In this document: positions 1 through 64,000 of the stretch, piece after piece
Position numbering within the stretch: position 1 is the first letter of the stretch
How the letters are laid out: the number at the start of each line of letters is the position of its first letter
Made by a program: the position numbers and the translations under genes
Notes under the pieces: model-generated
Told to the model about the DNA's origin: nothing
Seen by the model: the letters and a program-made list of their open reading frames with translations, nothing else
Database searches by the model: none
Origin: a virus
DNA: 64,000 nt
Virus record (IMG/VR): IMGVR_UViG_3300010346_000749
Span: 1 to 64,000 of that record
Reading direction: 5' to 3' (one strand)

Positions 1-31
1 AATGAACAATATTTACCATGATTAATAAAAT

Positions 32-105
32 AGGGATATAGTTTAATGGTAAAACGAAAGCCTTTGGAGCTTTAGATTCTTGTTAAATTCAAGATATCCC
101 TGCCA
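32..105 (+). tRNA. tRNA-Gln (anticodon TTG), CCA encoded
   Basis: Hand-folded cloverleaf: acceptor AGGGATA/TATCCCT, D stem GTTT/AAAC, anticodon stem AAAGC/GCTTT with loop CTTTGGA, T stem TCTTG/CAAGA (loop TTAAATT, lacks usual C56), G then CCA. Confidence 0.8.
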
Positions 106-168
106 TTTACTGGAATTTCTTCGTTTTGTCTCTTTCAATATTAAATCTTTTCATAAATTTGTTAAGGC

Positions 169-197
169 TTGACAATCCACTTCTGATATGATATACT
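169..197 (+). promoter_or_regulatory. sigma70-type promoter (TTGACA-17 nt-TATACT)
   Basis: TTGACA at 169-174, 17-nt spacer, TATACT at 192-197; one of four similar modules in the tRNA region. Confidence 0.7.
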
Positions 198-288
198 TGT
201 CTTAGATAGGAAAGATATTTAACTATCTAAAATGACGGCCTCCAAATCCGTAGAACATGGGGAAGCACCATGAAGGCCCACCAAAAAT

Positions 289-425
289 AAATTTGAGCCG
301 ATGAATCTTGGTTCTCGTTTAAATTAAACGATGTAGCTTAATTGTGGTTAAAGCGTCTGACCTAGGTCAGAAGATGTTGGTTCGAGCCCAACCATACAAC
401 CCGAGATTCCTAACATGTTCAAATT
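289..425 (+). ncRNA. tRNA-like structured RNA, copy 1 (canonical D and T arms, palindromic anticodon-position arm, long closing helix)
   Basis: D arm GCTT/AAGC and T arm GTTGG-TTCGAGC-CCAAC are canonical. Only 3 bp of acceptor pairing. 16-nt palindrome TCTGACCTAGGTCAGA (356-371) replaces the anticodon arm. Extra hairpin CGTTT-AAATT-AAACG. Outer pairings GAATCTTGG/CCGAGATTC and AATTTGAG/GTTCAAATT. Confidence 0.4.
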
Positions 426-447
426 TTCATTTCGAAAAAGTTTCTGC

Positions 448-476
448 TTGACAAGTTAGATCATGTGTGGTAGAAT
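448..476 (+). promoter_or_regulatory. sigma70-type promoter with extended -10 (TTGACA-17 nt-TGG-TAGAAT)
   Basis: TTGACA 448-453, TAGAAT 471-476 preceded by TG; the block GCTTGACAAGTTAGATCAT(G/A)TGTGGTAGAATGGTTCTTGT recurs at 2546-2574 with one mismatch. Confidence 0.75.
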
Positions 477-530
477 GGTTCTTGTTAGTTAGGAAGTCTG
501 AAGCAAACTTTCTAAAAGTTATTGTAATAT

Positions 531-606
531 CGGGAGTTAGTGAAGTCTGGTCTATCACACCTACCTTGGGCGTAGGTAATCATTGGTTCAAATCCAATAC
601 TTCCGA
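531..606 (+). tRNA. tRNA-Pro (anticodon TGG)
   Basis: Acceptor CGGGAGT/ACTTCCG (one G-T), D stem GTGA/TCAC, anticodon stem CCTAC/GTAGG loop CTTGGGC, T arm ATTGG-TTCAAAT-CCAAT, discriminator A. Confidence 0.85.
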
Positions 607-607
607 G

Positions 608-643
608 TCCTTCAATGATAATCTACTTCCACGTAGTGAAGGA
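608..643 (+). repeat. tRNA-trailing hairpin motif, copy a
   Basis: TCCTTCA...CACGTAGTGAAGGA directly after tRNA-Pro; related to 860-893, 1032-1065 and 7450-7483. Confidence 0.5.
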
Positions 644-699
644 TGGTAATTGACTAATAGGCAAGCTAAATGATTATCAATATATGTTTGACTGATTAT

Positions 700-771
700 T
701 TCTGAAATAGTTTGGACCAAACTATTAAGTTTGTAATTGGTCGGATGAAAATTAATTTTCATGCTCCACCA
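700..771 (+). mobile_element. relic of endonuclease cassette end plus orphan RNA 3' end
   Basis: TAGTTTGGACCAAACTATTAAGTTTGTAATT resembles the ends of both cassettes (1862-1895, 7390-7425). As there, an orphan 3' end follows (hairpin ATGAAAA/TTTTCAT, then GCTCC-A-CCA). No ORF retained. Confidence 0.4.
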
Positions 772-786
772 GGCACACAATAATTC

Positions 787-858
787 GGGATTGTGATGAA
801 ATCGTTATCATAACGGACTTTTAATCCGTCTTTTAGAGTTAAAATCTCTACAATCCCA
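787..858 (+). tRNA. tRNA-Lys (anticodon TTT)
   Basis: Acceptor GGGATTG/CAATCCC, D stem ATGA/TCAT, anticodon stem ACGGA/TCCGT loop CTTTTAA, T stem TAGAG/CTCTA (loop TTAAAAT), discriminator A. Confidence 0.8.
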
Positions 859-859
859 G

Positions 860-893
860 TCCTTCAGAGAAGAAGCCTTTACGTGGCGAAGGA
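860..893 (+). repeat. tRNA-trailing hairpin motif, copy b
   Basis: CCTTC-AGAGAAGAAGCCTTTACGTGGC-GAAGG immediately after tRNA-Lys; near-identical to 7450-7483. Confidence 0.5.
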
Positions 894-943
894 TATAAGT
901 AGCTTCAATAGGAAGTGAAACTAATTCTTTTAAATTTTAATAT

Positions 944-1029
944 GGAAAATACCGCTGAATGGTCGGCAACCGGACTTGAAATCCGGGGTTTCCCTTATAA
1001 GGAAAGAGGTTCGATTCCTCTATTTTCCG
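944..1029 (+). tRNA. tRNA-Ser (anticodon TGA), long variable arm
   Basis: Acceptor GGAAAAT/ATTTTCC, anticodon stem CCGGA/TCCGG loop CTTGAAA, extra arm GGTTTCCCTTATAAGGAAAG, T arm AGAGG-TTCGATT-CCTCT, discriminator G (followed by CAT, not CCA). Confidence 0.85.
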
Positions 1030-1031
1030 CA

Positions 1032-1065
1032 TCTATCATGATAAATGCCTCTACGTGGCGATAGA
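1032..1065 (+). repeat. tRNA-trailing hairpin motif, copy c (divergent)
   Basis: TCTATC...GCCTCTACGTGGC-GATAGA just after tRNA-Ser; shares the CTACGTGGCGA core with the other copies. Confidence 0.4.
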
Positions 1066-1104
1066 CAGAAACGTATAGTAAAATATACGGCTAAATTTAT
1101 CAAT

Positions 1105-1854
1105 CTAATTTAATTGTTCAATTCTTTTATCAATAACAAAACAAATGGCGTCAACAAATTTTTGAGAAGATTTAACTGTAAACTTCTTTTGAGAAGAAAC
1201 ATCAATGATGCAAAGATTAATATTTTTCTCTTGACAGAGTTGATGTTTTCTAGCATCTTTATCTAAAATGTTTTGAAATTTGGAATCCTTTTCTTCACTT
1301 GTTTTACCAAAAACAGGTTGATAATGAAAAATACCATTCAATTCAAATGCCAAATTTAAAGATGGAATGTAAATATCAAGTTCCAGACCATCGAGAGTTT
1401 TTCTATCATTGTATTCAATATTTAAATTCAAATATTTTTCTTGAAGAGTGTTTTGAAGATAAAGTTCCAATTTGCTTCTTCGATATCCAGAAGTTTTGTG
1501 TGTGTTATTATATGTGGCGGCACAAGAACGAGAACAGAAATCGTTCCCGGATTTTGAAAGTTCAGAATTTTTCTTTTTAATTTCTTTTCCACATTGGGCA
1601 CATTGAATGATTTTAGATGTTGAACGAAATTGTCCATGGCAAGAATGGGAACAAAAAATTTTAAATCCCCTTTTGATTTTGGTTTGAATTTCGTTTTTTG
1701 GAACATAAAATGTTTCACCACAATTGAGACATTTAATAGGAAGTTTGTCTCTTGAACCTGTATTTATAAATTCCCATTCGGAAAATAGAAATTGTTCATT
1801 GTCCATAAAATGGCCATATTCTTCATAATTCTTTTTACACATTTTAAAAATCAC
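1105..1854 (-). CDS. putative homing endonuclease: N-terminal CxxC zinc-ribbon repeats plus C-terminal PD-(D/E)XK (Vsr/DUF559-like) nuclease
   Basis: 249-aa ORF. Motifs CLNCGETF and CAQCGKE. C-terminal RSKLELYL...LELDIYIPSLNLAFELNGIFHY matches the S-x-L-E...D-x-Y-I-P...A-I-E-x-x-G pattern of that nuclease family (from memory). Paralog at 6647-7381. Confidence 0.6.
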   Translation of the reverse strand: MIFKMCKKNYEEYGHFMDNEQFLFSEWEFINTGSRDKLPIKCLNCGETFYVPKNEIQTKIKRGFKIFCSHSCHGQFRSTSKIIQCAQCGKEIKKKNSELSKSGNDFCSRSCAATYNNTHKTSGYRRSKLELYLQNTLQEKYLNLNIEYNDRKTLDGLELDIYIPSLNLAFELNGIFHYQPVFGKTSEEKDSKFQNILDKDARKHQLCQEKNINLCIIDVSSQKKFTVKSSQKFVDAICFVIDKRIEQLN

Positions 1855-1898
1855 TCCTTAATAGTTTTGGTTCTACTATTAAGTTTGGAATTTTTATT

Positions 1899-1921
1899 TT
1901 CGATTCCTCTATTTTCCGCCA
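1899..1921 (+). repeat. orphan duplicate of tRNA-Ser(TGA) T-loop-to-CCA end
   Basis: TTCGATTCCTCTATTTTCCG-CCA; identical over 21 nt to 1010-1030, and this copy carries the CCA. Confidence 0.8.
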
Positions 1922-1963
1922 GTAAAAATAAATGATTGGAGAATACGACAACACTCTCCAATC
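1921..1963 (-). terminator. minus-strand intrinsic terminator-like hairpin
   Basis: GATTGGAGA...TCTCCAATC stem followed on the minus strand by ATTTATTTTTACT; homologous hairpin at 6583-6625 lies just downstream of the second endonuclease ORF. Confidence 0.45.
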
Positions 1964-1992
1964 AAATCATCCTAATTATAATTTTATCAAAC

Positions 1993-2145
1993 TGGAAAAC
2001 TACCATCTTTAGGTGGTAGATAAAAATGAGTTAATTATTTGATATTAAGAAAAGCAACTGGAATTGGCAATTTACCTGCAGGTAAAGGGTTTTGTAGAAA
2101 TCAAACTTTTCAAGAATCTCATTCTTTTAGGATGAGAGTATCAAT
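1993..2145 (+). ncRNA. conserved structured intergenic element, copy 1 (compact form)
   Basis: Modules GGAAAACTACCATCTTTAGGTGGTAG, GAGTTAATTATTTGATATT, AAGCAACTGGAATTGGC, AAAGGG and CAAACTTTTCAAGAATCTCATTC(C)TTTAGGATGAGAGTATCAAT (one C fewer in this copy) are shared with 12154-13 and partly 8813-8940. Confidence 0.55.
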
Positions 2146-2189
2146 TGGTTGTTCAAATTTTTAAATTCTAACGGAAAGAAGATGGAAAA

Positions 2190-2463
2190 ATGATTGTTGA
2201 TATGTATGGAAGGGAAATTCGAGTAGGCGATACTGTTAAGATTCAGAATCATGATGATGGTGGATGGTGGATGGCGAATTGCTCACATTATCAAAATTAA
2301 AATTGATATTCGATCTAAACAAAATATAACACAATTGACTACACTCATTTTACCCGAAGATCAAACCTATTATCTTCACTATTATCGTTATCGAAATCCT
2401 TTTATTTCTTGGATGAATCTGGATTCCAACAGAATTGCAAATTGCAATTCTGAATCGGTTTGA
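2190..2463 (+). other. small gene split over two frames (2190-2300 frame A, 2251-2463 frame +1)
   Basis: ATG 2190 after GAAAGAAG gives MIVDMYGREIRVGDTVKIQNHDDGGWW... ending at 2300. The +1 frame continues ...GGWRIAHIIKIKID...YYLHYYRYRNPFISW. The overlap lies on the repeat GGATGGTGGATGGTGGATGG. Paralogous locus at 3363-3729. Confidence 0.3.
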
Positions 2464-2545
2464 TGGCAATGTTCAGAAATTAATTTCTGATTGTTCACGA
2501 GCAAAAAGAAAAGAATTTTAGGAATTTAACCAAAAAATTTGGTGC

Positions 2546-2574
2546 TTGACAAGTTAGATCATATGTGGTAGAAT
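2546..2574 (+). promoter_or_regulatory. sigma70-type promoter with extended -10
   Basis: TTGACA 2546-2551, 17-nt spacer, TGG-TAGAAT 2566-2574; one mismatch (A for G in the spacer) from 448-476. Confidence 0.75.
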
Positions 2575-2605
2575 GGTTCTTGTCAGTGAGAGAAGTTAGG
2601 AAATG

Positions 2606-2743
2606 AATTTGAGCCGATGAATCTTGGTTCTCATTTAAATTAAACGATGTCTTAATTGGGGTTAAAGCGTCTGACTATATAGGTCAGAAGATGTTGGTTC
2701 GAGCCCAACCATACAAAACCGAGATTCCTAACATGTTCAAATT
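2606..2743 (+). ncRNA. tRNA-like structured RNA, copy 2
   Basis: Same architecture and flanking helices as 289-425. The central arm is TCTGAC-TATATAG-GTCAGA instead of TCTGAC-CTAG-GTCAGA, and the D-loop differs. Confidence 0.4.
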
Positions 2744-2748
2744 TATAT

Positions 2749-2786
2749 TCCGTCGTAGCTTAATTGGCAAAGCACCTTCCTGTTAA
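2749..2786 (+). pseudogene. tRNA 5' portion with Asn-type anticodon loop (GTT), no matching 3' portion
   Basis: TCCGTCG-TA-GCTT-AATTGGCA-AAGC-A-CCTTC-CTGTTAA is canonical up to the anticodon loop. No GAAGG strand or T arm follows. A partial acceptor complement AGACGGA lies about 70 nt downstream. Confidence 0.35.
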
Positions 2787-2883
2787 TGATATTTCGTGGT
2801 CAATTCTAGATAGAACCGGGAACTCTATCATTAGAGGAAAGACGGAGAGAAAAGAGGACTCTCCCACCGACAATTTTTTAAAT

Positions 2884-2930
2884 GCCTCTATAGCTCAAGT
2901 GGAAGAGCAATTGCCTTGTAAGCAATAGGT
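2884..2930 (+). pseudogene. 5' two-thirds of a canonical tRNA-Thr(TGT), truncated after the variable loop
   Basis: GCCTCTA-TA-GCTC-AAGTGGAA-GAGC-A-ATTGC-CTTGTAA-GCAAT-AGGT, then no T arm or TAGAGGC strand; second copy at 8457-8505. Confidence 0.4.
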
Positions 2931-2938
2931 TCCCTTAT

Positions 2939-3013
2939 GCCGAATTAGTATATCACCTATTATGCCTGTCTTGTAAACAGGAGAAAGCCGGGGAGCACGG
3001 CTATTCGGCTCCA
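2939..3013 (+). tRNA. non-canonical tRNA-like gene, anticodon TGT (Thr), CCA encoded
   Basis: Perfect acceptor GCCGAAT/ATTCGGC, then T and CCA. Anticodon arm CCTGT-CTTGTAA-ACAGG. T arm AGCCG-GGGAGCA-CGGCT lacks TTC. D arm irregular. Confidence 0.4.
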
Positions 3014-3239
3014 ATAATCACTCACTTTTCTGAAGGTTGTAGTTTTTAAGCTTTCTAAAAAATTTCTTTTTGGTATGTTGAAATTGAACCGAACAATCAA
3101 GATTATCAAATTCCGACTGAATTAATAGGTTATTGTCCAAAAGACAACTAATTGCCAATCAAATCCAGATATGATTGGTTTATATCAAATTGAATTAAAT
3201 AATGTGTCTTGGTTGGTAAACATGTTCAATTTGCTTTAT

Positions 3240-3335
3240 GGCCTCTTCGTTTAATTGGTAAGACACCACTCTTATAATGTGGCAATGGCGGCAGATTACC
3301 GCAAGATATCCGTTCAAGTCGGATAGGGGCTACCA
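3240..3335 (+). tRNA. tRNA with anticodon TAT and a long extra arm, CCA encoded
   Basis: Acceptor GGCCTCT/AGGGGCT (two G-T), anticodon arm CCACT-CTTATAA-TGTGG (T-T at 31:39), about 25-nt extra arm with GCGG/CCGC helix, T arm ATCCG-TTCAAGT-CGGAT. Confidence 0.5.
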
Positions 3336-3362
3336 AAACTTAATAAAAAACCGGAAAGGAAG

Positions 3363-3509
3363 ATGGAAATGAGTAGGGCAGAACAATTTGAAAAACTGTC
3401 GAAACCAATTGAAGGACAATCATCTATTCTTAGTGATCGAAATGGAAAAAGTTTTTCTGTTGGCGATAAGGTTGAATATACCACCAATGAAGTAGAATAT
3501 GATTCATAA
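3363..3509 (+). CDS. small hypothetical protein (paralog of the 2190 ORF N-part)
   Basis: ATG after GGAAAGGAAG; 48 codons MEMSRAEQ...GKSFSVGDKVEYTTNEVEYDS then TAA; GDKV motif parallels GDTV of the 2190 ORF. Confidence 0.35.
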   Translation: MEMSRAEQFEKLSKPIEGQSSILSDRNGKSFSVGDKVEYTTNEVEYDS

Positions 3510-3543
3510 GGTATGCCATTTTTTGTAAAGAAAATATATACGG

Positions 3544-3729
3544 TTGAATCTATTAGAAATTACCTTAAAACATTTTATATTCCATCGCGATGGAATTCAA
3601 ACTCCCAAAATCATAACTTCAATAACACTTCTTTATGAAAGCCGTTATCATTATGAAAACTATCGTCGTGGGGTTCGATGGACAGAATTAATTAAGGGCA
3701 GATTAGAAGTCCTATCGTCAATTGATTAA
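3544..3729 (+). CDS. hypothetical ORF (paralog of 2251-2463 C-part)
   Basis: 61-aa ORF in the +1 frame relative to 3363-3509; LLYESRYHYENYRRGVRW resembles YYLHYYRYRNPFISW of 2251-2463; non-ATG start. Confidence 0.3.
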   Translation: MNLLEITLKHFIFHRDGIQTPKIITSITLLYESRYHYENYRRGVRWTELIKGRLEVLSSID

Positions 3730-3744
3730 GAGGAGGATAATTCA

Positions 3745-3942
3745 ATGAGTAAAATTTTGGAAAATGGATATTATCTCATGTCCCTTCCTAATAAGGAACA
3801 ATTTGAAGTTGTCCAGATTGGAAAAGATGATGATGGAAATAATGTAATGGTTCGTCTTGGCAAGAGTGAAGATGCTTATGACCCTTGGGAATTTAAGATT
3901 CTTGGATATGAATTTGAAAGGCTGGACTTTATTATTAATTAA
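3745..3942 (+). CDS. hypothetical protein
   Basis: 65-aa ORF with strong RBS AAGAGGAGG upstream of the ATG. Confidence 0.65.
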   Translation: MSKILENGYYLMSLPNKEQFEVVQIGKDDDGNNVMVRLGKSEDAYDPWEFKILGYEFERLDFIIN

Positions 3943-4021
3943 AATTTTGAAAGGAGTTTTTCAAATGTTGATTTTGGATGGCCTCTAGGATAGTTAATCT
4001 AAACTAGGGGAGAGTTTAAAA

Positions 4022-4774
4022 TTGAAAAACAAGTTTTGGATTTATCAATATGAGAAATGGCAGGAATATTCTTATGTTGATTTGATGATTTTGATTTATG
4101 ATGATGTTTCTTTGGAACCTAGAAATCTCTGGTGGGATTATGATACATTGGATGATTCTTGTCGCATTGAAAAGAATGGGAAATGGTTTTATACCAGAGC
4201 ACTTCGAAAGTTTGCTCATTCTGTAAATGAACAGAAACAAAATCCTCATAGAAAAATTGTTATGGATAATCTTGACCGAATTGTTAATATGAGAGATTTT
4301 ATCTTTGAGAATTTCGAAGTCATTTATAAGGCCATTCTTGCCGCCAGACGTGCCCCCAAAAATGCATTTGGAATGAATCTTAAAACTTTTAAATTTTACA
4401 GATCATCTTTTTTCAATATCAGAAAATATCTGGAAGGGAAAAAGGAGAAGGTAAGATTTAACCCAACTCCGGGAAGCGGGCATGTCAATGCTGGTTCACA
4501 CTGTTTCAGAAATTTCAAATACAAACATACTTGGGTAAACTATATTCCCGATGGTGATGATTTGGATTATGTTAATCGTAATGCCTTTAAAATCAAATCA
4601 ACGGATAAATTAGACGTATGGGACGATGATCCCTATGCCCGATACAAGAGTTGGAAACATAATACCAAATGCCGTAAACAATATGAAATTCATTTGAAAA
4701 AACATCAGGAAACAATTAATACATGGGAAGAAAATCTTCCCTTTAAATGTGGAAGTAGTTTAAAGGTAAAATAG
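4022..4774 (+). CDS. hypothetical protein
   Basis: 250-aa ORF, TTG start preceded by GGGGAGAG; ends with TAG and a TGA follows four sense codons later. Confidence 0.6.
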   Translation: MKNKFWIYQYEKWQEYSYVDLMILIYDDVSLEPRNLWWDYDTLDDSCRIEKNGKWFYTRALRKFAHSVNEQKQNPHRKIVMDNLDRIVNMRDFIFENFEVIYKAILAARRAPKNAFGMNLKTFKFYRSSFFNIRKYLEGKKEKVRFNPTPGSGHVNAGSHCFRNFKYKHTWVNYIPDGDDLDYVNRNAFKIKSTDKLDVWDDDPYARYKSWKHNTKCRKQYEIHLKKHQETINTWEENLPFKCGSSLKVK

Positions 4775-4795
4775 TCGGTGTCCAACTGATAGATA

Positions 4796-4824
4796 CAGAC
4801 TTCAAACGTTTGTCTTCCGCTCCA
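4796..4824 (+). other. orphan tRNA 3'-end-like fragment (T-arm-like hairpin plus CCA-like end)
   Basis: CAGAC-TTCAAAC-GTTTG-TCTTCCG-C-TCCA; no complementary 5' acceptor strand upstream. Confidence 0.35.
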
Positions 4825-4840
4825 AAAAAGAAAGGTTGTC

Positions 4841-5656
4841 TTGATATTGAAAAATACTTTAATCTCAAAAAAAGACAATCTGGATAGATTTTACACTTCA
4901 AATGAATTGGCTAAAAAATGTGTTCAATATGTTAAAGATTCTTGTAAAGATATTGAATTGTTTTTAGAACCATCTGCGGGAAAAGGTTCTTTTTTAAATC
5001 ATTTTGACAAAGACTTTGTTGCTTATGACATTGATAAATCTTTAAAAGATGATAGAATCATTAAGAAAGATTTCTTTTCTATTCTTTTATTTCCTTTAAA
5101 AATAACATGTTGTATTGGCAATCCACCATTCGGGACATGTTCGACATTAGCTATCAAGTTTTTTAATCATTGTGCTTTTAATGATCATACGAAATATATA
5201 GCTTTCATTTTACCAAAAACATTTCGAAAAATATCCGTTCAAAATAAGTTATCACTTGAATTTACTCTTTTAAAAGACTTTGAAATTAAAAAAGATGATA
5301 GTTATTTTGATTGTCAGGGTGAAATGATTTATGTTCCTGTTTGTTTTCAAATATGGGAACGTCAGAAAAGAATGATTCATAAGATTCCAAAGAATATTTA
5401 CTTTGAAAAAGTTAATAAAGAAACTGCTGATATTGCCATTAGGCGTGTTGGTGGGAATGCTGGAAAGATTAGTCATGATATTCAAAATCAAAATGAAAAT
5501 TCAAATTATTTTCTAAAGATTATCCATCCAAAGTTTTTTGAGATTTATAATTTAATTGATTTTGATACGGTAAGAAATAACACATCTGGCATTAGAAGCA
5601 TCTCACTGAATGAGTTAATCATTCTTTTCTCGGAAAACGAAGGGAAGTTAAAATGA
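4841..5656 (+). CDS. N6-adenine DNA methyltransferase
   Basis: 271-aa ORF with SAM-binding motif I LEPSAGKGSF and catalytic motif IV GNPPF in that order. Confidence 0.8.
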   Translation: MILKNTLISKKDNLDRFYTSNELAKKCVQYVKDSCKDIELFLEPSAGKGSFLNHFDKDFVAYDIDKSLKDDRIIKKDFFSILLFPLKITCCIGNPPFGTCSTLAIKFFNHCAFNDHTKYIAFILPKTFRKISVQNKLSLEFTLLKDFEIKKDDSYFDCQGEMIYVPVCFQIWERQKRMIHKIPKNIYFEKVNKETADIAIRRVGGNAGKISHDIQNQNENSNYFLKIIHPKFFEIYNLIDFDTVRNNTSGIRSISLNELIILFSENEGKLK

Positions 5657-6126
5657 CATTTGAATTTGATAATACCTATTGCCTTCAAATTAAGCCAGAG
5701 GATTTGAAAATACCTTTTCTATCATTTGAGGAATCTCTAAACTTTCTTAGAAATGGTAGAGTTGGTGGGTTCTTGGTTGAACAAATGTTAAAGAATATGT
5801 TTGGATTTAAATTGACACAAAACAATAGTATGTATGATGCTGAATTTAATGGTAAAAAGATTGAAATTCGAACAATCAATAAAACAGGTTCTAATTTAAT
5901 TCCTTCAAATATGATCGGTGCCAGTAGGAAATATGATGAAAAGAAATATCTACAGAAACTTGGTTCAATTGATTATTTTTGTTTTGTTGATATGAGAAAT
6001 TTGCCAAACATATTTATCTTTTGTTATCCTTCGAAAAGGTTCTATCAGAATGGTGTAATGAAGACTTTGCCGAAAGAATTGATGACAAAAAAATTAACTG
6101 CAAAAATTGAAATGGTGAACGCTTGA
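5653..6126 (+). CDS. hypothetical protein, possible PD-(D/E)XK nuclease partner of the methylase
   Basis: 157-aa ORF overlapping the methylase stop by 4 nt (ATGA); YDAEFNGKKIEIRT could be a D...E-x-(K/R) nuclease core. Confidence 0.3.
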   Translation: MTFEFDNTYCLQIKPEDLKIPFLSFEESLNFLRNGRVGGFLVEQMLKNMFGFKLTQNNSMYDAEFNGKKIEIRTINKTGSNLIPSNMIGASRKYDEKKYLQKLGSIDYFCFVDMRNLPNIFIFCYPSKRFYQNGVMKTLPKELMTKKLTAKIEMVNA

Positions 6127-6151
6127 CAGACTGACCGAGATATGGTATACT
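6123..6151 (+). promoter_or_regulatory. sigma70-type promoter with extended -10
   Basis: TTGACA 6123-6128, 17-nt spacer ending TGG, TATACT 6146-6151, followed by TGTTCTTGTCAG as in the other modules. Confidence 0.7.
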
Positions 6152-6253
6152 TGTTCTTGTCAGGGAAGTCTACTTAAAGAATTGGGCGAACAACGATTGA
6201 CAGGGTTGTTCATGGAACAGAAAGGGATGGGGTTCTGTTCCAATATAAATAAT

Positions 6254-6343
6254 GGAATGTTGTTAGAGTGGTCGAATAGGCAGATTTGCTAAATCTTGAC
6301 TGTGGTAAAACACACAAACGTTCGAATCGTTTACATTCCGCCA
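6254..6343 (+). tRNA. tRNA-Ser (anticodon GCT), long variable arm, CCA encoded
   Basis: Acceptor GGAATGT/ACATTCC, anticodon loop TTGCTAA on AGAT/ATCT stem, long extra arm, T arm AAACG-TTCGAAT-CGTTT, G then CCA. Confidence 0.8.
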
Positions 6344-6374
6344 GTATTTTAAATGGAGCCGTAGAAATACTATT

Positions 6375-6459
6375 CTCTCAAGTTCTTGGTTGAAGGTTCA
6401 AATCCTTTATTTCCCTTAAAAGGGAAATTAGCTCAATTGGTAGAGCTAGAACTCTCAAT
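6375..6459 (+). other. two halves of one tRNA in 3'-half-then-5'-half order
   Basis: 6382-6416 is GTTCT-TGGTT-GAAGG-TTCAAAT-CCTTT-ATTTCCC-T. After TAAAA, 6422-6452 is GGGAAAT-TA-GCTC-AATTGGTA-GAGC-T-AGAAC. Acceptor pairs 7/7 and anticodon stem 5/5 across the halves. Both copies share CTCTCAA at the loop. Confidence 0.5.
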
Positions 6460-6499
6460 GGTGTTTCGATTCCATGTTCCATTTATTTTTTGTAATAAT

Positions 6500-6576
6500 G
6501 GCCCTGTAGCCCAATTGGCAGAGGCAAGGGACTTAAAATCCCTCAGGTATGGATTCGAATTCCATCAGGGCCACCA
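6500..6576 (+). tRNA. class-I tRNA with anticodon TAA (Leu by anticodon, no long extra arm), CCA encoded
   Basis: Acceptor GGCCCTG/CAGGGCC, anticodon stem AGGGA/TCCCT loop CTTAAAA, 5-nt variable loop, T arm ATGGA-TTCGAAT-TCCAT, A then CCA. Confidence 0.75.
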
Positions 6577-6582
6577 ACACCA

Positions 6583-6625
6583 GTAAAAATAAATGATTGG
6601 AGAATGTTGGCCGCATTCTCCAATC
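6583..6625 (-). terminator. intrinsic terminator of the endonuclease gene (minus strand)
   Basis: Stem GATTGGAGAAT/ATTCTCCAATC followed on the minus strand by a T-rich run; lies about 20 nt beyond the stop of 6647-7381. Confidence 0.6.
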
Positions 6626-6646
6626 AAATCATCCTAATCTATTTAA

Positions 6647-7381
6647 TTATTCCAATCTCTTGTCTATAACGAAACAAATAGCATCAACAAATTTCTGTGA
6701 TGATTTGATAGTAAATTTCTTTTGGGAAGAAATATCTATAACACAAAGATCAATCTTTTTTTCCTGACATAACTGTTGTTTTTTAAAGTCTTTGCCTAAA
6801 ATATTTTGGAATTTAGAATCTCGTTCTTCATCAGATTTTCCGAATACTGGTTGATAATGAAAAATACCATTCAGTTCAAATGCTAAGTTAAGTGATGGAA
6901 TATAAATATCTAATTCTAGTCCATCTAAAGTTTCTCTGTCGTTATACTCAATATTTAGATTTGTATATTTTTCTTCGAGAACATTTTGTAGATAAGTTTC
7001 AAGTTTGCTTCTTCTATATCCAGATATTTTGTGAGTATTGTTATATTTGGCGGCACAAGAACTAGAGCAGAAATTATTTCCTGATTTTGATTTTTTAATC
7101 TGGCTTAAAAGTTTTTTACATTCTTTTCCACATTGGGTGCATTTAACAATTTGAGTTTTATTTTTGGTTTGAAATTCTTTACGACATTCAGAGGAACAAA
7201 ACATGTTTTCACGGTTCTTTCTAAGAAATACATGTATTTTTATTTTTGATCTGTAAAATGTTTCACCACAATTGAAACATTTAATAGGAAATTCTTCTTT
7301 ATATGAAGAATCATAATATTCCCATTCTGAAAAAAGAAATTGTTCATTATTCATAAAATGTTTACACATTTTAAAAATCAC
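6647..7381 (-). CDS. putative homing endonuclease, paralog of 1105-1854
   Basis: 244-aa ORF; same MIFKMCK...NEQFLFSEWE start, CxxC ribbons and C-terminal LELDIYIPSLNLAFELNGIFHYQPVFGK block. Confidence 0.6.
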   Translation of the reverse strand: MIFKMCKHFMNNEQFLFSEWEYYDSSYKEEFPIKCFNCGETFYRSKIKIHVFLRKNRENMFCSSECRKEFQTKNKTQIVKCTQCGKECKKLLSQIKKSKSGNNFCSSSCAAKYNNTHKISGYRRSKLETYLQNVLEEKYTNLNIEYNDRETLDGLELDIYIPSLNLAFELNGIFHYQPVFGKSDEERDSKFQNILGKDFKKQQLCQEKKIDLCVIDISSQKKFTIKSSQKFVDAICFVIDKRLE

Positions 7382-7427
7382 TCCTTAATAGTTTGGTGGT
7401 TCTACTATTAAGTTTGGAATTTTTATT

Positions 7428-7447
7428 TTCGAATTCCATCAGGGCCA
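7428..7447 (+). repeat. orphan duplicate of the 3' end of the tRNA at 6500-6576
   Basis: TTCGAATTCCATCAGGGCCA identical to 6554-6573. Confidence 0.8.
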
Positions 7448-7449
7448 AC

Positions 7450-7483
7450 CTTTCACAGAAGAAGCCTTTACGTGGCGAAAGGT
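7450..7483 (+). repeat. tRNA-trailing hairpin motif, copy d
   Basis: CCTTTC-ACAGAAGAAGCCTTTACGTGGC-GAAAGG right after the orphan tRNA end. Confidence 0.5.
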
Positions 7484-7602
7484 ATAAGTAATCCTATCAG
7501 GATGATTAATCCTTTGGGATGAAACCAATTCTCTTAAATTAAGAATGAAAGGAGATAAATCATAATGGATAATAGTCCGCCGTGGTATTCCTTTTTTCAT
7601 AT

Positions 7603-7672
7603 CGCTCTTTAGTTTAATGATAAAACACATCTTTCATAAGGATGAATTTTCGGATTCCGAAAAGAGCGACCA
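7603..7672 (+). tRNA. tRNA-like gene with anticodon CAT (Met/Ile2 type), atypical T arm
   Basis: 5' side is canonical: CGCTCTT-TA-GTTT-AATGATA-AAAC-A-CATCT-TTCATAA-GGATG. 3' end is AAGAGCG-A-CCA. The T arm is a compact palindrome TTTTCGGATTCCGAAAA rather than 5+7+5. Confidence 0.5.
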
Positions 7673-7887
7673 TTTACCGGATTTGACCAACTTAAATCTT
7701 TAACACTGCAAAAACCAACGGGGGTTGAAGTGCGGAAAAGTCAAATATAAAATGAAATTCCTAAATGACGATTTAGGATACTTTCACTTCTATAATGGAT
7801 GAGTAGAGAAGCCGTTTGTTGGTTTTGCCGCTTCCACAAGAGTTTCATTACAGGAGTAGGGGCAATTACCCTTCCGGTATTTTTAAT

Positions 7888-7961
7888 GGCTCTGTAGCCC
7901 AAAGCAGAGGCAACAGTCTCAAACACTGTCAAGTATCGGGTCGAACCGATCAGAGCCACCA
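7888..7961 (+). tRNA. class-I tRNA with anticodon CAA (Leu by anticodon, no long extra arm), CCA encoded
   Basis: Acceptor GGCTCTG/CAGAGCC, anticodon stem ACAGT/ACTGT loop CTCAAAC, 5-nt variable loop, T arm ATCGG-GTCGAA-CCGAT with only a 6-nt loop. Acceptor and D region resemble the tRNA at 6500. Confidence 0.65.
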
Positions 7962-7995
7962 ATACCAATAAAAATCACATAATGGAGGAATCGTG

Positions 7996-8367
7996 ATGAA
8001 AGCTGTTCAAATCAATAAAGACTGGTGGTTTGTCCCGGAACGAGGTGGAAAGTTTTTCTGGAGCAATGATTCTGGCTATGTGTATGTTGAAGCTGGTGGA
8101 GATAAAGGTTTGACAATTGGAAGGATTGAAGACTTCGAAGAATTTCTAATTAAATGTGGATATACTCTTGTTCGATCCCAAGAAGATTCCTTTCAAACTA
8201 AAAAAATGTTGGTCGATGAAACTGGAATTTATTATCGTGAAGAAGATATTAATTCTGATAAGAAACATATTGGTTATTATTATAATAGATTTGGAGATCA
8301 ACAGTTTGTTCCTCGCACTTCCATTTTTGGTCAATCTTTGATTAAAATGGTTAAAAATAATAAATAA
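7996..8367 (+). CDS. hypothetical protein
   Basis: ORF with GGAGG 7 nt upstream of ATG 7996 (track start GTG 7993). Confidence 0.65.
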   Translation: MKAVQINKDWWFVPERGGKFFWSNDSGYVYVEAGGDKGLTIGRIEDFEEFLIKCGYTLVRSQEDSFQTKKMLVDETGIYYREEDINSDKKHIGYYYNRFGDQQFVPRTSIFGQSLIKMVKNNK

Positions 8368-8377
8368 TTTTTAAAAG

Positions 8378-8454
8378 GCCAACTGACCGAGCTATTGAAC
8401 GGCGATGACTGCAAATCATTTGTTTGTAGGGTGAAATTCCCTAAGTTGGCTCCA
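8378..8454 (+). tRNA. tRNA-Cys (anticodon GCA), CCA encoded
   Basis: Acceptor GCCAACT/AGTTGGC, anticodon stem GATGA/TCATT loop CTGCAAA, T stem TAGGG/CCCTA (loop TGAAATT, non-canonical), T then CCA. Confidence 0.7.
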
Positions 8455-8456
8455 TT

Positions 8457-8505
8457 GCCTTTATAGCTCAAGTGGTAGAGCAGTTGTCTTGTAAACCATA
8501 GGTTT
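8457..8505 (+). pseudogene. second copy of the truncated canonical tRNA-Thr(TGT) 5' portion
   Basis: GCCTTTA-TA-GCTC-AAGTGGTA-GAGC-A-GTTGT-CTTGTAA-ACCAT-AGGT; no T arm or acceptor 3' strand. Confidence 0.35.
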
Positions 8506-8512
8506 CGTTTAT

Positions 8513-8587
8513 GCCGAATTAGTATATCAGCTATTATTCCTGTTTTGTAATCAGGAGAAAGCCGGGCAGCACGGCTATTCGGCTCCA
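8513..8587 (+). tRNA. non-canonical tRNA-like gene, anticodon TGT, copy 2
   Basis: GCCGAAT...CCTGT-TTTGTAA-TCAGG...AGCCG-GGCAGCA-CGGCT-ATTCGGC-T-CCA; collinear with 2939-3013. Confidence 0.4.
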
Positions 8588-8812
8588 ATGTGGGAAGATC
8601 ACGGATGCAGATAATAGGCGTGGTCAAGAATTGGTGTGGTGGCGGGTTCTGCCAATTCACTTATTATATCTTTTTATATTTTCCGAGCGAGTTTAATAAA
8701 TAATTGATTTAATATTAAGACATTCAATATATTGAATGGGTTCCAAACAAAAAATTAATTGATATTAAATCATTAAAATTGTTTGTTAAATTCAAAAGAT
8801 TCAAAAGCTTCA

Positions 8813-8940
8813 AAAGCAACTGGAATTGGCTTAACGCCTGACCAGATAAAGGGCATTTTGGTGTTCCCATTAAAAATAAGGGTTTCCTAAAGAAACCAAA
8901 CTTTTTAAGAATCTCATTCCTTTAGGATGAGAGTATCAAT
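8813..8940 (+). ncRNA. conserved structured intergenic element, copy 2 (3' modules)
   Basis: AAGCAACTGGAATTGGCTTAACGCCTGACCAGATAAAGGG...GGGTTTC-CTAAA-GAAACC...AAGAATCTCATTCCTTTAGGATGAGAGTATCAAT closely matches 12296-12413. Confidence 0.55.
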
Positions 8941-9055
8941 CTTTTCATTCATGTCCTGATAGTTCTGGCCGACGAGGCAGGGCAAGGGAGAACATAAACA
9001 ATCCAAAAGGTTTTAAAATGGCCAGACCTTTTTGTATATACGTTTCCCTTTTATT

Positions 9056-9092
9056 CCCGTAGGATTGTGTCCGTCCTACGGGTTTTCTTTTT
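9056..9092 (+). terminator. intrinsic terminator
   Basis: CCCGTAGGA-TTGTGTCCG-TCCTACGGG followed by TTTTCTTTTT. Confidence 0.75.
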
Positions 9093-9368
9093 ATCATTGT
9101 ATTTAAAATGGGTTCTAATAAAAATATGGTAAAAAGTTTTTTGACGTCGAAATGCTCCGGGTGGGAGAGTTAGGAGTATCAAAATTCAAAATCCTTATTT
9201 TTATTGAGCACGTTATTCTTTAATGATTTCGTTAAAGTATAGGAAAAATATAGATCAAACATTATTTTTCATTTCATCCACCCCATGCCCAATTGGGTAT
9301 CCGAAATTCAAATCCCTTATTTTATCTAAGTTAATTTTAAATATAATAAATTTCAAAAGAAAGTGAAT

Positions 9369-9863
9369 ATGATGAAGAAATTTATAAAAATTATGCCAAG
9401 AATGGTAATTGAAAATATTGATTTTAATAAACTATCAAAGGATGATCTTGAATCACTTTTGATTATTTCAATAACAACTCCCGGTGATCCGATGGCAAGT
9501 TTCAAGAATCTGGATGGTGTGCCAGTTCTACATCTCTAGTTTGATGATCTTAAAGAGAAGGACAATTTAGAGCAGGTTATTTCCTTTTATTTGGAGAGGA
9601 TGGGTAGAAGACCCGTCTTTTTTGGATGGGAGATAGCCGAGAGAATTGTTTCCTTTGTTCTGAAATTCAAGGACAAATCAATTATTTTAATTCATTGTGA
9701 TGCCGGAATTTCTAGATCAGCTGCTGTTGCCAAGGCATTGTCCTTGTGGTATCATAAAGATGGTTCGAGATTCGACAATCTCTATTTGCCAAATCCAATG
9801 ATTTTTAAAATTATGAATCAAACAATTGAAAGGATGGATAAAAATGAAGAATCAAAACATTGA
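9369..9863 (+). CDS. Cys-based protein phosphatase-like protein, interrupted by an in-frame TAG at 9537-9539
   Basis: Hand translation from ATG 9369 gives ...GVPVLHL-TAG-FDDLKEKD... and runs in frame into track ORF 9591-9863 with the CX5R P-loop HCDAGISRS. The L-x-F-D-D block just N-terminal of the P-loop is typical of this family (from memory). Confidence 0.6.
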
Positions 9864-10038
9864 AATTTTCTTTTCTAGGAAGTGTTCAAAGACGGGACAT
9901 GTAAAAACTGTTTATTCTTATAATGAAATGATATATCAGGTCATTTATGATGAAGTCAAGGGAATGATTTCTTTTGGGAAGTATCTTCCAAAAGAAGATA
10001 GGGAACAACTTGGGATTCCCGATGTTGTTCATTTTTAA
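9844..10038 (+). CDS. hypothetical protein
   Basis: ATG 9844 in frame within track ORF 9826-10038, preceded by AAAGGATGG. Confidence 0.5.
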   Translation: MKNQNIEIFFSRKCSKTGHVKTVYSYNEMIYQVIYDEVKGMISFGKYLPKEDREQLGIPDVVHF

Positions 10039-10112
10039 ATAGAAGTATTGAATATAATGTTAAATTTTGATTTAATTGAAGAATTAAATAGATTTATGTT
10101 TGACATTTTAAA

Positions 10113-10364
10113 TTGTCCATCAGATACCCTACAAACGAAGAAGATCATGAATTAGTTAGAAATTCCTCTTCTCCTAGTGAAGCTAAACAACTAGGAAGAT
10201 ATATTAAATTAAGAAAAGATTGGGATTTAATAAAAGATCGTATAATGGAAAAAGGTATTCGAGCTAAATTTGAACAAAATAGGGGATTAAAAAAAGAATT
10301 CTTTGAAGTTAAAATTAAATCTCACACAGATAAATGGAGTGATAATTCAGATGTCATCAGTTAA
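10113..10364 (+). CDS. NADAR (YbiA-like) domain fragment, C-terminal half only
   Basis: SPSEAKQLGRYIKLRKDWDLIKDRIMEKGIRAKFEQNRGLKKEF resembles the central and C-terminal NADAR motifs (from memory); TTG start; TGA at 10101 in frame leaves no N-terminal half. Confidence 0.35.
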   Translation: MSIRYPTNEEDHELVRNSSSPSEAKQLGRYIKLRKDWDLIKDRIMEKGIRAKFEQNRGLKKEFFEVKIKSHTDKWSDNSDVIS

Positions 10365-11019
10365 AACAATTGTATTACATGGATTGTTCTCATATCCATC
10401 GTTATTCCAAACACCGGAAGATGTTTTATCTCATGTATTTTCAGTTATTGGAAATGCATATCAATGGAATGATAAGGGCGAAGTAGAAAGTGAGGACATA
10501 ACGATCAGTGATGATATCGACGTGTTATATAATGACGGTTTAACGAAATTAGAAATTGATAGACTGCAAACACTTGTTGATGTACATTCATTATTAAAGC
10601 AGGGAATCATACCAATAGATTCACCAAAGCATAAATCTGCTTTAAGAATAGTTAATCTTAGATATGATATGTATAGAGAACAGATAAATATGTATAGACG
10701 AGCGTCTGATAGGATGTTTGGTGAACACGGAGAATATACCATATTTGATCGGGTGTATAAGATGCAGTATACGGCATATAATATGTATCCATGTTGCACA
10801 GATTATGCATTAATGTTTAATATACCGCCTAACATATCTATTGATTGGGCTCTCACATGTAGTGACTGGATGACTTCTGTAATGTATAGTATTATGCAGA
10901 ATAATGATTTTATTGAAACTATGCAAGAGAAAAACCAAAGGTACTTGGAACATATTCCTGGCGCGTTAAATAAATGTCGTATAAAGATAGAGGAACAACT
11001 AACTGAAAGGACGAAATGA
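10351..11019 (+). CDS. hypothetical protein
   Basis: ATG 10351 (MSSVKTIVLHG...) in frame within track ORF 10303-11019, GGAG upstream. Confidence 0.6.
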   Translation: MSSVKTIVLHGLFSYPSLFQTPEDVLSHVFSVIGNAYQWNDKGEVESEDITISDDIDVLYNDGLTKLEIDRLQTLVDVHSLLKQGIIPIDSPKHKSALRIVNLRYDMYREQINMYRRASDRMFGEHGEYTIFDRVYKMQYTAYNMYPCCTDYALMFNIPPNISIDWALTCSDWMTSVMYSIMQNNDFIETMQEKNQRYLEHIPGALNKCRIKIEEQLTERTK

Positions 11020-11334
11020 TTAAACCAGAAGCCTTTCTTATGGATGAACATATAATGAAAAATATCGTGCAAAATATCTTGATTCAATTTCTCAAGAATT
11101 GCAAACACTAAAAGGTGAAATATATTTTAAAAATGCTAAAGAAATATCGATTCGACTGCATAATTGTTTGAGAAATATAATCTTTTTGATATTTTGTTGG
11201 CGGTCAATTGTGAATTGGTCAAAGACGGATGAAGTCTTATCGTATCGGAGGAAGAATGATTTAATGATCAAAGTGCAATGCAAACAAACTATATTCTCAA
11301 AGTTGCAACACCACTAAAGAGGGAGATTGATTAA

Positions 11335-12051
11335 ATGAAAGTTGTTATTATTGGAATGACAATGCCTGTGATTTATGATGAGATAGAAGATATTATTGAA
11401 GCTGATCTTTCAATGGATATCACTGATTTGGTTGCTGGTGCGGCGAATGTTTGTTATAATCCAATTGAGATTGGACAAATCTTTGAGAATCTTACTTCTG
11501 AAAAGAGAGCCAAATTAATTGATAGAACATTGAATGATAGGCACATGTCAATTTATGAACATGTCTCTTTCAATTTTGCCATTAGTGGTGTCAGTAGAGC
11601 ACTCTTGGCACAACTGACAAGACATAGAATAGCCAGTTTTTCTGTTCAGAGTCAACGGTATTGTAAACTATCAGAACCTGATTATATCACTCCTGATTCC
11701 ATTATGAATCATCCAGAAGCATTGTCAGAATATGATGGTTTGATGGAATTGATTTGGGAAACCTATAATCAGTTAGTTGATTCTGGTATTCCAAAGGAGG
11801 ATGCTAGAATGGTTCTCCCGAATGCTTGCACCACTCAATTGATTATGACGATGAATATTAGGGAGTTATTTCATTTTTTTAAACTTCGGATGTGTAAACA
11901 TGCTCAGTGGGAGATTCAAGAATTGGCAACCCGAATTTTTGAACAGGTTGAAATAACGGCACCTCATATCTTTTCTTATGTCAATAAACAATGTGAACAT
12001 GAAAAGTGTTATAATGCCTGTGGTGGCTGTGTTATTCGTCAATATGTCTAA
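11335..12051 (+). CDS. thyX: flavin-dependent thymidylate synthase ThyX
   Basis: 238-aa ORF containing the ThyX signature RHRxxSxxxxSxR as RHRIASFSVQSQR; RBS AGAGGGAG. Confidence 0.9.
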   Translation: MKVVIIGMTMPVIYDEIEDIIEADLSMDITDLVAGAANVCYNPIEIGQIFENLTSEKRAKLIDRTLNDRHMSIYEHVSFNFAISGVSRALLAQLTRHRIASFSVQSQRYCKLSEPDYITPDSIMNHPEALSEYDGLMELIWETYNQLVDSGIPKEDARMVLPNACTTQLIMTMNIRELFHFFKLRMCKHAQWEIQELATRIFEQVEITAPHIFSYVNKQCEHEKCYNACGGCVIRQYV

Positions 12052-12153
12052 TCTAAAAAGAGTTTAGAAATAAGAAATTAATATGTGAAATTGAGGAAGA
12101 AACCTTTACTGATGTTGCTAAAATTTTCTATCTTAAAGAAAATTATAATTTTA

Positions 12154-12413
12154 GCGAACGGGAAAACTACCATCTTTAGGTGGTAGATGAAAGTGAGTTA
12201 ATTATTTGATATTCAGACTGTCAAACGACAGGGTTTCAAACACACAAATTTAATAAATATCAAATAATAATTAATTCACATCCTAATAAAGCAACTGGAA
12301 TTGGCTTAACGCCTGACCAGATAAAGGGTATTTTGGTATACCCATTGAAAATAAGGGTTTCTACGAAACCAAACTTTTCAAGAATCTCATTCCTTTAGGA
12401 TGAGAGTATCAAT
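12154..12413 (+). ncRNA. conserved structured intergenic element, copy 3 (expanded form)
   Basis: Same 5' and 3' modules as 1993-2145, plus an inserted long hairpin (GTTAATTATTTGATATT pairs with AATATCAAATAATAATTAA) and an extra helix; ends 45 nt before the ATG at 12459. Confidence 0.55.
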
Positions 12414-12458
12414 GCCAAAAATAGATGAATTCAGTAAATAAGAAAGGTATGATATGAA

Positions 12459-12644
12459 ATGGCAGTAATTCAAAAGTGTAAGAATGCTGAAAATGGAACA
12501 TGTAAGAGTCAGTATCAAGATGATAAGTATGGAAAGAATATGAGAGTTTTTAATGATGGAGTAAAAGAATTTCATTGCACTGTTTGTGGTGCTTCTGGTG
12601 GTTCTATTGGAAATGCTTCAACGAAGGCTTCTGAAAAGAAATAA
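12459..12644 (+). CDS. small hypothetical protein with a CxxC pair
   Basis: 61-aa ORF with CTVCG; followed by a terminator. Confidence 0.5.
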   Translation: MAVIQKCKNAENGTCKSQYQDDKYGKNMRVFNDGVKEFHCTVCGASGGSIGNASTKASEKK

Positions 12645-12658
12645 TTGATCGTATAAAT

Positions 12659-12706
12659 TAAGCCGTATGGAAAGCCGAGAGGCAACTATACGGCTTAAAC
12701 TTTTTT
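12659..12706 (+). terminator. intrinsic terminator
   Basis: TAAGCCGTAT...ATACGGCTTA stem followed by AACTTTTTT. Confidence 0.75.
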
Positions 12707-12722
12707 AAAGGGTGATAAATAA

Positions 12723-13538
12723 ATGAAGAAAGTTGTAGATTTGAATTTCTTGACTTGTCCAAAAGAAGAATTGGAATTGCCAAGTAAAGGCAAGTTTTAT
12801 AAAGAAATGACATATAACAATATTCCAACGGGATTGGAAAAAGGTGTGATTCACATAAGACCTCTTTCTACAAAAGAAGAAAGAAATATGGAAAGAATTA
12901 ACTCAACTAATTTCTATAATATTTGGGCTGAAATAATTGCTTCCGTCACGGCAGAACAATTTGATCCTATGGATTTGACAATTTCTGATTTGTTTTATCT
13001 TATTTATTGGCTTCGTGCTAGAACATTTGGCCCTACTTATGAGATTAAAGCCGAATGTCCTAATTGTGGTGAAGAATATAATGATAGGGTAAATATTCCC
13101 GATTTTGGAACTGTTTATCTTGAAGATGATATTATTGAACCATTTGAATTGACCATGCCAAATTCTGGCGTCAGGGTCATTTTTAGATATCCAAGGGTCA
13201 AAGATTTGGTGGATGCATCCAAGAGAAACTATTCCGAGAAAAAGAAAAAGGGTGTCAAAATATCGCCAACAATTTACCAGAAGGTTCTTTGCACTCAAGA
13301 AATGGTTTTGCCAGATTCTACGGTTCTGACAAATGAAGAAGATTCAGAATTGATGATTGATATTTATTCTCGTATGCAAGCAGCTGATACTATGATGATT
13401 GATGAAGAATATGCCAAGTATGATCATGGATTGCTTGAACCTGTTATGAAGACGTGTCCAATGTGTGAAACTGTTTATGAACAGTTTCCAGTGATTTCCC
13501 CAGACTTTTTTCGCCCGAATTTTAGAAAGCCCAGATAA
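12723..13538 (+). CDS. putative tail assembly chaperone-like protein (by position), two CxxC pairs
   Basis: 271-aa ORF immediately upstream of the tape-measure gene; CPNCGEEY and CPMCETVY; 3' end overlaps an ATG-less open frame. Confidence 0.45.
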   Translation: MKKVVDLNFLTCPKEELELPSKGKFYKEMTYNNIPTGLEKGVIHIRPLSTKEERNMERINSTNFYNIWAEIIASVTAEQFDPMDLTISDLFYLIYWLRARTFGPTYEIKAECPNCGEEYNDRVNIPDFGTVYLEDDIIEPFELTMPNSGVRVIFRYPRVKDLVDASKRNYSEKKKKGVKISPTIYQKVLCTQEMVLPDSTVLTNEEDSELMIDIYSRMQAADTMMIDEEYAKYDHGLLEPVMKTCPMCETVYEQFPVISPDFFRPNFRKPR

Positions 13539-13761
13539 TGCAAAATTATTAAAAATATTTTATAGTTTCTTAACACCTTATGAACCAACTTCAATTGCTA
13601 ATTCAATAAGATCAGAAATATTGTTTCTTTCAAAGTTTGGTCATTTTGATGCTTTTCACATCTATTCAATGACACCACAAGATCGAAGATATTATATTGA
13701 AGAATTGAAAAGAATGTTGGATAAATCAGGTGGTCAAAATATTGAAGATGTTGATTTATAA
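13495..13761 (+). CDS. ATG-less +1-frame extension of 12723-13538 (G/GT-type frameshift product candidate)
   Basis: Frame +1 is open from 13495 to TAA 13759-13761 (FPQTFFARILESPDNAKLLKIFYSF...GGQNIEDVDL) with no start codon. It overlaps the T-run GAC-TTT-TTT-CGC (13503-13514) of the upstream ORF. Confidence 0.4.
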   Translation, partial: FPQTFFARILESPDNAKLLKIFYSFLTPYEPTSIANSIRSEILFLSKFGHFDAFHIYSMTPQDRRYYIEELKRMLDKSGGQNIEDVDL

Positions 13762-13762
13762 A

Positions 13763-13792
13763 ATAGAGCCTGAAAATAGGCTCTATTTTTTT
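13763..13792 (+). terminator. intrinsic terminator-like hairpin
   Basis: ATAGAGCC-TGAAAAT-AGGCTCTAT followed by TTTTTTT. Confidence 0.65.
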
Positions 13793-13846
13793 ATCTTCAA
13801 GAAATTAACATAGATAATATCCTCATGTCATAAAAGAGGGGTTTAA

Positions 13847-16800
13847 ATGGATAAGAAAAATATTCGTAAGGAAGATTTGGAACTTCTTCAATCTATGATG
13901 GGAAATAAAAAGAAAGAGCCTTTGCAATACAAGGTTGGTGGCAAAAAAGGTAATGAAAATGAAAAGATTGGAAAAGATGTTGATACTTCCAAATTATTGT
14001 CATTTATTGAAAAAACATTGACCAAAGATTTGGTTAAAAAGTTTAAAAAATTAGGAATTGAAACGAATAAAACATACGAAGAATCAATTGAACAAATGGA
14101 ACTTCTTTTAGAAACGATGGATGAATTATTTTCCATTTCTAAAAAAGGAGCTCCACAATTGGCTTCTGCAGTGGCTTCTCTTGGAAAAGCTCAGAATCAA
14201 TTAATTCAAAGTGTTGAACAAACTTCCAATTCTTTTAAGAACATGCCAAAATCAATTGGTTCTAGTATTGATATGATTACGAATTCTGTCGGAAAACTTG
14301 GCAAGAATTTGAACAACATGAAAAAGAATGCCATTGAATCTTTTGATACTGCTGTTTCAAATAGTATGAATGCATTGGTTCGTGGAACAAAGAATCTTGC
14401 CATGGCAATTCCTGGCGTTAGAATGTTTATTGATATTTCAAAATCCATTGGTGGAATCTTTCAAAAAATAGGAACAAGTGTTCAAATATTTTCAGGAATG
14501 TTTCTTAAATTTGGAAGCAGTCTTTCAAATGGTATTAAGAGTATTGGAAAATTATTTGGTTTTGGTGGAAAGAAAGATGGAATTGAAAAGCCTGGATTAA
14601 CAAATGCTACTCCAAAATCATTAAGTGAACAATTCGTATTAAGAAAAACAGAAGTCGGTATGTCAATTTTCTGGTTGTGGAAACAAATGGAAGATCAAGG
14701 AAGGAAAAAGGAAAAAGGATTTCTTGCTAGTTTATTAGATAATCCTTTTATGTTGGCAATTGCTGCTATTGCTGGAGCCATATGGGGATTTGCTTTAGGT
14801 GCCATCAAATATATTAGAACAATGGGAATGATTCTTAAAGGAATGGGAATTGTAGATTTATTTCTGTGGCCATTTAAAATAATTAAAAACATTTTTATTT
14901 CAACTGTTGAGATTCTTAAAGGAACAGAATGGGGTCAAAAGATAATTGGTTTCTTTAAGAATATTGGAATTACATTTATGGATAAGTTTGATGATGTTGC
15001 CAAAGTTATTAAGAATTTTAAATTGGCAGATAAATTTCCTTTTGTTGGAAAGATTATGGAAATTGTTAAAGGATTATTTGGGCCAGTCTTTAAAATTTTT
15101 AAAGGATTAGGTAATGGCATTTTTAAACTCATTGGTGGAATTGGTAAAATTTTTAGTGGTGGTGTAGGATTATTTGGTAAAGTTTTCAAAACATTTGCTA
15201 GATTTGGTGGAGCCGTCTTTAAGGTTATTGCTTGGCCAATTACTGTTATTATGGGATTGATGGATTTCTTTACTGGATTTTCAGATGATAAAGCTGCTGA
15301 ATTGATAGGGAAATCAAAAGAAAATTTGACAATGTTTGATAAAATAACTTCTGGTGTTTGTAGTGTTATATCCGGTCTTTTGATTGGATTAATTTCACCA
15401 GAAGAAATTTACAATGGATTCAAAAGAGTTTATGATTTTATTGCAGGATTCTTTGGTATTTTTGGTAATGTCTTGGATTTCTTTGCTGGTAAGATATCTT
15501 TTACTGAAATGATTGAAAAAATGGGCAATAACATTAAAAAGATGTGGGATGCTTTTTCTGGTGCTATTTCATTTATATTTAATAAGGTCGGTAGCTGGTT
15601 GGAAACAATTGCAGGATGGTTGGGTTTTGGCCCTGAATGGAATTCATTTATTACAAGTATTAAAAGTGCTTGGGATTCAACCGTCGGTGTTATAACAGGC
15701 CTTTTTGATTGGATAGTTAATGCTTTCAATTGGATTACAAATTGGTTTACTGGTGAAATGAATAATTTAAAAGCTGAAGAACAAATTACAAAAACAACTC
15801 TACAAGCTAAACAAGGGAAAGATGGAACATATAATCTCAGAGATGCTGAAGAAGGTAAAGCTTTTGGCATTGGTGATCAACGATTTATAAAAAGAAATAA
15901 TGAAATATTTAGAATGGAAGCCTATGAAGTCAATCTTGGCAAAGGTGATAAAGAAACAAGATGGACAGAACAATCAACGGGTCTTAAAGTAGACGAACTT
16001 GGAAATTTGATAAATGAACAAGGTGTAAAACAATTAGACATTTCTAAAGCTACAGAAGAAAATATGGCTGATTTATTGTATCATGCTACAGAAAAGAATT
16101 CAATTTATACACATGATACTCATATGGAAGAATTATTAAATATCATGATTAAGAATCAACAAGAAGATTTACAATTACAATATGAGTCTCAAAAATGGAA
16201 TGAAGAAAACTTACCATCTTTACTTGGTGCACCAAATATCAATGTTGCTGTTGGTGGGCCAAATAGTAGCCAAATCAGCACTGTTCCTACTGGCAATGTC
16301 AATGTTGGAGATGGTTCTGCTTTGGGTGCTGTCATCGCTAATGAAGGTTGGTATGGTTCTGTTAATAAAAATGATAATGGTAAAGGTGCTTCTATTGGTA
16401 AATTGCAATGGAACAGTGGAAGGGCTAGAGACATTCTTTTACGTGTTAGGGAAGCTGATAGGGCTAAATTTGATCAAATGTTGCCACAGGTTGCTGCCTC
16501 TTTAGCAAATGAACAATTATGGGCTAGTGGAAAACGTTCTTTTACTACGGCTGAAGCTCAAGCATTTAATTCATATATGAAAGATAATACAAAAGCTCAA
16601 GCTATTATGGATGCAAAGGCCAGAGAAGATTTTGCTGGTTATATTCAAACAGGTCAAAGACGTGGCATTACTGATGAAAAGGCACTTGCCTTTTATGCAG
16701 ACCTTGCTAATCAATATGGTCATGGTAAAGAAGGTGGCACAAAGGGTGCAATTCAATTTATCAATAAAGCTCGTAGAATGCCTGGCGGGTTGACATTAGA

Positions 16801-17365
16801 AAATCTTTATGAAGCCACAAGAGGAACAGAAACAGAATATTTCAAGAGAAGAACAAAGATGTATGAAGTATTAAAAAATCTTCCTGCTGGATCAATGATG
16901 CCAACAATGGAAACGAATGCTGTTCCAAAAGCTGAATCATTAGATTTAACAAAAATTGTAGAAGGATTGGAAACATCTTCTGGCATGGTATTAAATCCAA
17001 TGGATTCTATAGCTCAAAGAATAATTAGTGAAAAAGGAATGAATACAAATTCGATTCGTGAAATTTTATCATCAATTCCTCTTTCACAAACACCTCCACA
17101 GGGCGATATGAAACAATTATTGAGTTCTCAATTTGAACAAGAGAAAAAATTTAAGGAAGAATTGGCACAAGCTGTTTCTAGTGGTGTTAAACAATCAATG
17201 CCAAAAAAAGAAACGACAGAAGTGCCAACAACAAAGAATACAACACCATCAACAAGTGCTGTAAATATGTCATCTCCAACAGATATGAATTTAATTCCAA
17301 TTTATGTTTTAGACTATTATTTTGGATTAAATATTTCATCTGGTGGCATCAAGTCTGTCATTTAA
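13847..17365 (+). CDS. tail tape measure protein with C-terminal putative muralytic-type domain
   Basis: 1172 aa. Coiled-coil N-part, then Gly/hydrophobic-rich central segments (AIAAIAGAIWGFALGAI). Position is between chaperone and baseplate genes. RBS AGAGGGG. Confidence 0.7.
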   Translation: MDKKNIRKEDLELLQSMMGNKKKEPLQYKVGGKKGNENEKIGKDVDTSKLLSFIEKTLTKDLVKKFKKLGIETNKTYEESIEQMELLLETMDELFSISKKGAPQLASAVASLGKAQNQLIQSVEQTSNSFKNMPKSIGSSIDMITNSVGKLGKNLNNMKKNAIESFDTAVSNSMNALVRGTKNLAMAIPGVRMFIDISKSIGGIFQKIGTSVQIFSGMFLKFGSSLSNGIKSIGKLFGFGGKKDGIEKPGLTNATPKSLSEQFVLRKTEVGMSIFWLWKQMEDQGRKKEKGFLASLLDNPFMLAIAAIAGAIWGFALGAIKYIRTMGMILKGMGIVDLFLWPFKIIKNIFISTVEILKGTEWGQKIIGFFKNIGITFMDKFDDVAKVIKNFKLADKFPFVGKIMEIVKGLFGPVFKIFKGLGNGIFKLIGGIGKIFSGGVGLFGKVFKTFARFGGAVFKVIAWPITVIMGLMDFFTGFSDDKAAELIGKSKENLTMFDKITSGVCSVISGLLIGLISPEEIYNGFKRVYDFIAGFFGIFGNVLDFFAGKISFTEMIEKMGNNIKKMWDAFSGAISFIFNKVGSWLETIAGWLGFGPEWNSFITSIKSAWDSTVGVITGLFDWIVNAFNWITNWFTGEMNNLKAEEQITKTTLQAKQGKDGTYNLRDAEEGKAFGIGDQRFIKRNNEIFRMEAYEVNLGKGDKETRWTEQSTGLKVDELGNLINEQGVKQLDISKATEENMADLLYHATEKNSIYTHDTHMEELLNIMIKNQQEDLQLQYESQKWNEENLPSLLGAPNINVAVGGPNSSQISTVPTGNVNVGDGSALGAVIANEGWYGSVNKNDNGKGASIGKLQWNSGRARDILLRVREADRAKFDQMLPQVAASLANEQLWASGKRSFTTAEAQAFNSYMKDNTKAQAIMDAKAREDFAGYIQTGQRRGITDEKALAFYADLANQYGHGKEGGTKGAIQFINKARRMPGGLTLENLYEATRGTETEYFKRRTKMYEVLKNLPAGSMMPTMETNAVPKAESLDLTKIVEGLETSSGMVLNPMDSIAQRIISEKGMNTNSIREILSSIPLSQTPPQGDMKQLLSSQFEQEKKFKEELAQAVSSGVKQSMPKKETTEVPTTKNTTPSTSAVNMSSPTDMNLIPIYVLDYYFGLNISSGGIKSVI

Positions 17366-17378
17366 GGAGTGAGATTAA

Positions 17379-19697
17379 ATGGGCTATAATGAAAAAGACA
17401 GAGATATGCCAACTACCCCAATTGTTAAACAACCAGAAAACCCTAGAACAAAAGATGTTGCTGGGTCAACAAATAAAACAAGTCCTAAGAAACCAGAACC
17501 AATTGCAGCTAAACCAGAACAACAAAATCAAAATAAACAATCTCCATCATCAGAAGCTCAGGCTTCTGGTGGTGGGGGTTCATGGAATCAATTTATTTTT
17601 GAAGACCCAACATCAAACAATTTTGGTAATTTTGCTAAGATTACCATTAGTGTTAATCAAACCATAACGATGAATTTTCAAACATCTTTATTCAGTGCTT
17701 TTACTTCAACAGGTTTGGATGGTTGTAAAATTGAATTACCATTGGACTCATCACAAACTATGAGTGATAGTGTTTCTGTTTCTTGGGCAAGAAAATCCGA
17801 TTCTACAACAGTGACACAAGCAGTTGAATATATGACAAATGATGATTCTGTTAATAAAGGAACACGGGCATTAGAAAGTGTTGGTATTAGTGGTATGAGT
17901 GGGGAATCAATTCGTAGATTTATGACCGAAGATTATAGTATGGGTTCCCTAATGAAATCTATTGATGTTCCATTTGTTATTTGGCAAAATAAATCAATGA
18001 CACCATCAAGGATAAAAGAAGGTTTAGGTTTATTACAAGGATTGATTTATCCCGGATTAATTGGTTTTATGTATCCACCATCTTTAACATTGAGTGTTGG
18101 CAATCTTTATAGAAAAATGAAAGGTAATCTTGCAAGTGTTGATTTACAATTTGATGATGGATGGCGTTCATTAAATCCAGGCACATCAGGCATCAATTTA
18201 AATGATGATGCTTTCCCAATGATAATTAGAGGAAAATTAAAATTTGTAAATCTCTTTATGTATATGTGGGACGCTTTGACGGAAGAATTAACACTGAAAG
18301 GAAAACCATGGATATTATTTGGTGATGAAAAAGAATCCCACTCTGGTGGATCATCAAATAGTGGTGGTGGAAGTGGCCAATCAAATGCACCAGACGATAA
18401 AAAACTTGGAACACCATCTGATAAGGTTGGTTCAACTTTAGGAAAAGCTGCTCCAACAATGGGATTGCCAACTGATGGAAATATGGGCCCAACAGCGATG
18501 AATCCAAATATGTTGCCTGGTGATGCCAATTTTGGTAATACTGGAATTGGTGGTGCCTTGAGTGGAATGACTGGCATAGGTGATAATATTGAAGGAATTC
18601 CTGAAATTGGTGGAGGCCTTGATGGAAGTGGTGTGGGTTCTATTTTTGGAGGGGATGATTCTAACCCCTTTGGAGCTGGGAATGACCCATTTTCAAAAAT
18701 CTTTGGTGGTGTCAATGACATTCTGAATGGTGGTATGGCTACAACGTGGGATTTTGCAAATGCTGTTCAAGGTGGTGGCCTGTTGAATGGTATGATGAAT
18801 ATGGACATGTCATCAATATCTTCTATTCAGGGAAATTTGCCAAATTTAATGAATATGAGTAATGGTCTTGGAAATTTATTGCCGTCAACATTAAATAATT
18901 TTAGTGGAAATTTAGGAATTGGTTCACTTGGACAAATAAGTTCATTTGGTAATTCTGGGGATGTTTTAAAAAATATTATGGGAAATTTAGATTCAAAAAT
19001 TAATAATTTGGGAGGTTTGGATAAATTTACATCCAATTTGCAGTCTTCGGGCAGTCTGCCAAAATTATTAAATCTCTCATCTGATAATGCTACAATGTTA
19101 AAAAATACTCTTCAAATGAGACAAGACTTATCAAAAGTTTCAGGAGTTTTAAAAGATTTGAGCAATAATACTTTATTAAAATCAACACCAACATCATCTA
19201 TTATTAATTCATTAAATGGTGGATTAGAAAATGTTGTTGGACTGATTGACAATATTAAAGATGGAAAATCGCCTGTAAATCCTTCAGAAGTCAAAAGATT
19301 ATTGGGAGGAACATTAGCTGCATCAAATAGTTCTGTTAATACTCTTGATAAAGTAGGTTCTATTATTGGTCAAACTTGTGAAAAAGTTCAAGAAAATAAA
19401 GGATTGGCTCCTGGAGCTGTTATTAAAAATGGTATCGTGTCATCTTTAATGAATGGTTCTGTTGCAAAAGATACAAAACAAATCGTATCAGCACTTAAAG
19501 GAATTTCGACCATTTTGGAAAATTCAAAAGAACAAATCGCTTCAAATAAAGAAGAAAAATTTGTTTGTCAACAAATTGCTGACACCATAAAAAGAAATGC
19601 CAGTAAGATCGAAACAAAAGCAACTTTGGTTGAATCACAATCAAATAATATTTTAAAAAGATCATCTGAATTATTTAGAAAAGGACTTGGGGAATAA
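17379..19697 (+). CDS. virion (tail/baseplate-associated) protein, function unassigned
   Basis: 772 aa, RBS AAGGAG, long Gly/Asn/Ser-rich low-complexity centre; located between tape measure and LysM protein. Confidence 0.55.
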   Translation: MGYNEKDRDMPTTPIVKQPENPRTKDVAGSTNKTSPKKPEPIAAKPEQQNQNKQSPSSEAQASGGGGSWNQFIFEDPTSNNFGNFAKITISVNQTITMNFQTSLFSAFTSTGLDGCKIELPLDSSQTMSDSVSVSWARKSDSTTVTQAVEYMTNDDSVNKGTRALESVGISGMSGESIRRFMTEDYSMGSLMKSIDVPFVIWQNKSMTPSRIKEGLGLLQGLIYPGLIGFMYPPSLTLSVGNLYRKMKGNLASVDLQFDDGWRSLNPGTSGINLNDDAFPMIIRGKLKFVNLFMYMWDALTEELTLKGKPWILFGDEKESHSGGSSNSGGGSGQSNAPDDKKLGTPSDKVGSTLGKAAPTMGLPTDGNMGPTAMNPNMLPGDANFGNTGIGGALSGMTGIGDNIEGIPEIGGGLDGSGVGSIFGGDDSNPFGAGNDPFSKIFGGVNDILNGGMATTWDFANAVQGGGLLNGMMNMDMSSISSIQGNLPNLMNMSNGLGNLLPSTLNNFSGNLGIGSLGQISSFGNSGDVLKNIMGNLDSKINNLGGLDKFTSNLQSSGSLPKLLNLSSDNATMLKNTLQMRQDLSKVSGVLKDLSNNTLLKSTPTSSIINSLNGGLENVVGLIDNIKDGKSPVNPSEVKRLLGGTLAASNSSVNTLDKVGSIIGQTCEKVQENKGLAPGAVIKNGIVSSLMNGSVAKDTKQIVSALKGISTILENSKEQIASNKEEKFVCQQIADTIKRNASKIETKATLVESQSNNILKRSSELFRKGLGE

Positions 19698-20068
19698 TGT
19701 GGAGTAAAGACATAAATCCAAAACCTTTAATTATTGTTGATGAATTAGAACATTCAAGAGACGAATCTAAACATCATCTTTCGTCTTATTGTAAACGATA
19801 TAAATTTGAAACTAAAATAAATATGTTTCAGAAATCATTATTTGTGCCAGAATATGTCAATGGAGAAAAAGCTCATATTGTTTTAAAGGCTGATATTAAT
19901 AGATTAGATTTAATATCATGGCAATATTATGCCACTCCTGAATTGTGGTGGGTGATTGCAGAAGTTAATAACATTGACCCATTCGAAATGTTTGAAGGTC
20001 AACTTTTAAGAATTTTACCATCACAATATTTGTTGTTGCAAGTTTTAAGATATACAAACAACAATTAA
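19697..20068 (+). CDS. LysM-like tail protein (P2 gpX-like)
   Basis: C-terminal LDLISWQYYATPELWWVIAEVNNIDPFEMFEGQLLRILP fits the LysM pattern; ATG overlaps the upstream TAA (TAATG). Confidence 0.6.
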   Translation: MWSKDINPKPLIIVDELEHSRDESKHHLSSYCKRYKFETKINMFQKSLFVPEYVNGEKAHIVLKADINRLDLISWQYYATPELWWVIAEVNNIDPFEMFEGQLLRILPSQYLLLQVLRYTNNN

Positions 20069-20081
20069 AGGAAGATTTTAA

Positions 20082-21860
20082 ATGGCACAAACATCAGATT
20101 TACTATTGAAAAAGTTTCAAACATTTATTGAATTTTCATGGTATAAGACAAATGAAGGGGATGAAACAAAGGTTGCTGAATTTAAGTATTCATTAACCCA
20201 ATATTCCCCTTCTGTCTATGCCACGATTGCCTGTTATATTCATGAAAGTTATCTTGAAAAATTTTCTGACATTGAAAAACTTCCTATTGAACAAAGAAAG
20301 GTTGAAATAAATTGTTTGCCTGAATTGTTCAGATGTGGAGATAATAAGAAAATGTTTTCAGGCCCTTGGAAATTTATTGTTATGAATTATCGAATTACAC
20401 CAAGGCAGGTTCATTTAAATACCGCTTATGGTCAAAATCCTGAATCCGATGCTATAAAGGGTGGAAATCATTATTTAGTTGAACTACAATGTTTGGATAA
20501 AGTTTTTTATAAAATGTCTATTAATGAAAAGTATAAATCATATCCTGGCAAAATATCTGACAATATTTCAAAAATCATTTCTGAAAATGGTGGTAAGCCA
20601 CAAATAACATCTACTGTTGGTGAATATGATTGGAATCAAACAAGGGAAACTGATTATACTTTTATTCGTCGAATGTTGCCTTATGCTAAAGATGGTTCTG
20701 GCAATGTTGGATTTGCTTTTTATTGTTATAATGAAGAAGGATTCTTTAAACCAATTGATGAATCAAAAAAGAATCCGACAAAAATATTTGTTGGTAATAA
20801 TCCAACAATTGTAGACAATAAACGATCACAAACAATAAAATCATTAATTGAAAAATTTGGAAGTCTGGATAATCTAAAGATAGTTGGGCCTGGCTTTAGA
20901 GATTTTGATGAAAAGAATCCTAAAAAGATGATTACTCAAGCCTATCAAATTGATAAAGTGCCTGGTCAAATGCATGATACCAAATCAAAAAAGATTATTC
21001 AGATTCCAATTGAAAAACAAGAAATGATGGAAACATTTGCTACTTCATTGAGGAAAGCTGTTCATAGATTTTCAAGAATCATTCAAGTTGACATTTATCT
21101 TGATACTGAAATTACACCATTGTCTTGTATTGAGATTATCAATACTGATAAAGATTATGAAAAAGAAAAATTGTTGGATGGTCTTTATTATGTAATTGAA
21201 GTTTGTCATAGAATTGGACTAGACCCAATGCAACCATTTTTTCCAATGACAAGATTGACATTATCATCTGATGTTGATTTTAAAGGAATGAAAACTCCAG
21301 AAGGCAAACCATTAGACAAAGAACAATCAAATACATCTTCTAAACCAAAAGAACCAGAAAAACCGAAGGAGCCAGAGAAACCAAAAGAAGAACCAAAAGA
21401 AAAGTCAGAAGAAGATAAAAAGAAAGAGTGTGAGGAAAAGAGAAGAAAAGAAATGAATGGAACTGAACAAAAATTCAAAAAGCCAATTAAAAGTAAACAA
21501 GGTCATACTTATACTTCTATGGCATCAAATGTTCCATTGAAAGGCACAGATTACAATTTTAGTGGTTGTGTTTCAGATAAAAAGACTGCCAAAGGGAATA
21601 ATATTTTGGATGGATACCAAACGGATTCATCTGGAAATGTCATGAAAATGTGTGAAGGTGGCACAACGCCCCCATGTGTTTATGATGTTCAAACAGGACA
21701 ATGTACTGATTTTGATGGTAATCCGATTGATAGGCCAGATGATTTAGACCCTTCATATACAAAAGATAATCCAAATCTTCAAAATGATTTGAATAAAAAG
21801 TATGAAGAATATGAAGATACTTATGAAAAGAAACAATATAAAACACCATGTCCAGATTAA
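20082..21860 (+). CDS. baseplate hub protein (gpD/gp27-like, by position) with KPE-repeat linker
   Basis: 592 aa following the gpX-like gene as in P2-type modules; contains KPKEPEKPKEPEKPKEEPKEK. Confidence 0.45.
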   Translation: MAQTSDLLLKKFQTFIEFSWYKTNEGDETKVAEFKYSLTQYSPSVYATIACYIHESYLEKFSDIEKLPIEQRKVEINCLPELFRCGDNKKMFSGPWKFIVMNYRITPRQVHLNTAYGQNPESDAIKGGNHYLVELQCLDKVFYKMSINEKYKSYPGKISDNISKIISENGGKPQITSTVGEYDWNQTRETDYTFIRRMLPYAKDGSGNVGFAFYCYNEEGFFKPIDESKKNPTKIFVGNNPTIVDNKRSQTIKSLIEKFGSLDNLKIVGPGFRDFDEKNPKKMITQAYQIDKVPGQMHDTKSKKIIQIPIEKQEMMETFATSLRKAVHRFSRIIQVDIYLDTEITPLSCIEIINTDKDYEKEKLLDGLYYVIEVCHRIGLDPMQPFFPMTRLTLSSDVDFKGMKTPEGKPLDKEQSNTSSKPKEPEKPKEPEKPKEEPKEKSEEDKKKECEEKRRKEMNGTEQKFKKPIKSKQGHTYTSMASNVPLKGTDYNFSGCVSDKKTAKGNNILDGYQTDSSGNVMKMCEGGTTPPCVYDVQTGQCTDFDGNPIDRPDDLDPSYTKDNPNLQNDLNKKYEEYEDTYEKKQYKTPCPD

Positions 21861-21867
21861 AGGATGA

Positions 21868-22161
21868 TTGAAAATGAAATATCAAAAATTTGTTAATCAT
21901 CCCGTTTTTGAAGATGGGATTGAAATTGGCAGATTTACAGGCCATATTTATGAAAATGGTATTAAAGATGGTGTTGTTTTTAAAATTGTAGAAGATGATG
22001 GTGAATGGATTGAACAATATGTCATTATCTATTTGAAAGACAATTTTGAAAGACCATATTATTTAAGAAATGATAAATGTTATCTTCAATTAACAAATGA
22101 AGAAGTAGATTTTATAAAACCATTACACATTAAAGCATTTCTACAATCAAGCAAAAGGTAG
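21868..22161 (+). CDS. hypothetical protein
   Basis: 97-aa ORF in the baseplate block; TAG stop backed by TAA two codons later. Confidence 0.55.
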   Translation: MKMKYQKFVNHPVFEDGIEIGRFTGHIYENGIKDGVVFKIVEDDGEWIEQYVIIYLKDNFERPYYLRNDKCYLQLTNEEVDFIKPLHIKAFLQSSKR

Positions 22162-22170
22162 GTGATATAA

Positions 22171-22800
22171 TTGCCAAATTTTTATGGTGTCTACGTTGGG
22201 AAAGTAGAAGACAACGAAGACCCTCTTAAAATAGGAAGATTGAAAGTAAGAGTGCCTTCCATATTTGGTGAAGAATCAGAAATACCAACAGATAAATTAC
22301 CTTGGGCTGATCCAAATTTTCCTTATGGTGGTTCTGATGATGTTGGATTCTTTTTTGTTCCTGAAAAGGAAGCCACTGTTAATGTTCTCTTTATTGGGGG
22401 AGATTCTAATAAACCTGTTTGGATAGGGTGTAATTATTCTCAATTTGAAACTTATGGAACGCCAAAACCGCCTGGTGAAGCGATGAGTAAATATCCAAAA
22501 AGAAAAGTTCTTAAAACAAAAGCTGGATATATTTGTTTTGATGATGAAGAAAAAAGTATTACAATCAAATCAGGTGGGAATAGTTCTTATTTTGGTATGT
22601 CTGAAAGAGAAATCGAAATTGTTCATGCTTCAGGAGCACATGCCACTATTAAACAAGATGGATCAATTGCAATGGAATCTCCAGAACAAATTAGACAACG
22701 TGATCCAAATACAAAAGCTCAATGGAATCTCATAAAACAAATTTGTCAGAAATTGGATATTCCAACGTCTTCTGCTGAACCATTTAAGGCCAAGACTTGA
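22171..22800 (+). CDS. baseplate spike OB-fold protein (gp5 N-terminal / P2 gpV-like)
   Basis: GVYVGKVEDNEDPLKIGRLKVRVPSIFG...LPWADPNFPYGG...VNVLFIGGDSNKPVWIG matches the gpV/gp5 OB-fold signature; TTG start; ends at the first of three in-frame TGAs. Confidence 0.8.
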   Translation: MPNFYGVYVGKVEDNEDPLKIGRLKVRVPSIFGEESEIPTDKLPWADPNFPYGGSDDVGFFFVPEKEATVNVLFIGGDSNKPVWIGCNYSQFETYGTPKPPGEAMSKYPKRKVLKTKAGYICFDDEEKSITIKSGGNSSYFGMSEREIEIVHASGAHATIKQDGSIAMESPEQIRQRDPNTKAQWNLIKQICQKLDIPTSSAEPFKAKT

Positions 22801-23007
22801 GGGGGCCCAAAAAGCACACCAAGCTGTAAAACCGAAATGCCTAAACCTATTAAATTTACAGGTGGGTGAGGGGGTTCACCGGGGCAAGTCTTGCCCAATA
22901 CTGGTGGCGGTTGACCGGCTGGTGGCGTATCCTCTGGATGGGGATATCCAAATGCACCAGAAATTCCAAAAGGAATTGCAGATAAATCTCAAGAATTAGT
23001 AAAAAAT

Positions 23008-23730
23008 ATGATTGATGCTGGAGCATGCGCTCCTGAAATGGATGGCATATTACAGAAAGCATTAAACGGAGAAAAAGAAGTGCCATTAGAATTGGGTGGC
23101 ATGTTTAATGGTATGTTAGATATGGGAAATAAATCATCTGGTGGATTATCAATTCCTGGATTTGAAGGTGATTTTGTTTCAAGTTCTGTTGATACGGCAT
23201 CAGATGCAAGTCAACAAATTGCACAAGGTGGTTTCCCATTACAATTCTTTGCTTCAAAATTAAGCATTTCTCCAAAATACGGAACCTTGATTGTTCAGGC
23301 AATGAATGAAACCATTAAATATAAGAATGAGGGATTATTTAAAAAGGATGAAATATTAAATCCTGATTTAATTCCCGATCTTACTCCTGAACTCTGTAAA
23401 AAATATACTGCACAATTAAAAACAGTTGAAATTGATGATGATACAAAAGACATAATGAGAAGTTTAGTTAAAAGAGTTGATCGTTATGAAAATGGTGATT
23501 CAGAATTAGGAATAGATAATAATGATCAAAATACAGGTGATATGCTTTATAAGGGAGATAAATACAAAATTTATCGTCAAGAGGGATTGACACAACTCAT
23601 TGAAGATAGTGATTCTGGCGATGATGATTCGGACAATGATGACGATGATACTACGCCAACGCCAGATTCAGGGTCTTCGACGTCTCTCAAAGATATGATT
23701 GTCATGGCATTAATTTTTGGAAGAAATTAA
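23008..23730 (+). CDS. hypothetical virion protein, acidic C-terminus; same frame as the spike ORF
   Basis: Frame is open upstream to the TGA at 22912-22914 and is the frame of 22171-22800; first ATG at 23008. Confidence 0.55.
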   Translation: MIDAGACAPEMDGILQKALNGEKEVPLELGGMFNGMLDMGNKSSGGLSIPGFEGDFVSSSVDTASDASQQIAQGGFPLQFFASKLSISPKYGTLIVQAMNETIKYKNEGLFKKDEILNPDLIPDLTPELCKKYTAQLKTVEIDDDTKDIMRSLVKRVDRYENGDSELGIDNNDQNTGDMLYKGDKYKIYRQEGLTQLIEDSDSGDDDSDNDDDDTTPTPDSGSSTSLKDMIVMALIFGRN

Positions 23731-23744
23731 CTTGGGTGATAAAA

Positions 23745-24167
23745 ATGAGCTATCCTTATAATTACATGTGGCCTATAGATCAATCAGTGGCGGGGCCAAT
23801 TGGCCCCGTCAATGGAATATTACCACCAGACGGACAGAATTATGCCAGTGTTCATGATACAAAATCGCCAAGTGAGGTCATTAAACAATCTATTCGAAGA
23901 ATATTGATGACTGTTCCAGGTGAAAGAGTTATGCAGCCTGAATTTGGATGTAAATTAAAAAGCCTTGTATTTGAACCAAATGATTCTGTTTTAGTTGGCG
24001 ATATTCATTATATTTGTAAAGAAGCTATTAAAAGATGGGAACCAAGAGTCATTGTTGAATTTATTGATATACAACAATATCCAGATCAACATGAAGTAGT
24101 AATTACAATAAAATATCTAAATAAGTTTGATAATGCAAGAGATATAGTCAGTCTTATGATAAGATAA
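23745..24167 (+). CDS. baseplate wedge protein, gp25/gpW family
   Basis: SIRRILMTVPGERVMQPEFGCKLKSLVFEPND...AIKRWEPRVIVEFIDI is the classic GPW/gp25 signature. Confidence 0.85.
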   Translation: MSYPYNYMWPIDQSVAGPIGPVNGILPPDGQNYASVHDTKSPSEVIKQSIRRILMTVPGERVMQPEFGCKLKSLVFEPNDSVLVGDIHYICKEAIKRWEPRVIVEFIDIQQYPDQHEVVITIKYLNKFDNARDIVSLMIR

Positions 24168-24187
24168 GGTAAGTGGTGAGATAAAAT

Positions 24188-26278
24188 ATGACAGTCCCAT
24201 TTTCCAATCAAGAAAATGTTCAGGAATTTAAGGAGTTGCAATTAGTCCCTTCTGATTTTGAAGAGATAATGGAAGTATTAATTGCACGTGTTAAAAGTCG
24301 ATTGCCAAATAAATGGCAAGATTTTTTAACTTCAAACTTTGGTATTGAGTTAGCTGAAGTCTTTTCGTATGAAGCAGCCCAATTAGTTTATCTTATTAAT
24401 AGAAATGTTAATGAAGTTTATATGCCAACTGCTAGAACAAGATATGGTGTTTATAATCTTGCTCGAAATATCGGATATATGTCTAGACCACCAGCACCAG
24501 CTCGAACAACTTGTCTATTAACAATTCCTTTTGATAATCCAAATAGAAACAATATTGCCATTCCTAAATATACTAAACTGTCAACACAAGATGGTAAAAT
24601 GTTTTATATTGAGAAAGATTACATATTGCCGAGTGGTCAATCACAAATTGAAGTTGATGTTGTTGCGGGAACAATTATTTCTGACACATTTATTGCCAAT
24701 GGAATTGCTAGGTATCCTTATCAAACAAATTATTATCCAGTTTCTTTTGTTGAATCCGTAAAAGTAAATGATTCCCCATGGGAATATTCTGAATATCTTG
24801 ATATGATAGGCCCAGAAATGGTTTATACAATTGAGAATGATAAAGACTTTAGAGCTAAAATCATTTTTGGTGATGGTATTTATGGGATGAATCCATTAAA
24901 AGATTCTGAAATTGAAGTTCTTTATAATGTTAATCTTGGAGAAAATTCAAATACTTCTGCTTATTCCATAAATAAAATTGTTGATCCAATTTATGATACT
25001 GATGGAAGAAAAGTCAATTTTACTATTACGAATCCAAATGCGGCAATTGGTGGAGATAGAGAAGAAACAGTTAATGAAATTCGTAGAAATGCACCAAGTA
25101 TTTTTAGAACACAGTGGAGAACAGTGACGAAACAGGATTTTAAAGATACTTTAAGAGCTGAACCGGGGATTGAAAAGTTGATTGTCCTTGACAGATATGA
25201 TATGGATGAAATTGGTATTTATGGTGTTAAAATTGGAATCATTCCAACTGAAGGCGGATATATTGATGATGCTTTTAAGAATCATATTTTAGAAGTATTG
25301 GAAAATAGAAGGCTTCTGACTACTGATATTCAATTTATACAACCAGAATATGTTCCAATCAATCTTGACATAACTATTAGTAAAAGAGATAATGTAAATG
25401 CTCATATTGTTCAAACAAGGTTAAAAGCTGAGTTGTTCAATTATCTAAATTGGAAAAATAGGGATTTTGGCAATGATGTGACGGCAATAGATTTGTATAG
25501 AATTATTGGGAATGTCGAGGGTGTAGCATTTGCTGATAATCTTGTAATTGAACCAAAAAAATATACATATATTGCAAAATCATTGAAAGTTGGTAGAACA
25601 GAAAAGAAGACGATTCAAGTCATTGATTCAATGTCAATTCTTAAACCCAATATGGAAGTTGTAATTTTGAACAATCAAGGGGAAACCATCTGTCAAAATA
25701 AAATTGATAAGATTCAAGGTTCTTCGATTACGATGAAATATGACATGAATTATGATTTTGAATATGGAAATAATATTTATCCAGTTTTAACAGTTAAGAA
25801 TGATATTAATGAAGGTTCTAAGACAGTGGCTTTTGAAACAGATTATGCCAATCTTAATGATACAGTAATTTATTTTGCAAATAAACCTGATAAGTATTAT
25901 ACCATTCGATTTAAAACTATCAATGGTTATTATCTGGATGAAGAAATTAAGTATGATGTTCCTACTGGCACGAAAGTGTATGTCATGAGTAAGGATATTT
26001 TTTCAAGAACTGAATTTTTCCACAATAAAGGTGCTGTTTCATTGACATTTACAAATACACCAAGATTTGTTGTTGGAGCTGTCCTATATAAAGAATCAAA
26101 TCCAGATGTTAAATATTATGTCAAATCTGTTGAAAATAATACAGCATTTATAACGCCAACGTTAGTTGAAGATGTTAGAGAATATGAAAAGTTTATTGTT
26201 GAATCTGATTCATTAAATCTTTATAAATATGAGATTGCGGATTGTGGAAAAATTAATATAAACATTGTTAATGCTTAA
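24188..26278 (+). CDS. baseplate J-like protein (gpJ/gp6 family)
   Basis: 696 aa directly after the gp25-like gene, the conserved order in P2/Mu/PBSX-type baseplate modules. Confidence 0.6.
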   Translation: MTVPFSNQENVQEFKELQLVPSDFEEIMEVLIARVKSRLPNKWQDFLTSNFGIELAEVFSYEAAQLVYLINRNVNEVYMPTARTRYGVYNLARNIGYMSRPPAPARTTCLLTIPFDNPNRNNIAIPKYTKLSTQDGKMFYIEKDYILPSGQSQIEVDVVAGTIISDTFIANGIARYPYQTNYYPVSFVESVKVNDSPWEYSEYLDMIGPEMVYTIENDKDFRAKIIFGDGIYGMNPLKDSEIEVLYNVNLGENSNTSAYSINKIVDPIYDTDGRKVNFTITNPNAAIGGDREETVNEIRRNAPSIFRTQWRTVTKQDFKDTLRAEPGIEKLIVLDRYDMDEIGIYGVKIGIIPTEGGYIDDAFKNHILEVLENRRLLTTDIQFIQPEYVPINLDITISKRDNVNAHIVQTRLKAELFNYLNWKNRDFGNDVTAIDLYRIIGNVEGVAFADNLVIEPKKYTYIAKSLKVGRTEKKTIQVIDSMSILKPNMEVVILNNQGETICQNKIDKIQGSSITMKYDMNYDFEYGNNIYPVLTVKNDINEGSKTVAFETDYANLNDTVIYFANKPDKYYTIRFKTINGYYLDEEIKYDVPTGTKVYVMSKDIFSRTEFFHNKGAVSLTFTNTPRFVVGAVLYKESNPDVKYYVKSVENNTAFITPTLVEDVREYEKFIVESDSLNLYKYEIADCGKININIVNA

Positions 26279-26287
26279 AGGTCGTGT

Positions 26288-27652
26288 ATGTCCATGAGAA
26301 ATCATAATTATTTATATGAAAGACTTCCTGAATATACACGAGAATTAACGGATATCATGTTTGATGTTAATTCATCTGGTGAGGAAGTTAAGATACTTCA
26401 AGAATTTTTGAAATCAGTAGATGAAACTACATTACAGCCGTTAAAAGAATATATCAATGAAATCATAACACTTCAAGATATTGATGCAATTAGAGATGAA
26501 TTGTTGCCATATTTTGGATTTCTTTATGGATATGTTTGGGATGAAAAGTTAAGTGTATCTATTCAAAGAAGTCTTCTAAAAAATATTGTTCAATTATACA
26601 AAAGAAAAGGAACACCTTACTCACTTTACTATCAACTATATTTTCATGATAACGCTGTTAAATTAATTGAACCACATAAATACATTTGGATATTAAATGT
26701 TAGAGGTAAGTTGTCTGGTATCTATAAATTGCCATCAGAAGATTATTACAGCCGAGGTTTATTTGTTGTTGAAACTTCGGCTGATATTCCAACTGTCCGA
26801 GATATTATTGAAACCGTTAGACCAATTGGAACAGTTGGAATAATTACTTCTATTAGTGGGAATTTGGTTAATCTGAATCCATTATGTGAAGGATATAATG
26901 ATATTGAAATTCCATCAATGGGAAATATCTTTGAGGAATTTATCAATGGTCAAAATCATTTGCAAACCAGATTTGGATATTATCATGACAGTAGTTCCTT
27001 TGACCTAAAGTTAATTCTATCTAGTTATGTTCCAGAAGATTTGTATGCTTACTATGTTGGATATTATACTGGAGAATTGAGTTCAAGGAAAAGATTATTT
27101 GCAACAGAACATTTATCTATTCATGATTCTGTAATTATGGGTCAACAATTATTACCAACGAGTGCTCAATTTAAACTGCACGAATTATATTCTTTGAATT
27201 TAATTGATCCAATAAATCATGAGATGGAAGATTTTCAACTTAATGATAAGGATTCATTATTGAACAATAAAACTTATTTAGTTGAAAAAGCTAAAAAGTA
27301 TTATATGATGACAACTCAAAGAAACTTTTTACAAAAGGCTCAGGTAAGAACAAAAGGTAAATTAAAAGGGTTGTTCTTAAATAAAGTTGCAAGTTTATTG
27401 GGTGTTAATAATTGGTTCAATTGTGATAAAGCAGACCCGGAAGATTACAATAGAATTCATTGGGTTCTCAAAGATTATTGTAGTATGGGGAAACAAATAT
27501 TTGCTTCCTCAAATTATACATTTGAACAATTAAGCTCGATTACATTTAATGAAATGAATTCCCTGCCTAAAAAATCAACTGATGTTCTCGAAAATATGAA
27601 TATTACAAACATTATTCATCAGGAATTATCAGAAGAAAAAATTATGAATTGA
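26288..27652 (+). CDS. baseplate wedge/tail-fibre connector (gpI / XkdU position)
   Basis: 454 aa after the J-like gene; assignment by gene order only. Confidence 0.4.
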   Translation: MSMRNHNYLYERLPEYTRELTDIMFDVNSSGEEVKILQEFLKSVDETTLQPLKEYINEIITLQDIDAIRDELLPYFGFLYGYVWDEKLSVSIQRSLLKNIVQLYKRKGTPYSLYYQLYFHDNAVKLIEPHKYIWILNVRGKLSGIYKLPSEDYYSRGLFVVETSADIPTVRDIIETVRPIGTVGIITSISGNLVNLNPLCEGYNDIEIPSMGNIFEEFINGQNHLQTRFGYYHDSSSFDLKLILSSYVPEDLYAYYVGYYTGELSSRKRLFATEHLSIHDSVIMGQQLLPTSAQFKLHELYSLNLIDPINHEMEDFQLNDKDSLLNNKTYLVEKAKKYYMMTTQRNFLQKAQVRTKGKLKGLFLNKVASLLGVNNWFNCDKADPEDYNRIHWVLKDYCSMGKQIFASSNYTFEQLSSITFNEMNSLPKKSTDVLENMNITNIIHQELSEEKIMN

Positions 27653-27669
27653 TCTAAGGAGTGAAACTA

Positions 27670-28224
27670 ATGGCAACTACGCCAACAGTCAGCACATATA
27701 AATCACACGTTTCAAGGGCATGGTCATTTTATAATGATACGCCAAGAATCATGTTTGCAATTGGGAAAACAACACCGTGGACAAATGAAAATCAGCCGCC
27801 TAATCCAGTAATTGATAAAGATACATTAGATGAATTAATTGGATTTAAAAAAGTTGATAGAATGTTATTTGTTATTCCTGACCCTGTTAATGGGACAATT
27901 GTTATTGACAATGTAAGATGGACACCTATTGAACCTGATCCTGCAATTCCCGGAGATACATTGTATAATGCTATTCGAAGAGCCAATGCTAGATGGGTTT
28001 ATGTTGAAACAGTTTTGGAATCAACAGAATTTCCAAATACTACATATCGTGAAATTGGATTATATTCACGAATCCTTTTGAATGATGGTGTTTCAACATC
28101 TCAATTAACATATAACCCTTCTGAAATTCTCGATTCTGGTATTTTGGAAGCTTGGAAAACTAGACCACCTGTTTATAAAACGAGTAGTCAACGTGAAATG
28201 TTATCCTTTGTTCTTGAATTCTAA
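27670..28224 (+). CDS. hypothetical virion protein
   Basis: ATG 27670 eight nt after AAGGAG (track start GTG 27661). Confidence 0.6.
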   Translation: MATTPTVSTYKSHVSRAWSFYNDTPRIMFAIGKTTPWTNENQPPNPVIDKDTLDELIGFKKVDRMLFVIPDPVNGTIVIDNVRWTPIEPDPAIPGDTLYNAIRRANARWVYVETVLESTEFPNTTYREIGLYSRILLNDGVSTSQLTYNPSEILDSGILEAWKTRPPVYKTSSQREMLSFVLEF

Positions 28225-28243
28225 AATAAGTTGGTGTTAATAA

Positions 28244-31200
28244 ATGAAGCTAAATAAACAAGGATATCCATTTTATGATAAGGCTGAGCAAGATCGTGCT
28301 CAAAAAGGATATCAAGATGTTCTTTTTAATCCCGGCAGAAGTCTTCAACAAAGGGAATTAACAGAACTTGGGTCTTATCAATATGAAAGATTGAAGAGTT
28401 TTGTTCGTGAACAATTTGGTGGTAATCAAATTCTTAGTGGTGCTACTCTTTCAAATCTTAATTCTCAAACGAAACAGATTACCTTTAGTGGTGCCAAAAT
28501 TCTTTATGATGCTGATTTTTATACTGTTGATTCAACAACTCTTTCTTATGTCGGGTCTGGTGAAGAAGTTTTTTCTTTGGAATTGAAAGAACAGATTATT
28601 ACCGAAATTGAAGATGAAAGTTTGAATGATCCAACAGAAGGGTATGACAATTATAATCAACCAGGCGCTTTTAGAATTAAAAGATGGGTTGAATATGTAA
28701 AGAATACAACAGATACAAATGCTCTAAAAGTTTTGGTCATGAATAATGGAGTTATTACATTTCAAAGGAATGAGGCAACTCCTTCTAAAGAAACAAAGGT
28801 TCAAAATGAATCAGACATTATGGCTTTAATAGAACAAAGAACCTATGAAGAATCTGGCAATTATATTGCTTCAGGGTGTCGTTTGTTTAATAAACCTTGT
28901 CTAGACAATGAAAAAATTGGATTCTTTTTAGAGAGTGGCACAGTTTATATTGAAGGTCGCCGTATTGATGTATTGCCACAAGACTTGTTTATTAAAAAGT
29001 CATCATTGGTTGATAATGTCATTGGTGAAACACATATGACAAAAGCCATTTCTGATCCAATTTATACTTTAAGAGAATCTCCGGCTATCAAAATCAATAC
29101 ATTGTATTTGCCTATTTTAGCCACTGGTTCTATTACAAGAGGTTCTTCAAATCTTGACCCAATTGGTTTTAATTTAAACATTGTAGATATTAAAAAGGTT
29201 TATGTAAATGTTGGTAGTCCATTTGAAAAAAATGTTCATTATAAGCAAAATGGTAATTTTATTGAATGGTTAATAGCCCCACCAGAAGCACCTGCTGTTG
29301 GTTCAACATATACAGTAGAATATGTTTACAATAAAATCAATGGTGTAGAAAATGTTGATTATGAATTATTCTTGGGATTGCCAGTTAATGATAAAACATT
29401 AGCAACTACATTGCCTGCCAATGGCCAAATTGCAATTCCAATGGATGATGAAGTTGGCAATTTAATTGTTAAATCTGTTAAGGTTAATGGAACCAAATTA
29501 AATGATTATCAGTATATGATTAATCAGAATAAATTAACCATTCCTTATCTTACAAATAATCAAATTATTCGAAAATCTTTTCAGAAGAGTTCAAATGCTT
29601 CAGAAGTATTTCCAATTGATGCGACGATTAACAGAATTCTATATTATTCGTCATCTAATTTAAATCCTTATCTTGAAGGATTGCAGTATGTTCTCAATGG
29701 TCAGAATATTACCTTTTTAGATTCTGGAATAATGCCAAGTAAAGATTCATATTTAGTTGAATATCAATTGAATGCCCCAATCAATGCAACTTCCGGTGAT
29801 TCGGTTGAAATTATTTATGCTTATGAATCAAAAAGTCAATCTCAAGACTGGCAATCTCAAGTAGAATCTGTTTTAAAAATTCTGAATGTTAATCTTGCTG
29901 AAGGATATAATATTTTTGTTAATTATTCTTATGTTCCTACACAACATTATTATATTACGGTAGATAAAGATGGAAAAATTAATTCTAAATATCAACCTTC
30001 AAAGATTAAAGATTTAATGATTTCTTCAACAGAATTGTTAATTGCAGATGTTTATACAAAACATTATAGTATGATACCTTTTGTTCAACTCCAGAAAATT
30101 TTAAATGTTTCTATGGGTGAATTGAGAACAATGAAGACTGAAATTGAAAATCTAAAATATGATATTCAATTGTCAGATTTGGAAAAATTGGTTGAATTAA
30201 ATGAACCAGCTTCAAGTTTAAAAGGTGTATATACTGATGGATTCATAACAGATTCAAAAATAGATGATGGTTATTTGTCAATTAAATTGGGAGCTTCAAA
30301 TTATCAAAAAAGAACTCTTGTGCCAAATATTCCTAAGAAATTATTGAATTTGAATTTTACAATGACTGATACTATTTTGTCTCCAGACTGGAATGATCCA
30401 AAAACAACAGCCGGTAGATTTGACAAAATGGTTTTAATTTCTAAAGATTATACAGATGTTCTTTGGAAGAGTCAGCCATTAGCCAGTAATTACAGGTCAT
30501 TAGCAGAAGGGGCCGCTTGGGAAGCACAACCAAAAGTCAAAATCACTCCAGATAGTGATATGTTTATGGATAAAGAATCTTTGGAAAAACAATCAATTGT
30601 TTCCAAAATTGATTATACTTTGGCCAATGCCGGTGCGGCACCAGCTTTTAATAATAGTATTGTTCCTGTAGTTAATAATGGAACAGTTGGGGCAGGTTCT
30701 CAATCAACATCCACTATTGCCGGAGATTATCAAACAACCGTCGTGAAATGGTATGAAAAGAAAACTTCTGAAACTTCACAGAATCTAGGTGATTTTGTCA
30801 AGTCAATTGAAGCTGAAATGAATTTGAGACAAATTGAAATCAAACTATCGGCTGAAAATTTTCCAGACAATCAAGATTTAATTGAACTATTTTTTGATGG
30901 TATTAGATGTGAGTTAAGGCAAGACCCGGATAATTTAGTTGGCACACCAAGTCTATTATTGGATGGTGCTTTTAAAGCTAATTCGGATGGCAAATTTAAT
31001 GCTGTTTTTACTATTCCATCTGGTATTAGATATGGTAATAGAAAAGTTGAATTGATGGCACCAGGTAGTAAAACAGAAACAACTTTTTGGGGATTAGGAT
31101 TAAAACAACAAGTCCAAGAATTGACATATAATCAATCTATTACAAATTGGGAATTACAACAAAAAACAGTTAGCACTAAAATTTGTTCTTGTAGAACGAA

Positions 31201-33427
31201 TTGTAGTTGTAATGGTAGAACACCATGTAGTTGCAATGGGTATGTTCCACCTTCTTGTAGTTGTGATGCTAGAACTTCTTGCAGTTGTAATACCAGAACA
31301 CCAATAATTGCCTGTGAATGTAAAACACAATTGGCTTGTGGTTGCCATTCTAGAAATGTTTGTGAATGTAATTCAAGAACACATTGTAGTTGTAATTCTC
31401 GAACGCCTTGTAGTTGTGATGTTAGAACACCTTGTAGTTGTAATACTCGATATCCATGTATGTGTCAGGGTCGTGACAGTGGCAACAGAGACGGCGGCGG
31501 ATGTGGTGGAACAACACCAATTGGGCAAACGTTTGTCATCAATATGGAAGATGAAAGAACCTTTAGCCCAATTCAAAAGAAATTGATTGAATTGCCATCT
31601 AAATCAAATATTTTTGTATCGGCTGTTGATCTTTGCTTCCATCGTCCAGGCAATATTGATCCTATGTTTGTTATGTTCTCACCTCTTGGTGATCAAGGAC
31701 TACCATTGTATTTTGATATGGCAAGTCCAAATTATGAAGAATATTCATATTTGGATATTTTAAATTCAAATGCTTATTCTGATATTGCTGATAAATGGTT
31801 CCATAAAAAATTCTCCACACCAATGTCATTAGTTGGCAATTCTAGATATGCTATGATTTTAGGTTCTCACGATATTGAATGTAAACATTGGGTTGCTAAA
31901 CTTGGAGAGAAAAACGTTAAGACAAATGAAATAATTACCACTGAACCAGACAGAGGCGTTTTCATTGCAGCACCGAATGGTGATACATGGCAAACTGACA
32001 TTCAGAGTGATTTGACACATCAAATTTATATCGCTGATTTTTCTACTGACCCAAAAATTGAATTATTTGATTTTAATAATTCTACCATGTATCGTAGTTA
32101 TCTTTATTACCCAACGGTTGTTTTTAATGATGTTCTTAATTCTACTTGCCAAAAAGCTAATTTTATATTGGCAAGAATTCAAGGAGAAGAATCAACCGAT
32201 GGATTGGCTTATTTGAGATATGAATATTCAACAAATGCTGGCCAAACTTGGGTTGAATTTATCCCCGAAAGTCTCATTGAATTTGATGAGGCTGTTTCAA
32301 ATGTTCAATTTAGGGTAATTTTTGAATCAACTAATAAATATGGTTCACCAATGTTGAAAGATTCAAAATTGTATCTATCTTTTGGTAGATATGAAAAAGA
32401 TGGTTTTTATGTTTCAAGAAGTTCTAAGATTGGTGAATATAAATATGTCAATACCTATCTTGATAAGTTTAATGATCCTTCTCTTTCAACCATTGATATT
32501 TATTATTCACCTGACAATGGATATTCTTGGAGATCAATGCCACAAATGAAATCTGAAATGTTGTGGGTAGATTATCAAAAGGAAGCTTATCAAGTATATT
32601 GTGAAACGAAAAATAAATTAATTGATCCTGAAATTTTAAGTCATAATATTTCAGGTGTTGGATCATTAACAGGTAATAAATATTATTCAATTGTTTATCA
32701 TACTTTAAATGACGGAAGAACATTGGCCTCTAATAAATATCAAGTTTCTGGATTGTCAAATAATAAAGTTGATTTGTCCATCAAATTTGATCCAAATAGT
32801 TCATACTTCAAAATCTACAGAAGTAATACTATTGATGGGGATTATCATTTGATTTATAATTCAGGAGTCATGACAACATTAACAAATAATGTCCTTTCTA
32901 CTGATAATGTTTTACCTGTTAATTCCACGGTAGAATTTCCTGAAAGTGGATTCTTAATCATAAATAATGAATTTATTTCTTATAGTGGCAAAACATTAAA
33001 TTCATTTACTGGATGTGTCAGAGGTCAGACCGATTTAAATCAATTTGTGACAGTTGCATCAAACCATAATCTTGGAAATAGTGTAATTCTTATGAGTTAT
33101 CCTTCAACAGACTTGCCACTTTGTTCAGATGTTCAGGGTGCAAGTGGCAAAATACCGGATGACTTCGAAGTTCTTGGAACATTGCCAAATATTTATTGCC
33201 AAATGGTATTTACTGATGAAGGATTGAATGATTTAACTCCTGTATTAGTTGCCGAAACTGTTGTTCCAGAAGATGATGAAGCTGTTTTTGATTCTTCATT
33301 CTTGAAGATGATGATTCACATGAAAATTGATGGTGCCACGGAAAATGAAATTCAATCCAATTTGGACAATTCTAAATCATGGCCACAATGTGGTAGATTG
33401 ATGGTAAGTGCAAAAATGATTGATTAA
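28244..33427 (+). CDS. giant distal baseplate/fibre protein, paralog family member 1, with embedded CxC-xx-RT repeat block
   Basis: 1727 aa. N-module KGYQDVLFNPGRSLQQRELTEL and NYNQPGAFRIK are shared with 38999 and 34109/33512. 12 CxC units at aa 981-1076. Confidence 0.7.
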   Translation: MKLNKQGYPFYDKAEQDRAQKGYQDVLFNPGRSLQQRELTELGSYQYERLKSFVREQFGGNQILSGATLSNLNSQTKQITFSGAKILYDADFYTVDSTTLSYVGSGEEVFSLELKEQIITEIEDESLNDPTEGYDNYNQPGAFRIKRWVEYVKNTTDTNALKVLVMNNGVITFQRNEATPSKETKVQNESDIMALIEQRTYEESGNYIASGCRLFNKPCLDNEKIGFFLESGTVYIEGRRIDVLPQDLFIKKSSLVDNVIGETHMTKAISDPIYTLRESPAIKINTLYLPILATGSITRGSSNLDPIGFNLNIVDIKKVYVNVGSPFEKNVHYKQNGNFIEWLIAPPEAPAVGSTYTVEYVYNKINGVENVDYELFLGLPVNDKTLATTLPANGQIAIPMDDEVGNLIVKSVKVNGTKLNDYQYMINQNKLTIPYLTNNQIIRKSFQKSSNASEVFPIDATINRILYYSSSNLNPYLEGLQYVLNGQNITFLDSGIMPSKDSYLVEYQLNAPINATSGDSVEIIYAYESKSQSQDWQSQVESVLKILNVNLAEGYNIFVNYSYVPTQHYYITVDKDGKINSKYQPSKIKDLMISSTELLIADVYTKHYSMIPFVQLQKILNVSMGELRTMKTEIENLKYDIQLSDLEKLVELNEPASSLKGVYTDGFITDSKIDDGYLSIKLGASNYQKRTLVPNIPKKLLNLNFTMTDTILSPDWNDPKTTAGRFDKMVLISKDYTDVLWKSQPLASNYRSLAEGAAWEAQPKVKITPDSDMFMDKESLEKQSIVSKIDYTLANAGAAPAFNNSIVPVVNNGTVGAGSQSTSTIAGDYQTTVVKWYEKKTSETSQNLGDFVKSIEAEMNLRQIEIKLSAENFPDNQDLIELFFDGIRCELRQDPDNLVGTPSLLLDGAFKANSDGKFNAVFTIPSGIRYGNRKVELMAPGSKTETTFWGLGLKQQVQELTYNQSITNWELQQKTVSTKICSCRTNCSCNGRTPCSCNGYVPPSCSCDARTSCSCNTRTPIIACECKTQLACGCHSRNVCECNSRTHCSCNSRTPCSCDVRTPCSCNTRYPCMCQGRDSGNRDGGGCGGTTPIGQTFVINMEDERTFSPIQKKLIELPSKSNIFVSAVDLCFHRPGNIDPMFVMFSPLGDQGLPLYFDMASPNYEEYSYLDILNSNAYSDIADKWFHKKFSTPMSLVGNSRYAMILGSHDIECKHWVAKLGEKNVKTNEIITTEPDRGVFIAAPNGDTWQTDIQSDLTHQIYIADFSTDPKIELFDFNNSTMYRSYLYYPTVVFNDVLNSTCQKANFILARIQGEESTDGLAYLRYEYSTNAGQTWVEFIPESLIEFDEAVSNVQFRVIFESTNKYGSPMLKDSKLYLSFGRYEKDGFYVSRSSKIGEYKYVNTYLDKFNDPSLSTIDIYYSPDNGYSWRSMPQMKSEMLWVDYQKEAYQVYCETKNKLIDPEILSHNISGVGSLTGNKYYSIVYHTLNDGRTLASNKYQVSGLSNNKVDLSIKFDPNSSYFKIYRSNTIDGDYHLIYNSGVMTTLTNNVLSTDNVLPVNSTVEFPESGFLIINNEFISYSGKTLNSFTGCVRGQTDLNQFVTVASNHNLGNSVILMSYPSTDLPLCSDVQGASGKIPDDFEVLGTLPNIYCQMVFTDEGLNDLTPVLVAETVVPEDDEAVFDSSFLKMMIHMKIDGATENEIQSNLDNSKSWPQCGRLMVSAKMID
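31184..31472 (+). repeat. coding tandem repeat: about 12 units of C-x-C-x-x-R-T
   Basis: CSCRTNCSCNGRTPCSCNGYVPPSCSCDARTSCSCNTRTPIIACECKTQLACGCHSRNVCECNSRTHCSCNSRTPCSCDVRTPCSCNTRYPCMCQGR; reiterated TGTAGTTGTAAT...AGAACA at the DNA level. Confidence 0.9.
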
Positions 33428-33451
33428 GATTTTTTGTTTGGTAAAATTAAT

Positions 33452-33486
33452 GGAGAGGCTGATAAAGTTGGCCTCTCCATTTTCTC
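33452..33486 (+). terminator. intrinsic terminator
   Basis: GGAGAGGC-TGATAAAGTTG-GCCTCTCC followed by ATTTTCTC. Confidence 0.7.
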
Positions 33487-33511
33487 TATTTTGTTTTATG
33501 AGGTGAATTGA

Positions 33512-33802
33512 ATGAAAACGAATTTAAATCAATCGCCCTATTTTGCTGATCCAGATAAAGAATATTTTGAAAAACATTATCGAAAGATTATTGCCCTTCC
33601 TGCTAGAGTATTACAGTCGAGAGAAATAACAAATCTTTCCTTTTTTCCATTGATGGCAATAAAAGAATTCTCTGATATATATCATTACAATACAAAAATT
33701 ATTAAGGGAATTTCAAATCAAGTGGACAAAAAGATTAATGAAAATTCTTTGATCCTGAATACAGTAAACACGACGGTCGAATTGTTTGAGGGTGATTTAT
33801 AG
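33512..33802 (+). CDS. stand-alone N-terminal module of the giant-protein family
   Basis: 96 aa; PYFADPDKEYFEKHYRKIIALPARVLQSREITNL aligns with the N-termini of 28244 and 38999; TAG stop followed immediately by TGA. Confidence 0.55.
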   Translation: MKTNLNQSPYFADPDKEYFEKHYRKIIALPARVLQSREITNLSFFPLMAIKEFSDIYHYNTKIIKGISNQVDKKINENSLILNTVNTTVELFEGDL

Positions 33803-34116
33803 TGATTAATGATCCGATCATTAGAATGATTCCAAATGATTATTATGATAAAATTAAGAAGAAGTTAAAAGGTCAGAAACGTTGCCATGGTTTAATTGTT
33901 CCAAATGATTTTGGAAGAACTCTAACATCTTTTGATGTAGAATTGTTGCAATCTATTCCAATTGATCTTTTAAAAGAAGTAGGCGAATCTCTTAATATGA
34001 AACCATTAATGGTTGTTGATGGGTTATTTAATAATTCATTTTCAATCAAAAAAGATTTGGTTTTTTTAAATGATTTGTCAAATTGCCAAGTAGTGGAGGA
34101 AAACTTTCATGGCTAA
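33802..34116 (+). CDS. hypothetical protein
   Basis: 104 aa, GTG start sharing one nt with the preceding TAG; overlaps the next ATG. Confidence 0.45.
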   Translation: MINDPIIRMIPNDYYDKIKKKLKGQKRCHGLIVPNDFGRTLTSFDVELLQSIPIDLLKEVGESLNMKPLMVVDGLFNNSFSIKKDLVFLNDLSNCQVVEENFHG

Positions 34117-37100
34117 GTATTTGAAATTAGCAAGTTTAACAGGAAATCCATTGTATGTGTATGATTCAAGATATCAATCAGATACTTCACATTATGAAGC
34201 TGATTTGATTAAACTATCTGGTATTGACAAATATGTTTTTATGGATGATGATGAAACAAAAGTATTTTCTGTTTTTGCAAATTGGATTCCGACAACTTGC
34301 AGTATCAGTTTGAAATTGCAATTTAACCCTCTTTTGTTAAGTAAAGATTTTAGTTTGTTTGGATATGGAAATGATTTAAATCTTAGTAATTCATGGGGTC
34401 TTTTTGTAAAAGAAAATAAATTTCAATTATTGATTTCCAATGGATTGAATTATTTAACAGTAGTTTTCCCATCTTTTACGTTTGACAATAATTTTGACTT
34501 TGCAAAGAAATATAATTTGACATTCATTCAGAATGCTAAAACAGCTACAATTTATCTTGACAATAAAAAGATTGATTCTATTGAATTGCCTTTTTCATTG
34601 GTATCATCACAGATCAATTCAAAAATCTTTATTGGTTCTCTTGGTGATATTACAAGATATGATGCATTTATGGGAAAAATTTTTGAGGTTGGTATCTGGG
34701 ATAGAGAGCTATTTAATGAAGAAATTCAAGATTTGACCAATTTTAGAATTCAAGATAATCCAGCTCTTCAAACAAATGTAAAGAAGATTAAGATTTATCA
34801 AGGTAAGATTTATTATGAAGGCATTTTTCATAATGTGCCAGAATCATCTGTTTATATTCAATGTCAAGGACTTGAAACAGTTGATCTTTGCATCAATGAA
34901 AAAATAATCACTGAAAATGATGATCCTGATTTATTGGATTCATCAGTTGATTATTTCAATTTCAATCGACCCGGCGCTCATAGGTTGTCTTATGAATATC
35001 AAGTAGTCAGAAATGCCAATCCTCAAAATTATGACATTGTCATTACACTGTTAAAATTCCTTGATGGCGTTAAAATCTTTGATTTACTTGAGGAACAAAA
35101 TGGCAAAACGGAATCAAATGTAGTTGTCCCAACTCCTGAAAGTTTGCCAGACAACCTTGCTGAAATTGTCATGGATATTACTGGCAATTTTATTGTTGAA
35201 GGATTGGATGTTTCTATGGTTCAGGGAGTGGATAAATATACCCTTACATTAAATCCCGGTAAATACTATCTGAATGGCAAGAAATATCAACTATCTTCAC
35301 AAAGAACATTTGATATCCCAAAACAATTCCAGACACAGAAAGTTTATGGGGAACCAGTCAAATATATTGAAAATGATACTTATCGTATAAATAAACAACC
35401 TTTGACAAAATCATCAACACCTGAAATTGTTATTCCTGTTGTTGAAAGAAATGTTATGATAACAAAGGGTATTCCGGGTGGACAGGACAGTATTCAAGGA
35501 TTTGGAAATATTATCAAACTCTTGAAAGTTCAAGATACCACAACATATCTCGAAGAGGGAAATACTTCAATCACCCCTTCTTGCCAATTGACAGGAAATA
35601 AAATTGACTGGTCATTACCTGGCAATGAACCATCAGAAGGATCAACATATACGGCTAATTTTATTTACAATAAGCTTTTAATTGAAGGAAAAGATTATTA
35701 TAGATGTTTAGGAAATAAGGTGCAAAAAGAAATTGTTTCTTATAATGCCAGTAATCTCTATCCTGTTTATTATGAACCCGAATTCATTGTTAGAATTAAG
35801 AATGGTTCAATGATTTTTGACAATGATGATGTTGTGATTACTGGAAAAACAATTTCTTTCAAGAATCATTCTTCATTAAATAATACACAACCAATTGAAA
35901 TTATTTACTCCTTTAGTTCACATTCATTCTTTAAGAATAAGTGGTCTATTTATTTTGATCCAACTTCTAATGAATTCAATGCAAACTATTGGGGATACAT
36001 TAATTATGACTATGATCTTGCTGACATTTATACATTGGCTATTTTTGGAAATAATTCAATTGGATTGGTAAAAGGATTGTCTGGAAATTTGGATACGGTT
36101 TCAAAGGCCAATATTGACAAAAATTCATTGCCAATAACTGATATTTTGATTGATTCTTCTTCTTTCTCGGAAAACAATTCAATTAAAAAATATGAATGGA
36201 ATAGAACACCTATATCACAAGTTGTTGAAAATTTAAGAAGAACGGAAAGACTTGAGGAACGAGTTATTTTGAGTTCCTTAGAAACTGAAGCTTCATCTTA
36301 TGCTAGTGCTGATATTCTTAAAGGAACATTTACTGATAGTTTGGCCGATTATAATTATTCAAATATTTATCATCCTGAATTTACTGGCCATATTGATATG
36401 ATTGATTCTCTTGGCAATCTTTGTTCTGGACTAGAAAAAAAAGTCTTTCAAACTGTTGGAAATGCAAATGCAAGATTTAAAGAATTTGGATACATGCCAA
36501 TTGTTTCTCAACAGAATAATGAAACAATCCAGATTTCCGATGTATTGAAATTTGGTTCCAATACGGAATCAACATTTAAATCTATCAGTGTTTACAATGA
36601 TTATGATTATATCAGTGAATCAAATGATCAATGGCCACAAAAATTTGTTGATAACATTCTTTTCAATCGTAGACCAATTATTCCATCAACGATAAATACA
36701 CAATCAACAAATGGAATGGACATTCAAAATCAGTCTTATTTGAAATCAATCACTGAAAAATTAAATAAGATGGTTCAATGGTCTTCTTTTAAAATGACCA
36801 ATAAAGAATTAATTCTCGTTGGTATTAATCACAATTCATCGGAGTCCAATCTTTCTGTTTTGGTTGGCAATAAAGAAGTTCAATTGGAACAGGTTTCATT
36901 GTTGTTTGACAATATTAAACAACAATTTTATGTTCCAAATGTTCAAACAACAACGTCAACAAATAAAACTGTTTATATTTATGAACCAATCCAAAGTGGC
37001 TCCGGTTGGATAGTTCAAGACAATAAAATAACCTGTAATCTCAATGGGGAATTTGTTGTTAAGGTAAAACTGGAAGGATTAAATATTTCAACTGGATTGG

Positions 37101-38980
37101 TTGAATTAAAGGTTGTTGATGCATCACAAAATAAATCCACAATCACTTTGAATTGTAGTGGCATCAATAATAAGATTAGAAACATTTTAGTCAACAATAA
37201 AAGAATGGATGATAGTATTTTTGGTATTTCACCATTCATGAATCAGTCCAATCCTTTTTATGTTCAACCTTTTAAAGTAAATGAATCCAGAATTCTGAAC
37301 AATGTTTCGATTCTTTCAACATTTCTTGATTTTTCGAGGCCAATTGTTATTAGTATTCAAGAATTTGAAAATGGTAAGCCTGGTAAAATTCTTACTCAAA
37401 AAATCATTTCAAAGGAATCTGATGTTTCAATTACCAATGTCATTAATAGTTTAACACCGATACAAAAGATGAATGTCATTTTTAATCAACCTGTAATTTT
37501 AAGACCTGATCAAACATATTGTATTGGTATTAATTCTAGTTCACCTTTGTTGAATATTGGTATCATCCAAAAAGGTCAACCATCAATTTTTAATAATTTG
37601 ATGATTACTAATCTGACACAAAATTATCCTCTTCGTCAATTGTTAGATGAGGATTCTTATAAGGTTCTTGAGAATATGGAATTGTCATTTAATCTTGGAG
37701 TAAGTTCTGTGAGTGCTCCTGTTGTTAATGGATTTTATCAATCAGAAATTGTTTTTAAGGAAATCGAATTTCAGCCATCAGATAGAGGATATCATTTCTC
37801 TGTATTGATTGATGATTTGAATTATTTTGACAACCAAACAAAAGTTGATTATTATTACACCGTTGAAACTGAAAGCACTCCTGCTGGTGTGTATGGAACA
37901 ATTTGGGAACAATTTTTGCCGTATACTGTAATTCAGAATAATTCAAAAATCATTAAACTTCAGATTAAAGCTGTATTAAAAACAAAGAACATTAATTATT
38001 CTCCAAGTGTTCACTTGTATCCATCTGTGGTAATTTATAAATATAAATCATCTTCTAACTATATTTCAAAAGCTTTTGAATTGTTTGAAAATAATGCTGA
38101 CAACGTTAAAATTTACTTTGATGCTTATTTGCCAACTGATAACCTTTTAAAGATTTACGTGTCTCCAAATGATTCAAGTGATTGGAGAGAAATTGATTAT
38201 TCAAATGAAATTTCAAAATCAAATGGAACATTTGCCAAGTTTACATATCTGACAAAATTGTCATTGTTGAAACCAAACATTTTAGAAATTTCAAAAGATG
38301 GTTCGGGTAGTTTAACGGGTAAGTATTATTATCGAGTGGCTTTGTTAGATAGGGATGGATTTGAAATTGGTTCTGAATTAGTAGAAATTAATGGATGTTC
38401 GAATAATTCAGTGAAGTTAAAAATACAACCAGATAAAAACATGTATGGTTTTAAAGTTTATAGGGGAATTACTTCTATTCAATTGAATCAGATTTATGAT
38501 TCAACATCACATGCACTGTTAATACAAAATCTGGATAATCAATCAACAACAGTATTCTTAGATACAAATAAACTCATTGATTTCCCAAATTCTGGTAAAA
38601 TTAGAATTGACAATGAAATTATGACATTTACAAAATCTGGAAATGCTTTAACAGTTGTTCGTGGGTCTGATTCAACCAGAATTGAAAAACATGATGCCAA
38701 TGGTGTCAGAGAAGCTTATTTGTGGGATCACGGAACAATTATTCAGGAATCATTAAATGGTCAATGTCCATCATTAATACAAGATGGAAATATATTCTAT
38801 TTCAATTTTGTTGATAATGGTTCAAAATATTCTACTAATACTACAAAGGTATTTGTTCCTTCATCTACAAACCAAACTTCTATTTATCCCAAGTATATTT
38901 TGGTGAAGATTCAAATGATTAATAATTTGTTAAAAGATACTCCTTTAATCAAGAACTTGATTGTCAATGCCTTGGTTTAA
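34109..38980 (+). CDS. giant distal protein, family member 2, N-terminal LamG-like lectin domain
   Basis: 1623 aa. LamG-type pattern (IYLDNKKIDSIELPF...IFIGSLGD...GKIFEVGIWDRELFNEEIQDL), then family motifs NFNRPGAHRLSYEY, SLETEA and LKGTFTDSLADY. Confidence 0.7.
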   Translation: MAKYLKLASLTGNPLYVYDSRYQSDTSHYEADLIKLSGIDKYVFMDDDETKVFSVFANWIPTTCSISLKLQFNPLLLSKDFSLFGYGNDLNLSNSWGLFVKENKFQLLISNGLNYLTVVFPSFTFDNNFDFAKKYNLTFIQNAKTATIYLDNKKIDSIELPFSLVSSQINSKIFIGSLGDITRYDAFMGKIFEVGIWDRELFNEEIQDLTNFRIQDNPALQTNVKKIKIYQGKIYYEGIFHNVPESSVYIQCQGLETVDLCINEKIITENDDPDLLDSSVDYFNFNRPGAHRLSYEYQVVRNANPQNYDIVITLLKFLDGVKIFDLLEEQNGKTESNVVVPTPESLPDNLAEIVMDITGNFIVEGLDVSMVQGVDKYTLTLNPGKYYLNGKKYQLSSQRTFDIPKQFQTQKVYGEPVKYIENDTYRINKQPLTKSSTPEIVIPVVERNVMITKGIPGGQDSIQGFGNIIKLLKVQDTTTYLEEGNTSITPSCQLTGNKIDWSLPGNEPSEGSTYTANFIYNKLLIEGKDYYRCLGNKVQKEIVSYNASNLYPVYYEPEFIVRIKNGSMIFDNDDVVITGKTISFKNHSSLNNTQPIEIIYSFSSHSFFKNKWSIYFDPTSNEFNANYWGYINYDYDLADIYTLAIFGNNSIGLVKGLSGNLDTVSKANIDKNSLPITDILIDSSSFSENNSIKKYEWNRTPISQVVENLRRTERLEERVILSSLETEASSYASADILKGTFTDSLADYNYSNIYHPEFTGHIDMIDSLGNLCSGLEKKVFQTVGNANARFKEFGYMPIVSQQNNETIQISDVLKFGSNTESTFKSISVYNDYDYISESNDQWPQKFVDNILFNRRPIIPSTINTQSTNGMDIQNQSYLKSITEKLNKMVQWSSFKMTNKELILVGINHNSSESNLSVLVGNKEVQLEQVSLLFDNIKQQFYVPNVQTTTSTNKTVYIYEPIQSGSGWIVQDNKITCNLNGEFVVKVKLEGLNISTGLVELKVVDASQNKSTITLNCSGINNKIRNILVNNKRMDDSIFGISPFMNQSNPFYVQPFKVNESRILNNVSILSTFLDFSRPIVISIQEFENGKPGKILTQKIISKESDVSITNVINSLTPIQKMNVIFNQPVILRPDQTYCIGINSSSPLLNIGIIQKGQPSIFNNLMITNLTQNYPLRQLLDEDSYKVLENMELSFNLGVSSVSAPVVNGFYQSEIVFKEIEFQPSDRGYHFSVLIDDLNYFDNQTKVDYYYTVETESTPAGVYGTIWEQFLPYTVIQNNSKIIKLQIKAVLKTKNINYSPSVHLYPSVVIYKYKSSSNYISKAFELFENNADNVKIYFDAYLPTDNLLKIYVSPNDSSDWREIDYSNEISKSNGTFAKFTYLTKLSLLKPNILEISKDGSGSLTGKYYYRVALLDRDGFEIGSELVEINGCSNNSVKLKIQPDKNMYGFKVYRGITSIQLNQIYDSTSHALLIQNLDNQSTTVFLDTNKLIDFPNSGKIRIDNEIMTFTKSGNALTVVRGSDSTRIEKHDANGVREAYLWDHGTIIQESLNGQCPSLIQDGNIFYFNFVDNGSKYSTNTTKVFVPSSTNQTSIYPKYILVKIQMINNLLKDTPLIKNLIVNALV

Positions 38981-38998
38981 TAAAGAGAGGTATATTAA

Positions 38999-41900
38999 AT
39001 GAAATCAATTATGGATGCTACTAGGAAGCCGTATTATGATTCATCGGCTGAAGAAATAAGTAAAGGATATGTCAAATTATTGTCAGTTCCCGGAAGAACA
39101 TTACAAAATAGAGAATTGAATGTAATGACCGGATTGACAATGGAACATATCAAAAATATTGGGGATAACATTTTAACAAATGGAACGGTTGTGTCTGGAT
39201 GCTCTTTCTTTCTCCGAGAAGATATAGGGAGAGCATCCCTTTCCAATGGTAAAATTTATGTTGATGGATATATCATTGATATTCCGAATGCTGAATGGCC
39301 CATTGAAGATGTTATTGAAGGTGTCAAATTTATTTGTGTTGAAATCCATCAAATGGCAATTACCGAAGAAGATGACCCATTATTAAAAGACCCTGCTGAA
39401 AAGTATGAAAACTATGGTGAACCAGGCGCTCATAGATTGAAAATTATTTCTGTTCCATTAATCTTTACGGAAGAGGAATTGAAAATTGCTCAGTCTGGTT
39501 CCAGAAGAATCATTGATATTTTGAAATTGATTAATGGGCGTCTTATTGGCCCAACTAAACCAAAACCTGCTTTTGGTAAAATGTATGATTATCTTGCTCA
39601 TAGAACATTTGATGAAGTTGGCAATTTTATTGTCAAGGGAATGAAAGTTTCCTGTTCTTCTGATGAATCAACGATTGAAAGATACAAGATCAATATTACT
39701 CCCGGCAGAGCTTATGTAATGGGATATGAATACAGTTATGATAATCAAAATATCAAAAATAAATCTGCCATTGATAGTAAAAATTCAACAGTTGATGAAG
39801 TGAGAACATTTACTTCTTCGGTTAAAGAATATAAACTGTTTAAACCAAATGTCAAGCTTATTGAAAAAATTCAATGTCAAGTTCGAAATAATAACTTCCA
39901 AGTTATTCGATCAGTTTCAGGCTCCATGTCTGATATTTTGAAACTTGATTCTGTAAAAGAAATTCATCAGATTTTTCAAGGGAATAATGTTTATGTAAAT
40001 GGAAGAGATTGGACAAGGGATGGTAATTCAATTGTGTGGTTATCATCAAATAGACCTGCTTCTGGTTCAACATTCTTTGTTGATATTTCCTATATAAGAA
40101 GATATTATGAAGGTGTTGATTATTCTCTTTCTGTTGATGATGACAATTATACCATCATAATGTTTCAAGTTGATCCAGAAGAAAATTCGGATTTTACCAT
40201 TACTTATACTTGGTATCTTTCACGTTATGATTTAGTTTATATTGACATTTCTGGTGAGTTAAAAGTAATTTCTGGTATTGCTGGTGAAGAGTGGGAAATA
40301 ACAGTTCCACAAATTCCAATTAATACTCTTCCATTGGCTTATATCTATGTCAAACCAGGCAAACAACCATCAAGTTATTCAGTTCAAATGTTTAATATTT
40401 ATAGAGTTTCGGTTGTTGATCAAAGAGCCAATATTGATAGACTTAACAATTTGGAATTCAATTTAGCTATGACAGCACTTGAAACAGAAGCCCAAAAGAT
40501 ACATGAACAGAAAGATGAATCACAATCAAGTGGTAATTTAAAAGGTATTTATGTTGATTCATTTGCTGATTTTTCAAGATCAGACTATTATCATCCTGAT
40601 TATAGAGCAGGCATTAATATCTTTGAACAAGAATTAAGATTACCACTGGTTTCTGAAATTCTTGGTGTTAAGGAAATTGAAAACAATCAAATCATTGATA
40701 CATCCTCTACTACATTCAATAATGATTATATGATTTCTCTTCCTTATTCTGAAATGGCAATTGACTGGCAAAGATATGCAACAGATTCAATTGATTTGAA
40801 TCCTTATAATTTGATTCCATTGAAACCAATCTTGGAAGTTAAACCGCCATATTCAGTAAAGATTGAAGAACGTATTGCTAGAGATACAGAAGTTATTTTA
40901 CCATTAAAGACATTTATGTCAAGTTCAACAATTCGAAATTCTACATCAAGAACCGTTAGCACATCAACAACGGTTGGAAGTGGAAATACTGTTATTAGTA
41001 GTTGGAGTTCTGTTTCAACATCATCAACAACTTCAACATCAACTTCAAGATCAGTTAAAAATGAAACATTTAAAAATATTTCAATGAAATTTCTTGAGGA
41101 TTTAGATACTGGATTGATGCCACAAGAAACATTGAGAATCAAGGGAAGGAATTTTATTCCATTTTCAGAAGTGCGATTGAATTTTAATGATGTTTTAATT
41201 ACTTCTTTCAATCTCTTGCCAAATATGGGCACTGTCGGAAGTTTGCCATATCAGATTAAAACAAATAGTCGTGGGGAATTCGAATTAGATTTCAAAACGC
41301 CTGTTGCAACATCAACTGGAACAAAGTTGATTATGGTGGCTGAATATAAACAAATCAACAATGTATGGCAATCAACTGACACTGTTGCCATTACTTCTTA
41401 TACTGGACTTTCTTTTATTCGTGAAATGGAAAGAATTACAGAAGTTCAGAACATTCAAAGAATCTACGATACTATGTATATCAACACTTTGAATACTACA
41501 ACTGTTAGTGTTGTTAATCAATTAGGATGGACATGGCGAGGCGATCCATTGGCACAATCTTTCTGGTTTGATGAAGATACATTCATTTCAAGTTTTGATT
41601 TGTTCTTTGAATCAAAGCCTGAAAATCCAGAGATTAAAGAAATTTGGTATATGATTAGGGAAATATCTGGTGGGGAACCAAATGGCCCAATTCTTTATAG
41701 ATCAACTTTGCGATGGGAAGATATTAAAACTTCGCCAGATGCAACAATTCCAACAAACTTTAAATTCAATTTCCCAATATATTGTCAACCTTCAAAAGAA
41801 TACGCTTTGATTGTTGGCTGTGATAGGCCGGGATATAAGATTTATTTTGCTAAGATGAGTAATAAAGATATCATGACAAATACTTTATTACAGTCTCAAA

Positions 41901-42331
41901 CACATAAGGGAACAATGTTTACATCTTCAAATAATGTTTCATGGACGACACATCAAGACCAAGACTTAACATTTACACTCTATCGTGCTAAATTCAATCC
42001 GATTGGAACATTGCTATTTAAACCATTGTCATTATCTCTTGGGAAATTTTCACTCATGAATATTTCATTTGATTCTATCGTTTTGGAAGAGACAGAAATC
42101 AAAACAACATACCAAATTAATAATAAAGAATGGTATATTTGTCCATTGTCCGAATCAATTTCAATAGAATCGAATTATGATGACAGACAAGATATCATTT
42201 TTAAATTCGAATTGTCAACTTCTGATGATAGAAAGACACCATTTATCAATTTAAATACTCTTTCAATGTTGTTTGCTAAATATGGATTGACTGGGTCTTA
42301 TATTATGAGAAGCATGGAAATTCCAAATTAA
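38999..42331 (+). CDS. giant distal protein, family member 3, with Ser/Thr-rich linker
   Basis: 1110 aa; KGYVKLLSVPGRTLQNRELNVM, NYGEPGAHRLK, ALETEA, LKGIYVDSFADF; STSRTVSTSTTVGSGNTVISSWSSVSTSSTTSTSTSRS linker. Confidence 0.7.
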   Translation: MKSIMDATRKPYYDSSAEEISKGYVKLLSVPGRTLQNRELNVMTGLTMEHIKNIGDNILTNGTVVSGCSFFLREDIGRASLSNGKIYVDGYIIDIPNAEWPIEDVIEGVKFICVEIHQMAITEEDDPLLKDPAEKYENYGEPGAHRLKIISVPLIFTEEELKIAQSGSRRIIDILKLINGRLIGPTKPKPAFGKMYDYLAHRTFDEVGNFIVKGMKVSCSSDESTIERYKINITPGRAYVMGYEYSYDNQNIKNKSAIDSKNSTVDEVRTFTSSVKEYKLFKPNVKLIEKIQCQVRNNNFQVIRSVSGSMSDILKLDSVKEIHQIFQGNNVYVNGRDWTRDGNSIVWLSSNRPASGSTFFVDISYIRRYYEGVDYSLSVDDDNYTIIMFQVDPEENSDFTITYTWYLSRYDLVYIDISGELKVISGIAGEEWEITVPQIPINTLPLAYIYVKPGKQPSSYSVQMFNIYRVSVVDQRANIDRLNNLEFNLAMTALETEAQKIHEQKDESQSSGNLKGIYVDSFADFSRSDYYHPDYRAGINIFEQELRLPLVSEILGVKEIENNQIIDTSSTTFNNDYMISLPYSEMAIDWQRYATDSIDLNPYNLIPLKPILEVKPPYSVKIEERIARDTEVILPLKTFMSSSTIRNSTSRTVSTSTTVGSGNTVISSWSSVSTSSTTSTSTSRSVKNETFKNISMKFLEDLDTGLMPQETLRIKGRNFIPFSEVRLNFNDVLITSFNLLPNMGTVGSLPYQIKTNSRGEFELDFKTPVATSTGTKLIMVAEYKQINNVWQSTDTVAITSYTGLSFIREMERITEVQNIQRIYDTMYINTLNTTTVSVVNQLGWTWRGDPLAQSFWFDEDTFISSFDLFFESKPENPEIKEIWYMIREISGGEPNGPILYRSTLRWEDIKTSPDATIPTNFKFNFPIYCQPSKEYALIVGCDRPGYKIYFAKMSNKDIMTNTLLQSQTHKGTMFTSSNNVSWTTHQDQDLTFTLYRAKFNPIGTLLFKPLSLSLGKFSLMNISFDSIVLEETEIKTTYQINNKEWYICPLSESISIESNYDDRQDIIFKFELSTSDDRKTPFINLNTLSMLFAKYGLTGSYIMRSMEIPN

Positions 42332-42343
42332 AGGTGATTAAAT

Positions 42344-44866
42344 ATGGTTGTTCAAAATCCTGTTCAAAATCAAATTCAAACTAGTGAATTTATGAATAAA
42401 ATTAGAGTTGTATGGAAGGAGAGTGTGGATAGATCAATTCACACTCTTTCACCAAGTTTATCATTTGATGGTGGGTTGTATTGGATTTCATTGAGTGAAA
42501 ATGTAAATGCAATGAGACAACAAGAAGTTGTTTCAACTGATACAATGGAAAGAAAATCATTAGGTGATAATTATTATCAAATGGATGTTTGTATTAGTCC
42601 AACTCCTGTTGTTATTCCATTCATTGAAAGAGTTGAAATTAAAAATTCAGCTTTTGGCTTTGCAAGTGGTAAGAAATGGTATTTTGCGGTTGCATCGGAA
42701 TCTTATGATGTTCCGAATATCTCAAAAGAAGATGGATCAATTAGAAATACCTATTTCCATTCACCACTATCTAAAATTGAATGTGTTGATTTGACTAATA
42801 AAACTGGAAATTTTGAAATTGATCTTTTTGTAAAATACCCTGATTTTATCAATGGTATTCTTGTTTACGTTGGAGAATCGCCAGAATCAATGGTTCTTTA
42901 TCAACATACAAATATGGCTACTGAAATTTTTGACAATGGATCAACACAATCTCCTTATTTCATTACGGAAAGTGATAATATTATCTATTTGAGAAATGCT
43001 GATTATTTTCCGAAAACTAACGGGGTTATTAAAATTGATTCCGAATATATTCAATACTCTCTTCTTGAGTCCGTAGAAAATGTTTTAACCACTGGAATAC
43101 CCGGTTATAAAATGACTGTTGCTCAAAGGGGATATTGGGGAACAAAACCGGAAAAACACTATTCCATGAATCAAAATCCTGTTCTGTTAGCTAATCACAG
43201 GTTTGGTGGACAATATGGTGAGATTGCACCAAAGATTTGGCCTAAGCTTCAAATGGTGCCAAATTTGATCCAATATCTTCCTTTTGATAATAGCGATTAT
43301 TCAAATTATTTGATAAAAGACCCAGATACAACTTCTGAAGTTCTTATGCAAGATGTTTTGGAAGTTCCAGCAAATCAAAATGGATTATCTTTTTCAAAAG
43401 AAATTTCCATTACACAATTTGGGCAATCATTAAAAATGAACAGTATTTCTTGTTTGAATCCAAATATTGCTTGGACAAAGATTAATTCTGCTGGCGAAAC
43501 GGAAGTTGTAAATGGTTTGCCTGCTAGTGGAACAATTCATTTTTATGTTGCTCTTGATTCTTTGCCAAAGCCATCAGAGAATGGAATATTTGAAGAGGAC
43601 AAATTCTTATTTGGAGAAGATTCAAAACTTTGGATGAGAGTATCAAATAAAACAATGAAACCATATCTTGGATTTGGTGTAAAAGAGAATGGATTATTTA
43701 CCGATAAGAATCTTTCTTTGGAAAATGATTCAAGTGTTCCTTCATTGAAAATTGGTCAATTTACGGAAATTGCTGTTGCATGGGACACTGAGATTGATTC
43801 TTCAAATAAAGCTGTCAAACAAATTTATTTTTATGTAGACAATGAATTGATTGACACATATTCAATTCCAAATGATCCTAATTTGGGTGCACCTTTCTTA
43901 GGTGCCTGTAAGCAAACTAAAAATAGTAATATTCCTCTTCATATTTTCAAAGGCTATATTGATGAGTGGAGAGTATTTAATCGTTGTTTAGATCAAGATG
44001 ATTTAATTGAATTGAGTCAATTTGTCAAAACATCAAATAGAGATTATTGTGGCAAATATAGTTTATTTGATGATTCCCAGTATAAATTTTTAGCTAAACC
44101 ATATTTTGAAATCAGTGCATCACCAATTGCAACAATTTCTTTAACAAAAGATCAATATCCAAATATTTTTAATGATTTTAATGATTTTAATGATGATTGT
44201 GTGTGTATTTATTTTGGAAATGTTAAACAAACAAATGGGTATACAGTTTCAAAAGATACGAATCAAATTACAATCACATTTAGCCCAACTGTTCCGGTTA
44301 ATACCAGAGTTGGTGTTTTTTCAAATAGTATTAACAAATATGAACCAAAATATAAACTCTTGGTAAATGGATTATTGAACGATACTCATAATAGTATTTC
44401 TCCTTCATATTCAAAATTAGTTGTTGAAAATGTGCAAGGAGAATTATTGCCAAGTGGTATGGATTTAGGTAAATTGGAAAACGTTTTTATTGATGCCATG
44501 TCTAAAAAAGATTTGTATATTTATGAAAGAACTGGCACAAGCCCAAATTATGTTTATACACTCTATTCAAATTGGGATGTAGAACCGTTAAATGGTGTTC
44601 AAGATAAATATAAATTTACTTTTGGAAATGCTTCATCCAAAACATTAGTATTTTATTTTTCACCACAAACAGACGTATCTTTACAATTAAATAATTGGGC
44701 CCTTGAACTTGGATATGATTATGACAATCAACAAATTCCATACCCAATTAAATCAAATAATTTGAAATTGAAAATGGATATGTCTTCCTTGAGTATTTTT
44801 AGCACTCCGAAGGTAAAAGAGCTCTTTTTGATTGTGTCAAAAACATCTATGCCTGATATGTTATAA
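42344..44866 (+). CDS. virion protein with LamG-like lectin domain
   Basis: 840 aa; ...IYFYVDNELIDTYSIPN...FKGYIDEWRVFNRCLDQDDL fits the concanavalin/LamG pattern. Confidence 0.6.
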   Translation: MVVQNPVQNQIQTSEFMNKIRVVWKESVDRSIHTLSPSLSFDGGLYWISLSENVNAMRQQEVVSTDTMERKSLGDNYYQMDVCISPTPVVIPFIERVEIKNSAFGFASGKKWYFAVASESYDVPNISKEDGSIRNTYFHSPLSKIECVDLTNKTGNFEIDLFVKYPDFINGILVYVGESPESMVLYQHTNMATEIFDNGSTQSPYFITESDNIIYLRNADYFPKTNGVIKIDSEYIQYSLLESVENVLTTGIPGYKMTVAQRGYWGTKPEKHYSMNQNPVLLANHRFGGQYGEIAPKIWPKLQMVPNLIQYLPFDNSDYSNYLIKDPDTTSEVLMQDVLEVPANQNGLSFSKEISITQFGQSLKMNSISCLNPNIAWTKINSAGETEVVNGLPASGTIHFYVALDSLPKPSENGIFEEDKFLFGEDSKLWMRVSNKTMKPYLGFGVKENGLFTDKNLSLENDSSVPSLKIGQFTEIAVAWDTEIDSSNKAVKQIYFYVDNELIDTYSIPNDPNLGAPFLGACKQTKNSNIPLHIFKGYIDEWRVFNRCLDQDDLIELSQFVKTSNRDYCGKYSLFDDSQYKFLAKPYFEISASPIATISLTKDQYPNIFNDFNDFNDDCVCIYFGNVKQTNGYTVSKDTNQITITFSPTVPVNTRVGVFSNSINKYEPKYKLLVNGLLNDTHNSISPSYSKLVVENVQGELLPSGMDLGKLENVFIDAMSKKDLYIYERTGTSPNYVYTLYSNWDVEPLNGVQDKYKFTFGNASSKTLVFYFSPQTDVSLQLNNWALELGYDYDNQQIPYPIKSNNLKLKMDMSSLSIFSTPKVKELFLIVSKTSMPDML

Positions 44867-45086
44867 TGAAAGGAAATTCAAGAGGGAAGTTAAGAAAAGA
44901 GACCCTATTAGTGGGGCTATCATATATGAACAGACGGCTGAAGAGAAATTAACAGAGAATTTAAGATTAGAGATTAAAACATTAAAAAAAGAAGTTTCCA
45001 ATCTTAAAGACTTTCGGGTTCAATCCATAGCTTTGATACAACAATTGACTGAACGAATTGATAAATTGGAAAATGGGGGTAATTAA
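44832..45086 (+). CDS. coiled-coil ORF without an ATG, overlapping the end of 42344-44866 in the +1 frame
   Basis: 84-codon open frame; no in-frame ATG (TTG at 44832); the start or a frameshift origin is unresolved. Confidence 0.3.
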   Translation: MCQKHLCLICYNERKFKREVKKRDPISGAIIYEQTAEEKLTENLRLEIKTLKKEVSNLKDFRVQSIALIQQLTERIDKLENGGN

Positions 45087-45254
45087 ATGCCCAATTATCA
45101 TGGCAATTTTAAAATTGATGATTTGAACATTGCTCAATTTTTAAATGAATTGGAAATTGTTCTGTTAGAACTAATGGATAAAAATGGGATTGATCCTAAA
45201 GACTTTAAATTATTTAAACAAATAGGTGCACATTATACGGTCAAAAAAGATTGA
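45087..45254 (+). CDS. small hypothetical protein (55 aa, below track cutoff)
   Basis: ATG overlaps the upstream TAA (TAAATG), GGGGG upstream; MPNYHGNFKIDDLNIAQFLNELE...; terminator follows. Confidence 0.45.
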   Translation: MPNYHGNFKIDDLNIAQFLNELEIVLLELMDKNGIDPKDFKLFKQIGAHYTVKKD

Positions 45255-45284
45255 TCCTATAAATAAAAAGAGAATAAAATTAAA

Positions 45285-45316
45285 TTGGTGGTGGAGATTC
45301 TGCCGCCAATTTTTTC
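45285..45316 (+). terminator. intrinsic terminator
   Basis: TTGGTGGTGG...GCCGCCAA stem (with G-T pairs) followed by TTTTTTC. Confidence 0.6.
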
Positions 45317-45331
45317 ATAGGGAGTGCTATT

Positions 45332-47107
45332 ATGGCTGAAATTGTAAAAGTTTCAAATACAATGGAAGAATTACGACTTCTATTAAATAAATTCTTTGGT
45401 AATTATTTTAATGATTCGACATTCCCATTAGACGACGGGATTATGACAATTACTTATAATCCAACATCCAAATTAGCTGAATTGAAAATCAATATTAATG
45501 GAACTCCTGTTTCTTTAATTCAAAAAAATGTTGAAAATAATACAATTGAATTTCCATTTCCAATCAAGGCTGAAGAATTGGAAGTTGATAGATTAGTTGT
45601 TAAAGAACAGATCAATCAAAAAGAAGTTGAATTTTTAAAAATACAAGATAAAGAAATTATTCTAAACGATGGATTAACAGGAAATAATGATTTGAGTGCC
45701 ATTGGTAATGCTATGATTTCTGTTAATCGTGGTTCATTACCAAAAGTAAGTATGAAATGGAATGAAATTACAAACACTTTTGAATTTACCAATGATGGTG
45801 TTAATTTCAGTCCTTTCTTAACAAAAAATGCTAATGGATATGATTTTACAAAATCCAATGGTATTGTTCTCAAGATTGACACTGGATTGAAAATTGAGAA
45901 TACGTCTTTTCAATTGGTTTTCAAAAGTGGTCAATGGTATATCACTGATAATGTTAATGGTGAATTTCCGTTAGTCCCTTCTGCATCACAAAAGTTTGCT
46001 ACACAACAAGAAGTAAATACAGGTGTTGTAAATGATAAATCTGTTGCACCAAACACACTAAAAGTTTATGTTCAAAATCAAATTCAAACTGCTGTAGATA
46101 ATCTACCTGATCCTCCTACAGTTCCAACATTTGCTGATAATGCAGAATCTTTGGCGGGAACAGTAGATAATAAAATTATTTCTCCAAAGACATTGAAACA
46201 TGTTCTTGACAATACGGTTGTATCTGGTGGTGGCGGAAGTTCATATATTACTCTTCTTCATACTTCTAATACGTTGGAAACATTGTCTAATGAATATAAT
46301 ATCATGGCTGTTGGCTATTTCATTTCTCAAAAGTCTAGACATTCACAGACATTAAAATTGTATCTTGAAAGATTTAATACATTCAAACGTTCGAATCGTT
46401 TACATTCCGATGGAGCCGTTACTTCATCAACTCCAGTGCCACAATCTGATATTAAAATTACTGTTGAAGATTCTGATGGCCATATTATTACAGTGGAAGA
46501 AAACAATATTGACATAATGAGTGGTTCAGATTTAATCTATAAGATTTATGAATTGAATTGTAATACTTTGAATGATAAAGATTTGTGGACTATTAAAATT
46601 TATGGCAAAACTAATAATTCACTTTCTGAAACAATCTATCTAAATATTGCTAGATGTAAATTGTATTCAGTTCCTTCTTATGACTGTTCTGTCAATGGTA
46701 TGATAACCGTATCTCCTAAAATTGATTTCAATAATGTTGGTTCATATCAATTAGTAGATACAAAATATGTTTTAGCACATCAATTTTTTGGTGATGCAAA
46801 TGCTGCTCTTGAATTTGTCTGTAAATTGAATTATTATATCAGTCATGTTCTTTCTAACGATACACAATTTGATCCTATTGTGAAAGTTCTTGTTAAAGCT
46901 GAACATCCAGCTACAAAAGAAATAATTATAGAATCAATTGAAATGAATGTGAAAAATAATAAATCAGGCAAAATTTCTATTGGTAGAATACCATATCCTG
47001 ATGCTCCTGCTTCATATTTAACAGTTGAAATATATGTTAAAAATAATATTTTGCCATTACAAGGGTATGTCGAATTGGAGCATTATGAATTAAGGATGTT
47101 GAGTTAA
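45332..47107 (+). CDS. tail fibre protein
   Basis: 591 aa with two copies of the fibre-type repeat (ATQQEVNTGVVNDKSVAPNTLK and ADNAESLAGTVDNKIISPKTLK); RBS GGGAG. Confidence 0.65.
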   Translation: MAEIVKVSNTMEELRLLLNKFFGNYFNDSTFPLDDGIMTITYNPTSKLAELKININGTPVSLIQKNVENNTIEFPFPIKAEELEVDRLVVKEQINQKEVEFLKIQDKEIILNDGLTGNNDLSAIGNAMISVNRGSLPKVSMKWNEITNTFEFTNDGVNFSPFLTKNANGYDFTKSNGIVLKIDTGLKIENTSFQLVFKSGQWYITDNVNGEFPLVPSASQKFATQQEVNTGVVNDKSVAPNTLKVYVQNQIQTAVDNLPDPPTVPTFADNAESLAGTVDNKIISPKTLKHVLDNTVVSGGGGSSYITLLHTSNTLETLSNEYNIMAVGYFISQKSRHSQTLKLYLERFNTFKRSNRLHSDGAVTSSTPVPQSDIKITVEDSDGHIITVEENNIDIMSGSDLIYKIYELNCNTLNDKDLWTIKIYGKTNNSLSETIYLNIARCKLYSVPSYDCSVNGMITVSPKIDFNNVGSYQLVDTKYVLAHQFFGDANAALEFVCKLNYYISHVLSNDTQFDPIVKVLVKAEHPATKEIIIESIEMNVKNNKSGKISIGRIPYPDAPASYLTVEIYVKNNILPLQGYVELEHYELRMLS

Positions 47108-48184
47108 ATGAGTAATAGTAATGGATTCTTAGAATTAACAGATTTTAATTATTATAATATGATGAGACTGGGGCAGGCGAACTCCATCTGCAACAGGCGG
47201 GTGCATGCGCCGGCGCAGGTGTTCGGCGTTATGGACACAGGGACGCGCAGCGTCAACGGAGCCGGTTTGGAGTGGATCGACGAAAACGGAAACATCATCA
47301 CGCTGACCAAGGCGGACTTCGACGCACACCCCGCATTCAACTTCCCAGAGGTAATTGTGGGCGGAAACAGTTTCCGAAGCATTCCCATCGCCTACTGGAA
47401 GCGCGGCATAGGGCCGATCGGAAGCCACGCGGCTGGCAAATGGTGTATGTGGATCTCCGACGTTCCCCTCGACGGCTTCACCGCGAATCCGGGGGCGTTT
47501 AAGAGAAATGGGTCATGGCTCGATCGGTTCTTGTTGGGAACCTACAGGGCATTCAATAACGGCGGCGCGCCCGGTAGTCAGCCGGGAAAAACGCATTGGG
47601 GCAACGTGAGTTGGCAGGCGTTTAAAGACGCGGCCGCTGGGATCGGCGAAGGTCATCACATGATCAGTCTCCAGGAATGGCACGAGATCCTCGGCAGAGC
47701 CGTAATTGAGCAAAAAACCTTCCAGCTCGTACCGGAGGCAAGCCGCCAGAACGCTTCGCTGTGCAAGTATAGAGGCATAGAAGAATTTGCGTTTGACGGC
47801 TCGTACGGCTCGACGCACGCCGAATGGATGGACGGTGCGCGAACAGACGCAAGTGGGAAGTACGAGCTTTGGACTGAAGCAGGCGGGGATTACTCCTCGA
47901 CCGGAGTGACGTGCCCGCAGGACAGCGCGAGCGAAGCGACCTACTACAATCAAGGGCTTGTCACCGGCGGACTTTTCGATCATCTTTTCCTTGGGGCCTC
48001 CCTCGGTCCGGCATCTACGAGCTTTATCCCGGACTTCTCTGGGCGGAATCCGGGGCTCGTCGGCCGCATTTGCCGCTCGCACTTCTACGTCGGTCACGCG
48101 AGCAACGGTGCTTTCCACTCGTACTTCAGCGACTTGCCGTCGCTCGTCGACGCGAAGATCGGGTCCCGCCTCGCGAAGTGGTAA
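47108..48184 (+). CDS. receptor-binding-type protein with C-type-lectin/FGE-like fold, encoded by a G+C-rich insert
   Basis: 358 aa. The first 19 codons are AT-rich like the phage and the rest is abruptly G+C-rich. VSWQAFKDAAAGIGEGHHMISLQEWHEIL fits the FGE/CLec core W-x-x-A-x(7)-G-x-x-L-x-x-x-x-EW. The C-terminal IGSRLAKW resembles the GFR ending of DGR variable proteins. Confidence 0.6.
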   Translation: MSNSNGFLELTDFNYYNMMRLGQANSICNRRVHAPAQVFGVMDTGTRSVNGAGLEWIDENGNIITLTKADFDAHPAFNFPEVIVGGNSFRSIPIAYWKRGIGPIGSHAAGKWCMWISDVPLDGFTANPGAFKRNGSWLDRFLLGTYRAFNNGGAPGSQPGKTHWGNVSWQAFKDAAAGIGEGHHMISLQEWHEILGRAVIEQKTFQLVPEASRQNASLCKYRGIEEFAFDGSYGSTHAEWMDGARTDASGKYELWTEAGGDYSSTGVTCPQDSASEATYYNQGLVTGGLFDHLFLGASLGPASTSFIPDFSGRNPGLVGRICRSHFYVGHASNGAFHSYFSDLPSLVDAKIGSRLAKW

Positions 48185-48417
48185 TTCGGCCTTGGGATCT
48201 CGACTTTCTTTCCACCATTCTGCCGCTCGTCGTACATGAGATTGGACATTGGCTCGTGGCCCGGACACAGGCTGTGCTTCCATTTCGGTTGGGGCGCCTG
48301 CTCGGCGTGAGGCCTGCCACGTGTCCTGTGGACGATGCCGCCATGACCGTCACAGACGTGGAAGCGATGCATACAGCGGGGCACAATCATATAAGTAATA
48401 TAAAAATTTATAATTTT

Positions 48418-48437
48418 AACGAACGGGAAAACTACCA
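48418..48437 (+). repeat. copy of the 5' end of the structured intergenic element at the right edge of the G+C-rich insert
   Basis: ATAATTTTAACGAACGGGAAAACTACCA (48410-48437) matches ATAATTTTAGCGAACGGGAAAACTACCA at 12146-12173. Confidence 0.6.
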
Positions 48438-48448
48438 CATTTTGGCAC

Positions 48449-48685
48449 GTGAGTACATCTCCAGTGGCGGCCACAGTCTGGCTATCTGTTTATCGGGCTA
48501 CGACATTCGCCACAAACAAGGTTCGATTACAAACAAGAAATGCATACCCCGAGTGGCGGTTTATAAATGCAGAATTGTCAGTGAGTGTAAATACGACAAA
48601 TGGCATAGATGGTGATTGGATTACTATAAAAACAGGTATATCCATGAATGCGACGGCTGGTGGATGGATTGATATAGACATTTGA
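48449..48685 (+). CDS. beta-sandwich-like gene fragment (possible displaced C-terminus)
   Basis: 78-codon frame with GTG start, intermediate G+C; ...YPEWRFINAELSVSVNTTNGIDGDWITIKTG...GGWIDIDI resembles the end of a discoidin-type domain. Confidence 0.35.
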   Translation: MSTSPVAATVWLSVYRATTFATNKVRLQTRNAYPEWRFINAELSVSVNTTNGIDGDWITIKTGISMNATAGGWIDIDI

Positions 48686-48777
48686 TTAAATTTAGAAATA
48701 GACCCTTAAACATTGTTATCGTAAAATCTTAAAAATGAGAATTTTTAAACTGTATAATCAAAGGAGGTTGATTAAAA

Positions 48778-49290
48778 ATGTCAATTCGTGATGGTTTTAT
48801 TTCATCTTCTGTGATGGAGGTGTTGTTGCGGCAACCGAAGGTGGATGTTTCGAAGGTGGAAGTTTCATCTGTTTTTCCCCCTGTTATTGATTTTCAATTT
48901 TACTGCACTGGTGCATCCAGAACTTCTAATTATTGTGTAGAGTGTAGTCATGATGGTATCAACTGGACAAACATCAGCGGAGACAAAACGAGTCTTGTTC
49001 CTCTGACGTGGGCCTGGGCGGGGACTGGTGGCTTCCCCGCGACTTCGGCTCGTTTTTGGAGGTTAAGGGTTAAAGGATCACCCGTTTTAGGCGGGACTTG
49101 GAAAACAGAACTACGATTGCTATTGGAAGATGGGAATGGCTATACGCCAACCTTGGCACAATTATCAGAAGTAGGGATTACATATAACACTGGGTTCAAT
49201 AAATCACATCTAGTGAATGGAAACTTGGACGAAAATGTGTTTTATACTGGAACAACCAATATGACTATCACCATTGATTTAGAAGCATAA
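48778..49290 (+). CDS. discoidin (F5/8 type C)-like carbohydrate-binding protein
   Basis: 170 aa, RBS AAAGGAGG; ...SHDGINWTNISGD...SARFWRLRVKG... is the pattern also seen as NLNWSLAAG...KYWRFRVE in 49431-52871. Confidence 0.5.
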   Translation: MSIRDGFISSSVMEVLLRQPKVDVSKVEVSSVFPPVIDFQFYCTGASRTSNYCVECSHDGINWTNISGDKTSLVPLTWAWAGTGGFPATSARFWRLRVKGSPVLGGTWKTELRLLLEDGNGYTPTLAQLSEVGITYNTGFNKSHLVNGNLDENVFYTGTTNMTITIDLEA

Positions 49291-49370
49291 AGGGAGCGTG
49301 AAAACATGGCACGAGTTTCAAACGTTTCAACCACGGTTATCAGCGCCATCAAAAACTATTCATTCATCTG

Positions 49371-49407
49371 ATATAGGCATCAAATATTGGTGCCTATATC
49401 AATTTTT
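49371..49407 (+). terminator. intrinsic terminator-like hairpin
   Basis: ATATAGGCA-TCAAATATTGG-TGCCTATAT followed by CAATTTTT. Confidence 0.55.
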
Positions 49408-49430
49408 AACAAAATGAAAGAAGTGATAAA

Positions 49431-52400
49431 ATGAATTTAAATGGATTAAAATTCTATGATCATTCACCAGATAAATTGAATTCATTTTTACGTGAAAATT
49501 ATTTACATGGGAAAAATATTGAACATGATATTCCCATTGTAGAAGATGATCCCTATAAGATAACGAGCGATACAGTTTTTCTTTTGAAGTTGAATAACAC
49601 AAGAACAGATGAATGTGGAAATATTTGGACATTTTCTGTTCCACAAACATTTGCCGCAACCCCGTTGCCACCTATTAGTGGGATTACTCATGTATTAAAT
49701 TATTCAACATTCAATAGTAGCTATGTTGAATGTACAAGTTTAGCAGGAAATGCTATTGGAACAGGTGATTTCACTGTTGATTTTTGGGCATATACTTCTG
49801 GCCAAACTCCGGATTTTTACCCTTTTACCTGTATTGGTCATTATAGTGGACCAAATCATAGTGGATCATTAGTAAATAGATTTGGTTCAGTATTTTATTC
49901 TAATGGATATGGTCTTTGGTGTGAACGTACAAAAGCAAAAAATCTTAATCATTGGAGGATGTTGTCAGGATGGCATCATTATGCTATTGTCAGAAGATCA
50001 GGAGTCGGATATCTCTATAGAGATGGAATTGAACTAGAACAAATTGCTGATTATACTTTTTCGGCTTTATCTGGATTTTCGTTCGGAGCTTATTCAACCG
50101 ATGTTCTTGAACCTGTTTTATTAAGTCATTATCGTCTTTCTAGAACAGCATTATGGAATGCCAATTTTGTTCCTCCTGGCGTTAAGGTTCAAGGAAAAGA
50201 ATATGCTCCTACTAAATTCGGAATGTCATATAGTGGCAGTTCAACTGCAAATGAAGTTTGGTGTGTTGAATATTCGGATGATAATCTAAATTGGTCTTTA
50301 GCTGCAGGAAGATTTAAACCAAATCAAGCTGGTTGGAATTACATAACATGTCCTAATTATGGGAATAAGAAATACTGGAGATTTAGAGTGGAAACACAAT
50401 CGAATGGTGAATATCTGAATGAGGTTTCAATTGGAAACGGACAGAAAAAACAACATGTGAATAAAAGAGGGCCATGGAAAGCTTTTAAGATTGTTGGTAT
50501 GTCTCAATATCATACCACCAACAACTGTTATTATATTCAAAACGGAGAAACGCAATGGATAGAAACCGCTGGTGGAACTACTCAATGCACAGGTGGAACT
50601 CCTTTTGCTTCTAGTAATGATAAATATGATCCAATTGCAAAAGCATTTGACTCATACATATCAACGTATTGGTTAACACAAGCCTCAGCTTCACCATCAG
50701 AAATTACGGCAGGATATATTCTCTCAACACCAAAGAAACTTTATTCGATCAAGCTATACCCGAGGGGTAACTGCTCTTGTATGAATTGGAAAAATTTTAG
50801 TATTTATGGAAGTAATGATACAACAAACGGAACTGATGGGACGTGGTATTTATTATTAGATAATCAAACAACTTCATCGACAGTCGATGAATGGTCGGAA
50901 CACATTATTCCTGATGTTATTATTCCTGATGTTATTGGCTTTACCTATTCTCTTTCAACAGACTGGATAACATCAAATATTTCTGGAACTCTAGCAAATC
51001 TAATAGATGGAACAACTGGAACAACACAGGCGGTTTGTCAAAATCAGCCCGTTAATACCCACATAACATTTGATTTTTCTCAACAAATTTTTCCAACTGA
51101 AGCAACAATTACAGAATGGAGTAAACTGAAACACACGAACAAACTCAAATACTGGTGGCCATTGAATGATAAACCAGACGAGGTTATGCAATATCTAAGG
51201 TGTCTGGTTCATGGGACTGTTCCATTTGATCAAGATTATGGTGCTCAATTTTCAAATGAAACCTGTATCACTACTGATATTTTAACGATGCCAACAAAAC
51301 TAACACTTCTCTGGTGGATGAGACCAGATTCAACAATGTTCAATTCTGGCAATATTACCGATCCTATTGGTGCACCATCTGGAAGTGCTACAACTGGTTA
51401 TCATTGGGGCCCAAGGTATGAAGCAGCAGGAAATCTTGTTCAATTCAATGGTGGCACTTCATGGCCTACAAATTCATCCGAATTTAACACAACAAACTAT
51501 CCTACAACTAGACTAACACTTTGTGCCTTGGTCTTGAATAGAAACGGGTCATCTTCGACAGTTTCATACTATCGAGCTAATTCAACAAATACTGCTATGG
51601 TTCAAGTAGGATCAACTACTACTTACACTGATGCTACTCCTAGAACTCTCTTTTCTATTGGGATGTCAGAAAGACTAGCTGTAAATCTTGTAGATCAAGT
51701 TAAACATTTCAATGGATATATTAGAGATGTCAGAATTTATGAAAGAATTCTTTCCTTGGCCGACATTGAACTGATACGAGCTGCTGGCCCAGTAAATGAT
51801 TTCATTTCAGAAACAGAAGAACCATTAGATTCATATAAGTGTATTAAATTTCTTGGGACGTATAATACAACTAATGATGGTTGTGGAATGAATGAAATTG
51901 AAATTCTTCCTGTAGTTGGTGGTACTGATCAGTGTGAAGGTGGAACTATTTTAAGTAGTGGAGATTTACCAAATTATAGTAAAGAATTCACATTTGATGA
52001 TTTGATAGGATCGCCAACACAAGTTTGGTATGGCCCGAATAGTGGAACTTCTGCCTGGATTGCATATAAAAAAGATGCCGGTATTATTCCAAAAGTTATA
52101 AGATTTTATGGTGAAAACTGGGGCGACCCAACAAGATACCAATTCAAGAATATGCAAATCCTTGGAAGTAATAACACGACGACTGGTTATGATGGAGATT
52201 GGGAAATACTTGGGAATACTGGTAAAGTATATCATCAAGAATGGAAGAATTACACTATTATTAAAAGAAAAACATTAGCATTTTCTTTTGATTCCTTTTT
52301 AATTCACAAATGGTTATTGACAAACAATGGTAATGATGCTATTGGTAATTGGAATTTTCCTAGGAATTTTGTTAATAATGGAGCAGTCTCTTTTGGTAGT

Positions 52401-52871
52401 GATGGTGCTGTATTTAGTGGATCAAATTATTTAAATCTAGCTTCTATTACATTGCCAACAGCTTTTACAATTTGTGGATGGGTTAAAATTAATACATCTG
52501 CCACTTACAATAATATATTCGGATTAGTTGATTCTCGAGAAATGACTTATGCATTTGAAAATGGCGTTGCAAGACACCAATGTTGTGGCATTGAAGTTAA
52601 TACGACAGGCACAATAACTCTTTCAAATTGGACATTTATAGCTATGGGAACTAATGGAACAAATTTAACATTTAAATTTTTCAATGGTTCATATTGGTCT
52701 TCAACTTCTGTTGGTGCAATAAGAACATATTCAAATTGGCAAGTTGGTCGAGGTTTTTGGGTTGCTAATGATTATTTAAGAGGAAATGTAAAAGACCTTC
52801 GAATATATTCATCTTGTCTTACATCAGACAACTTAATACAGATACTATTAGCTGGCCCAAGTTTAAATTAA
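49431..52871 (+). CDS. multi-lectin-domain fibre/receptor-binding protein (LamG-like and discoidin-like modules)
   Basis: 1146 aa; three LamG-type segments (for example FTVDFWAYTS...WHHYAIVRRSGVGYLYRDG, and GYIRDVRIYERILSLADIELI) interleaved with discoidin-type segments. Confidence 0.6.
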   Translation: MNLNGLKFYDHSPDKLNSFLRENYLHGKNIEHDIPIVEDDPYKITSDTVFLLKLNNTRTDECGNIWTFSVPQTFAATPLPPISGITHVLNYSTFNSSYVECTSLAGNAIGTGDFTVDFWAYTSGQTPDFYPFTCIGHYSGPNHSGSLVNRFGSVFYSNGYGLWCERTKAKNLNHWRMLSGWHHYAIVRRSGVGYLYRDGIELEQIADYTFSALSGFSFGAYSTDVLEPVLLSHYRLSRTALWNANFVPPGVKVQGKEYAPTKFGMSYSGSSTANEVWCVEYSDDNLNWSLAAGRFKPNQAGWNYITCPNYGNKKYWRFRVETQSNGEYLNEVSIGNGQKKQHVNKRGPWKAFKIVGMSQYHTTNNCYYIQNGETQWIETAGGTTQCTGGTPFASSNDKYDPIAKAFDSYISTYWLTQASASPSEITAGYILSTPKKLYSIKLYPRGNCSCMNWKNFSIYGSNDTTNGTDGTWYLLLDNQTTSSTVDEWSEHIIPDVIIPDVIGFTYSLSTDWITSNISGTLANLIDGTTGTTQAVCQNQPVNTHITFDFSQQIFPTEATITEWSKLKHTNKLKYWWPLNDKPDEVMQYLRCLVHGTVPFDQDYGAQFSNETCITTDILTMPTKLTLLWWMRPDSTMFNSGNITDPIGAPSGSATTGYHWGPRYEAAGNLVQFNGGTSWPTNSSEFNTTNYPTTRLTLCALVLNRNGSSSTVSYYRANSTNTAMVQVGSTTTYTDATPRTLFSIGMSERLAVNLVDQVKHFNGYIRDVRIYERILSLADIELIRAAGPVNDFISETEEPLDSYKCIKFLGTYNTTNDGCGMNEIEILPVVGGTDQCEGGTILSSGDLPNYSKEFTFDDLIGSPTQVWYGPNSGTSAWIAYKKDAGIIPKVIRFYGENWGDPTRYQFKNMQILGSNNTTTGYDGDWEILGNTGKVYHQEWKNYTIIKRKTLAFSFDSFLIHKWLLTNNGNDAIGNWNFPRNFVNNGAVSFGSDGAVFSGSNYLNLASITLPTAFTICGWVKINTSATYNNIFGLVDSREMTYAFENGVARHQCCGIEVNTTGTITLSNWTFIAMGTNGTNLTFKFFNGSYWSSTSVGAIRTYSNWQVGRGFWVANDYLRGNVKDLRIYSSCLTSDNLIQILLAGPSLN

Positions 52872-52893
52872 TTATTAAGGTGGTATAATAAAA

Positions 52894-53334
52894 ATGTCAA
52901 GAATTTCAATTTCAAATATAAATATGATTGCTCCTGCAGGATCAACGGTAAACAAATCTATTGCAACAAACAATAGTTCTGCTTTACAGTATATTGCTTC
53001 TAGTGATGGCCCCTCTTTGGATATTTCTGATGTTGTGAGTGGGTGTTTAAATATTGGATTTCAATTTAGTGTCGCTCCTACTGCTGATTCAAAATTAACA
53101 TTTTATGCTTTATATTCTAATGATGATGTCCATTATGACAATAGTGCAAATGTTGCCAATTTGGTGAAACTTGGAGAAATTGTTTTGGCTGCAAATACAA
53201 ATCAAATTTATACAGTAATTCCTTTGGATGGTAAACTTTTTAATAAGAATATGAGATTGGTATTTACGTGTAATGCTACTGCTGGCACGGGCGTTATTAA
53301 TAGGTTAATTGCAACTCTTAAAAAATTGATTTAA
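52894..53334 (+). CDS. hypothetical protein
   Basis: 146-aa ORF, RBS AAGGTGG. Confidence 0.6.
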   Translation: MSRISISNINMIAPAGSTVNKSIATNNSSALQYIASSDGPSLDISDVVSGCLNIGFQFSVAPTADSKLTFYALYSNDDVHYDNSANVANLVKLGEIVLAANTNQIYTVIPLDGKLFNKNMRLVFTCNATAGTGVINRLIATLKKLI

Positions 53335-53346
53335 GGATATGGTATC

Positions 53347-53859
53347 ATGTCCAATGAAATTGCTTTCAGAACAGAAGTATTCTTTAATAGAGGATACAGT
53401 AATAAAATAGAATTTACAAAAGAAGAATTTGAACAATTATCTCAACAATATCCTGATGCTTTTAAACCAATTGAATTACCACCAGAACAACCATCTATTG
53501 AAGTTTTAATAAATAGAAAAATGGAAGAGATTATGAGTGGTTTTCAAAATGAAATAGAAAATGTTGGTGTTATGACTTCACTTGGTATTAGAATGAAATT
53601 TAGAGAGGTTGACATATCAGCCGTTGATGGAATGGTAAGATATTCACAAAAGATTGGAATGGATAAATGTTTAATGATTGTAGATGCAGATGGAAAAGAA
53701 TATCACAATCATTTTACATTACAAGAAGGGGAATTATTAAATATTGAAATGTTTACAGCTCAATTAAAGGCTTATCAAAAGTTGAAGGAAATTAAAAGTT
53801 TAATTGGTCAAATTCAACAAACTGGTGATATAAAAGAACTTAATAAAATAAAGTGGTAA
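53347..53859 (+). CDS. hypothetical protein
   Basis: 170-aa ORF followed by a strong terminator. Confidence 0.6.
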   Translation: MSNEIAFRTEVFFNRGYSNKIEFTKEEFEQLSQQYPDAFKPIELPPEQPSIEVLINRKMEEIMSGFQNEIENVGVMTSLGIRMKFREVDISAVDGMVRYSQKIGMDKCLMIVDADGKEYHNHFTLQEGELLNIEMFTAQLKAYQKLKEIKSLIGQIQQTGDIKELNKIKW

Positions 53860-53863
53860 TAGA

Positions 53864-53893
53864 AGACGGCTCAATGAGCCGTCTTTTTATTTT
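53864..53893 (+). terminator. intrinsic terminator closing the virion module
   Basis: AGACGGCTC-AAT-GAGCCGTCT followed by TTTTATTTT. Confidence 0.8.
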
Positions 53894-53940
53894 ATAACTT
53901 AATAATAGAGATTCCGACATGAAAAGAGGAGAAATAATGA

Positions 53941-56082
53941 ATGTTATGGATTAGTCTATTTGTTGTTATTAGTATTGTGTTGTTTATCTTTCTAATTATT
54001 TTAAATGTGGGGAATATACAAAAGACCAATCATAAAATAGATGATTTAGAACAACTTGAAAAGAAAAAACTTGAAATGAAAGAATTAGAAGACCATCTTA
54101 AAAAATTAGCTGAAATCAATATATCTTACTCTAAAGAATTGGATACATTTACTGAATTTCATGAAACCGTTTTAAAAAAATCATCTGATTTAGAGTTGCA
54201 ATTCAAAACTCTTTTTAATAATTCTCCAATTGGAATATGCCGAGTGTCTATAAGTGGAAAATATATTTACGCAAATTCTGCTTTAGCTAGAATGTTAGGC
54301 TATTTTGATGCCACTGAATTGACAAGTCTTGTTCAGAATACATCAGAACAAATATTTATGTTTCCAGATGAACGAAAAAGAGTTATTAAAAAACTTTCCA
54401 TTAAACCTTATGAACCAGTTTTAATTGAACATGAATTAAAAAAGAAAAATGGAACTTCCATATTTACAAGATGCAAGTATATGGGAGTATTAAATGAAAG
54501 AGAACAATTATCTTATATGGATGTTATAATAGAAGATATTTCTGATTTAAAGAAAAAAGAACAAGAGTTATATGATCAAAATGACATGATCATGGAATTA
54601 TTAAAAGAACAACAAGAAATGAATGATCATTTAGACAAACAGGTTAAAGAGAGAACAAAAGAATTAGAGAAAAAGAGATATGAATTAGAAAAGATGAATC
54701 ATGAATTATTAAAAATGAAAAATCTTTTTGAGAACATGTATAAGAAAGCTCCAATTGGATTATTTAGATCAAGTATTTCAACTGGCAAATTTCTTTCTTG
54801 CAATGATGCAACTGCTCATATATTTGATGTAAGAAATGCTGACGAATTTCTTAAAATAGTTAATGCTTTAGATATTTGGGGAAATAAAAAAAGAAGAGAT
54901 GAATTAATAGAACATTTTAAAAATCTTCCTTCAATGACTACCTATAATCATATTGATTATTGCCAAACACCAATATCTAAAAAAGAAAGATATGTATCTG
55001 TTTCAGAACTTGCCAATTTTGATGATGATTATTTTGAAGGAGCATTTATTGATGTCACGGAAGAGTATTTAGCTAAAAAGAAACTGGAAGAAATGAATAA
55101 AAATTTAGCTAAAATTGTTAATGAAAGAACACACAATCTAATTGAACAATATGCTTATACTCAACAATTAATATCAGAATTGGAAGAATCAAATAATCTT
55201 CTCAAAATAAAAACAAATAATCTTGAATTAAATCAATTAAAATTAAAATCTATCATAAAAACAATTCCTGACAGTATTATTGTTTGCAAAATAAATGGTA
55301 AAATAACCGAATCATATAATATTCCAATGAATTTATTTCATGGGGATCCAATCGATTCAATTTTATCTTTATTCAATTTAGATAATTCTTCTTATTTAAT
55401 AAAATGTTTTGAAAAAATTATTCAAGAACATCATCCTGAAATTCAAAGTGGTATGATAAAAGAATTATTTAATAATCAAATCAGTTGGTTTGAATATAAT
55501 ATTTTTAAAATGAATTCCGATCATGTTATTTTAGTTTTTAGAGATATTACTTCGAGAATGCAGACAAAAACATTATTAGATTCAATATTACAGTCAACAC
55601 AGATTCTTTTAACTAAGAAGCCTTTTGAATGTGCTTTGTATGAATCTCTTGAATGGTTTGGTAAACTCAACAATGTTCAACGGGTATTTGTTTATAAAAA
55701 TGAGGAAGATTCCTATATGAGTTCATTGGTATCAGAATATCATGAAGACCATCTTTTTGATTTAAACAAAGATCAAAATAGACAATTGGATTATCTAAAA
55801 ATGTCTAATGACCTTTCAATTTATAATCAATTAAAACAGGGGAAATGTGTTGAATTTATTATGAAAAATGAAGACCATGAAAAAATTCCAATAGTTGAGA
55901 GATTGAAACATAAAGGAGTTAAATCTATTTTATGTGTTCCTATTATTTTTCAATTGGATTTCTTAGGATATTTAGGAATTAGTGATTATGTATCAGATAG
56001 GATTTGGTCAGAGACTGAAAAACAAACATTATTGACATTTGCAACTAACATTGGTTTGATGATGGAAAAGGAGAATTTTTGA
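53941..56082 (+). CDS. membrane-anchored sensor protein: TM, coiled coil, three PAS-like domains, C-terminal GAF; no output domain
   Basis: 713 aa. N-terminal TM LWISLFVVISIVLFIFLIILNV. PAS starts at LFNNSPIGICRVSISGKYIYANSALARMLGY, MYKKAPIGLFRSS and IIKTIPDSIIVCK. GAF-type ending CVPIIFQLDFLGYLGISDYVSDRIWSETEKQTLLTFATNIG. Confidence 0.7.
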   Translation: MLWISLFVVISIVLFIFLIILNVGNIQKTNHKIDDLEQLEKKKLEMKELEDHLKKLAEINISYSKELDTFTEFHETVLKKSSDLELQFKTLFNNSPIGICRVSISGKYIYANSALARMLGYFDATELTSLVQNTSEQIFMFPDERKRVIKKLSIKPYEPVLIEHELKKKNGTSIFTRCKYMGVLNEREQLSYMDVIIEDISDLKKKEQELYDQNDMIMELLKEQQEMNDHLDKQVKERTKELEKKRYELEKMNHELLKMKNLFENMYKKAPIGLFRSSISTGKFLSCNDATAHIFDVRNADEFLKIVNALDIWGNKKRRDELIEHFKNLPSMTTYNHIDYCQTPISKKERYVSVSELANFDDDYFEGAFIDVTEEYLAKKKLEEMNKNLAKIVNERTHNLIEQYAYTQQLISELEESNNLLKIKTNNLELNQLKLKSIIKTIPDSIIVCKINGKITESYNIPMNLFHGDPIDSILSLFNLDNSSYLIKCFEKIIQEHHPEIQSGMIKELFNNQISWFEYNIFKMNSDHVILVFRDITSRMQTKTLLDSILQSTQILLTKKPFECALYESLEWFGKLNNVQRVFVYKNEEDSYMSSLVSEYHEDHLFDLNKDQNRQLDYLKMSNDLSIYNQLKQGKCVEFIMKNEDHEKIPIVERLKHKGVKSILCVPIIFQLDFLGYLGISDYVSDRIWSETEKQTLLTFATNIGLMMEKENF

Positions 56083-57137
56083 TGAAATGTTGTAAACATC
56101 TAACAATTAGACAAAAATTATATTTTAGTTTGGTATTTACTTTTTTCATTTCATTCTTGTTAATCTTTGTTATTGGAAATCTTTATATTGAATTATCCTT
56201 TAAAGAATCTGATGAAAAATTACTTCAAAAAGAAATGAATTTGGCATCTCTTATCATTGGAAATTTTCAAGATAAAATTGATAGTTTTGTATATGATTAT
56301 GCGCATTGGGAAGAAACATATAAATATACTTCTAATGATAATAAAGAATTTGTTAATAGGGAATTGTTAAATAATTTTACTATTTCATCAAATTATATTG
56401 ACATATTACAAATCATTTCTGTGAATGGAGATATTCTTTTTCAATATGATTACACAATATTGAAAACTGGAATACCAAAAGAATTCTTAACAGTTAATAA
56501 ACAATTCATTAATAATAAAAACGATAGTTCTATTTCTGGATATTATTTTGTGGAATCAAGAAATGAAATGTATTATATTGTTTCATATCCAATTGTTTGC
56601 CCAAAACATAAAGAATATCCAACTAAAGCTAGTTTGGTTGGTATTGGTAAATTGAATTGGAATAAAATATTTCCAAGAGGCTTTTCACTTTTTGATTCAA
56701 CAATTGATTTTCAATTTAAACCTCCATTTGATTTGAAACAAAACATGAAAATTCAAAATACACAAGGTCAATTATTTTCAGAATATATTTTAAAAGATGT
56801 TCAGGATAGACCCGTTGGTAAAATTCAATTAACAAAATCATTTGAAATCAAAAATACTTTAGATTCATTTTTTACCTTAATAATGTTTATTTTCTTAATA
56901 GTTTTTATTTTTTTTCTAACACTTCTTTTTTACTTTTTCATTTCCATTTTTAGGAAAATTAATCAGGTTTGTCTCATCATATATGAAATTAATAATATGG
57001 GATCATTAGATGAAATTGAAAATCTAAATATTCAAGAAAAACAATGTCAGTTCGACAATAAAAATGAATTTGAATTTTTAGATTGCCAACTTTATAAAAT
57101 GATTAATAAATATTTCAATAAGGGAAGACATATCTAA
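56082..57137 (+). CDS. membrane protein with CHASE4-like extracytoplasmic sensor domain
   Basis: Two TM segments flank a domain beginning ...FQDKIDSFVYDYAHWEETYKY, the D-Y-A-x-W-[DE]-x-x-Y hallmark of CHASE4 (from memory); ATG overlaps the upstream TGA. Confidence 0.5.
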   Translation: MKCCKHLTIRQKLYFSLVFTFFISFLLIFVIGNLYIELSFKESDEKLLQKEMNLASLIIGNFQDKIDSFVYDYAHWEETYKYTSNDNKEFVNRELLNNFTISSNYIDILQIISVNGDILFQYDYTILKTGIPKEFLTVNKQFINNKNDSSISGYYFVESRNEMYYIVSYPIVCPKHKEYPTKASLVGIGKLNWNKIFPRGFSLFDSTIDFQFKPPFDLKQNMKIQNTQGQLFSEYILKDVQDRPVGKIQLTKSFEIKNTLDSFFTLIMFIFLIVFIFFLTLLFYFFISIFRKINQVCLIIYEINNMGSLDEIENLNIQEKQCQFDNKNEFEFLDCQLYKMINKYFNKGRHI

Positions 57138-57138
57138 A

Positions 57139-57930
57139 ATGAGCGATAGATTTTGGGAATTTTTAGAAACGGTTCTTAAAAAGGATAAGGATGTTTTTCT
57201 AGCGATAATCTTTTTGGCAATCCCCCTTGGTTTATTAGGTTTTGGGATTATTACACCTGATCATTTTTTCAGTTTAGAAAAACCAGTCATAATCTTTTTT
57301 ATCATATCATTTATTCTAATACTATTCTTTTTCATTTTCGTTAGAATAAATAAAATTTTAAAAGTTGTTGGAGAAGGTTCATCATCAAGTCGAGCCTCAT
57401 CACCTGAATATACACAAATTGTACAATTAATGACTGAAATCTCAAAATACTTAAATGATCGACATGATGAAAATTTAAAATTGGTCACACAAATGATTCA
57501 AGTTCAACAGGCTCTTAAAAAGATGCCTAGTAAAAAACAAATCATTATGATGGTCGAATATGGATTAATGACACTAACATTTAACCTAATAGAAACCTTA
57601 ATAGCTTTTTCAAGACAAAATGTGAATCTTATACAAAATCAAAATACTCAACAAAATTTAATTCGAAAAGCAGAATTAGACATTAGTGATGCAAAAAATG
57701 AATTTTTAAAAATCATTAATGTTCATTTAAACAGGTTGGTATCACCTGAAATATATTCACAAATGGAATATGAATTAGATCAATATTTAACGGACACTGT
57801 TAGAATTATTTTACGTGATCAAGCAAATCTTGAAGATAAAATTATAAATATCAATCTTCTTGCAAGAACTCTCTCAAACAATATTTTAGGTTTAATTGCA
57901 AATAATTTGAAATGGCCTGACGAGGATTGA
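57139..57930 (+). CDS. membrane protein, helical C-terminal domain
   Basis: 263 aa, two N-terminal TM segments; one nt after the upstream stop. Confidence 0.55.
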   Translation: MSDRFWEFLETVLKKDKDVFLAIIFLAIPLGLLGFGIITPDHFFSLEKPVIIFFIISFILILFFFIFVRINKILKVVGEGSSSSRASSPEYTQIVQLMTEISKYLNDRHDENLKLVTQMIQVQQALKKMPSKKQIIMMVEYGLMTLTFNLIETLIAFSRQNVNLIQNQNTQQNLIRKAELDISDAKNEFLKIINVHLNRLVSPEIYSQMEYELDQYLTDTVRIILRDQANLEDKIININLLARTLSNNILGLIANNLKWPDED

Positions 57931-58946
57931 TGGTTATGACTTCGACAAATTTATTAATAATCTTGTGTGTTGTAATAATTGTTCTTTTAATTATTGGCTA
58001 TAATTCCAATGAAGACAATAATTTTAACAAAAAGAAAAAGAACATTGAGGAAAAAAAGAAAAGAAAGGATGACCTCAATGTTATTAAGAACCTAACAAAA
58101 GAAATAGCTCAAAAGGATGAACAATCAACTCAATTAATTCAAGAATTTCTCAAAAGAGAAACTGCTTCAATCATAATGAGTGAAGAGAAAAATAGATTTT
58201 ACGAATCAATTATGGATCACACATCTTCACCAATTTATGTTCAGGATATGAAAGGAAAATTTATTTTAATAAATAAAGCTTTTACAGAAATGTTTAAAAT
58301 AAATAAATCAGAACTTGATCTACAAAAATATAACAATACTAATTTTCTAAATAGGCTTCTTACGGATTTTGACATGCATGAAAATCTTTTGTCTGATGCT
58401 TTTGTATTTGATTATAAAGAACCAACTTCTTGTTTATTTCAATTGACAAATGGAAAGGTTATTACCATTAAAAAAACCTATTATCAAAATTCTGTGATGG
58501 AATCTTTTCTAATTGGTATTATTAGTGATATTTCAGAACTACACAAAGAAAAGGAAGCTGTTTCTTATGAAAAGAATATGTTAGAACTGATTCTAGATTC
58601 ATTACCATTACCAATTTTCGTGACAGATGAAAACCTCATTGTTCTTAAAGTTAATAAAACACTGTGTGAATTATTTGGAAAAGAAAAGTCTGATTTCATC
58701 AATACGAAATATTGTTGTAAAGATATGTTTCAGTGTGGCCAATGTAATCCTTGCCAAATTGATGAAAAACAAGAATTTTCTGAGAAGATATTTTTAAATG
58801 GTCAATTAATAGAACAAAAGAGATATGTTATTATTATTAGTAAAGCATTTTTATTGAATGAAAACAAACATTTTGTAATTTCAATGTTTGATAAAAAACA
58901 CGAGTATGGACTTTTTCAGAATTGCGGTGATTCAAACCATGATTAA
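57930..58946 (+). CDS. membrane-anchored double PAS-like protein with Cys cluster
   Basis: TM, then PAS starts at IMDHTSSPIYVQDMKGKFILINKAFTEMF and ILDSLPLPIFVTDENLIVLKVNKTLCELFG; cluster YCCKDMFQCGQCNPC; ATG overlaps the upstream TGA. Confidence 0.6.
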   Translation: MVMTSTNLLIILCVVIIVLLIIGYNSNEDNNFNKKKKNIEEKKKRKDDLNVIKNLTKEIAQKDEQSTQLIQEFLKRETASIIMSEEKNRFYESIMDHTSSPIYVQDMKGKFILINKAFTEMFKINKSELDLQKYNNTNFLNRLLTDFDMHENLLSDAFVFDYKEPTSCLFQLTNGKVITIKKTYYQNSVMESFLIGIISDISELHKEKEAVSYEKNMLELILDSLPLPIFVTDENLIVLKVNKTLCELFGKEKSDFINTKYCCKDMFQCGQCNPCQIDEKQEFSEKIFLNGQLIEQKRYVIIISKAFLLNENKHFVISMFDKKHEYGLFQNCGDSNHD

Positions 58947-59547
58947 GTATCTTAGAGAAAAAATATCATTCTTATTTTTGATCATCATTTCAATATCTTT
59001 TTTATTGTTGAATGGAATGAATCATATTGAAGCTTATAATAAGTATGCTAAATCAGTTTGGAAAAACAATTATTCCTTTATTTTAGAATCAACTTCTAAG
59101 AACATTTCAAATTACATTCAACTCAATAAAAACATTAAACCATTTAATGAAAGTCTTAAAGAAGCTTTAATATATTATGTCAAAAGTTTTTCTCTTCATG
59201 ATTCATATACAAATTTCTTTTTTTATGAAACACAAGAGAATGATTTGATAAATGATTCTTTTATTGATCAATTCAAAGATAAGATTTATTATAAATTAGA
59301 AAATGATCCAAATGATATTATCAAAATGTCATCAATAGAAAATTATCTAATACTAACACAAAAATTTATGTTATTGGAAAATAAAACTGTCTTATTGGGT
59401 ATCTTAATTACACAATCAGATTTAATTGAATATTCAAATACTTATCTTTTTATTGATAGAGAAATCAATAATATTTTCTTCTTTGGAATATTTATTATTT
59501 TGTTAATTCTCTATGATTATTATCTATATGTGAAAAATGAGGGATAA
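58939..59547 (+). CDS. bitopic membrane protein
   Basis: In-frame ATG 58939 (MIKYLREKISFLFLIIISISFLLL) overlaps the upstream stop region; second TM at the C-terminus; track start 58888 is a TTG. Confidence 0.5.
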   Translation: MIKYLREKISFLFLIIISISFLLLNGMNHIEAYNKYAKSVWKNNYSFILESTSKNISNYIQLNKNIKPFNESLKEALIYYVKSFSLHDSYTNFFFYETQENDLINDSFIDQFKDKIYYKLENDPNDIIKMSSIENYLILTQKFMLLENKTVLLGILITQSDLIEYSNTYLFIDREINNIFFFGIFIILLILYDYYLYVKNEG

Positions 59548-59550
59548 TGA

Positions 59551-59880
59551 ATGGCAGATTTTAAACTAGAATTACTTGTTCAAGTAGCATTAAATCAAGA
59601 ATCAACTGTTTTATATACTGTTCCAAATGGAAAAACCTGTATTATAACAGAATGTATTTTATGTAATACTTCACCGAATGATGTAAATATTTATCAGTCT
59701 TTCGTTAAAAGGGCTGAAGGACTTAGCACTAAAAATACAATTATTAAAGATTTAACCCTTAAACCAAATGAAACTTATCGAATGACATTTAGCACATTTC
59801 TTGCCCCATATACGACAATTAGAATGCATGCAACAGAAGAGAATGTTGTCTCTTGCCAAATATCTGGAGTTCTGATATAA
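59551..59880 (+). CDS. hypothetical protein
   Basis: 109-aa ORF 3 nt after the previous stop. Confidence 0.55.
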   Translation: MADFKLELLVQVALNQESTVLYTVPNGKTCIITECILCNTSPNDVNIYQSFVKRAEGLSTKNTIIKDLTLKPNETYRMTFSTFLAPYTTIRMHATEENVVSCQISGVLI

Positions 59881-59895
59881 TAGGGAAGGCATAAT

Positions 59896-60192
59896 ATGTT
59901 TAGGTCAATAAATCAAAGATTATCAAATGATACAACAAGATTACAAGAACCTATTGTTATTGATCAAAATGTTCAGGGGATTAAAAAAGGTAATGGTTTG
60001 TTTGCTGGAAATAATTTAGAAACTGTAATTGCACATGGTTTGGGATATGCCCCAAAATACGTAAATGTAATTCCAATAAATAATCCTCAAGGGACTTTGG
60101 GCGAAATATGGACACGAATGGATCAAACAAATATTTATGTTGGGAATACTGGAACATTTACAGGTCAATTTGTTTGGATTGTAATTAAATAG
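59896..60192 (+). CDS. hypothetical protein
   Basis: 98-aa ORF, RBS GGGAAGG; TAG stop, second TAG two codons later. Confidence 0.55.
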   Translation: MFRSINQRLSNDTTRLQEPIVIDQNVQGIKKGNGLFAGNNLETVIAHGLGYAPKYVNVIPINNPQGTLGEIWTRMDQTNIYVGNTGTFTGQFVWIVIK

Positions 60193-60207
60193 AAGGAGTA
60201 GGATGAA

Positions 60208-61716
60208 ATGGATTTATCCACAGTTGAAAAAATATATCAACAAGATTATAAATCAGTTCCAATTATGAATTCGACATATATTATTACTGGTAAATGTAGT
60301 CTTGCATGTAAATATTGTTTTGAGAGAGGTATGCCTGCTTCAAAAAGAAAGGACATGTCCAGTCAAGTAGCTATTCAAGGAATGGAATTTCTTTTTGAAA
60401 ATTCAAAACATATGCCAAATAATAGATCAATTTCAATTATGTTGTTCGGCGGAGAACCAACAATGAATCCACGAACAATTATTAGTCTAATAAATCATTA
60501 TAAAAATAATATTAAACCAAGATATCCAAATAGAAATTTTAGCATGAATATTATCACGAATTGTTGTCAATTATCAGATGAACTTTATAATTGTTTTCTT
60601 GAGAATGCACAATTAATAAATCTTTCTTGCCAGGTGTCAATTGATGGCATGCCAGAGATTCAAGATTTAAATAGAATACAGCCAAATGGAAAAGGTTCTT
60701 CTCATTTAATTCCAGATACATTAAATAAATGGAAACATATTTTTAAACATGATCCAAAACGATTGAATGTTCATGGGTGTTGCTCACCTGAAACCATTTC
60801 TTATTTATATGAAAATTATTGTTATTTTAAAGATGTTTATGGAATTTCCCAAATTTGGTTTTTACCAGTTCCAGAATTGGATTGGAAACCAGAACATGTA
60901 AAGATTTATGATGAACAAATGAATAAAATTTACCATGATGTTCTCAATGACGTTAAAAAAACTGGCGATGTTAATCAAGCATTCTGTTATGCTCCTTTAG
61001 ATAGATTTATGTCATGTGATTTTCCAGATAAACCTTGTGGAGCTGGAACAGATTATTGCACAATAACACAAGATGGAGATTTATTTCCTTGCCATCAACT
61101 TTATTTTTGTGATAAAGAAAATGAGACATGCATGGGAAATATTTGGGATGGTGTTGATGATGACAAAAGAAGAATCTTTTTAGAGTATGATAGTTTTGAT
61201 TTAACCTGTCCATCTTCATGTGATCATGGAGCTTGTTATAGATGTTTTGCTTCCAATTATCAAAATCGTGGATCAATGTTATCTCAAATAAGAGGATATT
61301 ATTGTTCGATGATGAAAATAGATCAGAAATATGAAAGAATGTTAAAGGAGGAACTTTTTAAAATGGGACTATTAAATGGAGAAAATATGAACCACAATCC
61401 AAATTGTCTATGTGATTCTCGTGGCGATCAAAATGTTTGCCATAAAGAATGTAATGGAGAATGCCAGGGGGAATGTGGCAATGAATATTGCCAAGATGGT
61501 TGCCACGATTGCCATTGCGGAAGTGAAGATCAACATATTAAATCTCAATGGCAAGATAAAGTTTGTAATTCTGAATTTGAAATAGATACATTTACTGATG
61601 AACAGGGTAATGAAATTACAATTAAGAGGCGAAAGAAACAAACCAATATTGATGAAGCTATTAATATTTTGTCTCAAGCATTCAGTGAAGTTATTAAATT
61701 ACTTCAACAGAGGTAA
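60208..61716 (+). CDS. radical SAM enzyme with SPASM-type auxiliary cluster domain and Cys/His-rich C-terminal tail
   Basis: CSLACKYC (CxxxCxxC), LFGGEPT, SIDG. Then CGAGTDYCTITQDGDLFPCHQ and CPSSCDHGACYRC, typical of SPASM/anSME-like maturases. Tail CLCDSRGDQNVCHKECNGECQGECGNEYCQDGCHDCHCG. RBS AAGGAG. Confidence 0.85.
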   Translation: MDLSTVEKIYQQDYKSVPIMNSTYIITGKCSLACKYCFERGMPASKRKDMSSQVAIQGMEFLFENSKHMPNNRSISIMLFGGEPTMNPRTIISLINHYKNNIKPRYPNRNFSMNIITNCCQLSDELYNCFLENAQLINLSCQVSIDGMPEIQDLNRIQPNGKGSSHLIPDTLNKWKHIFKHDPKRLNVHGCCSPETISYLYENYCYFKDVYGISQIWFLPVPELDWKPEHVKIYDEQMNKIYHDVLNDVKKTGDVNQAFCYAPLDRFMSCDFPDKPCGAGTDYCTITQDGDLFPCHQLYFCDKENETCMGNIWDGVDDDKRRIFLEYDSFDLTCPSSCDHGACYRCFASNYQNRGSMLSQIRGYYCSMMKIDQKYERMLKEELFKMGLLNGENMNHNPNCLCDSRGDQNVCHKECNGECQGECGNEYCQDGCHDCHCGSEDQHIKSQWQDKVCNSEFEIDTFTDEQGNEITIKRRKKQTNIDEAINILSQAFSEVIKLLQQR

Positions 61717-61723
61717 TTTTTAA

Positions 61724-62632
61724 ATGATGAAACGAGTTGAAACGTATGTTGTATATGTATCCGGCAGATGTAATTGCAATTGTCATTATTGTTATCTTAA
61801 AACTGGTGGGTTGAACCCAAAACTCGATTATGATTTTGATACAGATATTAAACCATTATTGGACAACATCAAGAAATCTACTGAACCATTTGTAATTGAA
61901 TTTCTTGGTGGTGATCCGATTGTAGATGACTTATCTGTTTTAAATTTAATCAAAACGGTTAATTATTTTCCAACTGGTCAGCCTTTCATTATTACAACAA
62001 ATGGAACAAGGTTGCCAAATGAAATACTCGAATTGTTAAAATCAAATCCAAATATTTATTGGGCGGCTTCAATGGATGGAACAAAGTGGGCTAATCAATT
62101 GAGAATTACCAAAGATGGATATAATACTTATGATTTGGTAATGGAAAATATTAAGACTCTTAAAATGAATAATATTCCTGATAAACAAATTGGCATTCAC
62201 TTAATTACACATCCTTATAATATTGCTTTTCTGGAACAAAGTATTGATCATCTTTACAAAAAAGGCATTAGAAATTTTGGAATTGGAACAGTAGAATCTA
62301 CCATGAAGATAGGATATGAATATTGTTCTAGATTCATATATGAATTGAATCAAGTTTCTACCAATATTTGCAATGGTAAATATCCTGAAATTGGTATTGA
62401 TTTATTTAATGGTATTAAACCAAGAGAAGATATCAGGCAATATATACACGATGGTAATGGAAATATTATTGGTGAATCTTATGGAAGAAATAAAGATGAT
62501 TTTACACAAACTGATACTTTTAATGTTCAAAAATGTGATAATACAAAGAGAAATTTAATTCAAGAAATTCGTGAAGAAGTCTATTGGAATCATCAAGATA
62601 ATCTCAAAAAGAGGCTCTTTCATAATAAATAG
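61724..62632 (+). CDS. second radical SAM enzyme (no SPASM extension)
   Basis: CNCNCHYC (CxxxCxxC), FLGGDP, ITTNG, SMDG; 7 nt after the previous stop. Confidence 0.8.
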   Translation: MMKRVETYVVYVSGRCNCNCHYCYLKTGGLNPKLDYDFDTDIKPLLDNIKKSTEPFVIEFLGGDPIVDDLSVLNLIKTVNYFPTGQPFIITTNGTRLPNEILELLKSNPNIYWAASMDGTKWANQLRITKDGYNTYDLVMENIKTLKMNNIPDKQIGIHLITHPYNIAFLEQSIDHLYKKGIRNFGIGTVESTMKIGYEYCSRFIYELNQVSTNICNGKYPEIGIDLFNGIKPREDIRQYIHDGNGNIIGESYGRNKDDFTQTDTFNVQKCDNTKRNLIQEIREEVYWNHQDNLKKRLFHNK

Positions 62633-62643
62633 GGTGAATTTTA

Positions 62644-63897
62644 ATGGCAATTTTAATAGCAAATGAATTTTTTCTAAAACAAATTTTAGAAATGGCCAAA
62701 AGAAGAAAAGGACATACCATTTCGGATATAGATAACCAATGGGAGTCTTTGGATAAATTAAAAAACCTAATAAATAATATGGTTCAAAATAGAATTCAAA
62801 CACAAGATATCTGTCATTGCAATGTTAGAACATCTTCATGTGATTGTTTTAATAGAAGTTCAACAGTTTCAACATGTCTTTGTAATTTAAGAACAGTTGG
62901 ATGTGAATGTCAGGGGCGAATTATGGTTTGCCCCTCTCATTCACCAACACCATATTCTAATACTTCTATTAGTTTAAAAGAATTGCAAGATAAGGTAAAA
63001 TCATTAAGAGGTCAAACATTGAATAATTATCCATATCCCGGATGTTCTTGCCAAAATAGAACCAGCGACCCTATTTGCACTTGTCAAACTCGAACTGGAA
63101 CATGTAATTGTGTTTCTCGAACACCGTCTGCAGATATATGCATTTGTAATATTTATGCGTGTGTTTGTGTTTCTAGAACAAGTGTGCCGGGGCAATGGGG
63201 AGAACAATGTTATGAATATGCTCCAAGATATAAAGATTGGCCAACCAATTTTCCATCTGGAGGAAATCAAGGATGGGATAGTTCTTGGACTGTTAGTGGA
63301 CAATATATTTATGATGTTTGTCAATGTAAGGTTCGGACTATCCATCAACATGCATGTCATTGCAATTACAGAACTGGATTATGTCATGCTGTATCGACAT
63401 GCCCATCAGACAATATTAATGTTCCAGGTAGCACTTATTGTCAGTGTAATTGTTATCAATGGCCAAGTGGGCCACATTGTGAGTGTAAGTATCGTGTAAG
63501 TGGGTGTAGAGAACAAGAAAGATGCACGTGCAATATGAGATCACCCTGTTCAAAAGATTTAAAATTTCCAGGCACTGCAAGTCAGATCTGTTTAGTTTCC
63601 CCCTCGGCAACTTGCACAAATAGGTCGTATGATGGTGCACCATCATGCCCAAGTTTTATGCCAACTGGAACAGGTATTGGCGGATCAGATGATGAAGCAT
63701 CTTCTATGTGTAATACAGTTTCAAATAATAGTCCACGATGTGATTGCCAGTCAAGAACTCCAACAACACCAGTTTGTAATTGCAACTTACAAAATCCATG
63801 TGATTGTGTTTCAAGAACTTATACTGATCCACATATATGCAATACGAGATGTGGATGCAATGTTGTTTCAACATATGATACCATTATTAATGATTAA
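62644..63897 (+). CDS. Cys-repeat protein: about 18 units of C-x-C-(N/Q/V)-x-R-(T/S)
   Basis: 417 aa. Examples are CHCNVRT, CLCNLRT, CSCQNRT, CTCQTRT, CNCVSRT, CVCVSRT, CQCKVRT, CHCNYRT, CTCNMRS, CDCQSRT and CDCVSRT. Starts 11 nt after the radical SAM gene; terminator follows. Confidence 0.8.
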   Translation: MAILIANEFFLKQILEMAKRRKGHTISDIDNQWESLDKLKNLINNMVQNRIQTQDICHCNVRTSSCDCFNRSSTVSTCLCNLRTVGCECQGRIMVCPSHSPTPYSNTSISLKELQDKVKSLRGQTLNNYPYPGCSCQNRTSDPICTCQTRTGTCNCVSRTPSADICICNIYACVCVSRTSVPGQWGEQCYEYAPRYKDWPTNFPSGGNQGWDSSWTVSGQYIYDVCQCKVRTIHQHACHCNYRTGLCHAVSTCPSDNINVPGSTYCQCNCYQWPSGPHCECKYRVSGCREQERCTCNMRSPCSKDLKFPGTASQICLVSPSATCTNRSYDGAPSCPSFMPTGTGIGGSDDEASSMCNTVSNNSPRCDCQSRTPTTPVCNCNLQNPCDCVSRTYTDPHICNTRCGCNVVSTYDTIIND

Positions 63898-63907
63898 ACA
63901 ACTTAAA

Positions 63908-63939
63908 TTAGGCTAGGATAATTTCTAGCCTAATTTTTT
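63908..63939 (+). terminator. intrinsic terminator
   Basis: TTAGGCTAG-GATAATTT-CTAGCCTAA followed by TTTTTTA. Confidence 0.8.
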
Positions 63940-64000
63940 ATATTTGGTCGTGATAGTAATGATTAACAATGTTATGAAAACAATAAAAGTATCATTTCAG

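Follow-up and report, generated by a model that had tools for sequence, protein, structure and literature searches.

Candidate homing-endonuclease cassettes at the T-loop of phage tRNA genes, with duplicated tRNA 3′ ends and HDV-like ribozymes

Introduction

Integrase-borne islands and prophages that insert into tRNA genes lie between direct repeats of the 3′ part of the tRNA, and the tRNA itself is restored. The R2 retrotransposon, which resides in an RNA gene, relies on an HDV-like ribozyme that cuts the shared transcript where host sequence gives way to the element. Other selfish genes are found next to the 3′ end of protein-coding genes, as is the case for the mORFs of fungal mitochondria, known from Allomyces macrogynus atp6 and from Glomus atp6, atp9, cox2, and nad3: there, an essential gene carries an inserted endonuclease ORF close to its 3′ end, with a replacement 3′ segment upstream of this ORF and the native duplicate, unused, downstream (PMC3630166). 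In T4/T6 phages, the GIY-YIG endonuclease SegB is free-standing within the tRNA cluster (PMC2330249, PMC13096335), and the motif that it cleaves, RAWTSGAAC, corresponds on the opposite strand to the T-loop sequence GTTCSAWTY (PMC13096335). The phage-borne EDxHD/Vsr-like endonucleases, some of which are free-standing, are exemplified by I-Bth0305I (PDB 3r3p) and phage Hef (PMC3239194). Finally, theta ribozymes have been described as tRNA-maturation and recoding devices in an article whose main text refers neither to endonucleases or homing nor to duplications of tRNA ends (PMC10879173).

Here, we analyzed a stretch of 64,000 nucleotides of phage DNA from IMG/VR (hereafter, the window), in which two nuclease genes lie antisense within a cluster of tRNA genes (table 1), and we compared it with homologous loci.

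Results

Duplicated tRNA 3′ ends bracket two nuclease genes

A previous sequence-only reading of the window had claimed that two minus-strand nuclease genes are each bracketed by exact repeats of the 3′ end of the upstream tRNA, that the ends of the two cassettes are homologous, that the host tRNA stays whole, and that only the distal orphan copy of cassette 1 carries CCA, and all four statements proved correct. In cassette 1, hosted by tRNA-Ser, the sequence TTCGATTCCTCTATTTTCCGC is found at 1010-1030 and again at 1899-1919 (21/21 identical), and in cassette 2, hosted by tRNA-Leu, the sequence TTCGAATTCCATCAGGGCCA is found at 6554-6573 and again at 7428-7447 (20/20). Both repeat pairs start at T54 of the T-loop and stop at the discriminator, with one additional C in cassette 1, and two 300-nt flanks would share a 20-mer by chance with a calculated probability of ~1e-7. 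The nuclease gene is the sole ORF between the repeats, where neither a tyrosine nor a serine recombinase is encoded. As the body of the tRNA is joined to the proximal copy only, the mature tRNA comes from that copy.

Table 1. Features of the window around the two cassettes and the relic.
Feature	Position	Strand	Description
tRNA-Gln(TTG), uninterrupted	32..105	+	empty site relative to contig L084
tRNA-Pro(TGG)	530..607	+	
theta (HDV-like) ribozyme	608..685	+	directly 3′ of tRNA-Pro; model R1, 43.3 bits, E 4e-6
ORF-less cassette relic	690..771	+	upstream hairpin and linker, then short tRNA-3′-like tail ending CCA
tRNA-Lys(TTT)	787..858	+	
HDV-like ribozyme candidate	859..931	+	after tRNA-Lys; CPEB3 Rfam model over 848-931, weak (24 bits, E 5e-4)
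tRNA-Ser(TGA)	944..1030	+	proximal repeat at its 3′ end (21 nt, 1010-1030); without full CCA
HDV-like (theta) ribozyme	1031..1102	+	first base after tRNA-Ser; RF02682 end to end, 35.5 bits, E 6e-5
nuclease gene 1	1105..1854	-	249 aa; two zinc fingers and Vsr-like/EDxHD-type nuclease domain
gene 1 conserved upstream block	1846..1898	-	start codon, AAGGAG, hairpin 1857-1865/1875-1883, AT-rich linker
orphan copy of tRNA-Ser positions 54-74	1899..1921	+	copy is 1899-1919, plus CA giving a CCA end
intrinsic-terminator hairpin, termB copy 1	1933..1964	-	near-identical to termB copy 2
tRNA-Leu(TAA)	6500..6576	+	CCA encoded; 6554-6573 is the proximal repeat
nuclease gene 2 terminator, termB copy 2	6594..6626	-	ACACCAG before it on the + strand
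nuclease gene 2	6647..7381	-	244 aa; 69% identical to gene 1
gene 2 conserved upstream block	7373..7427	-	hairpin 7384-7392/7404-7412
orphan copy of tRNA-Leu positions 54-73	7428..7447	+	from repeat comparison
HDV-like ribozyme-like unit	7448..7535	+	directly after Leu orphan discriminator; Rfam match and likeness to tRNA-Lys unit

With regard to the cassette ends, 1868-1903 and 7397-7432 match at 36/36 positions, and the longer block 1846-1903 is the same in both cassettes except for a 2-nt loop indel, which contrasts with the synonymous sites of the two ORFs, near saturation (dS 1.18). Within this block, the hairpin before the start codon is statistically not unusual in its fold (z-score -0.5 to -0.7), and our search for a sigma-70 promoter of the nuclease genes found none.

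The trailers of the two copies also differ from each other, one being a ribozyme and the other a CCA followed by a terminator, in an order that is reversed between the cassettes: the CCA is found only after the distal copy in cassette 1 (1919-1921) and after the proximal copy in cassette 2 (6574-6576). The missing CCA of tRNA-Ser is not to be seen as a defect, since the predicted ribozyme at 1031 would define the 3′ end and the same phage encodes a CCA-adding enzyme, as well as an RNA ligase. For the orphans, the best reading is that they are older 3′ ends, displaced with their former trailers still attached. The two termB hairpins are near-identical and have no other occurrence in the 183-kb genome, and copy 1 is read here as the remnant of an older cassette. 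Two other origins were dropped, namely a simple tandem duplication, because the copies have different trailers, and a derivation of the CCA-bearing copies from mature tRNA via an RNA step, because orphans elsewhere do not carry CCA.

The nucleases associate zinc fingers with a Vsr-like domain

The two bracketed genes are paralogous and under purifying selection (dN/dS 0.16). Each protein harbors two CxxC...CxxxC fingers with zf-FCS/TRASH matches in Pfam, which sees fingers of this type only and no N-terminal NUMOD/HTH module, and a PDB profile search with the nuclease matches MYM/FCS fingers. When an AF2 model (pLDDT 85.5) was queried with Foldseek, the C-terminal domain matched Vsr (1cw0/1vsr, prob 1.0), PvuRts1I, AbaSI, and I-Bth0305I (3r3p); the fold is Vsr-like, and no match to a GIY-YIG catalytic domain was found in the nuclease. 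Residues E158, D160, N173, H177, and D200 are invariant across 24 homologs and, mapped by position, probably correspond to Vsr D51/H64/H69/D97 (PMC3239194). The ORFs match PHROGs annotated as homing endonuclease; in cultured phages, megablast found no close relatives and tblastn returned distant C-terminal matches only. The suggested resemblance to free-standing homing endonucleases is thus supported by the Vsr/EDxHD fold, the PHROGs, and the existence of paralogs, together with the ORF-less relics and the presence/absence at tRNA-Gln described below.

HDV-like ribozymes start at tRNA 3′ ends

The sequence-only reading had not included the RNA parts of the locus, which are HDV-like ribozymes at 608-685, 859-931, 1031-1102, and 7448-7535 and two terminators. 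The first three begin on the first base after the Pro, Lys, and Ser tRNAs, which places the predicted cleavage site near the tRNA 3′ end. All helices of 1031-1102 can be drawn by hand (P1 UCUAUC/GAUAGA, P2 GAUAAAU/AUUUAUC, P3 GCC/GGC, P4 ACGUAU/AUACG, J4/2 CUAAA), and this ribozyme is identical in contig L084. The candidate behind tRNA-Lys, which has no adjoining cassette, displays a P1 of 7 bp with G1-U, a P3 GCC/GGC, and an L3 UUUACGU; the unit behind the Leu orphan is 87% identical to it over its first 46 nt and has an enlarged P4 region and a J4/2 CCAA. The Rfam scores, obtained from a database that holds no theta-specific model, lie below the gathering thresholds (35.5 vs. 44 for 1031-1102, 24 vs. 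35 for 848-931, and 19.3 vs. 35 for 7441-7535).

A third cassette without ORF and a related contig

At the tRNA-Pro ribozyme lies a third cassette (608-771), which has lost its ORF. Its part 690-771 aligns with the upstream ends of both cassettes and with L084 (alignment A4) and shares its layout with two other ORF-less relics (L104 and L123). The earlier claim of a third ORF-less relic stands as regards the homology with the cassette upstream ends, but the tRNA-like tail, ...GCTCCACCA, does not copy the 3′ end of the neighboring tRNA-Pro.

One metagenome scan gave L084 only. This contig, which may be an assembly chimera, matches the window at ~100% identity across tRNA-Ser and its ribozyme and then carries a third cassette variant, fused at T54 to the 3′ end of tRNA-Gln and the downstream flank. 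Set against the uninterrupted tRNA-Gln of the window, it is the distal copy that carries the native flank, in what is the sole comparison of this kind and involves a possibly chimeric contig. Exact-pattern searches in IMG/VR found no empty site for tRNA-Ser, tRNA-Leu, or the tRNA-Met of locus L011, nor any clean empty/occupied pair with both flanks. The comparison with related phages, which had been put forward as a check, thus shows an apparent presence/absence at tRNA-Gln between near-identical phages and no clean pair.

The same anatomy recurs across the family, with ribozyme and ORF fused

The zinc-finger and Vsr-like enzyme family counts >3,700 relatives, and we surveyed 67 non-redundant IMG/VR loci. 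tRNAs lie on the strand opposite to the nuclease gene in 59/67 loci (308 tRNAs) and on the same strand in 2 (18 tRNAs), and the stop codon is adjoined by a tRNA 3′ end or a ribozyme in 35/67. A theta ribozyme adjoins the stop codon in 17 loci, in 13 of which it overlaps the ORF by exactly 20 nt. On the other side of the gene, TCGAA occurs 30-54 nt 5′ of the start codon in 35/64 loci versus 13% expected, and an orphan beginning at T54 is retained in ~10 loci: TTCGA-start orphans are exact over 19-20 nt in L011/12, L031/32, L058, and L056, near-exact in L015 (17 nt), and partial in L080 (13 nt), while L014, L023, L060, and L061 bear orphan copies that resemble other alleles or are nested. The T54 junction, which had been proposed as a family target from the window, is found again in independent hosts, namely tRNA-Ser, tRNA-Leu, two tRNA-Met, a CTA suppressor, tRNA-Gln, and others.

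With a simple sequence descriptor applied to these same loci, a ribozyme was detected behind 8/34 ORF-abutting tRNAs versus 1/290 other tRNAs (p 5e-8), and 19 of the 22 matches of covariance model R1 abut the ORF. In an alignment of nuclease-adjacent ribozymes that is fitted to the model, 92% of cells are paired, compensatory changes occur in 14/15 pairs, and 0/500 shuffles reach the observed value; P1-P3-P4, a conserved L3, and the catalytic C in J4/2 are found in this nuclease-adjacent family and in 1031-1102. The ORF-less relics L104 and L123 retain ribozyme, start region, and orphan altogether, as does the relic at 608-771 of the window with its tRNA-3′-like tail. Nuclease copies number 1 to 4 per genome, some without an adjoining ribozyme. 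According to Pfam, HNH_3 and GIY-YIG endonucleases are found in the equivalent place behind theta ribozymes, and of 26 ribozymes taken in a census, ~60% are directly adjoined by an endonuclease gene from any of the three families or by its relic; theta ribozymes without an endonuclease are also seen (e.g., L145, L116, and 859-931 of the window). This link between ribozymes and endonucleases appears to be unreported.

Discussion

Proposed serial invasion of tRNA genes at T54

From these observations, we consider it reasonably probable that the cassettes are homing-endonuclease elements, each free-standing within a phage tRNA gene and produced by serial invasion at T54 with replacement of the tRNA 3′ end. 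In tRNA sense, the mobile unit would comprise a replacement tRNA 3′ segment, from T54 to the discriminator; a device yielding a clean tRNA 3′ end, which would usually be a theta/HDV-like ribozyme joined to the nuclease ORF at its end and, in cassette 2, the encoded CCA plus the nuclease gene's own terminator; an antisense nuclease gene with two zinc fingers and a Vsr-like domain; and a putative upstream control block, conserved and ending exactly at the T-loop. The nuclease would cleave in or near TTCGA, and the cassette would be mobile and spread via double-strand-break repair. Entry at 53/54 would leave the tRNA whole and displace the resident 3′ end and its trailer downstream, where they would form the orphan, and ribozyme self-cleavage would free the tRNA 3′ end. 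Successive invasions would then give rise to stacked orphans and, together with ORF loss, could account for the local layout. In the order of events that we infer, cassette 2 would have invaded a tRNA-Leu already bearing the ribozyme of an earlier element, cassette 1, of the ribozyme type, would have invaded a tRNA-Ser whose 3′ end came from an older CCA-plus-terminator cassette, and the element of tRNA-Pro would since have lost its ORF.

Several points weigh against this model. In a repeat-flanked insertion, sequence alone cannot tell which copy came in; the intact proximal tRNA restores 20 bp or more both before and after T54, such that self-immunity is unaccounted for; the history of cassette 1 requires one extra deletion; identity shows no gradient away from T54 of the kind that co-conversion would leave, just a sharp 58-nt identical block; and the Rfam scores of the window ribozymes are sub-threshold. 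Moreover, since theta ribozymes also occur without an endonuclease, the ribozyme may be a resident "safe harbor" rather than cassette cargo. We suggest tentatively, with somewhat less than even confidence, that theta ribozymes serve for the most part as insulators for the homing-endonuclease elements colonizing phage tRNA genes, with the element bringing both a spare tRNA 3′ end and the self-cleaving RNA to release it.

The alternative that survives best, albeit one we deem unlikely, holds that the orphan is itself a functional cargo, the element sitting downstream of a resident tRNA-ribozyme unit with a T54-to-73 copy at its far end. This copy could act in homing by giving the broken T-loop end a homology handle, or the nuclease could bind it, close to the promoter of its gene, as an operator or decoy. 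I-TevI binds an operator in its own promoter. Several features are in keeping with such a role: orphans are not followed by a ribozyme in most loci, though tRNA-ribozyme units occur without a cassette; the T-loop remnant stands at a fixed 30-54 nt before the start codon in 35/64 loci; the 58-nt block adjoining the orphan does not differ between the two cassettes, even though their synonymous sites approach saturation; L011 and L031 have common flanks, yet each orphan exactly matches its own tRNA-Met; and the tail of the window relic mismatches the adjacent tRNA-Pro. However, the discriminator of the cassette 2 orphan abuts a ribozyme-like unit, as in intact tRNAs, which makes this orphan look like a displaced resident 3′ end, many loci have no recognizable orphan past the pentamer, and an exact orphan persists in L104 after ORF loss.

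Much less probable is the possibility that the duplicates are scars of a nuclease-driven segmental amplification of tRNAs that later collapsed, without any discrete insertion. SegB does cut T-loop-like motifs and yields tandem repeats of tRNA plus segB via microhomology in T6 (PMC13096335), and the nested partial orphans of L060 would fit such a process, but a tandem unit would give both copies one trailer, whereas the trailers differ here and come in opposite order in the two cassettes, and no second, partial copy of the ORF is present at the cassettes. Least probable of all is that the protein is no selfish endonuclease but a co-regulated phage factor for tRNAs or ribozyme-cut RNAs (repair, processing, or counter-defense), since its tight physical fusion to the ribozyme, the RNA-repair-type genes of the same phage, and purifying selection on the gene are outweighed by its antisense orientation to tRNAs in 59/61 tRNA-bearing loci, a copy number of 1 to 4 per genome with some copies away from a ribozyme, the existence of ORF-less relics, the HNH_3 and GIY-YIG endonucleases taking the equivalent place behind theta ribozymes, and nearest folds that are DNA endonucleases.

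Serial invasion at T54 describes in concrete, testable terms how a selfish nuclease may occupy highly conserved and constrained tRNA genes at no cost to the host, and it suggests another reason why theta ribozymes, described only recently, exist. It would account for the orphan tRNA 3′ ends and "isolated" ribozymes of large phages, which is relevant to tRNA annotation, and the compact zinc-finger and Vsr-like family may recognize the near-universal TTCGA sequence of the T-loop. If theta ribozymes are indeed largely such insulators, repeated invasions would have left many of the "isolated" theta ribozymes and orphan tRNA ends as fossils, and phages would exhibit a third route, beside introns and inteins, by which a selfish nuclease can lie inside an essential gene without breaking it.

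Comparison with known systems

The locus differs from integrase-borne islands in that it has no integrase, an element of 0.9 kb, and a boundary fixed at T54, and from R2, a retroelement whose ribozyme frees the 5′ end of the element, in that the cut would here free the 3′ end of the host tRNA. The theta ribozymes (PMC10879173) resemble those of the window in their RNA architecture, their position at tRNA 3′ ends, and their association with tRNAs without CCA, in phages that, like this one, have genes for a CCA-adding enzyme and an RNA ligase. With the EDxHD family, the nucleases share the Vsr-like fold, the conserved E, D, H, and D, and a phage location (PMC3239194); nonetheless, I-Bth0305I has marginal sequence similarity to the window protein (E 0.63), is encoded in a recA intron, and binds DNA through NUMOD/HTH modules, when the window proteins bear two zf-FCS/TRASH-type fingers. 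SegB is likewise a homing endonuclease and reshapes tRNA loci through recombination, and its cleavage motif provides a precedent, in a different family of nucleases, for a T-loop target, but its nuclease fold is unrelated, and a flanking duplicated tRNA 3′ end and a ribozyme are unreported for it (PMC2330249, PMC13096335).

The closest analogue is provided by the mORFs of fungal mitochondria, with their duplicated gene 3′ ends (PMC3630166). These have protein-coding hosts, a sense ORF that is often in frame, a LAGLIDADG or GIY-YIG nuclease, and no ribozyme, whereas the host in the window is a tRNA, the ORF is antisense, the duplicate spans 20 nt only, and the 3′ end would be made by a predicted ribozyme. 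Yet, as in mORFs, whose copies may derive from different alleles, the window has a functional copy of the host 3′ end upstream of the ORF and an unused one downstream.

Results

The phage record, which begins with the 64-kb window, spans 183,498 bp with direct terminal repeats, and its tRNA genes all lie on the + strand within the first 8.5 kb. Two of these, tRNA-Ser(TGA) and tRNA-Leu(TAA), host cassettes 1 and 2, whose antisense nuclease genes are the only members of the Vsr-like family in the whole genome. The two proteins are 69% identical, and a dN/dS of 0.16 with a dS of 1.18 indicates that both genes are under selection as proteins. The exact repeats of tRNA 3' ends that the sequence-only reading had described around both ORFs are confirmed, and the pattern extends to the whole family; in both pairs, the repeat starts at T54 (TTCGA...) and ends at the discriminator. 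As the tRNA body is joined only to the proximal copy, and not to the downstream copy (hereafter the orphan), the tRNA can be obtained from proximal copies only. The block from the start codon to T54 (58 nt) is the same in both cassettes, bar a 2-nt loop indel, which stands out because the synonymous sites of both genes are near saturation.

Features of the two cassettes and predicted ribozymes in the window
Feature	Position	Strand	Remarks
Clear ribozyme relative	608-685	+	after tRNA-Pro; covariance model R1, 43 bits
Weaker ribozyme relative	859-931	+	after tRNA-Lys
Direct repeat pair, cassette 1	1010-1030 = 1899-1919		21 nt
HDV-like ribozyme	1031-1102	+	from first base after tRNA-Ser; Rfam scan, RF02682 end to end
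Nuclease gene 1	1105-1854	-	
Terminators	1933-1964 and 6594-6626	-	near-identical pair; at the two cassettes only
Direct repeat pair, cassette 2	6554-6573 = 7428-7447		20 nt
Nuclease gene 2	6647-7381	-	
Weaker ribozyme relative	7448-7535	+	after orphan Leu end

In the tRNA sense, cassette 1 reads tRNA-Ser, ribozyme, ORF, control block, orphan-CCA and terminator, and cassette 2 reads tRNA-Leu-CCA, terminator, ORF, control block, orphan and ribozyme-like unit. This layout bears out the earlier remark that, within cassette 1, CCA is found on the distal orphan alone; in cassette 2, CCA follows the proximal tRNA-Leu copy. Neither the window ribozymes nor the terminator pair had figured in that account. 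Near-consensus sigma-70-type promoters (TTGACA, 17 nt, TATACT or TAGAAT, with TG before each) head sections of the tRNA cluster on the + strand (169-197, 448-476, 2546-2574 and 6123-6151), and none of that near-consensus kind was found ahead of either window nuclease gene.

The unit behind tRNA-Ser scores 35.5 bits (E 6e-5) against RF02682 in a local search, below the gathering score of 44, and every helix as well as the J4/2 CUAAA can be drawn. The two weaker relatives share a perfect 7-bp P1, a GCC/GGC P3 and a UUUACGU loop. We predict that these units are the theta ribozymes known from gut phages, where they cut the 3' trailers of tRNAs; the tRNAs so processed usually lack CCA, and their phages often encode, and are reported to be enriched in, a CCA-adding enzyme and an RNA ligase (PMC10879173). 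The present phage encodes both outside the window, namely a tRNA nucleotidyltransferase-family protein (157534-157923 of the whole record, G000:C1) and an RNA ligase (137607-138233). A tRNA-Ser without CCA is the normal state of a ribozyme-processed tRNA.

Pfam detects zf-FCS/TRASH-type zinc fingers and nothing else in the window nucleases, and PHROGs links their C-terminal half to families annotated as homing or HNH endonucleases. The C-terminal domain of an AlphaFold model (24 homologs, mean pLDDT 85.5) has matches in Vsr, in the Vsr-like domains of both PvuRts1I and AbaSI, and in the homing endonuclease I-Bth0305I, there to the catalytic domain; a profile run against PDB sequences also gave a weak match to the I-Bth0305I entry, 3r3p (E 0.63). 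The architecture read from the sequence, a zinc ribbon plus a PD-(D/E)XK-like nuclease, was right. E158, D160, N173, H177 and D200 are invariant throughout the alignment, a set that appears to fit the E-D-x-H-D signature described for the I-Bth0305I family (PMC3239194).

The Vsr-like family comprises >3,700 relatives, from which 80 IMG/VR loci (67 non-redundant) were fetched; L-numbers denote the loci compared. Opposite-strand tRNAs are present in 59 of the 67 loci (308 genes), same-strand ones in only 2 (18 genes), and the stop codon is abutted by a tRNA 3' end or a ribozyme in 35. An exact orphan of 19-20 nt, starting from TTCGA, is present beside the gene in L056, in L058, where the tRNA is a CTA suppressor, and, for two different tRNA-Met, in L011/L012 and L031/L032; L015 has a near-exact copy of 17 nt and L080 one of 13 nt. 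In L014, L023, L060 and L061, the T stem and acceptor show runs of changes between the orphan and the working copy, which looks like another allele and not like random decay. Upstream of its nuclease gene, L060 further harbors two partial tRNA-Met 3' ends in succession (2400-2470), as would be expected from repeated invasion of a single site. In 35/64 loci, against 13% expected, a TCGAA pentamer (ORF sense) is located 30-54 nt ahead of the start codon. The recurrence of the 53/54 junction across loci makes it a family property, not a peculiarity of this phage. A TATTTAT heptamer (ATAAATA in the tRNA sense), which may be a promoter or control site, is found 10-25 nt upstream of the start codon in 36/66 nuclease genes (0.07 expected per upstream window), including those of L011, L031, L023, L024, L047, L048, L061 and L076; it is absent from the window's two cassettes.

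A simple sequence descriptor placed a theta-like unit after 8/34 ORF-abutting tRNAs versus 1/290 others in the same loci (p 5e-8), and model R1, built from 11 theta-like units, returned 22 hits over 435 kb, of which 19 abut a nuclease gene. The nuclease ORF and the ribozyme 3' end share exactly 20 nt in 13 of 17 loci, the stop codon falling within J4/2 (CTAAGA) and the last codons within a P2 strand. Covariation of the helices is strong: in an alignment fitted to the model, 92% of helix cells are paired and 14/15 pairs show compensatory changes, with 0/500 shuffles as high. Across five whole phage records, where one ribozyme per record is present by record choice, 6/8 ribozymes abut a family member. 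These positions point to a ribozyme that travels with the Vsr-like nuclease gene. Beside an intact 224-aa nuclease gene, the ribozyme at L018:3179-3252 looks inactivated, with A at the catalytic C of J4/2 and ACT for ACG in L3.

Alternatively, theta ribozymes might belong to the resident sequence and offer endonuclease genes a safe place to settle behind them, and they are indeed also found without an endonuclease nearby. A ribozyme-first census, in which IMG/VR was scanned by a ribozyme sequence pattern covering one sequence subtype only and hits were filtered with the model, yielded 30 unique ribozymes, 26 with enough downstream sequence. These were followed by an antisense Vsr-like gene (9/26), an immediately adjoining same-strand HNH_3 endonuclease gene (4/26), a possible HNH gene remnant recognized by eye (1/26, L158), a GIY-YIG/NUMOD3 gene (1/26), an ORF-less relic with an orphan (2/26) or no detected endonuclease (about 9/26), so that about 60% of these ribozymes sit at a tRNA/endonuclease-gene (or relic) junction. 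The HNH_3 genes start a few bases past the ribozyme (L127:6017-6609, L136:1143-1715, L094:1076-1664 and L187:4266-4835, the last scoring 22.8 bits, slightly below the Pfam cut-off of 24.8), and one tRNA separates the GIY-YIG/NUMOD3 gene (L182:5455-6262) from its ribozyme; at both kinds of loci, the ribozyme would cut a tRNA-endonuclease co-transcript.

The ORF-less relic that the sequence-only reading had placed at 700-771 is borne out: following the tRNA-Pro ribozyme, the stretch 690-771 can be aligned to the hairpin and linker found upstream in both cassettes and in a related contig, and at its end is a short tRNA-like tail carrying CCA. It is a third cassette, whose ORF was lost. L104 and L123 share this relic form (ribozyme, few remnants, start region, orphan), with orphan matches of 17/18 and 15/18. 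Elsewhere in the window, two small paralogous genes (2189-2463 and 3363-3729) have frames broken near 2285 and 3507, and reading them whole seems to require a frame shift or read-through; an 86-nt repeat (2930-3015 and 8504-8589, 92% identical) with a 7-bp closing helix (GCCGAAT/ATTCGGC) lies downstream of truncated tRNA-like units.

Evidence for mobility comes from L084 (1,092 bp), a single metagenome contig carrying this tRNA-Ser. From tRNA-Ser through the ribozyme and 180 nt into the ORF, it is about 100% identical to the window; past that point, identity to both cassettes drops to about 78%. The upstream end of its cassette is fused at T54 to a tRNA-Gln 3' end, followed by 22 nt identical to window 106-127, downstream of the window's own, uninterrupted tRNA-Gln (32-105). 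L084 may be a true recombinant, or two paralogous cassettes may have been joined during assembly; under either reading, a near-identical phage population holds a third variant of the cassette at tRNA-Gln, and this tRNA gene shows a presence/absence polymorphism. As to the comparison with uninterrupted relatives suggested earlier, our searches found no clean empty site for tRNA-Ser or tRNA-Leu. The T-loops of tRNA-Gln and tRNA-Lys (787-858) read TTAAATT and TTAAAAT, A replacing the near-universal C56, and the tRNA-Gln orphan fused to the cassette (L084:1040-1070) reads TTCAATT; speculatively, a tRNA gene that has lost the TCGA/TCAA core might be shielded against invasion.

Discussion

By analogy with known mobile endonuclease genes, we propose that the phage element would enter at T54, bringing a spare tRNA 3' segment. 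Since the tRNA would now be followed by an antisense gene, a device for making the tRNA 3' end would come with the element as well: a ribozyme in one type, an encoded CCA together with the terminator of the gene in the other. With every new entry, the 3' end in place until then would move downstream along with its trailer, and such serial entry would account for the orphan then ribozyme-like unit of cassette 2, the orphan then CCA and terminator of cassette 1, and the nested orphans of L060. As far as sequence goes, either copy flanking such an insertion could be the incomer. The orphan could also have a function, as a homology handle for the broken T-loop end or as an operator: several orphans are exact copies, their spacing to the start codon is fixed, and the 58-nt block is common to both cassettes.

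The earlier interpretation finds partial support: the T-loop junction, at T54, holds family-wide and the tRNA stays whole through its proximal copy, while the T-loop as nuclease target is plausible by analogy. The sequence TTCGAA is a palindrome; SegB, which belongs to T4/T6 tRNA clusters and is unrelated to the window nucleases, is an endonuclease that prefers RAWTSGAAC, the complement of GTTCSAWTY (PMC13096335), and I-Bth0305I recognises TTxG/CxAA half-sites (PMC3239194). I-Bth0305I binds DNA through NUMOD/HTH modules, whereas the window proteins have a different N-terminal part, with zinc fingers.

The main text of the theta-ribozyme paper makes no mention of endonucleases or homing (PMC10879173), and a full-text literature search for HDV-like ribozymes together with homing endonucleases returned nothing relevant. 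The fused ribozyme-endonuclease cassette in tRNA genes appears to be previously undescribed, and it combines already known kinds: free-standing homing endonucleases, theta ribozymes and mORF-type 3'-end replacement. In fungal mitochondria, a mobile endonuclease ORF brings along a substitute for the C-terminal part of its host gene (atp6, atp9, cox2 or nad3), whose native counterpart stays downstream of it as an unused duplicate (PMC3630166). The phage element would follow the same logic as these mORFs, with a replacement 3' part upstream and the old part displaced.

What the first reader, a model, noticed from the sequence alone, without database searches (positions are those of the whole stretch)
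31184..31472. The same CxC-xx-RT repeat is embedded in a 1727-aa virion protein 30 kb from the radical-SAM genes
Seen: aa 981-1076 of ORF 28244-33427 read CSCRTNCSCNGRTPCSCNG...CSCDARTSCSCNTRT...CECNSRTHCSCNSRTPCSCDVRTPCSCNTRYPCMCQGR. That is 12 units of the motif that makes up ORF 62644-63897. The block is inserted between ordinary beta-rich fibre sequence and ends in a GGGCGG linker. The two paralogous giant proteins (34109, 38999) have no such block. Inference: a structural tail or baseplate-distal protein carries the putative substrate motif, so the radical SAM enzymes could install crosslinks in the virion (hardening or protease resistance). Alternatively the block is a metallothionein-like metal-binding insert.
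Basis: partly seen in the sequence, partly recalled or inferred. Interest (0 to 1): 0.75.

Follow-up and report, generated by a model that had tools for sequence, protein, structure and literature searches.

The report
Radical-SAM substrate repeat inside phage baseplate protein
A phage baseplate protein carries, in a linker between two domains, the cysteine-rich repeat that many uncultured phages encode next to radical-SAM enzymes, so the phage may chemically cross-link part of its own tail, though this is not shown.

Summary
Residues 981-1077 of ORF 28244-33427 hold 24 Cys in 97 residues, arranged as 12 CxC units (9 strict CxCxxR). The consensus, C-[S/D/T]-C-N-x-R-T, is the same as in ORF 62644-63897.

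- **Host protein:** a homologue of the phage 812 tripod baseplate protein (DUF4815). The block is a roughly 140-residue insertion at a junction between two domains. The two paralogues have no CxC at all.
- **Link to radical SAM:** the motif belongs to an uncurated phage family of 132 clusters among 1.84 billion proteins. Its genes sit in a conserved cassette of rSAM-A (SPASM type, closest to CteB/PapB, no RRE domain), the repeat protein and rSAM-B. The cassette was found in more than 20 loci and in no isolated phage.
- **Rarity:** the tripod protein is the only cluster in which the array is buried in a large structural protein.
- **Selection:** across two alleles, all Cys, 9 of 10 Arg and all Thr are kept despite many synonymous changes. 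Half of the other positions changed (p = 2e-7).
- **Weak points:** the tail copy lacks the family's usual N-terminal leader. No modification is demonstrated. Co-occurrence could not be tested beyond this genome.

Enzymatic cross-linking of the tail block is plausible (about 0.4) but unproven.

The parts
28244..33427 (+). Tripod-type baseplate protein (1727 aa, DUF4815), the host of the Cys-rich block
   Evidence: Pfam DUF4815 at 2e-67. PDB 9euf, the phage 812 tripod protein, at 6e-41. Its gene follows the baseplate J, P2_I-like and BW3TFN genes. Alleles at 89% identity (L001) and 97% identity (P0068) exist.
31184..31474 (+). The block: aa 981-1077, 12 CxC units (9 strict CxCxxR), 24 Cys in 97 aa, mostly an 8-residue (24-nt) period
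   Evidence: Unit logo C-[S]-C-N-x-R-T-P. Profile of cassette proteins hits aa 962-1080 at E = 5e-14.
31475..31612 (+). Rest of the insertion: the Gly-rich linker DSGNRDGGGCGG plus about 35 residues, up to the point where homology to the 812 tripod protein resumes (aa 1123)
   Evidence: In the PDB alignment, window aa 860-967 match chain residues 686-787 and aa 1123-1275 match chain residues 804-952.
34109..38980 (+). Tripod paralogue 2 (1623 aa, DUF4815) without the block
   Evidence: It has 11 Cys and no CxC.
38999..42331 (+). Tripod paralogue 3 (1110 aa, DUF4815) without the block
   Evidence: It has 7 Cys and no CxC.
59896..60192 (+). 98-aa ORF directly upstream of the cassette, with a C-terminal domain conserved upstream of cassettes in other phages
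   Evidence: 43% identity, E = 7e-17, to the C-terminus of L100 8546-9976. A similar sequence occurs at L104 2-481.
60208..61716 (+). rSAM-A: radical SAM/SPASM enzyme (502 aa), with CX3CX2C at aa 30-37, no N-terminal RRE domain, and a Cys-rich C-terminal tail
   Evidence: NCBIfam PapB family 1e-45, SCIFF maturase 1e-31, CXXX-repeat maturase 3e-29, all below the curated cut-offs. Closest PDB entry is 5wgg at 1e-23, aligned only from chain residue 89. Orthologues occur in every cassette examined.
61405..61422 (+). Substrate-like CLCDSR unit in the C-terminal tail of rSAM-A (aa 400-405)
   Evidence: It is conserved in rSAM-A of L226, L227, L230, L232, L235, L237 and L239. In L103 it is a separate 84-aa ORF with four such units.
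61724..62632 (+). rSAM-B: small radical-SAM enzyme (302 aa), whose only invariant Cys are those of the CX3CX2C motif, so no conserved auxiliary cluster
   Evidence: Pfam Radical_SAM at 2e-12. Invariant columns. Orthologues lie next to repeat proteins in 14 of 16 IMG/VR loci.
62644..63897 (+). Stand-alone CxCxxRT-repeat protein (417 aa, 48 Cys, 14 strict units) with a leader-like N-terminus (aa 1-55, nt 62644-62808)
   Evidence: Leader HMM at 101 bits. Homologues at 96%, 51% and 30% identity all lie next to an rSAM gene.

Best explanation
The block is a leaderless, in-frame copy of the core repeat array (C-x-C-N-x-R-T) of a phage-specific family of cysteine-rich proteins. Genes of that family are always found beside two radical-SAM enzymes.

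Here the array sits as a roughly 140-residue insertion in a linker between two distal domains of a tripod-type baseplate protein.

Most likely mechanism (inferred):
1. Late in infection, rSAM-A, which resembles CteB/PapB, converts Cys thiols of each unit into intramolecular thioether cross-links to a nearby side chain. The second Cys and the Thr form a Cys-X3-Thr pair, and Arg or Asn are alternative acceptors.
2. rSAM-B, which has no conserved auxiliary cluster, adds a second, unknown radical modification.
3. The primary substrate is the 417-aa leader-bearing protein.
4. The same enzymes plausibly act on the exposed tail-protein array. This would turn a flexible linker into a rigid, protease-resistant spacer that is insensitive to redox conditions, on a protein whose homologue undergoes large domain movements during host attachment.

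Shown: motif identity, the cassette linkage, the position of the insertion, and purifying selection on Cys, Arg and Thr. Inferred: the chemistry, and that the tail copy is a substrate at all.
For: 1. The unit consensus is the same in 200 stand-alone units, 24 tail units and 1537 units across 131 family representatives.
2. A profile built only from cassette proteins hits the tail block at E = 5e-14 for 1.84e9 proteins.
3. The cassette rSAM-A, repeat protein, rSAM-B is conserved in the window, L002, L003, L005, L073, L100, L103, L104 and L226-L239.
4. The closest solved structure to both rSAMs is 5wgg. From my own recall this is CteB, a Cys-Thr thioether synthase. The best NCBIfam hits are PapB and SCIFF maturases.
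5. rSAM-A lacks the N-terminal RRE domain, because the alignment to 5wgg starts at chain residue 89. It carries a CLCxxR unit in its own tail.
6. Leaderless substrates lie next to rSAM genes: the L073/L233 proteins start with units at residue 4, and P0093 (1067 aa) is followed by an rSAM.
7. Between the window and L001 tail alleles, 24/24 Cys, 9/10 Arg and 10/10 Thr are kept, with 19 synonymous changes among them. At other positions 24 of 50 changed non-synonymously (Fisher p = 2e-7).
8. Radical SAM/SPASM enzymes are known to modify proteins rather than short peptides: AnSME acts on sulfatases and QhpD on QhpC (PMC10114670).
Against: - The tail protein has no match to the leader HMM. 107 of 131 family representatives start their repeats only after a 40-130-residue N-terminal region.
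- PapB-type recognition is dominated by leader-RRE docking (PMC12373016).
- Similarity of both rSAMs to characterised thioether synthases is far below the NCBIfam cut-offs: 156 bits against 340 for rSAM-A and 77 bits against 340 for rSAM-B.
- There is no chemical evidence.
- Only this genome shows the block and the cassette together. The other contigs carrying the tail gene end too early.
- No cassette locus shows an embedded block within 10 kb on either side.
- The tail units have Pro after Thr in 12 of 24 cases, which is rare in stand-alone units.
Confidence: 0.42

Rival explanations
1. The block is an unmodified cysteine array. It either binds metal (Zn, Cu or Fe-S, as in metallothionein) or forms disulfides within or between the three chains of the tripod trimer after release from the cell. 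The radical-SAM enzymes act only on the leader-bearing 417-aa protein.
For: The block is 25% Cys, with CxC spacing typical of metal-thiolate clusters. The tail protein has no leader. AlphaFold2 predicts no fold for the bare polypeptide, as expected if a ligand or cross-link is needed.
Against: Arg and Thr are conserved as strictly as Cys in the tail alleles, and they match the rSAM-linked consensus. Simple metal binding or disulfide formation does not require them. Pfam and NCBIfam give no metallothionein hit. Outside rSAM cassettes the motif is essentially absent from 1.84e9 proteins.
Confidence: 0.28
2. The array is a binding module rather than a substrate. Displayed on the baseplate, it recruits the matured 417-aa protein or the rSAM enzymes, or it contacts a host surface component. 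The shared motif reflects that shared binding function.
For: - rSAM-A carries a CLCxxR unit in its own tail, which could mediate like-with-like contacts.
- Some family members fuse the array to other, unrelated domains (P0076, P0009).
- Cassettes lie beside tail or baseplate genes in L104 and L035.
- In phage 812 the domains flanking the insertion site are putative receptor-binding domains (PMC13433997).
Against: There is no direct evidence of interaction, and the fused domains have no recognisable family. This reading does not explain why two radical enzymes always accompany the motif unless modification is part of the function.
Confidence: 0.15
3. The block is a functionless low-complexity expansion of a 24-nt repeat that happens to resemble the other gene.
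For: Unit number and order differ between alleles, as expected for slippage-prone 24-nt repeats.
Against: There is strong purifying selection on Cys, Arg and Thr alongside many synonymous changes. The block is kept in three alleles. The profile match is E = 5e-14. There is no nucleotide similarity to the 417-aa gene, so it is not a recent copy.
Confidence: 0.03

Closest known systems
Ranthipeptide/SCIFF systems (CteB-CteA thermocellin, PapB-PapA freyrasin)
   Same: They pair a radical SAM/SPASM enzyme with a Cys-rich substrate that has repeated Cys-Xn-acceptor motifs. rSAM-A's best hits are the PapB and SCIFF maturase models and PDB 5wgg. The unit contains a Cys-X3-Thr pair, comparable to PapA's Cys-X3-Asp and to the Cys-Thr link of thermocellin (my own knowledge; class described in PMC10114670).
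   Different: Scores are far below the family cut-offs. rSAM-A has no N-terminal RRE domain. The substrates are 100-1700-residue proteins with up to 28 units rather than peptides of about 45 residues. A second rSAM without an auxiliary cluster is always present. The system is encoded by phages, with no protease or exporter nearby. One copy lies inside a structural protein.
QhpD/QhpC (quinohemoprotein amine dehydrogenase gamma subunit)
   Same: A radical SAM/SPASM enzyme installs several Cys-to-side-chain thioethers in a protein that stays part of a larger assembly (PMC10114670). rSAM-A hits the QhpD model at 3e-28.
   Different: QhpC is a small dedicated subunit with a leader. Its acceptors are Asp and Glu. 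It has no tandem repeat array and no viral context.
Anaerobic sulfatase-maturating enzyme (AnSME)
   Same: A SPASM enzyme that is not a RiPP maturase. It modifies a Cys or Ser within a short local motif ending in Arg, inside a full-length protein and without a leader (PMC10114670; the motif C/S-x-P/A-x-R is from my own knowledge). rSAM-B hits the model at 8e-11.
   Different: The motif spacing differs: in CxCxxR the Arg lies at +5 and +3 from the two Cys, not +4, and there is no Pro or Ala. AnSME modifies a single site and produces formylglycine.
Phage 812 / A511 tripod protein (DUF4815)
   Same: The N-terminal DUF4815 domain and two distal domains align. The gene lies in the same baseplate neighbourhood.
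   Different: The 812 protein has 16 residues where the window protein has 155. No Cys-rich array is reported for it.
Metallothioneins
   Same: About 25% Cys, CxC motifs, and no predicted fold without a ligand.
   Different: The block has conserved Arg and Thr in every unit, a strict 8-residue period, genomic linkage to radical-SAM genes, and no Pfam or NCBIfam hit.

Membership tests
Phage rSAM-cassette CxCxxRT-repeat protein family (uncurated; defined here) | Array of C-x-C-[N/D]-x-R-[T/S] units with a significant match to the family profile | tested here: met
   The logos are identical. The profile hit is 68.7-70.1 bits, E about 1e-14 at Z = 1.84e9.
Phage rSAM-cassette CxCxxRT-repeat protein family (uncurated; defined here) | N-terminal leader-like domain (helix, KGG, helix, ending ..L.N.M..R) | tested here: not met
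   The leader HMM hits only ORF 62644-63897 (101 bits). Nothing in either tail allele reaches E < 10. A minority of cassette proteins also lack it (L073/L233, P0093).
Phage rSAM-cassette CxCxxRT-repeat protein family (uncurated; defined here) | Gene directly adjacent to rSAM-A and/or rSAM-B orthologues | tested here: not met
   The block lies 28.7 kb upstream of rSAM-A, on the same genome and strand. The stand-alone member at 62644 meets this feature.
Ranthipeptide / SCIFF system | Maturase scores above the curated cut-off of a thioether-maturase model | tested here: not met
   PapB model 156 bits against a cut-off of 340. SCIFF model 110 bits against 425.
Ranthipeptide / SCIFF system | N-terminal RRE (leader-binding) domain on the maturase | tested here: not met
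   The rSAM core starts at residue 23-30, and the alignment to 5wgg starts at chain residue 89.
Ranthipeptide / SCIFF system | [quoted passage not shown] | not testable with these tools
   Needs mass spectrometry or NMR of the product.
DUF4815 tripod baseplate protein | DUF4815 domain above the Pfam gathering score, homology to the solved tripod protein, and a gene within a baseplate module | tested here: met
   228 bits against a cut-off of 30. PDB 9euf at 6e-41. Neighbouring genes encode baseplate J, P2_I-like, BW3TFN and hub proteins.
Metallothionein | Match to a metallothionein sequence family | tested here: not met
   Pfam on the whole protein and NCBIfam on the block alone give no such hit.
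Metallothionein | Stoichiometric binding of Zn, Cu or Cd by thiolate clusters | not testable with these tools
   Needs metal analysis of recombinant block or of virions.
AnSME-type motif-directed Cys modification | Target motif C/S-x-P/A-x-R | tested here: not met
   Direct reading of the units: the Arg lies at +5 and +3 from the two Cys, and there is no Pro or Ala at +2.

The most novel reading that the evidence does not exclude
A phage uses its own radical-SAM enzymes to install arrays of thioether (or other radical) cross-links directly in a baseplate receptor-binding protein. This would be the first radical-SAM-matured virion structural protein. It would act as a redox-insensitive substitute for disulfides in anoxic habitats. 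The wider cassette, 132 clusters found only in uncultured and often jumbo phages, would then make cross-linked structural or adhesive proteins rather than secreted RiPPs.
Probability: 0.3. Interest if true: 0.88.

Novelty: new variant of a known kind. Interest (0 to 1): 0.7.

Why it matters
Radical-SAM peptide maturases are known almost entirely from bacterial RiPP clusters that act on short, leader-bearing peptides. Here a conserved pair of such enzymes travels in phages with large repeat proteins, and one lineage has placed the repeat array inside a baseplate protein.

If the array is modified, several things follow:
- It would be a new kind of covalent virion stabilisation, alongside HK97-type isopeptide cross-links.
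- It would be a natural example of leader-independent, motif-directed radical cross-linking of a large protein.
- The compact 8-residue tag (CxCNxRT) could be used for enzymatic protein stapling.

If the array is not modified, the cassette is still an undescribed, widespread phage system whose function is directly testable.

Tried and rejected
- **Co-occurrence survey.** The IMG/VR and JGI metagenome scans with the tail protein returned only one contig, Ga0209719_1001032 of 37 kb. Look-ups by exact protein sequence gave contigs of 9-36 kb.
- **Isolated phages.** GenBank phages have no DNA match. They have no tblastn match for the 417-aa protein or for rSAM-B.
- **Bacterial genomes.** The degenerate DNA pattern for CxCxxRTxCxCxxRT gave only chance or out-of-frame hits among the first 120 matches in GTDB genomes. 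That scan was truncated, so it is inconclusive.
- **Leader in the tail protein.** None found.
- **Recent duplication of the 417-aa gene into the tail gene.** There is no nucleotide similarity beyond 16 nt, so this was rejected.
- **AlphaFold2.** Models of the block with its flanks and of the 417-aa family had pLDDT of about 30-34 and were uninformative.
- **Domains fused to repeats in P0076, P0009, P0093 and P0116.** No Pfam, PHROG or PDB match.
- **Neighbours of the L018 repeat genes.** No family hits.
- **Sulfatase-type CxPxR motif.** Considered and rejected because the spacing differs.
- **Literature.** Searches for phage radical-SAM systems with Cys-rich repeats found nothing relevant.
Full report
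**Observation**

ORF 28244-33427 translates without interruption to 1727 residues. Residues 981-1077 (nt 31184-31474) read CSCRTNCSCNGRTPCSCNG...CSCNTRYPCMCQGR. This stretch holds 24 Cys in 97 residues, against 12 Cys in the remaining 1630. It has 12 CxC pairs, and 9 of them fit C.C..R.

Tandem Repeats Finder sees three arrays with a 24-nt period, which equals 8-residue units. ORF 62644-63897 (417 aa, 48 Cys) has 14 C.C..R units. In all six frames of the window, C.C..R[TSYNV] occurs only in these two ORFs. The block ends in GNRDGGGCGG. The two paralogues (34109, 38999) have 11 and 7 Cys and no CxC.

**What the host protein is**

The window is the tail and baseplate module of an uncultured myovirus with about 30% GC. 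In order, it encodes:
- a tape measure protein (13847);
- a hub/lysozyme-like protein (22171);
- a baseplate J protein (24188);
- a P2_I-like protein (26288);
- a BW3TFN protein (27661);
- three tandem DUF4815 proteins, followed by LamG and tail-fibre-like proteins.

DUF4815 is the fold of the tripod protein gp119 of Staphylococcus phage 812. Trimers of gp119 hang on the baseplate arms, carry putative carbohydrate-binding domains and rearrange by tens of angstroms on attachment (PDB 9euf; PMC13433997).

In the alignment to 9euf, window residues 860-967 match chain residues 686-787, and residues 1123-1275 match chain residues 804-952. So 155 window residues replace 16 in phage 812. That makes an insertion of about 140 residues at a junction between two distal domains. 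The insertion consists of the block plus a Gly-rich linker. BLASTP among the three paralogues aligns only the flanks.

**What the motif is**

The 417-aa protein has only three homologues in the word-indexed search of 5.8 billion proteins, at 96%, 51% and 30% identity. Each lies directly beside a radical-SAM gene. Querying with the tail block returned five short proteins, P0004-P0008. Those examined lie next to 2-7 radical-SAM genes, one of them on a 275-kb contig.

All-against-all comparison defines two orthologous enzymes.
- **rSAM-A** is the window's 502-aa protein. It is of SPASM type.
- **rSAM-B** is the window's 302-aa protein. Its only invariant Cys are those of CX3CX2C, so it has no conserved auxiliary cluster.

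A scan of IMG/VR with an rSAM-B profile gave 16 loci. In 14 of them a CxCxxR-repeat protein lies beside rSAM-B with rSAM-A nearby, usually in the order A, repeat protein, B.

A profile of nine stand-alone proteins, searched against 1.84 billion cluster representatives, found 132 proteins. Their median length is 238 aa and their median content is 8 strict units. In 107 of 131 the repeats begin after a 40-130-residue N-terminal region.

The unit consensus is C-[S/T/D]-C-[N/D]-[S/T]-R-T across 1537 units. It is the same in the 24 units of the two tail alleles.

No isolated phage in GenBank has the repeat protein or rSAM-B. No curated NCBIfam, Pfam or PHROG family covers the repeat protein. This is therefore an undescribed cassette borne by phages.

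**How unusual the tail copy is**

Among the 132 representatives, only P0068 has the array buried in a large structural protein. P0068 is a 1730-aa allele of this same tripod protein, 97% identical to the window's. Other large forms exist:
- P0093 (1067 aa) has no leader and is followed by a 512-aa rSAM.
- P0076 has a leader, repeats and a 340-aa C-terminal domain, and is followed by an rSAM-B-type gene (306 aa).

The block shows no extended nucleotide similarity to the 417-aa gene, so it is not a recent copy.

**Selection**

Between the window and the 89%-identical L001 allele, the block shows these patterns:

| Residue class | Conserved | Synonymous changes among them |
|---|---|---|
| Cys | 24 of 24 | 5 |
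| Arg | 9 of 10 | 7 |
| Thr | 10 of 10 | 7 |
| Other positions | 26 of 50 | 8 |

The other 24 of 50 positions changed non-synonymously, and units were gained or lost. The contrast between motif residues and other positions gives Fisher p = 2e-7. The third allele differs only at x positions and restores a Thr. Arg and Thr are therefore as constrained as Cys. A plain metal-binding or disulfide array would not need that.

**Likely mechanism (inference)**

For rSAM-A, the best family hits are PapB ranthipeptide maturase (1e-45), SCIFF maturase (1e-31), the CXXX-repeat maturase (3e-29) and QhpD (3e-28). All are well below the curated cut-offs. The closest solved structure for both enzymes is 5wgg/5why, which I recall to be CteB, the SCIFF/thermocellin enzyme.

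These relatives make Cys-to-side-chain thioethers (PMC10114670). Each unit offers a Cys-X3-Thr pair, plus Asn and the highly conserved Arg. I therefore propose thioether cross-linking by rSAM-A and a second, unknown radical step by rSAM-B.

For the tail copy, the main obstacle is the missing leader. The leader HMM finds only the 417-aa protein, and PapB-type enzymes dock on leaders through an RRE domain (PMC12373016). Four facts soften this objection.
- rSAM-A has no N-terminal RRE domain, because the alignment begins at CteB residue 89.
- Its own C-terminal tail carries a conserved CLCxxR unit.
- Some cassette substrates have no leader.
- SPASM enzymes such as AnSME and QhpD act on proteins rather than short peptides.

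AlphaFold2 gives no fold for either array, with pLDDT about 30. That is compatible with a region that needs cross-links or ligands, but it is weak evidence.

**Verdict**

- The block is the same module as the rSAM-linked repeat: about 0.9.
- The host is a virion baseplate protein: about 0.9.
- The block is actually modified by the phage's rSAM enzymes: about 0.4.
- The main rival is an unmodified metal- or disulfide-forming array, at about 0.28.

The cassette is a new variant of rSAM/SPASM systems that act on Cys-rich substrates. Radical cross-linking of a virion protein would be new in kind if confirmed.

Noticed in passing
window 61363-61716 (aa 386-502 of rSAM-A; CLCDSR at nt 61405-61422): rSAM-A ends in a Cys-rich tail containing a substrate-like CLCxxR unit and a terminal helix. 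The unit is conserved in rSAM-A of L226, L227, L230, L232 (3 units), L235, L237 and L239. In L103 it is a separate 84-aa ORF with four CxCxNRGG units. It could be a pseudo-substrate, a site of self-modification or a docking element.
   Followed up: partly
window 8378-8454 (and 32-8454): The phage encodes nine tRNAs, including tRNA-Cys(GCA), in a genome with three very Cys-rich products (48, 33 and 36 Cys).
   Followed up: no
window 59896-60192: A 98-aa ORF just upstream of rSAM-A shares a C-terminal domain (AHxLGxxPxxVxxxPxxNPxGxLGExW..TNIxVxNxG) with proteins upstream of the cassette in L100 (43% identity, E = 7e-17) and L104. It may be a fourth conserved component. It has no family match.
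   Followed up: partly
window 53941-58946: A run of ORFs with PAS, GAF and CHASE4 sensor domains, at only 25% GC, lies between the tail-fibre genes and the rSAM cassette. Sensor domains of this kind are unusual in a phage late region.
   Followed up: no
window 46000-50000: GC rises to 42% against about 30% elsewhere, over the tail-fibre-like ORFs 45332-48184. This suggests recently acquired receptor-binding genes.
   Followed up: no
L103 4182-6386: The rSAM-A orthologue in this locus is interrupted by an intein/LAGLIDADG element (734 aa; the rSAM part aligns from residue 365).
   Followed up: no
L100 10819-20636; L104 1108-5328; L237 9983-15299: Jumbo-phage versions of the cassette carry 4-7 radical-SAM genes in a row, including two further orthologous groups (C and D) that are absent from the window.
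   Followed up: partly
L002/L244 downstream of the repeat gene; L003; L073: The cassette repeatedly lies beside lysis-type genes: glucosaminidase and DUF2730 in L002/L244, glucosaminidase in L003, and an Rv2525c-like glycoside hydrolase in L073. In L104 and L035 it lies beside baseplate, tail-fibre or virion structural genes.
   Followed up: partly
L018 6471-9319 (minus strand): Tandem leaderless ORFs (383 and 560 aa) carry CxCNSRT pairs separated by Tyr/Thr/Asp-rich spacers of about 25 residues, on a 75.5-kb viral contig. No rSAM was found among the neighbours tested.
   Followed up: partly

Follow-up and report, generated by a model that had tools for sequence, protein, structure and literature searches.

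An A+T-rich, T4-like phage (~30% G+C) appears to have captured a 1.2-kb piece of DNA from high-GC temperate phages of Synergistota. This piece would encode the C-terminal, C-type lectin (CLec)-fold receptor-binding domain of a donor tail-fiber protein, which in the donors is the target of a diversity-generating retroelement (DGR). The captured domain is joined in frame to ~19 native amino acids, directly after the phage's own fiber gene, and its last 39 codons form a variable region (VR) with the sequence expected from a donor-type template repeat (TR) after adenine-specific mutagenic retrohoming. Avd, TR and reverse transcriptase (RT) were not captured with it, the 3′ end evidently being the decaying next gene of a cassette-less donor arrangement. 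The VR is probably now an ordinary fixed sequence, a DGR product that has become "frozen" and changes through point mutations and through recombinational exchange with the pool of donor genes. We consider horizontal capture of a receptor-binding module, its VR now orphaned and frozen, the best reading of this locus, with a probability of about 0.7. The first-pass annotation had arrived at a similar overall interpretation, which is supported, every testable element of it having held up.

The window (the whole stretch analyzed, 64 kb) comprises positions 1 to 64,000 of IMG/VR record IMGVR_UViG_3300010346_000749, from a phage whose habitat is anaerobic digester and sludge communities. The features of the locus are as follows.

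47166 to 48390, no strand: G+C-rich island, ~1.22 kb, ~60% G+C, read as DNA taken up from a high-GC phage
47108 to 48184, plus strand: candidate tail-fiber tip or adhesin open reading frame (ORF), 358 amino acids, with a native N-terminal peptide and a foreign CLec-fold receptor-binding domain
47108 to 47165, plus strand: native A+T-rich 5′ end of the ORF, ~19 codons (GC3 of 0.20; 93% identical in a sister phage)
47213 to 48184, plus strand: predicted CLec/FGE-like fold domain, residues 36 to 358 (AF2 model)
48061 to 48177, plus strand: DGR variable region, 117 nt, residues 319 to 357, with a gap-free alignment to the TR of L015 (3386 to 3502) at 87% identity
48161 to 48184, plus strand: G+C-rich VR 3′ end and VR/TR divergence point (slash), IMH-like GGGTCCCGCCTCGCGAA/GTGGTAA
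48185 to 48200, plus strand: first ~16 nt (TTCGGCCTTGGGATCT) of a post-stop element that measures ~55 nt in high-GC relatives
48199 to 48349, plus strand: pseudogene remnant, 5′ half of a donor gene (tblastx matches to L041, L011, L034, L016 and L033)
48399 to 48445, plus strand: shortened copy of an intergenic element that is repeated in the phage itself (repeat family D5, alignment A3), where native DNA resumes

High-GC relatives and the variable region

The protein shares 84 to 85% identity with P0003 and P0273 and 65% with P0006, and its domain matches Aminivibrio/Synergistaceae-type prophage genes at 84 to 85% protein and ~86% DNA identity, in line with the earlier proposal of acquisition from a high-GC donor. 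Downstream of the target genes for P0003 (in L015) and P0006 (in L017) lie bAvd (PF22296), a TR and an RT (RVT_1, PF00078), and the sequence similarity points to homology with proteins of verified target-Avd-TR-RT cassettes. Pairs of VR and TR lying ~597 to 610 nt apart were found in L029, L030, L031 and L037. In JGI metagenomes, TR-type sequences (all AAC) occurred solely in high-GC contexts, while low-GC contexts held VRs only. The donors are best read as temperate phages of Synergistota (Aminivibrio/Synergistaceae type), belonging to a pool of 55 to 60% G+C.

When the VR was aligned with the TR of L015 over 117 nt, 13 mismatches fell at TR adenines and 2 elsewhere (hypergeometric P = 1.5 × 10−7), 13 of the 30 TR adenines thus being substituted; L015's own VR differed from its TR at 17 adenine sites and at no other. 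The variable codons read AAC in the TR, whereas the VRs have NNC there. Placement of 13 of 15 mismatches on TR adenines argues that the C-terminus is a genuine DGR VR, and a VR that differs almost solely at such sites is what a DGR target would be expected to have. The first reading of a C-terminal stretch of NNC codons as a DGR-type variable region was therefore correct, and the TR of a related element now delimits that stretch as a 117-nt VR with an intact IMH-like end, identical to that of the VRs in cassette-bearing relatives. Since the TR was taken from another genome, the adenine signature shows descent and not current service.

Retroelement machinery and variation of the VR

No copy of a TR was found in the 64-kb window or in ~31 kb of adjoining genome (~1.9 kb on the 5′ side and ~29 kb on the 3′ side), and a search of IMG/VR with the VR/TR pattern returned 0 matches. 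Queries with the RT and Avd of L015 and L017 (tblastn) gave nothing better than an E value of ~1.6 in the window and adjoining loci, and RVT_1 was absent from precomputed Pfam calls on the flanking loci. The first-pass statement that the window holds neither an RT nor a template repeat was confirmed, and these ~95 kb appear to lack a complete active DGR with a cognate TR, a DGR-clade RT and Avd. The genome may exceed the ~95 kb covered, one of this phage's proteins being encoded on a 183-kb NCBI contig, so the absence of a TR is not proven for the whole genome. Several assemblies break near a 5′ tRNA and repeat region.

The VR was identical in the five contigs of the window lineage, one of which carries two amino acid changes elsewhere in the protein, and the sister-type VR was identical in six of seven contigs. 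The seventh (L045) differs from L003 at 2 of 1,588 nt, both of them adjacent adenines, changed from AA to TG in one AAC codon of the VR. Compared among assembled contigs, the VR was not hypervariable within one population; with no TR, RT or Avd in ~95 kb and a VR that is invariant in its lineage, the suggestion of an orphaned target was sustained. Comparison of the window VR with that of the sister phage shows 18 of 30 TR-adenine sites changed versus 8 of 87 other sites, a difference at adenine sites that needs later retrohoming, recombinational allele replacement or strong selection. Relative to the TR, the window VR has two non-adenine substitutions and the sister VR six, none in common, as expected if no TR has overwritten either VR since about the time of the sister split. 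Flanking genes of the two phages differ by a dS of ~0.26 and the capture predates their split, so the acquisition was not very recent, contrary to what had first been supposed. The junctions and pseudogene tail that they have in common argue for a single capture.

Several of these observations bear on whether the VR is still being diversified, either by a DGR elsewhere in the genome or in trans by the Avd, RT and TR of a resident high-GC prophage upon infection of a lysogen by the lytic phage, which we regard as unlikely. Ongoing diversification would fit a VR 3′ end and VR/TR divergence point that are the same as in cassette-bearing relatives, although most of the conserved post-stop element has been deleted. 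It would equally fit a VR scaffold in which only 2 of 87 non-adenine sites depart from the widespread TR type, yet non-adenine substitutions remain in both VRs and fresh retrohoming would erase them. The contrast between sisters at 18 adenine sites speaks for it, whereas a count of only two VR alleles in ~12 contigs of the two low-GC lineages speaks against it. The sole polymorphism of L045 is the AA-to-TG change in a VR AAC codon, but its variable codons downstream are unchanged, unlike the product of 3′-primed retrohoming from an AAC-rich TR (PMC3240598). No RT, Avd or TR turned up in ~95 kb of this genome, but perfect adenine-only VRs occur in high-GC relatives that lack a cassette, such as L033 (20:0), from which remote or trans service seems to occur in the donor pool. 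Donor-type and recipient-type contigs (L035 and L041) are both present in metagenome Ga0116160, and mosaic similarity to the donors implies repeated co-infection. One specific version, in which a lytic, DGR-less phage keeps a donor-compatible VR and IMH and the Avd, RT and TR of a host prophage rewrite its receptor-binding site in trans, is more doubtful still. If it were true, the phage would be borrowing another phage's diversity generator, and the adenine-site differences between sisters and the change in L045 would be its traces.

It is highly improbable that the C-terminus is instead an ordinary fast-evolving, lectin-like loop under diversifying selection that owes nothing to a DGR, and this reading is in practice refuted by the adenine-biased mismatches to a related TR. 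No TR was found in this genome, cassettes are missing within 10 kb of many family members, and dN/dS of the VR between the sister phages is ~2, all of which would suit such a loop. However, mismatches to the TR of a close relative fall 13:2 on adenines even though adenines make up only 30 of 117 positions, the same bias recurs in mismatches of other relatives to the common TR (adenine sites to other sites: L033, 20:0; L040, 19:0; L016, 19:4), AAC codons of the TR are set against NNC codons in the VRs, and bAvd and RT are present in close relatives.

DNA after the stop codon

The DNA downstream of the ORF records the donor arrangement. As the first-pass annotation had it, G+C-rich DNA continues past the stop codon and ends sharply: it stretches 206 nt beyond the stop, to 48390. 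After the first ~16 nt of the post-stop element, the remainder, including a CCCCT...AGGGG inverted repeat that may correspond to the downstream hairpin of DGR target sites, is absent in the window. The pseudogene remnant that follows is read in two frames (LDFLSTILPLVVHEIGHWLVAR and GHRLCFHFGWGACSA*GLPRVLWTMPP*P), with a frameshift at 48263/48264, in-frame stops and no start codon, and the island ends ~40 nt beyond it. In the donor, the corresponding gene encodes a protein of ~100 amino acids with an HExxH motif and membrane-protein-like sequence, and an intact homologue gave sub-threshold matches to Peptidase_M50 and DUF3267. From these alignments, the 206-nt tail is evidently a decayed fragment of the donor's next gene. 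Two other identities were rejected, namely a structured RNA (no match in Rfam) and an avd remnant (no similarity to the Avd genes or intergenic DNA of L015 and L017 beyond the ~16 nt).

A candidate receptor-binding tip

Public gene calls start the ORF at 47108 in P0267 and P0002, and at M19 (47162) in P0001. The ORF stands as first described; its start, said to overlap the stop of the fiber gene, does not do so, the ATG abutting the TAA of the gene at 45332 to 47107. That fiber gene, directly upstream, matches PHROG tail collar fiber families, while the 358-amino-acid protein itself has a weak PHROG "tail protein" match and its homologues sit where tail or baseplate modules end. In position and in similarity to fiber tips, the protein would belong with phage tail-fiber receptor-binding tips. 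Its native ~19-amino-acid N-terminal peptide is presumed to dock it to the fiber, and the captured domain is most likely the distal adhesin, choosing the host receptor, as position, fold and purifying selection suggest. For the domain, dN/dS was 0.20 versus the sister phage and 0.16 versus L015; its part outside the VR is under purifying selection (dN/dS of 0.2).

Long ORFs on the minus strand were not retained as genes. The ORF at 48094 to 48390 (MIVPRCMH..., Cys/His-rich) was considered as a small gene or HNH-like protein and had no Pfam match; a 1-nt indel breaks its frame in the sister phage, and it would overlap the VR in its 3′ part. A second long ORF, at 47513 to 48283, is of a kind expected in G+C-rich DNA.

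Modeled with AF2 from an alignment of 86 sequences (A2), the domain reached a pLDDT of 95 and a pTM of 0.94; a model from 27 sequences (pLDDT of 52) was unusable. The best PDB match in Foldseek was the DGR variable protein TaqVP (5VF4; E = 2.3 × 10−8, probability 1.00, TM 0.52), ahead of weaker structural matches to Mtd (E of ~4 × 10−2), then PvdO, SenA, FGE and C-type lectins, and BFVD contained matching "tail collar fiber protein" structures (E down to 3 × 10−16, TM up to 0.74). The CLec/FGE-type fold first suggested from sequence is thus borne out by the model, which is consistent with a DGR variable protein of CLec fold with its variable residues at the C-terminus. Identity as an FGE enzyme was rejected: the FGE-sulfatase family (PF03781) gave no Pfam match and FGE structures matched only at E values of 0.5 to 0.7, the fold class being shared.

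Sequence databases of known domains recorded no family for the protein. Pfam returned none at E ≤ 1 for the 358-amino-acid protein and none for the domain as it occurs in distant family members, and searching PDB sequences with a profile of the protein also found nothing. Its 88 homologues have no Pfam domain and lie mostly in tail modules of high-GC phages, immediately upstream of lysis genes. Three more proteins (P0089 to P0091), all clear family members and none distant, came from a further word-indexed homology search that used the alignment; a profile scan of IMG/VR gave six loci, all of them high-GC. An exhaustive profile search reached 464 clusters (50% identity); among the matches listed, nearly all extend to the C-terminus and N-terminal extensions vary in length.

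The compositional island and its junctions

In 200-nt windows, G+C rises from 0.28 to 0.33 at 46800 to 47199 to 0.55 to 0.63 at 47200 to 48399 and is again 0.30 by 48600. Outside the island, the highest value of any 1-kb window across the 64 kb is 0.374, and no other 300-nt window with G+C of at least 0.5 was found in the 64-kb window or in the ~31 kb of adjoining genome, making the island the sole such jump within ~95 kb of the phage genome. GC3 is 0.73 in the island part of the ORF versus 0.17 to 0.20 in neighboring genes and the ORF's own first 20 codons. Windowed G+C and GC3 agree with the first-pass report of a switch at ~47166 unlike the rest of the window. Similarity to three high-GC loci (L015, L017 and L016) begins at ~47209 to 47222 by blastn and at 47213 by tblastn. 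At the right end, the sister phage has a full copy of the D5 repeated intergenic element in the same place. Neither the island (distant mode) nor 25 kb of the window (near mode) had a match in the GenBank phage collection.

The first-pass annotation had called for a check for assembly chimerism at both junctions, and the same junctions in independent assemblies show that the island is not a chimera. Two ENA assemblies from other samples (L001 and L002) are 99.95% identical to the window over 18 kb covering both junctions, and the sister phage has the same junctions at 88% identity. That the island is an assembly chimera or contamination by a high-GC genome, as its abrupt change in composition and the lack of a relative in the GenBank phage collection might hint, is refuted by junctions that are identical in assemblies made independently, by different pipelines and from different samples (L001, L002, P0267 and P0268), and recur in contigs of the diverged sister phage from six samples, and by an ORF that runs in frame over the left junction under purifying selection.

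Relation to known systems and implications

Swapping of gp37/gp38 adhesins in T-even phages is an exchange of receptor-binding tips between tailed phages. The locus described here is similar in that the distal receptor-binding part would have been replaced as a module while the fiber-docking part was conserved, and differs in the ~30 points of G+C between donor and recipient and in a module that carries a DGR-written binding site. TaqVP of Thermus aquaticus (5VF4) has, like the window protein, a CLec/FGE-like fold with a C-terminal variable region; however, sequence identity is just ~10%, and TaqVP is a cellular protein with an adjacent DGR, whereas the window protein is a candidate phage tail-fiber tip with no DGR in reach.

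With Mtd and the DGR of Bordetella phage BPP-1 (1YU0-1YU4; PMC2408619, PMC3240598), the locus shares a phage receptor-binding protein at the tail-fiber tip (a candidate here), a CLec fold, and a C-terminal VR of AAC codons with a G+C-rich 3′ end, and the BPP-1 gene order of target, avd, TR and RT is common to the high-GC relatives of the window gene. The structural match to Mtd is nevertheless weak (E of ~0.04), and the window phage lacks avd, TR and RT and has a VR that is invariant across samples. Tentaclins (PMC10743442), in which the CLec domain is N-terminal, were set aside as a comparison.

Non-adjacent DGR targets, such as those of Treponema denticola, also have a VR gene away from the RT that is recognized by A-to-N-only differences (PMC5758913). 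Known cases lie in the same genome as TR and RT, within ~50 kb for phage-associated DGRs, and remote targets were not expected for phages by Wu et al. 2018 (PMC5758913). The TRs that match the window VR were, in contrast, found only in other, compositionally unrelated phages. Deviating G+C was taken by the same authors as a sign of recent lateral acquisition of a DGR (PMC5758913); the island is likewise atypical for its carrier genome, but here a binding domain with its VR moved rather than the retroelement, across a gap of ~30 points of G+C.

On the reading that we prefer, of a captured domain with a frozen VR, this locus is a clean natural example of a DGR product that can outlive its retroelement and travel without it. 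A binding site "written" by adenine mutagenesis in one phage lineage would have been transferred, as a module, to a lytic phage of unrelated composition, in which it is under purifying selection. Orphan VRs of this kind escape surveys in which a DGR target is recognized by its nearness to an RT, and conversely, an NNC-rich CLec C-terminus alone is no proof of an active DGR. The domain family, with 464 clusters and no Pfam model, is a candidate for a new family definition. The link between island and donors bears on whether the DGR of one phage can serve another in trans during co-infection, and by tying a T4-like phage of 30% G+C to the gene pool of Synergistota phages at 55 to 60% G+C, the island offers a testable clue to its host.

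G+C-rich island behind the fibre gene

The ORF of the fibre-tip protein (47108-48184, 358 aa) starts immediately past the TAA of a 591-aa fibre gene (45332-47107), with a GC3 of 0.20 over its first 20 codons and 0.73 over the remainder (0.17-0.20 in neighbouring genes). Measured in 200-nt windows, G+C was 0.28-0.33 up to 47199, 0.55-0.63 at 47200-48399 and 0.30 again by 48600; all 1-kb windows of the remaining 64-kb stretch lay at or below 0.374, and no second 300-nt window with G+C of ≥0.5 was found in the rest of the window or in ~31 kb of adjoining genome. The right edge of the island falls at 48390, 206 nt 3′ of the ORF stop codon. The G+C switch, the A+T-rich ORF start and the G+C-rich tail past the stop, all remarked on in the first-pass annotation, are borne out by windowed G+C and GC3.

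An assembly chimera is refuted by the recurrence of both junctions in L001 and L002 (independent ENA assemblies of the same phage from different samples), in further contigs and in a diverged sister phage. Over 18 kb that span both junctions, L001 and L002 share 99.95% identity with the window, and within the fibre-tip gene they differ from it solely by a synonymous C/T at 48001. The gene call P0001 of this protein (start M19) was found on three contigs, and two more carry an identical or near-identical protein (P0267, P0268). The sister phage (L003, L004, L005/L035, L038, L045), whose flanks share 92-94% DNA identity with the window, has the same A+T-rich N-terminal peptide, left junction, G+C-rich tail and right junction. 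Tight clusters of four substitutions each, at 44882-44894 and 55344-55371, separate the window from the otherwise 99.95%-identical L001/L002; in the former, AACATGGCAGTTAAA becomes AAGAGGGAAGTTAAG, so that a 67-aa gene predicted in the other assemblies loses its ATG.

The right boundary of the island is a truncated copy of a repeated intergenic element (~170-280 nt, at least five copies in the genome); the sister phage has a full copy there.

Copies of the repeated intergenic element
Window 1967-2145
Window 8799-8940
Window 12134-12413
Window 48399-48445, truncated
L042:9451-9732, contig extending the genome
L003:1721-1896, sister phage

The element contains a TATAAT-like box, a hairpin (CTACCA-TCTTTAGG-TGGTAG) and a second hairpin (CTCATTCC-TTTA-GGATGAG). 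It is similar to the PeSLs of T4-type phages, which are mobile promoter/stem-loop cassettes, and could be a recombination hot spot. The adjacent 4.4 kb (48438-52823) are missing in sister phage L003, whose right-hand repeat directly adjoins the equivalent of 52823; two products of this segment are probably extra or alternative receptor-binding proteins.

Proteins encoded within 48438-52823
170-aa ORF, weak F5/8 type C (discoidin) match, including a second, smaller G+C-enriched patch (0.50, 48900-49199)
1146-aa protein, Laminin_G_3 match

At the 5′ end, a region at 32-8454 holds nine tRNA genes (Gln, Pro, Lys, two Ser, Ile-TAT, two Leu and Cys) interspersed with duplicated segments, and several assemblies break immediately upstream of it.

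Paralogous Cys-rich ORFs of ~245 aa among the duplicated segments (78% DNA identity over 300 nt)
1105-1854, minus strand
6647-7381, minus strand

Fold and family of the fibre-tip protein

No Pfam match was obtained for the fibre-tip protein, and its PHROGs matches were weak (one unknown family and one "tail protein" family); the upstream gene 45332-47107 matches "tail collar fiber" families. Homology search returned 88 proteins that all lack Pfam domains, and those few with names come from Aminivibrio and Synergistaceae MAGs; an exhaustive profile search returned 464 clusters at 50% identity. Among the matches listed, nearly all extend to the C-terminus, with N-terminal parts varying greatly in length. 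On high-GC phage contigs the fibre-tip gene closes the tail/baseplate module, with lysis genes directly next. An AF2 model built from 86 sequences (pLDDT 95, pTM 0.94) found its best PDB match in TaqVP, the diversity-generating retroelement (DGR) variable protein of Thermus aquaticus (E = 2.3e-8, probability 1.00), with weaker matches to Bordetella phage Mtd, PvdO, SenA, FGE and C-type lectins; in BFVD, the model also matches numerous proteins labelled "tail collar fiber" (E down to 3e-16, TM up to 0.74). Together, the PHROGs matches, gene position and structural matches point to a CLec/FGE-class fold at the tail-fibre tip, and the fold proposed in the first-pass annotation is supported by the model.

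Three consecutive giant paralogues upstream (28244-33427, 34109-38980 and 38999-42331; 1727, 1623 and 1110 aa) all match phrog_877 and phrog_358. The third has DUF4815, a domain that L008, a high-GC phage, also has upstream of its fibre-tip gene, and the 1727-aa protein contains tandem 24-nt units (31177-31470) that code for a repeat rich in Cys, roughly C-x-C-N-x-R-x-P. Fibre-tip protein P0009 shares its 90% identity cluster with many 130-131-aa proteins, at least one of which (P0274, locus tag ACOYJV_09330) is encoded next to the Aminivibrio target gene, where bAvd is called; their inclusion looks like a clustering oddity of the protein collection.

A DGR variable region and the template repeat of a relative

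The family alignment has a scaffold (GRxC.S.F..G.A..GAF.S.F...S....IGSRLAKW) with interspersed hypervariable positions. The nearest high-GC homologues are P0003 (locus L015, 85% identity) and P0006 (L017, an Aminivibrio MAG, 65%), in keeping with the high-GC donor proposed earlier. Both loci are temperate phages with integrase and lysis genes, and in both, bAvd (PF22296) comes next after the target, then a repeat between genes and then a reverse transcriptase (RT; RVT_1). The L015 repeat (3386-3502) is a template repeat (TR), as all 17 of its differences from L015's own variable region (VR) lie at TR adenines. This TR aligns without gaps to window 48061-48177 (87% identity over 117 nt), and 13 of the 15 mismatches fall at TR adenines, which make up 30 of the 117 positions (hypergeometric P = 1.5e-7); opposite AAC codons of the TR, the window has CGC, CAC, TAC, AGC, GAC and CTC. 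In the window, the VR ends 3′ in the same G+C-rich sequence, and departs from the TR at the same point, as in cassette-bearing relatives. The resemblance of the C-terminus to a DGR variable region, pointed out from the sequence alone, is therefore genuine, and ordinary diversifying selection with no DGR history is refuted by the concentration of mismatches at adenines. Both the DGR origin of the VR and the capture of the tip are very likely.

Some high-GC relatives also have VRs that depart from a TR at adenines. That of L033 (477-593) differs from the common TR type at 20 adenine sites and no others, and those of L040, L036 and L032 are likewise adenine-only. Over ~1.1 kb downstream, L033 has no avd and no TR, with a DUF4376-type gene and a gene for an HExxH protein instead; the L032, L036 and L040 contigs stop 63-643 nt past the VR, too short to show absence of avd or TR. 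This suggests that in the donor pool DGRs also act on targets that are non-adjacent or in trans.

Search for DGR machinery

In agreement with the first reading, the window contains no second copy of the VR region (blastn, word size 7) and no tblastn match to the RT or Avd of L015 and L017, even at relaxed thresholds. Contigs L021-L024 add ~1.9 kb of genome 5′ of the window, and L018, L019, L025 and L042 add ~29 kb 3′ of it; these ~31 kb contained no RT, Avd, TR or additional G+C island. The extension encodes lysis genes, a UvsX/RecA-like protein, DnaB, a gp44-like clamp loader, a 5′-3′ exonuclease and an Mre11-like protein, which with a T4_baseplate domain mark the phage as T4-like. A degenerate VR/TR pattern scan of GTDB genomes and JGI metagenomes recovered VR+TR pairs or all-AAC TR-type sequences only in high-GC DNA (L029, L030, L031, L037, L039), and the VR alone in low-GC contexts (L035, L038).

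Extent of the captured segment

Similarity between window and donor begins at ~47209-47222 in DNA (47213 in protein) and continues past the stop codon by ~16 nt. Right behind the fibre-tip stop codon, high-GC phages have a conserved element of ~55 nt (TTTGGCCTTGGATCC...GCTCCCCTGAGCGATAGCGAAGGGG) that contains an inverted repeat and may be a terminator or the target-site hairpin of a DGR. It occurs with or without avd next to it and is followed by avd-TR-RT or by other genes.

Conserved ~55-nt element
L015:2913-2966
Equivalents in L016, L017, L029, L031, L033, L036, L037, L040 and L041

In the window this element is truncated, and what follows it in the G+C-rich tail does not correspond to avd. 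By translated searches, this remainder is the 5′ half of a gene for a hydrophobic, membrane-protein-like HExxH protein of ~100 aa (MEYxxxLLIPLVHELGHWLAARLFGSRL...PRWTW...), which lies directly 3′ of the fibre-tip gene in L011 and somewhat further 3′ in L016, L033, L034 and L041; the intact protein has below-threshold matches to Peptidase_M50 and DUF3267. The window remnant has no start codon, shifts frame at 48263/48264, contains in-frame stops and ends at about codon 50-65. Thus, the captured piece derives from a donor arrangement in which the retroelement did not adjoin the target, and it carried no DGR machinery.

Variation and history of the island

The window-type VR is identical in five contigs, though P0268 has two amino-acid changes outside it, and the sister-type VR is identical in L003, L004, L005/L035, L038 and the protein sequences P0269 and P0271. 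Only 2 of 1588 nt separate L045 from L003, and these are adjacent (AA to TG, N to C), in the single still-unmutated AAC codon of that VR. This is not canonical retrohoming, because an AAC-rich TR should also re-randomise the variable codons downstream; the location is nevertheless far from random and might stem from selection at a contact residue or from a process directed at adenines.

Between window and sister phage, dS is 0.26 over three flanking genes and 0.34 over the non-VR part of the domain, where a dN/dS of 0.20 shows the domain to be functional and constrained. The VRs differ at 18 of 30 TR-adenine sites but at no more than 8 of the 87 remaining sites; measured against the common TR, the window VR has two private non-adenine substitutions and the sister VR six, with none shared. 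That both phages have these junctions and the pseudogene tail speaks for one capture event, in which case the VR differences need post-capture recombination with donor alleles, a period of retrohoming or strong selection. Recombination that exchanged part of the island for other donor alleles is supported by the mosaic identity along the domain, some window segments being nearer to high-GC L015 (91-97%) than to the sister phage (83-90%). At the 5′ end of the domain, the prophage allele P0273 is closer to the window than P0003 is. P0273 (ENA) is a 591-aa donor-type tail-fibre allele, 84% identical to the window domain with a very different VR, on a 1,651,807-nt contig; it probably sits in a prophage of a bacterial chromosome, and its contig could name the donor's host. 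Metagenome Ga0116160 holds donor-type and recipient-type contigs together (L041 and L035), and other contigs are labelled as activated-sludge or bioreactor metagenomes.

A probable captured receptor-binding tip with an apparently orphaned variable region

Our preferred reading (probability roughly 0.7) is that a receptor-binding tip was captured from Synergistota-type temperate phages, was joined to a native docking peptide and came to be expressed from a position behind the fibre gene, and that its VR is a frozen DGR product. The main rival, that the VR is still served by a DGR elsewhere in the genome or, in trans, by a DGR in a prophage of the host, is unlikely: the phage genome may be larger than the portion examined, one of its proteins also occurring on a 183-kb NCBI contig labelled "Bacilli bacterium", but neither the window nor its extension holds RT, Avd or TR.

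The fibre-tip protein adds a new member, outside any Pfam family, to the CLec-fold DGR variable proteins, with TaqVP as the closest structure to its modelled domain and Mtd with the BPP-1 DGR as the closest system, whose gene order is repeated in the high-GC relatives. In surveys, phage DGR targets are expected near the RT, non-adjacent targets are described only where the genome also has a TR and RT, and atypical G+C is taken as a sign of whole-DGR transfer (PMC5758913). Here, in contrast, only the binding domain of the target moved, over a gap of ~30 G+C points, and the VR appears orphaned. The large metagenome survey (PMC8144416) made a repeat no more than 1 kb from the RT a condition, which leaves it blind to DGRs acting on VRs that do not adjoin the RT. 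The island with its seemingly orphaned VR is an instructive example, not a system of a new kind.
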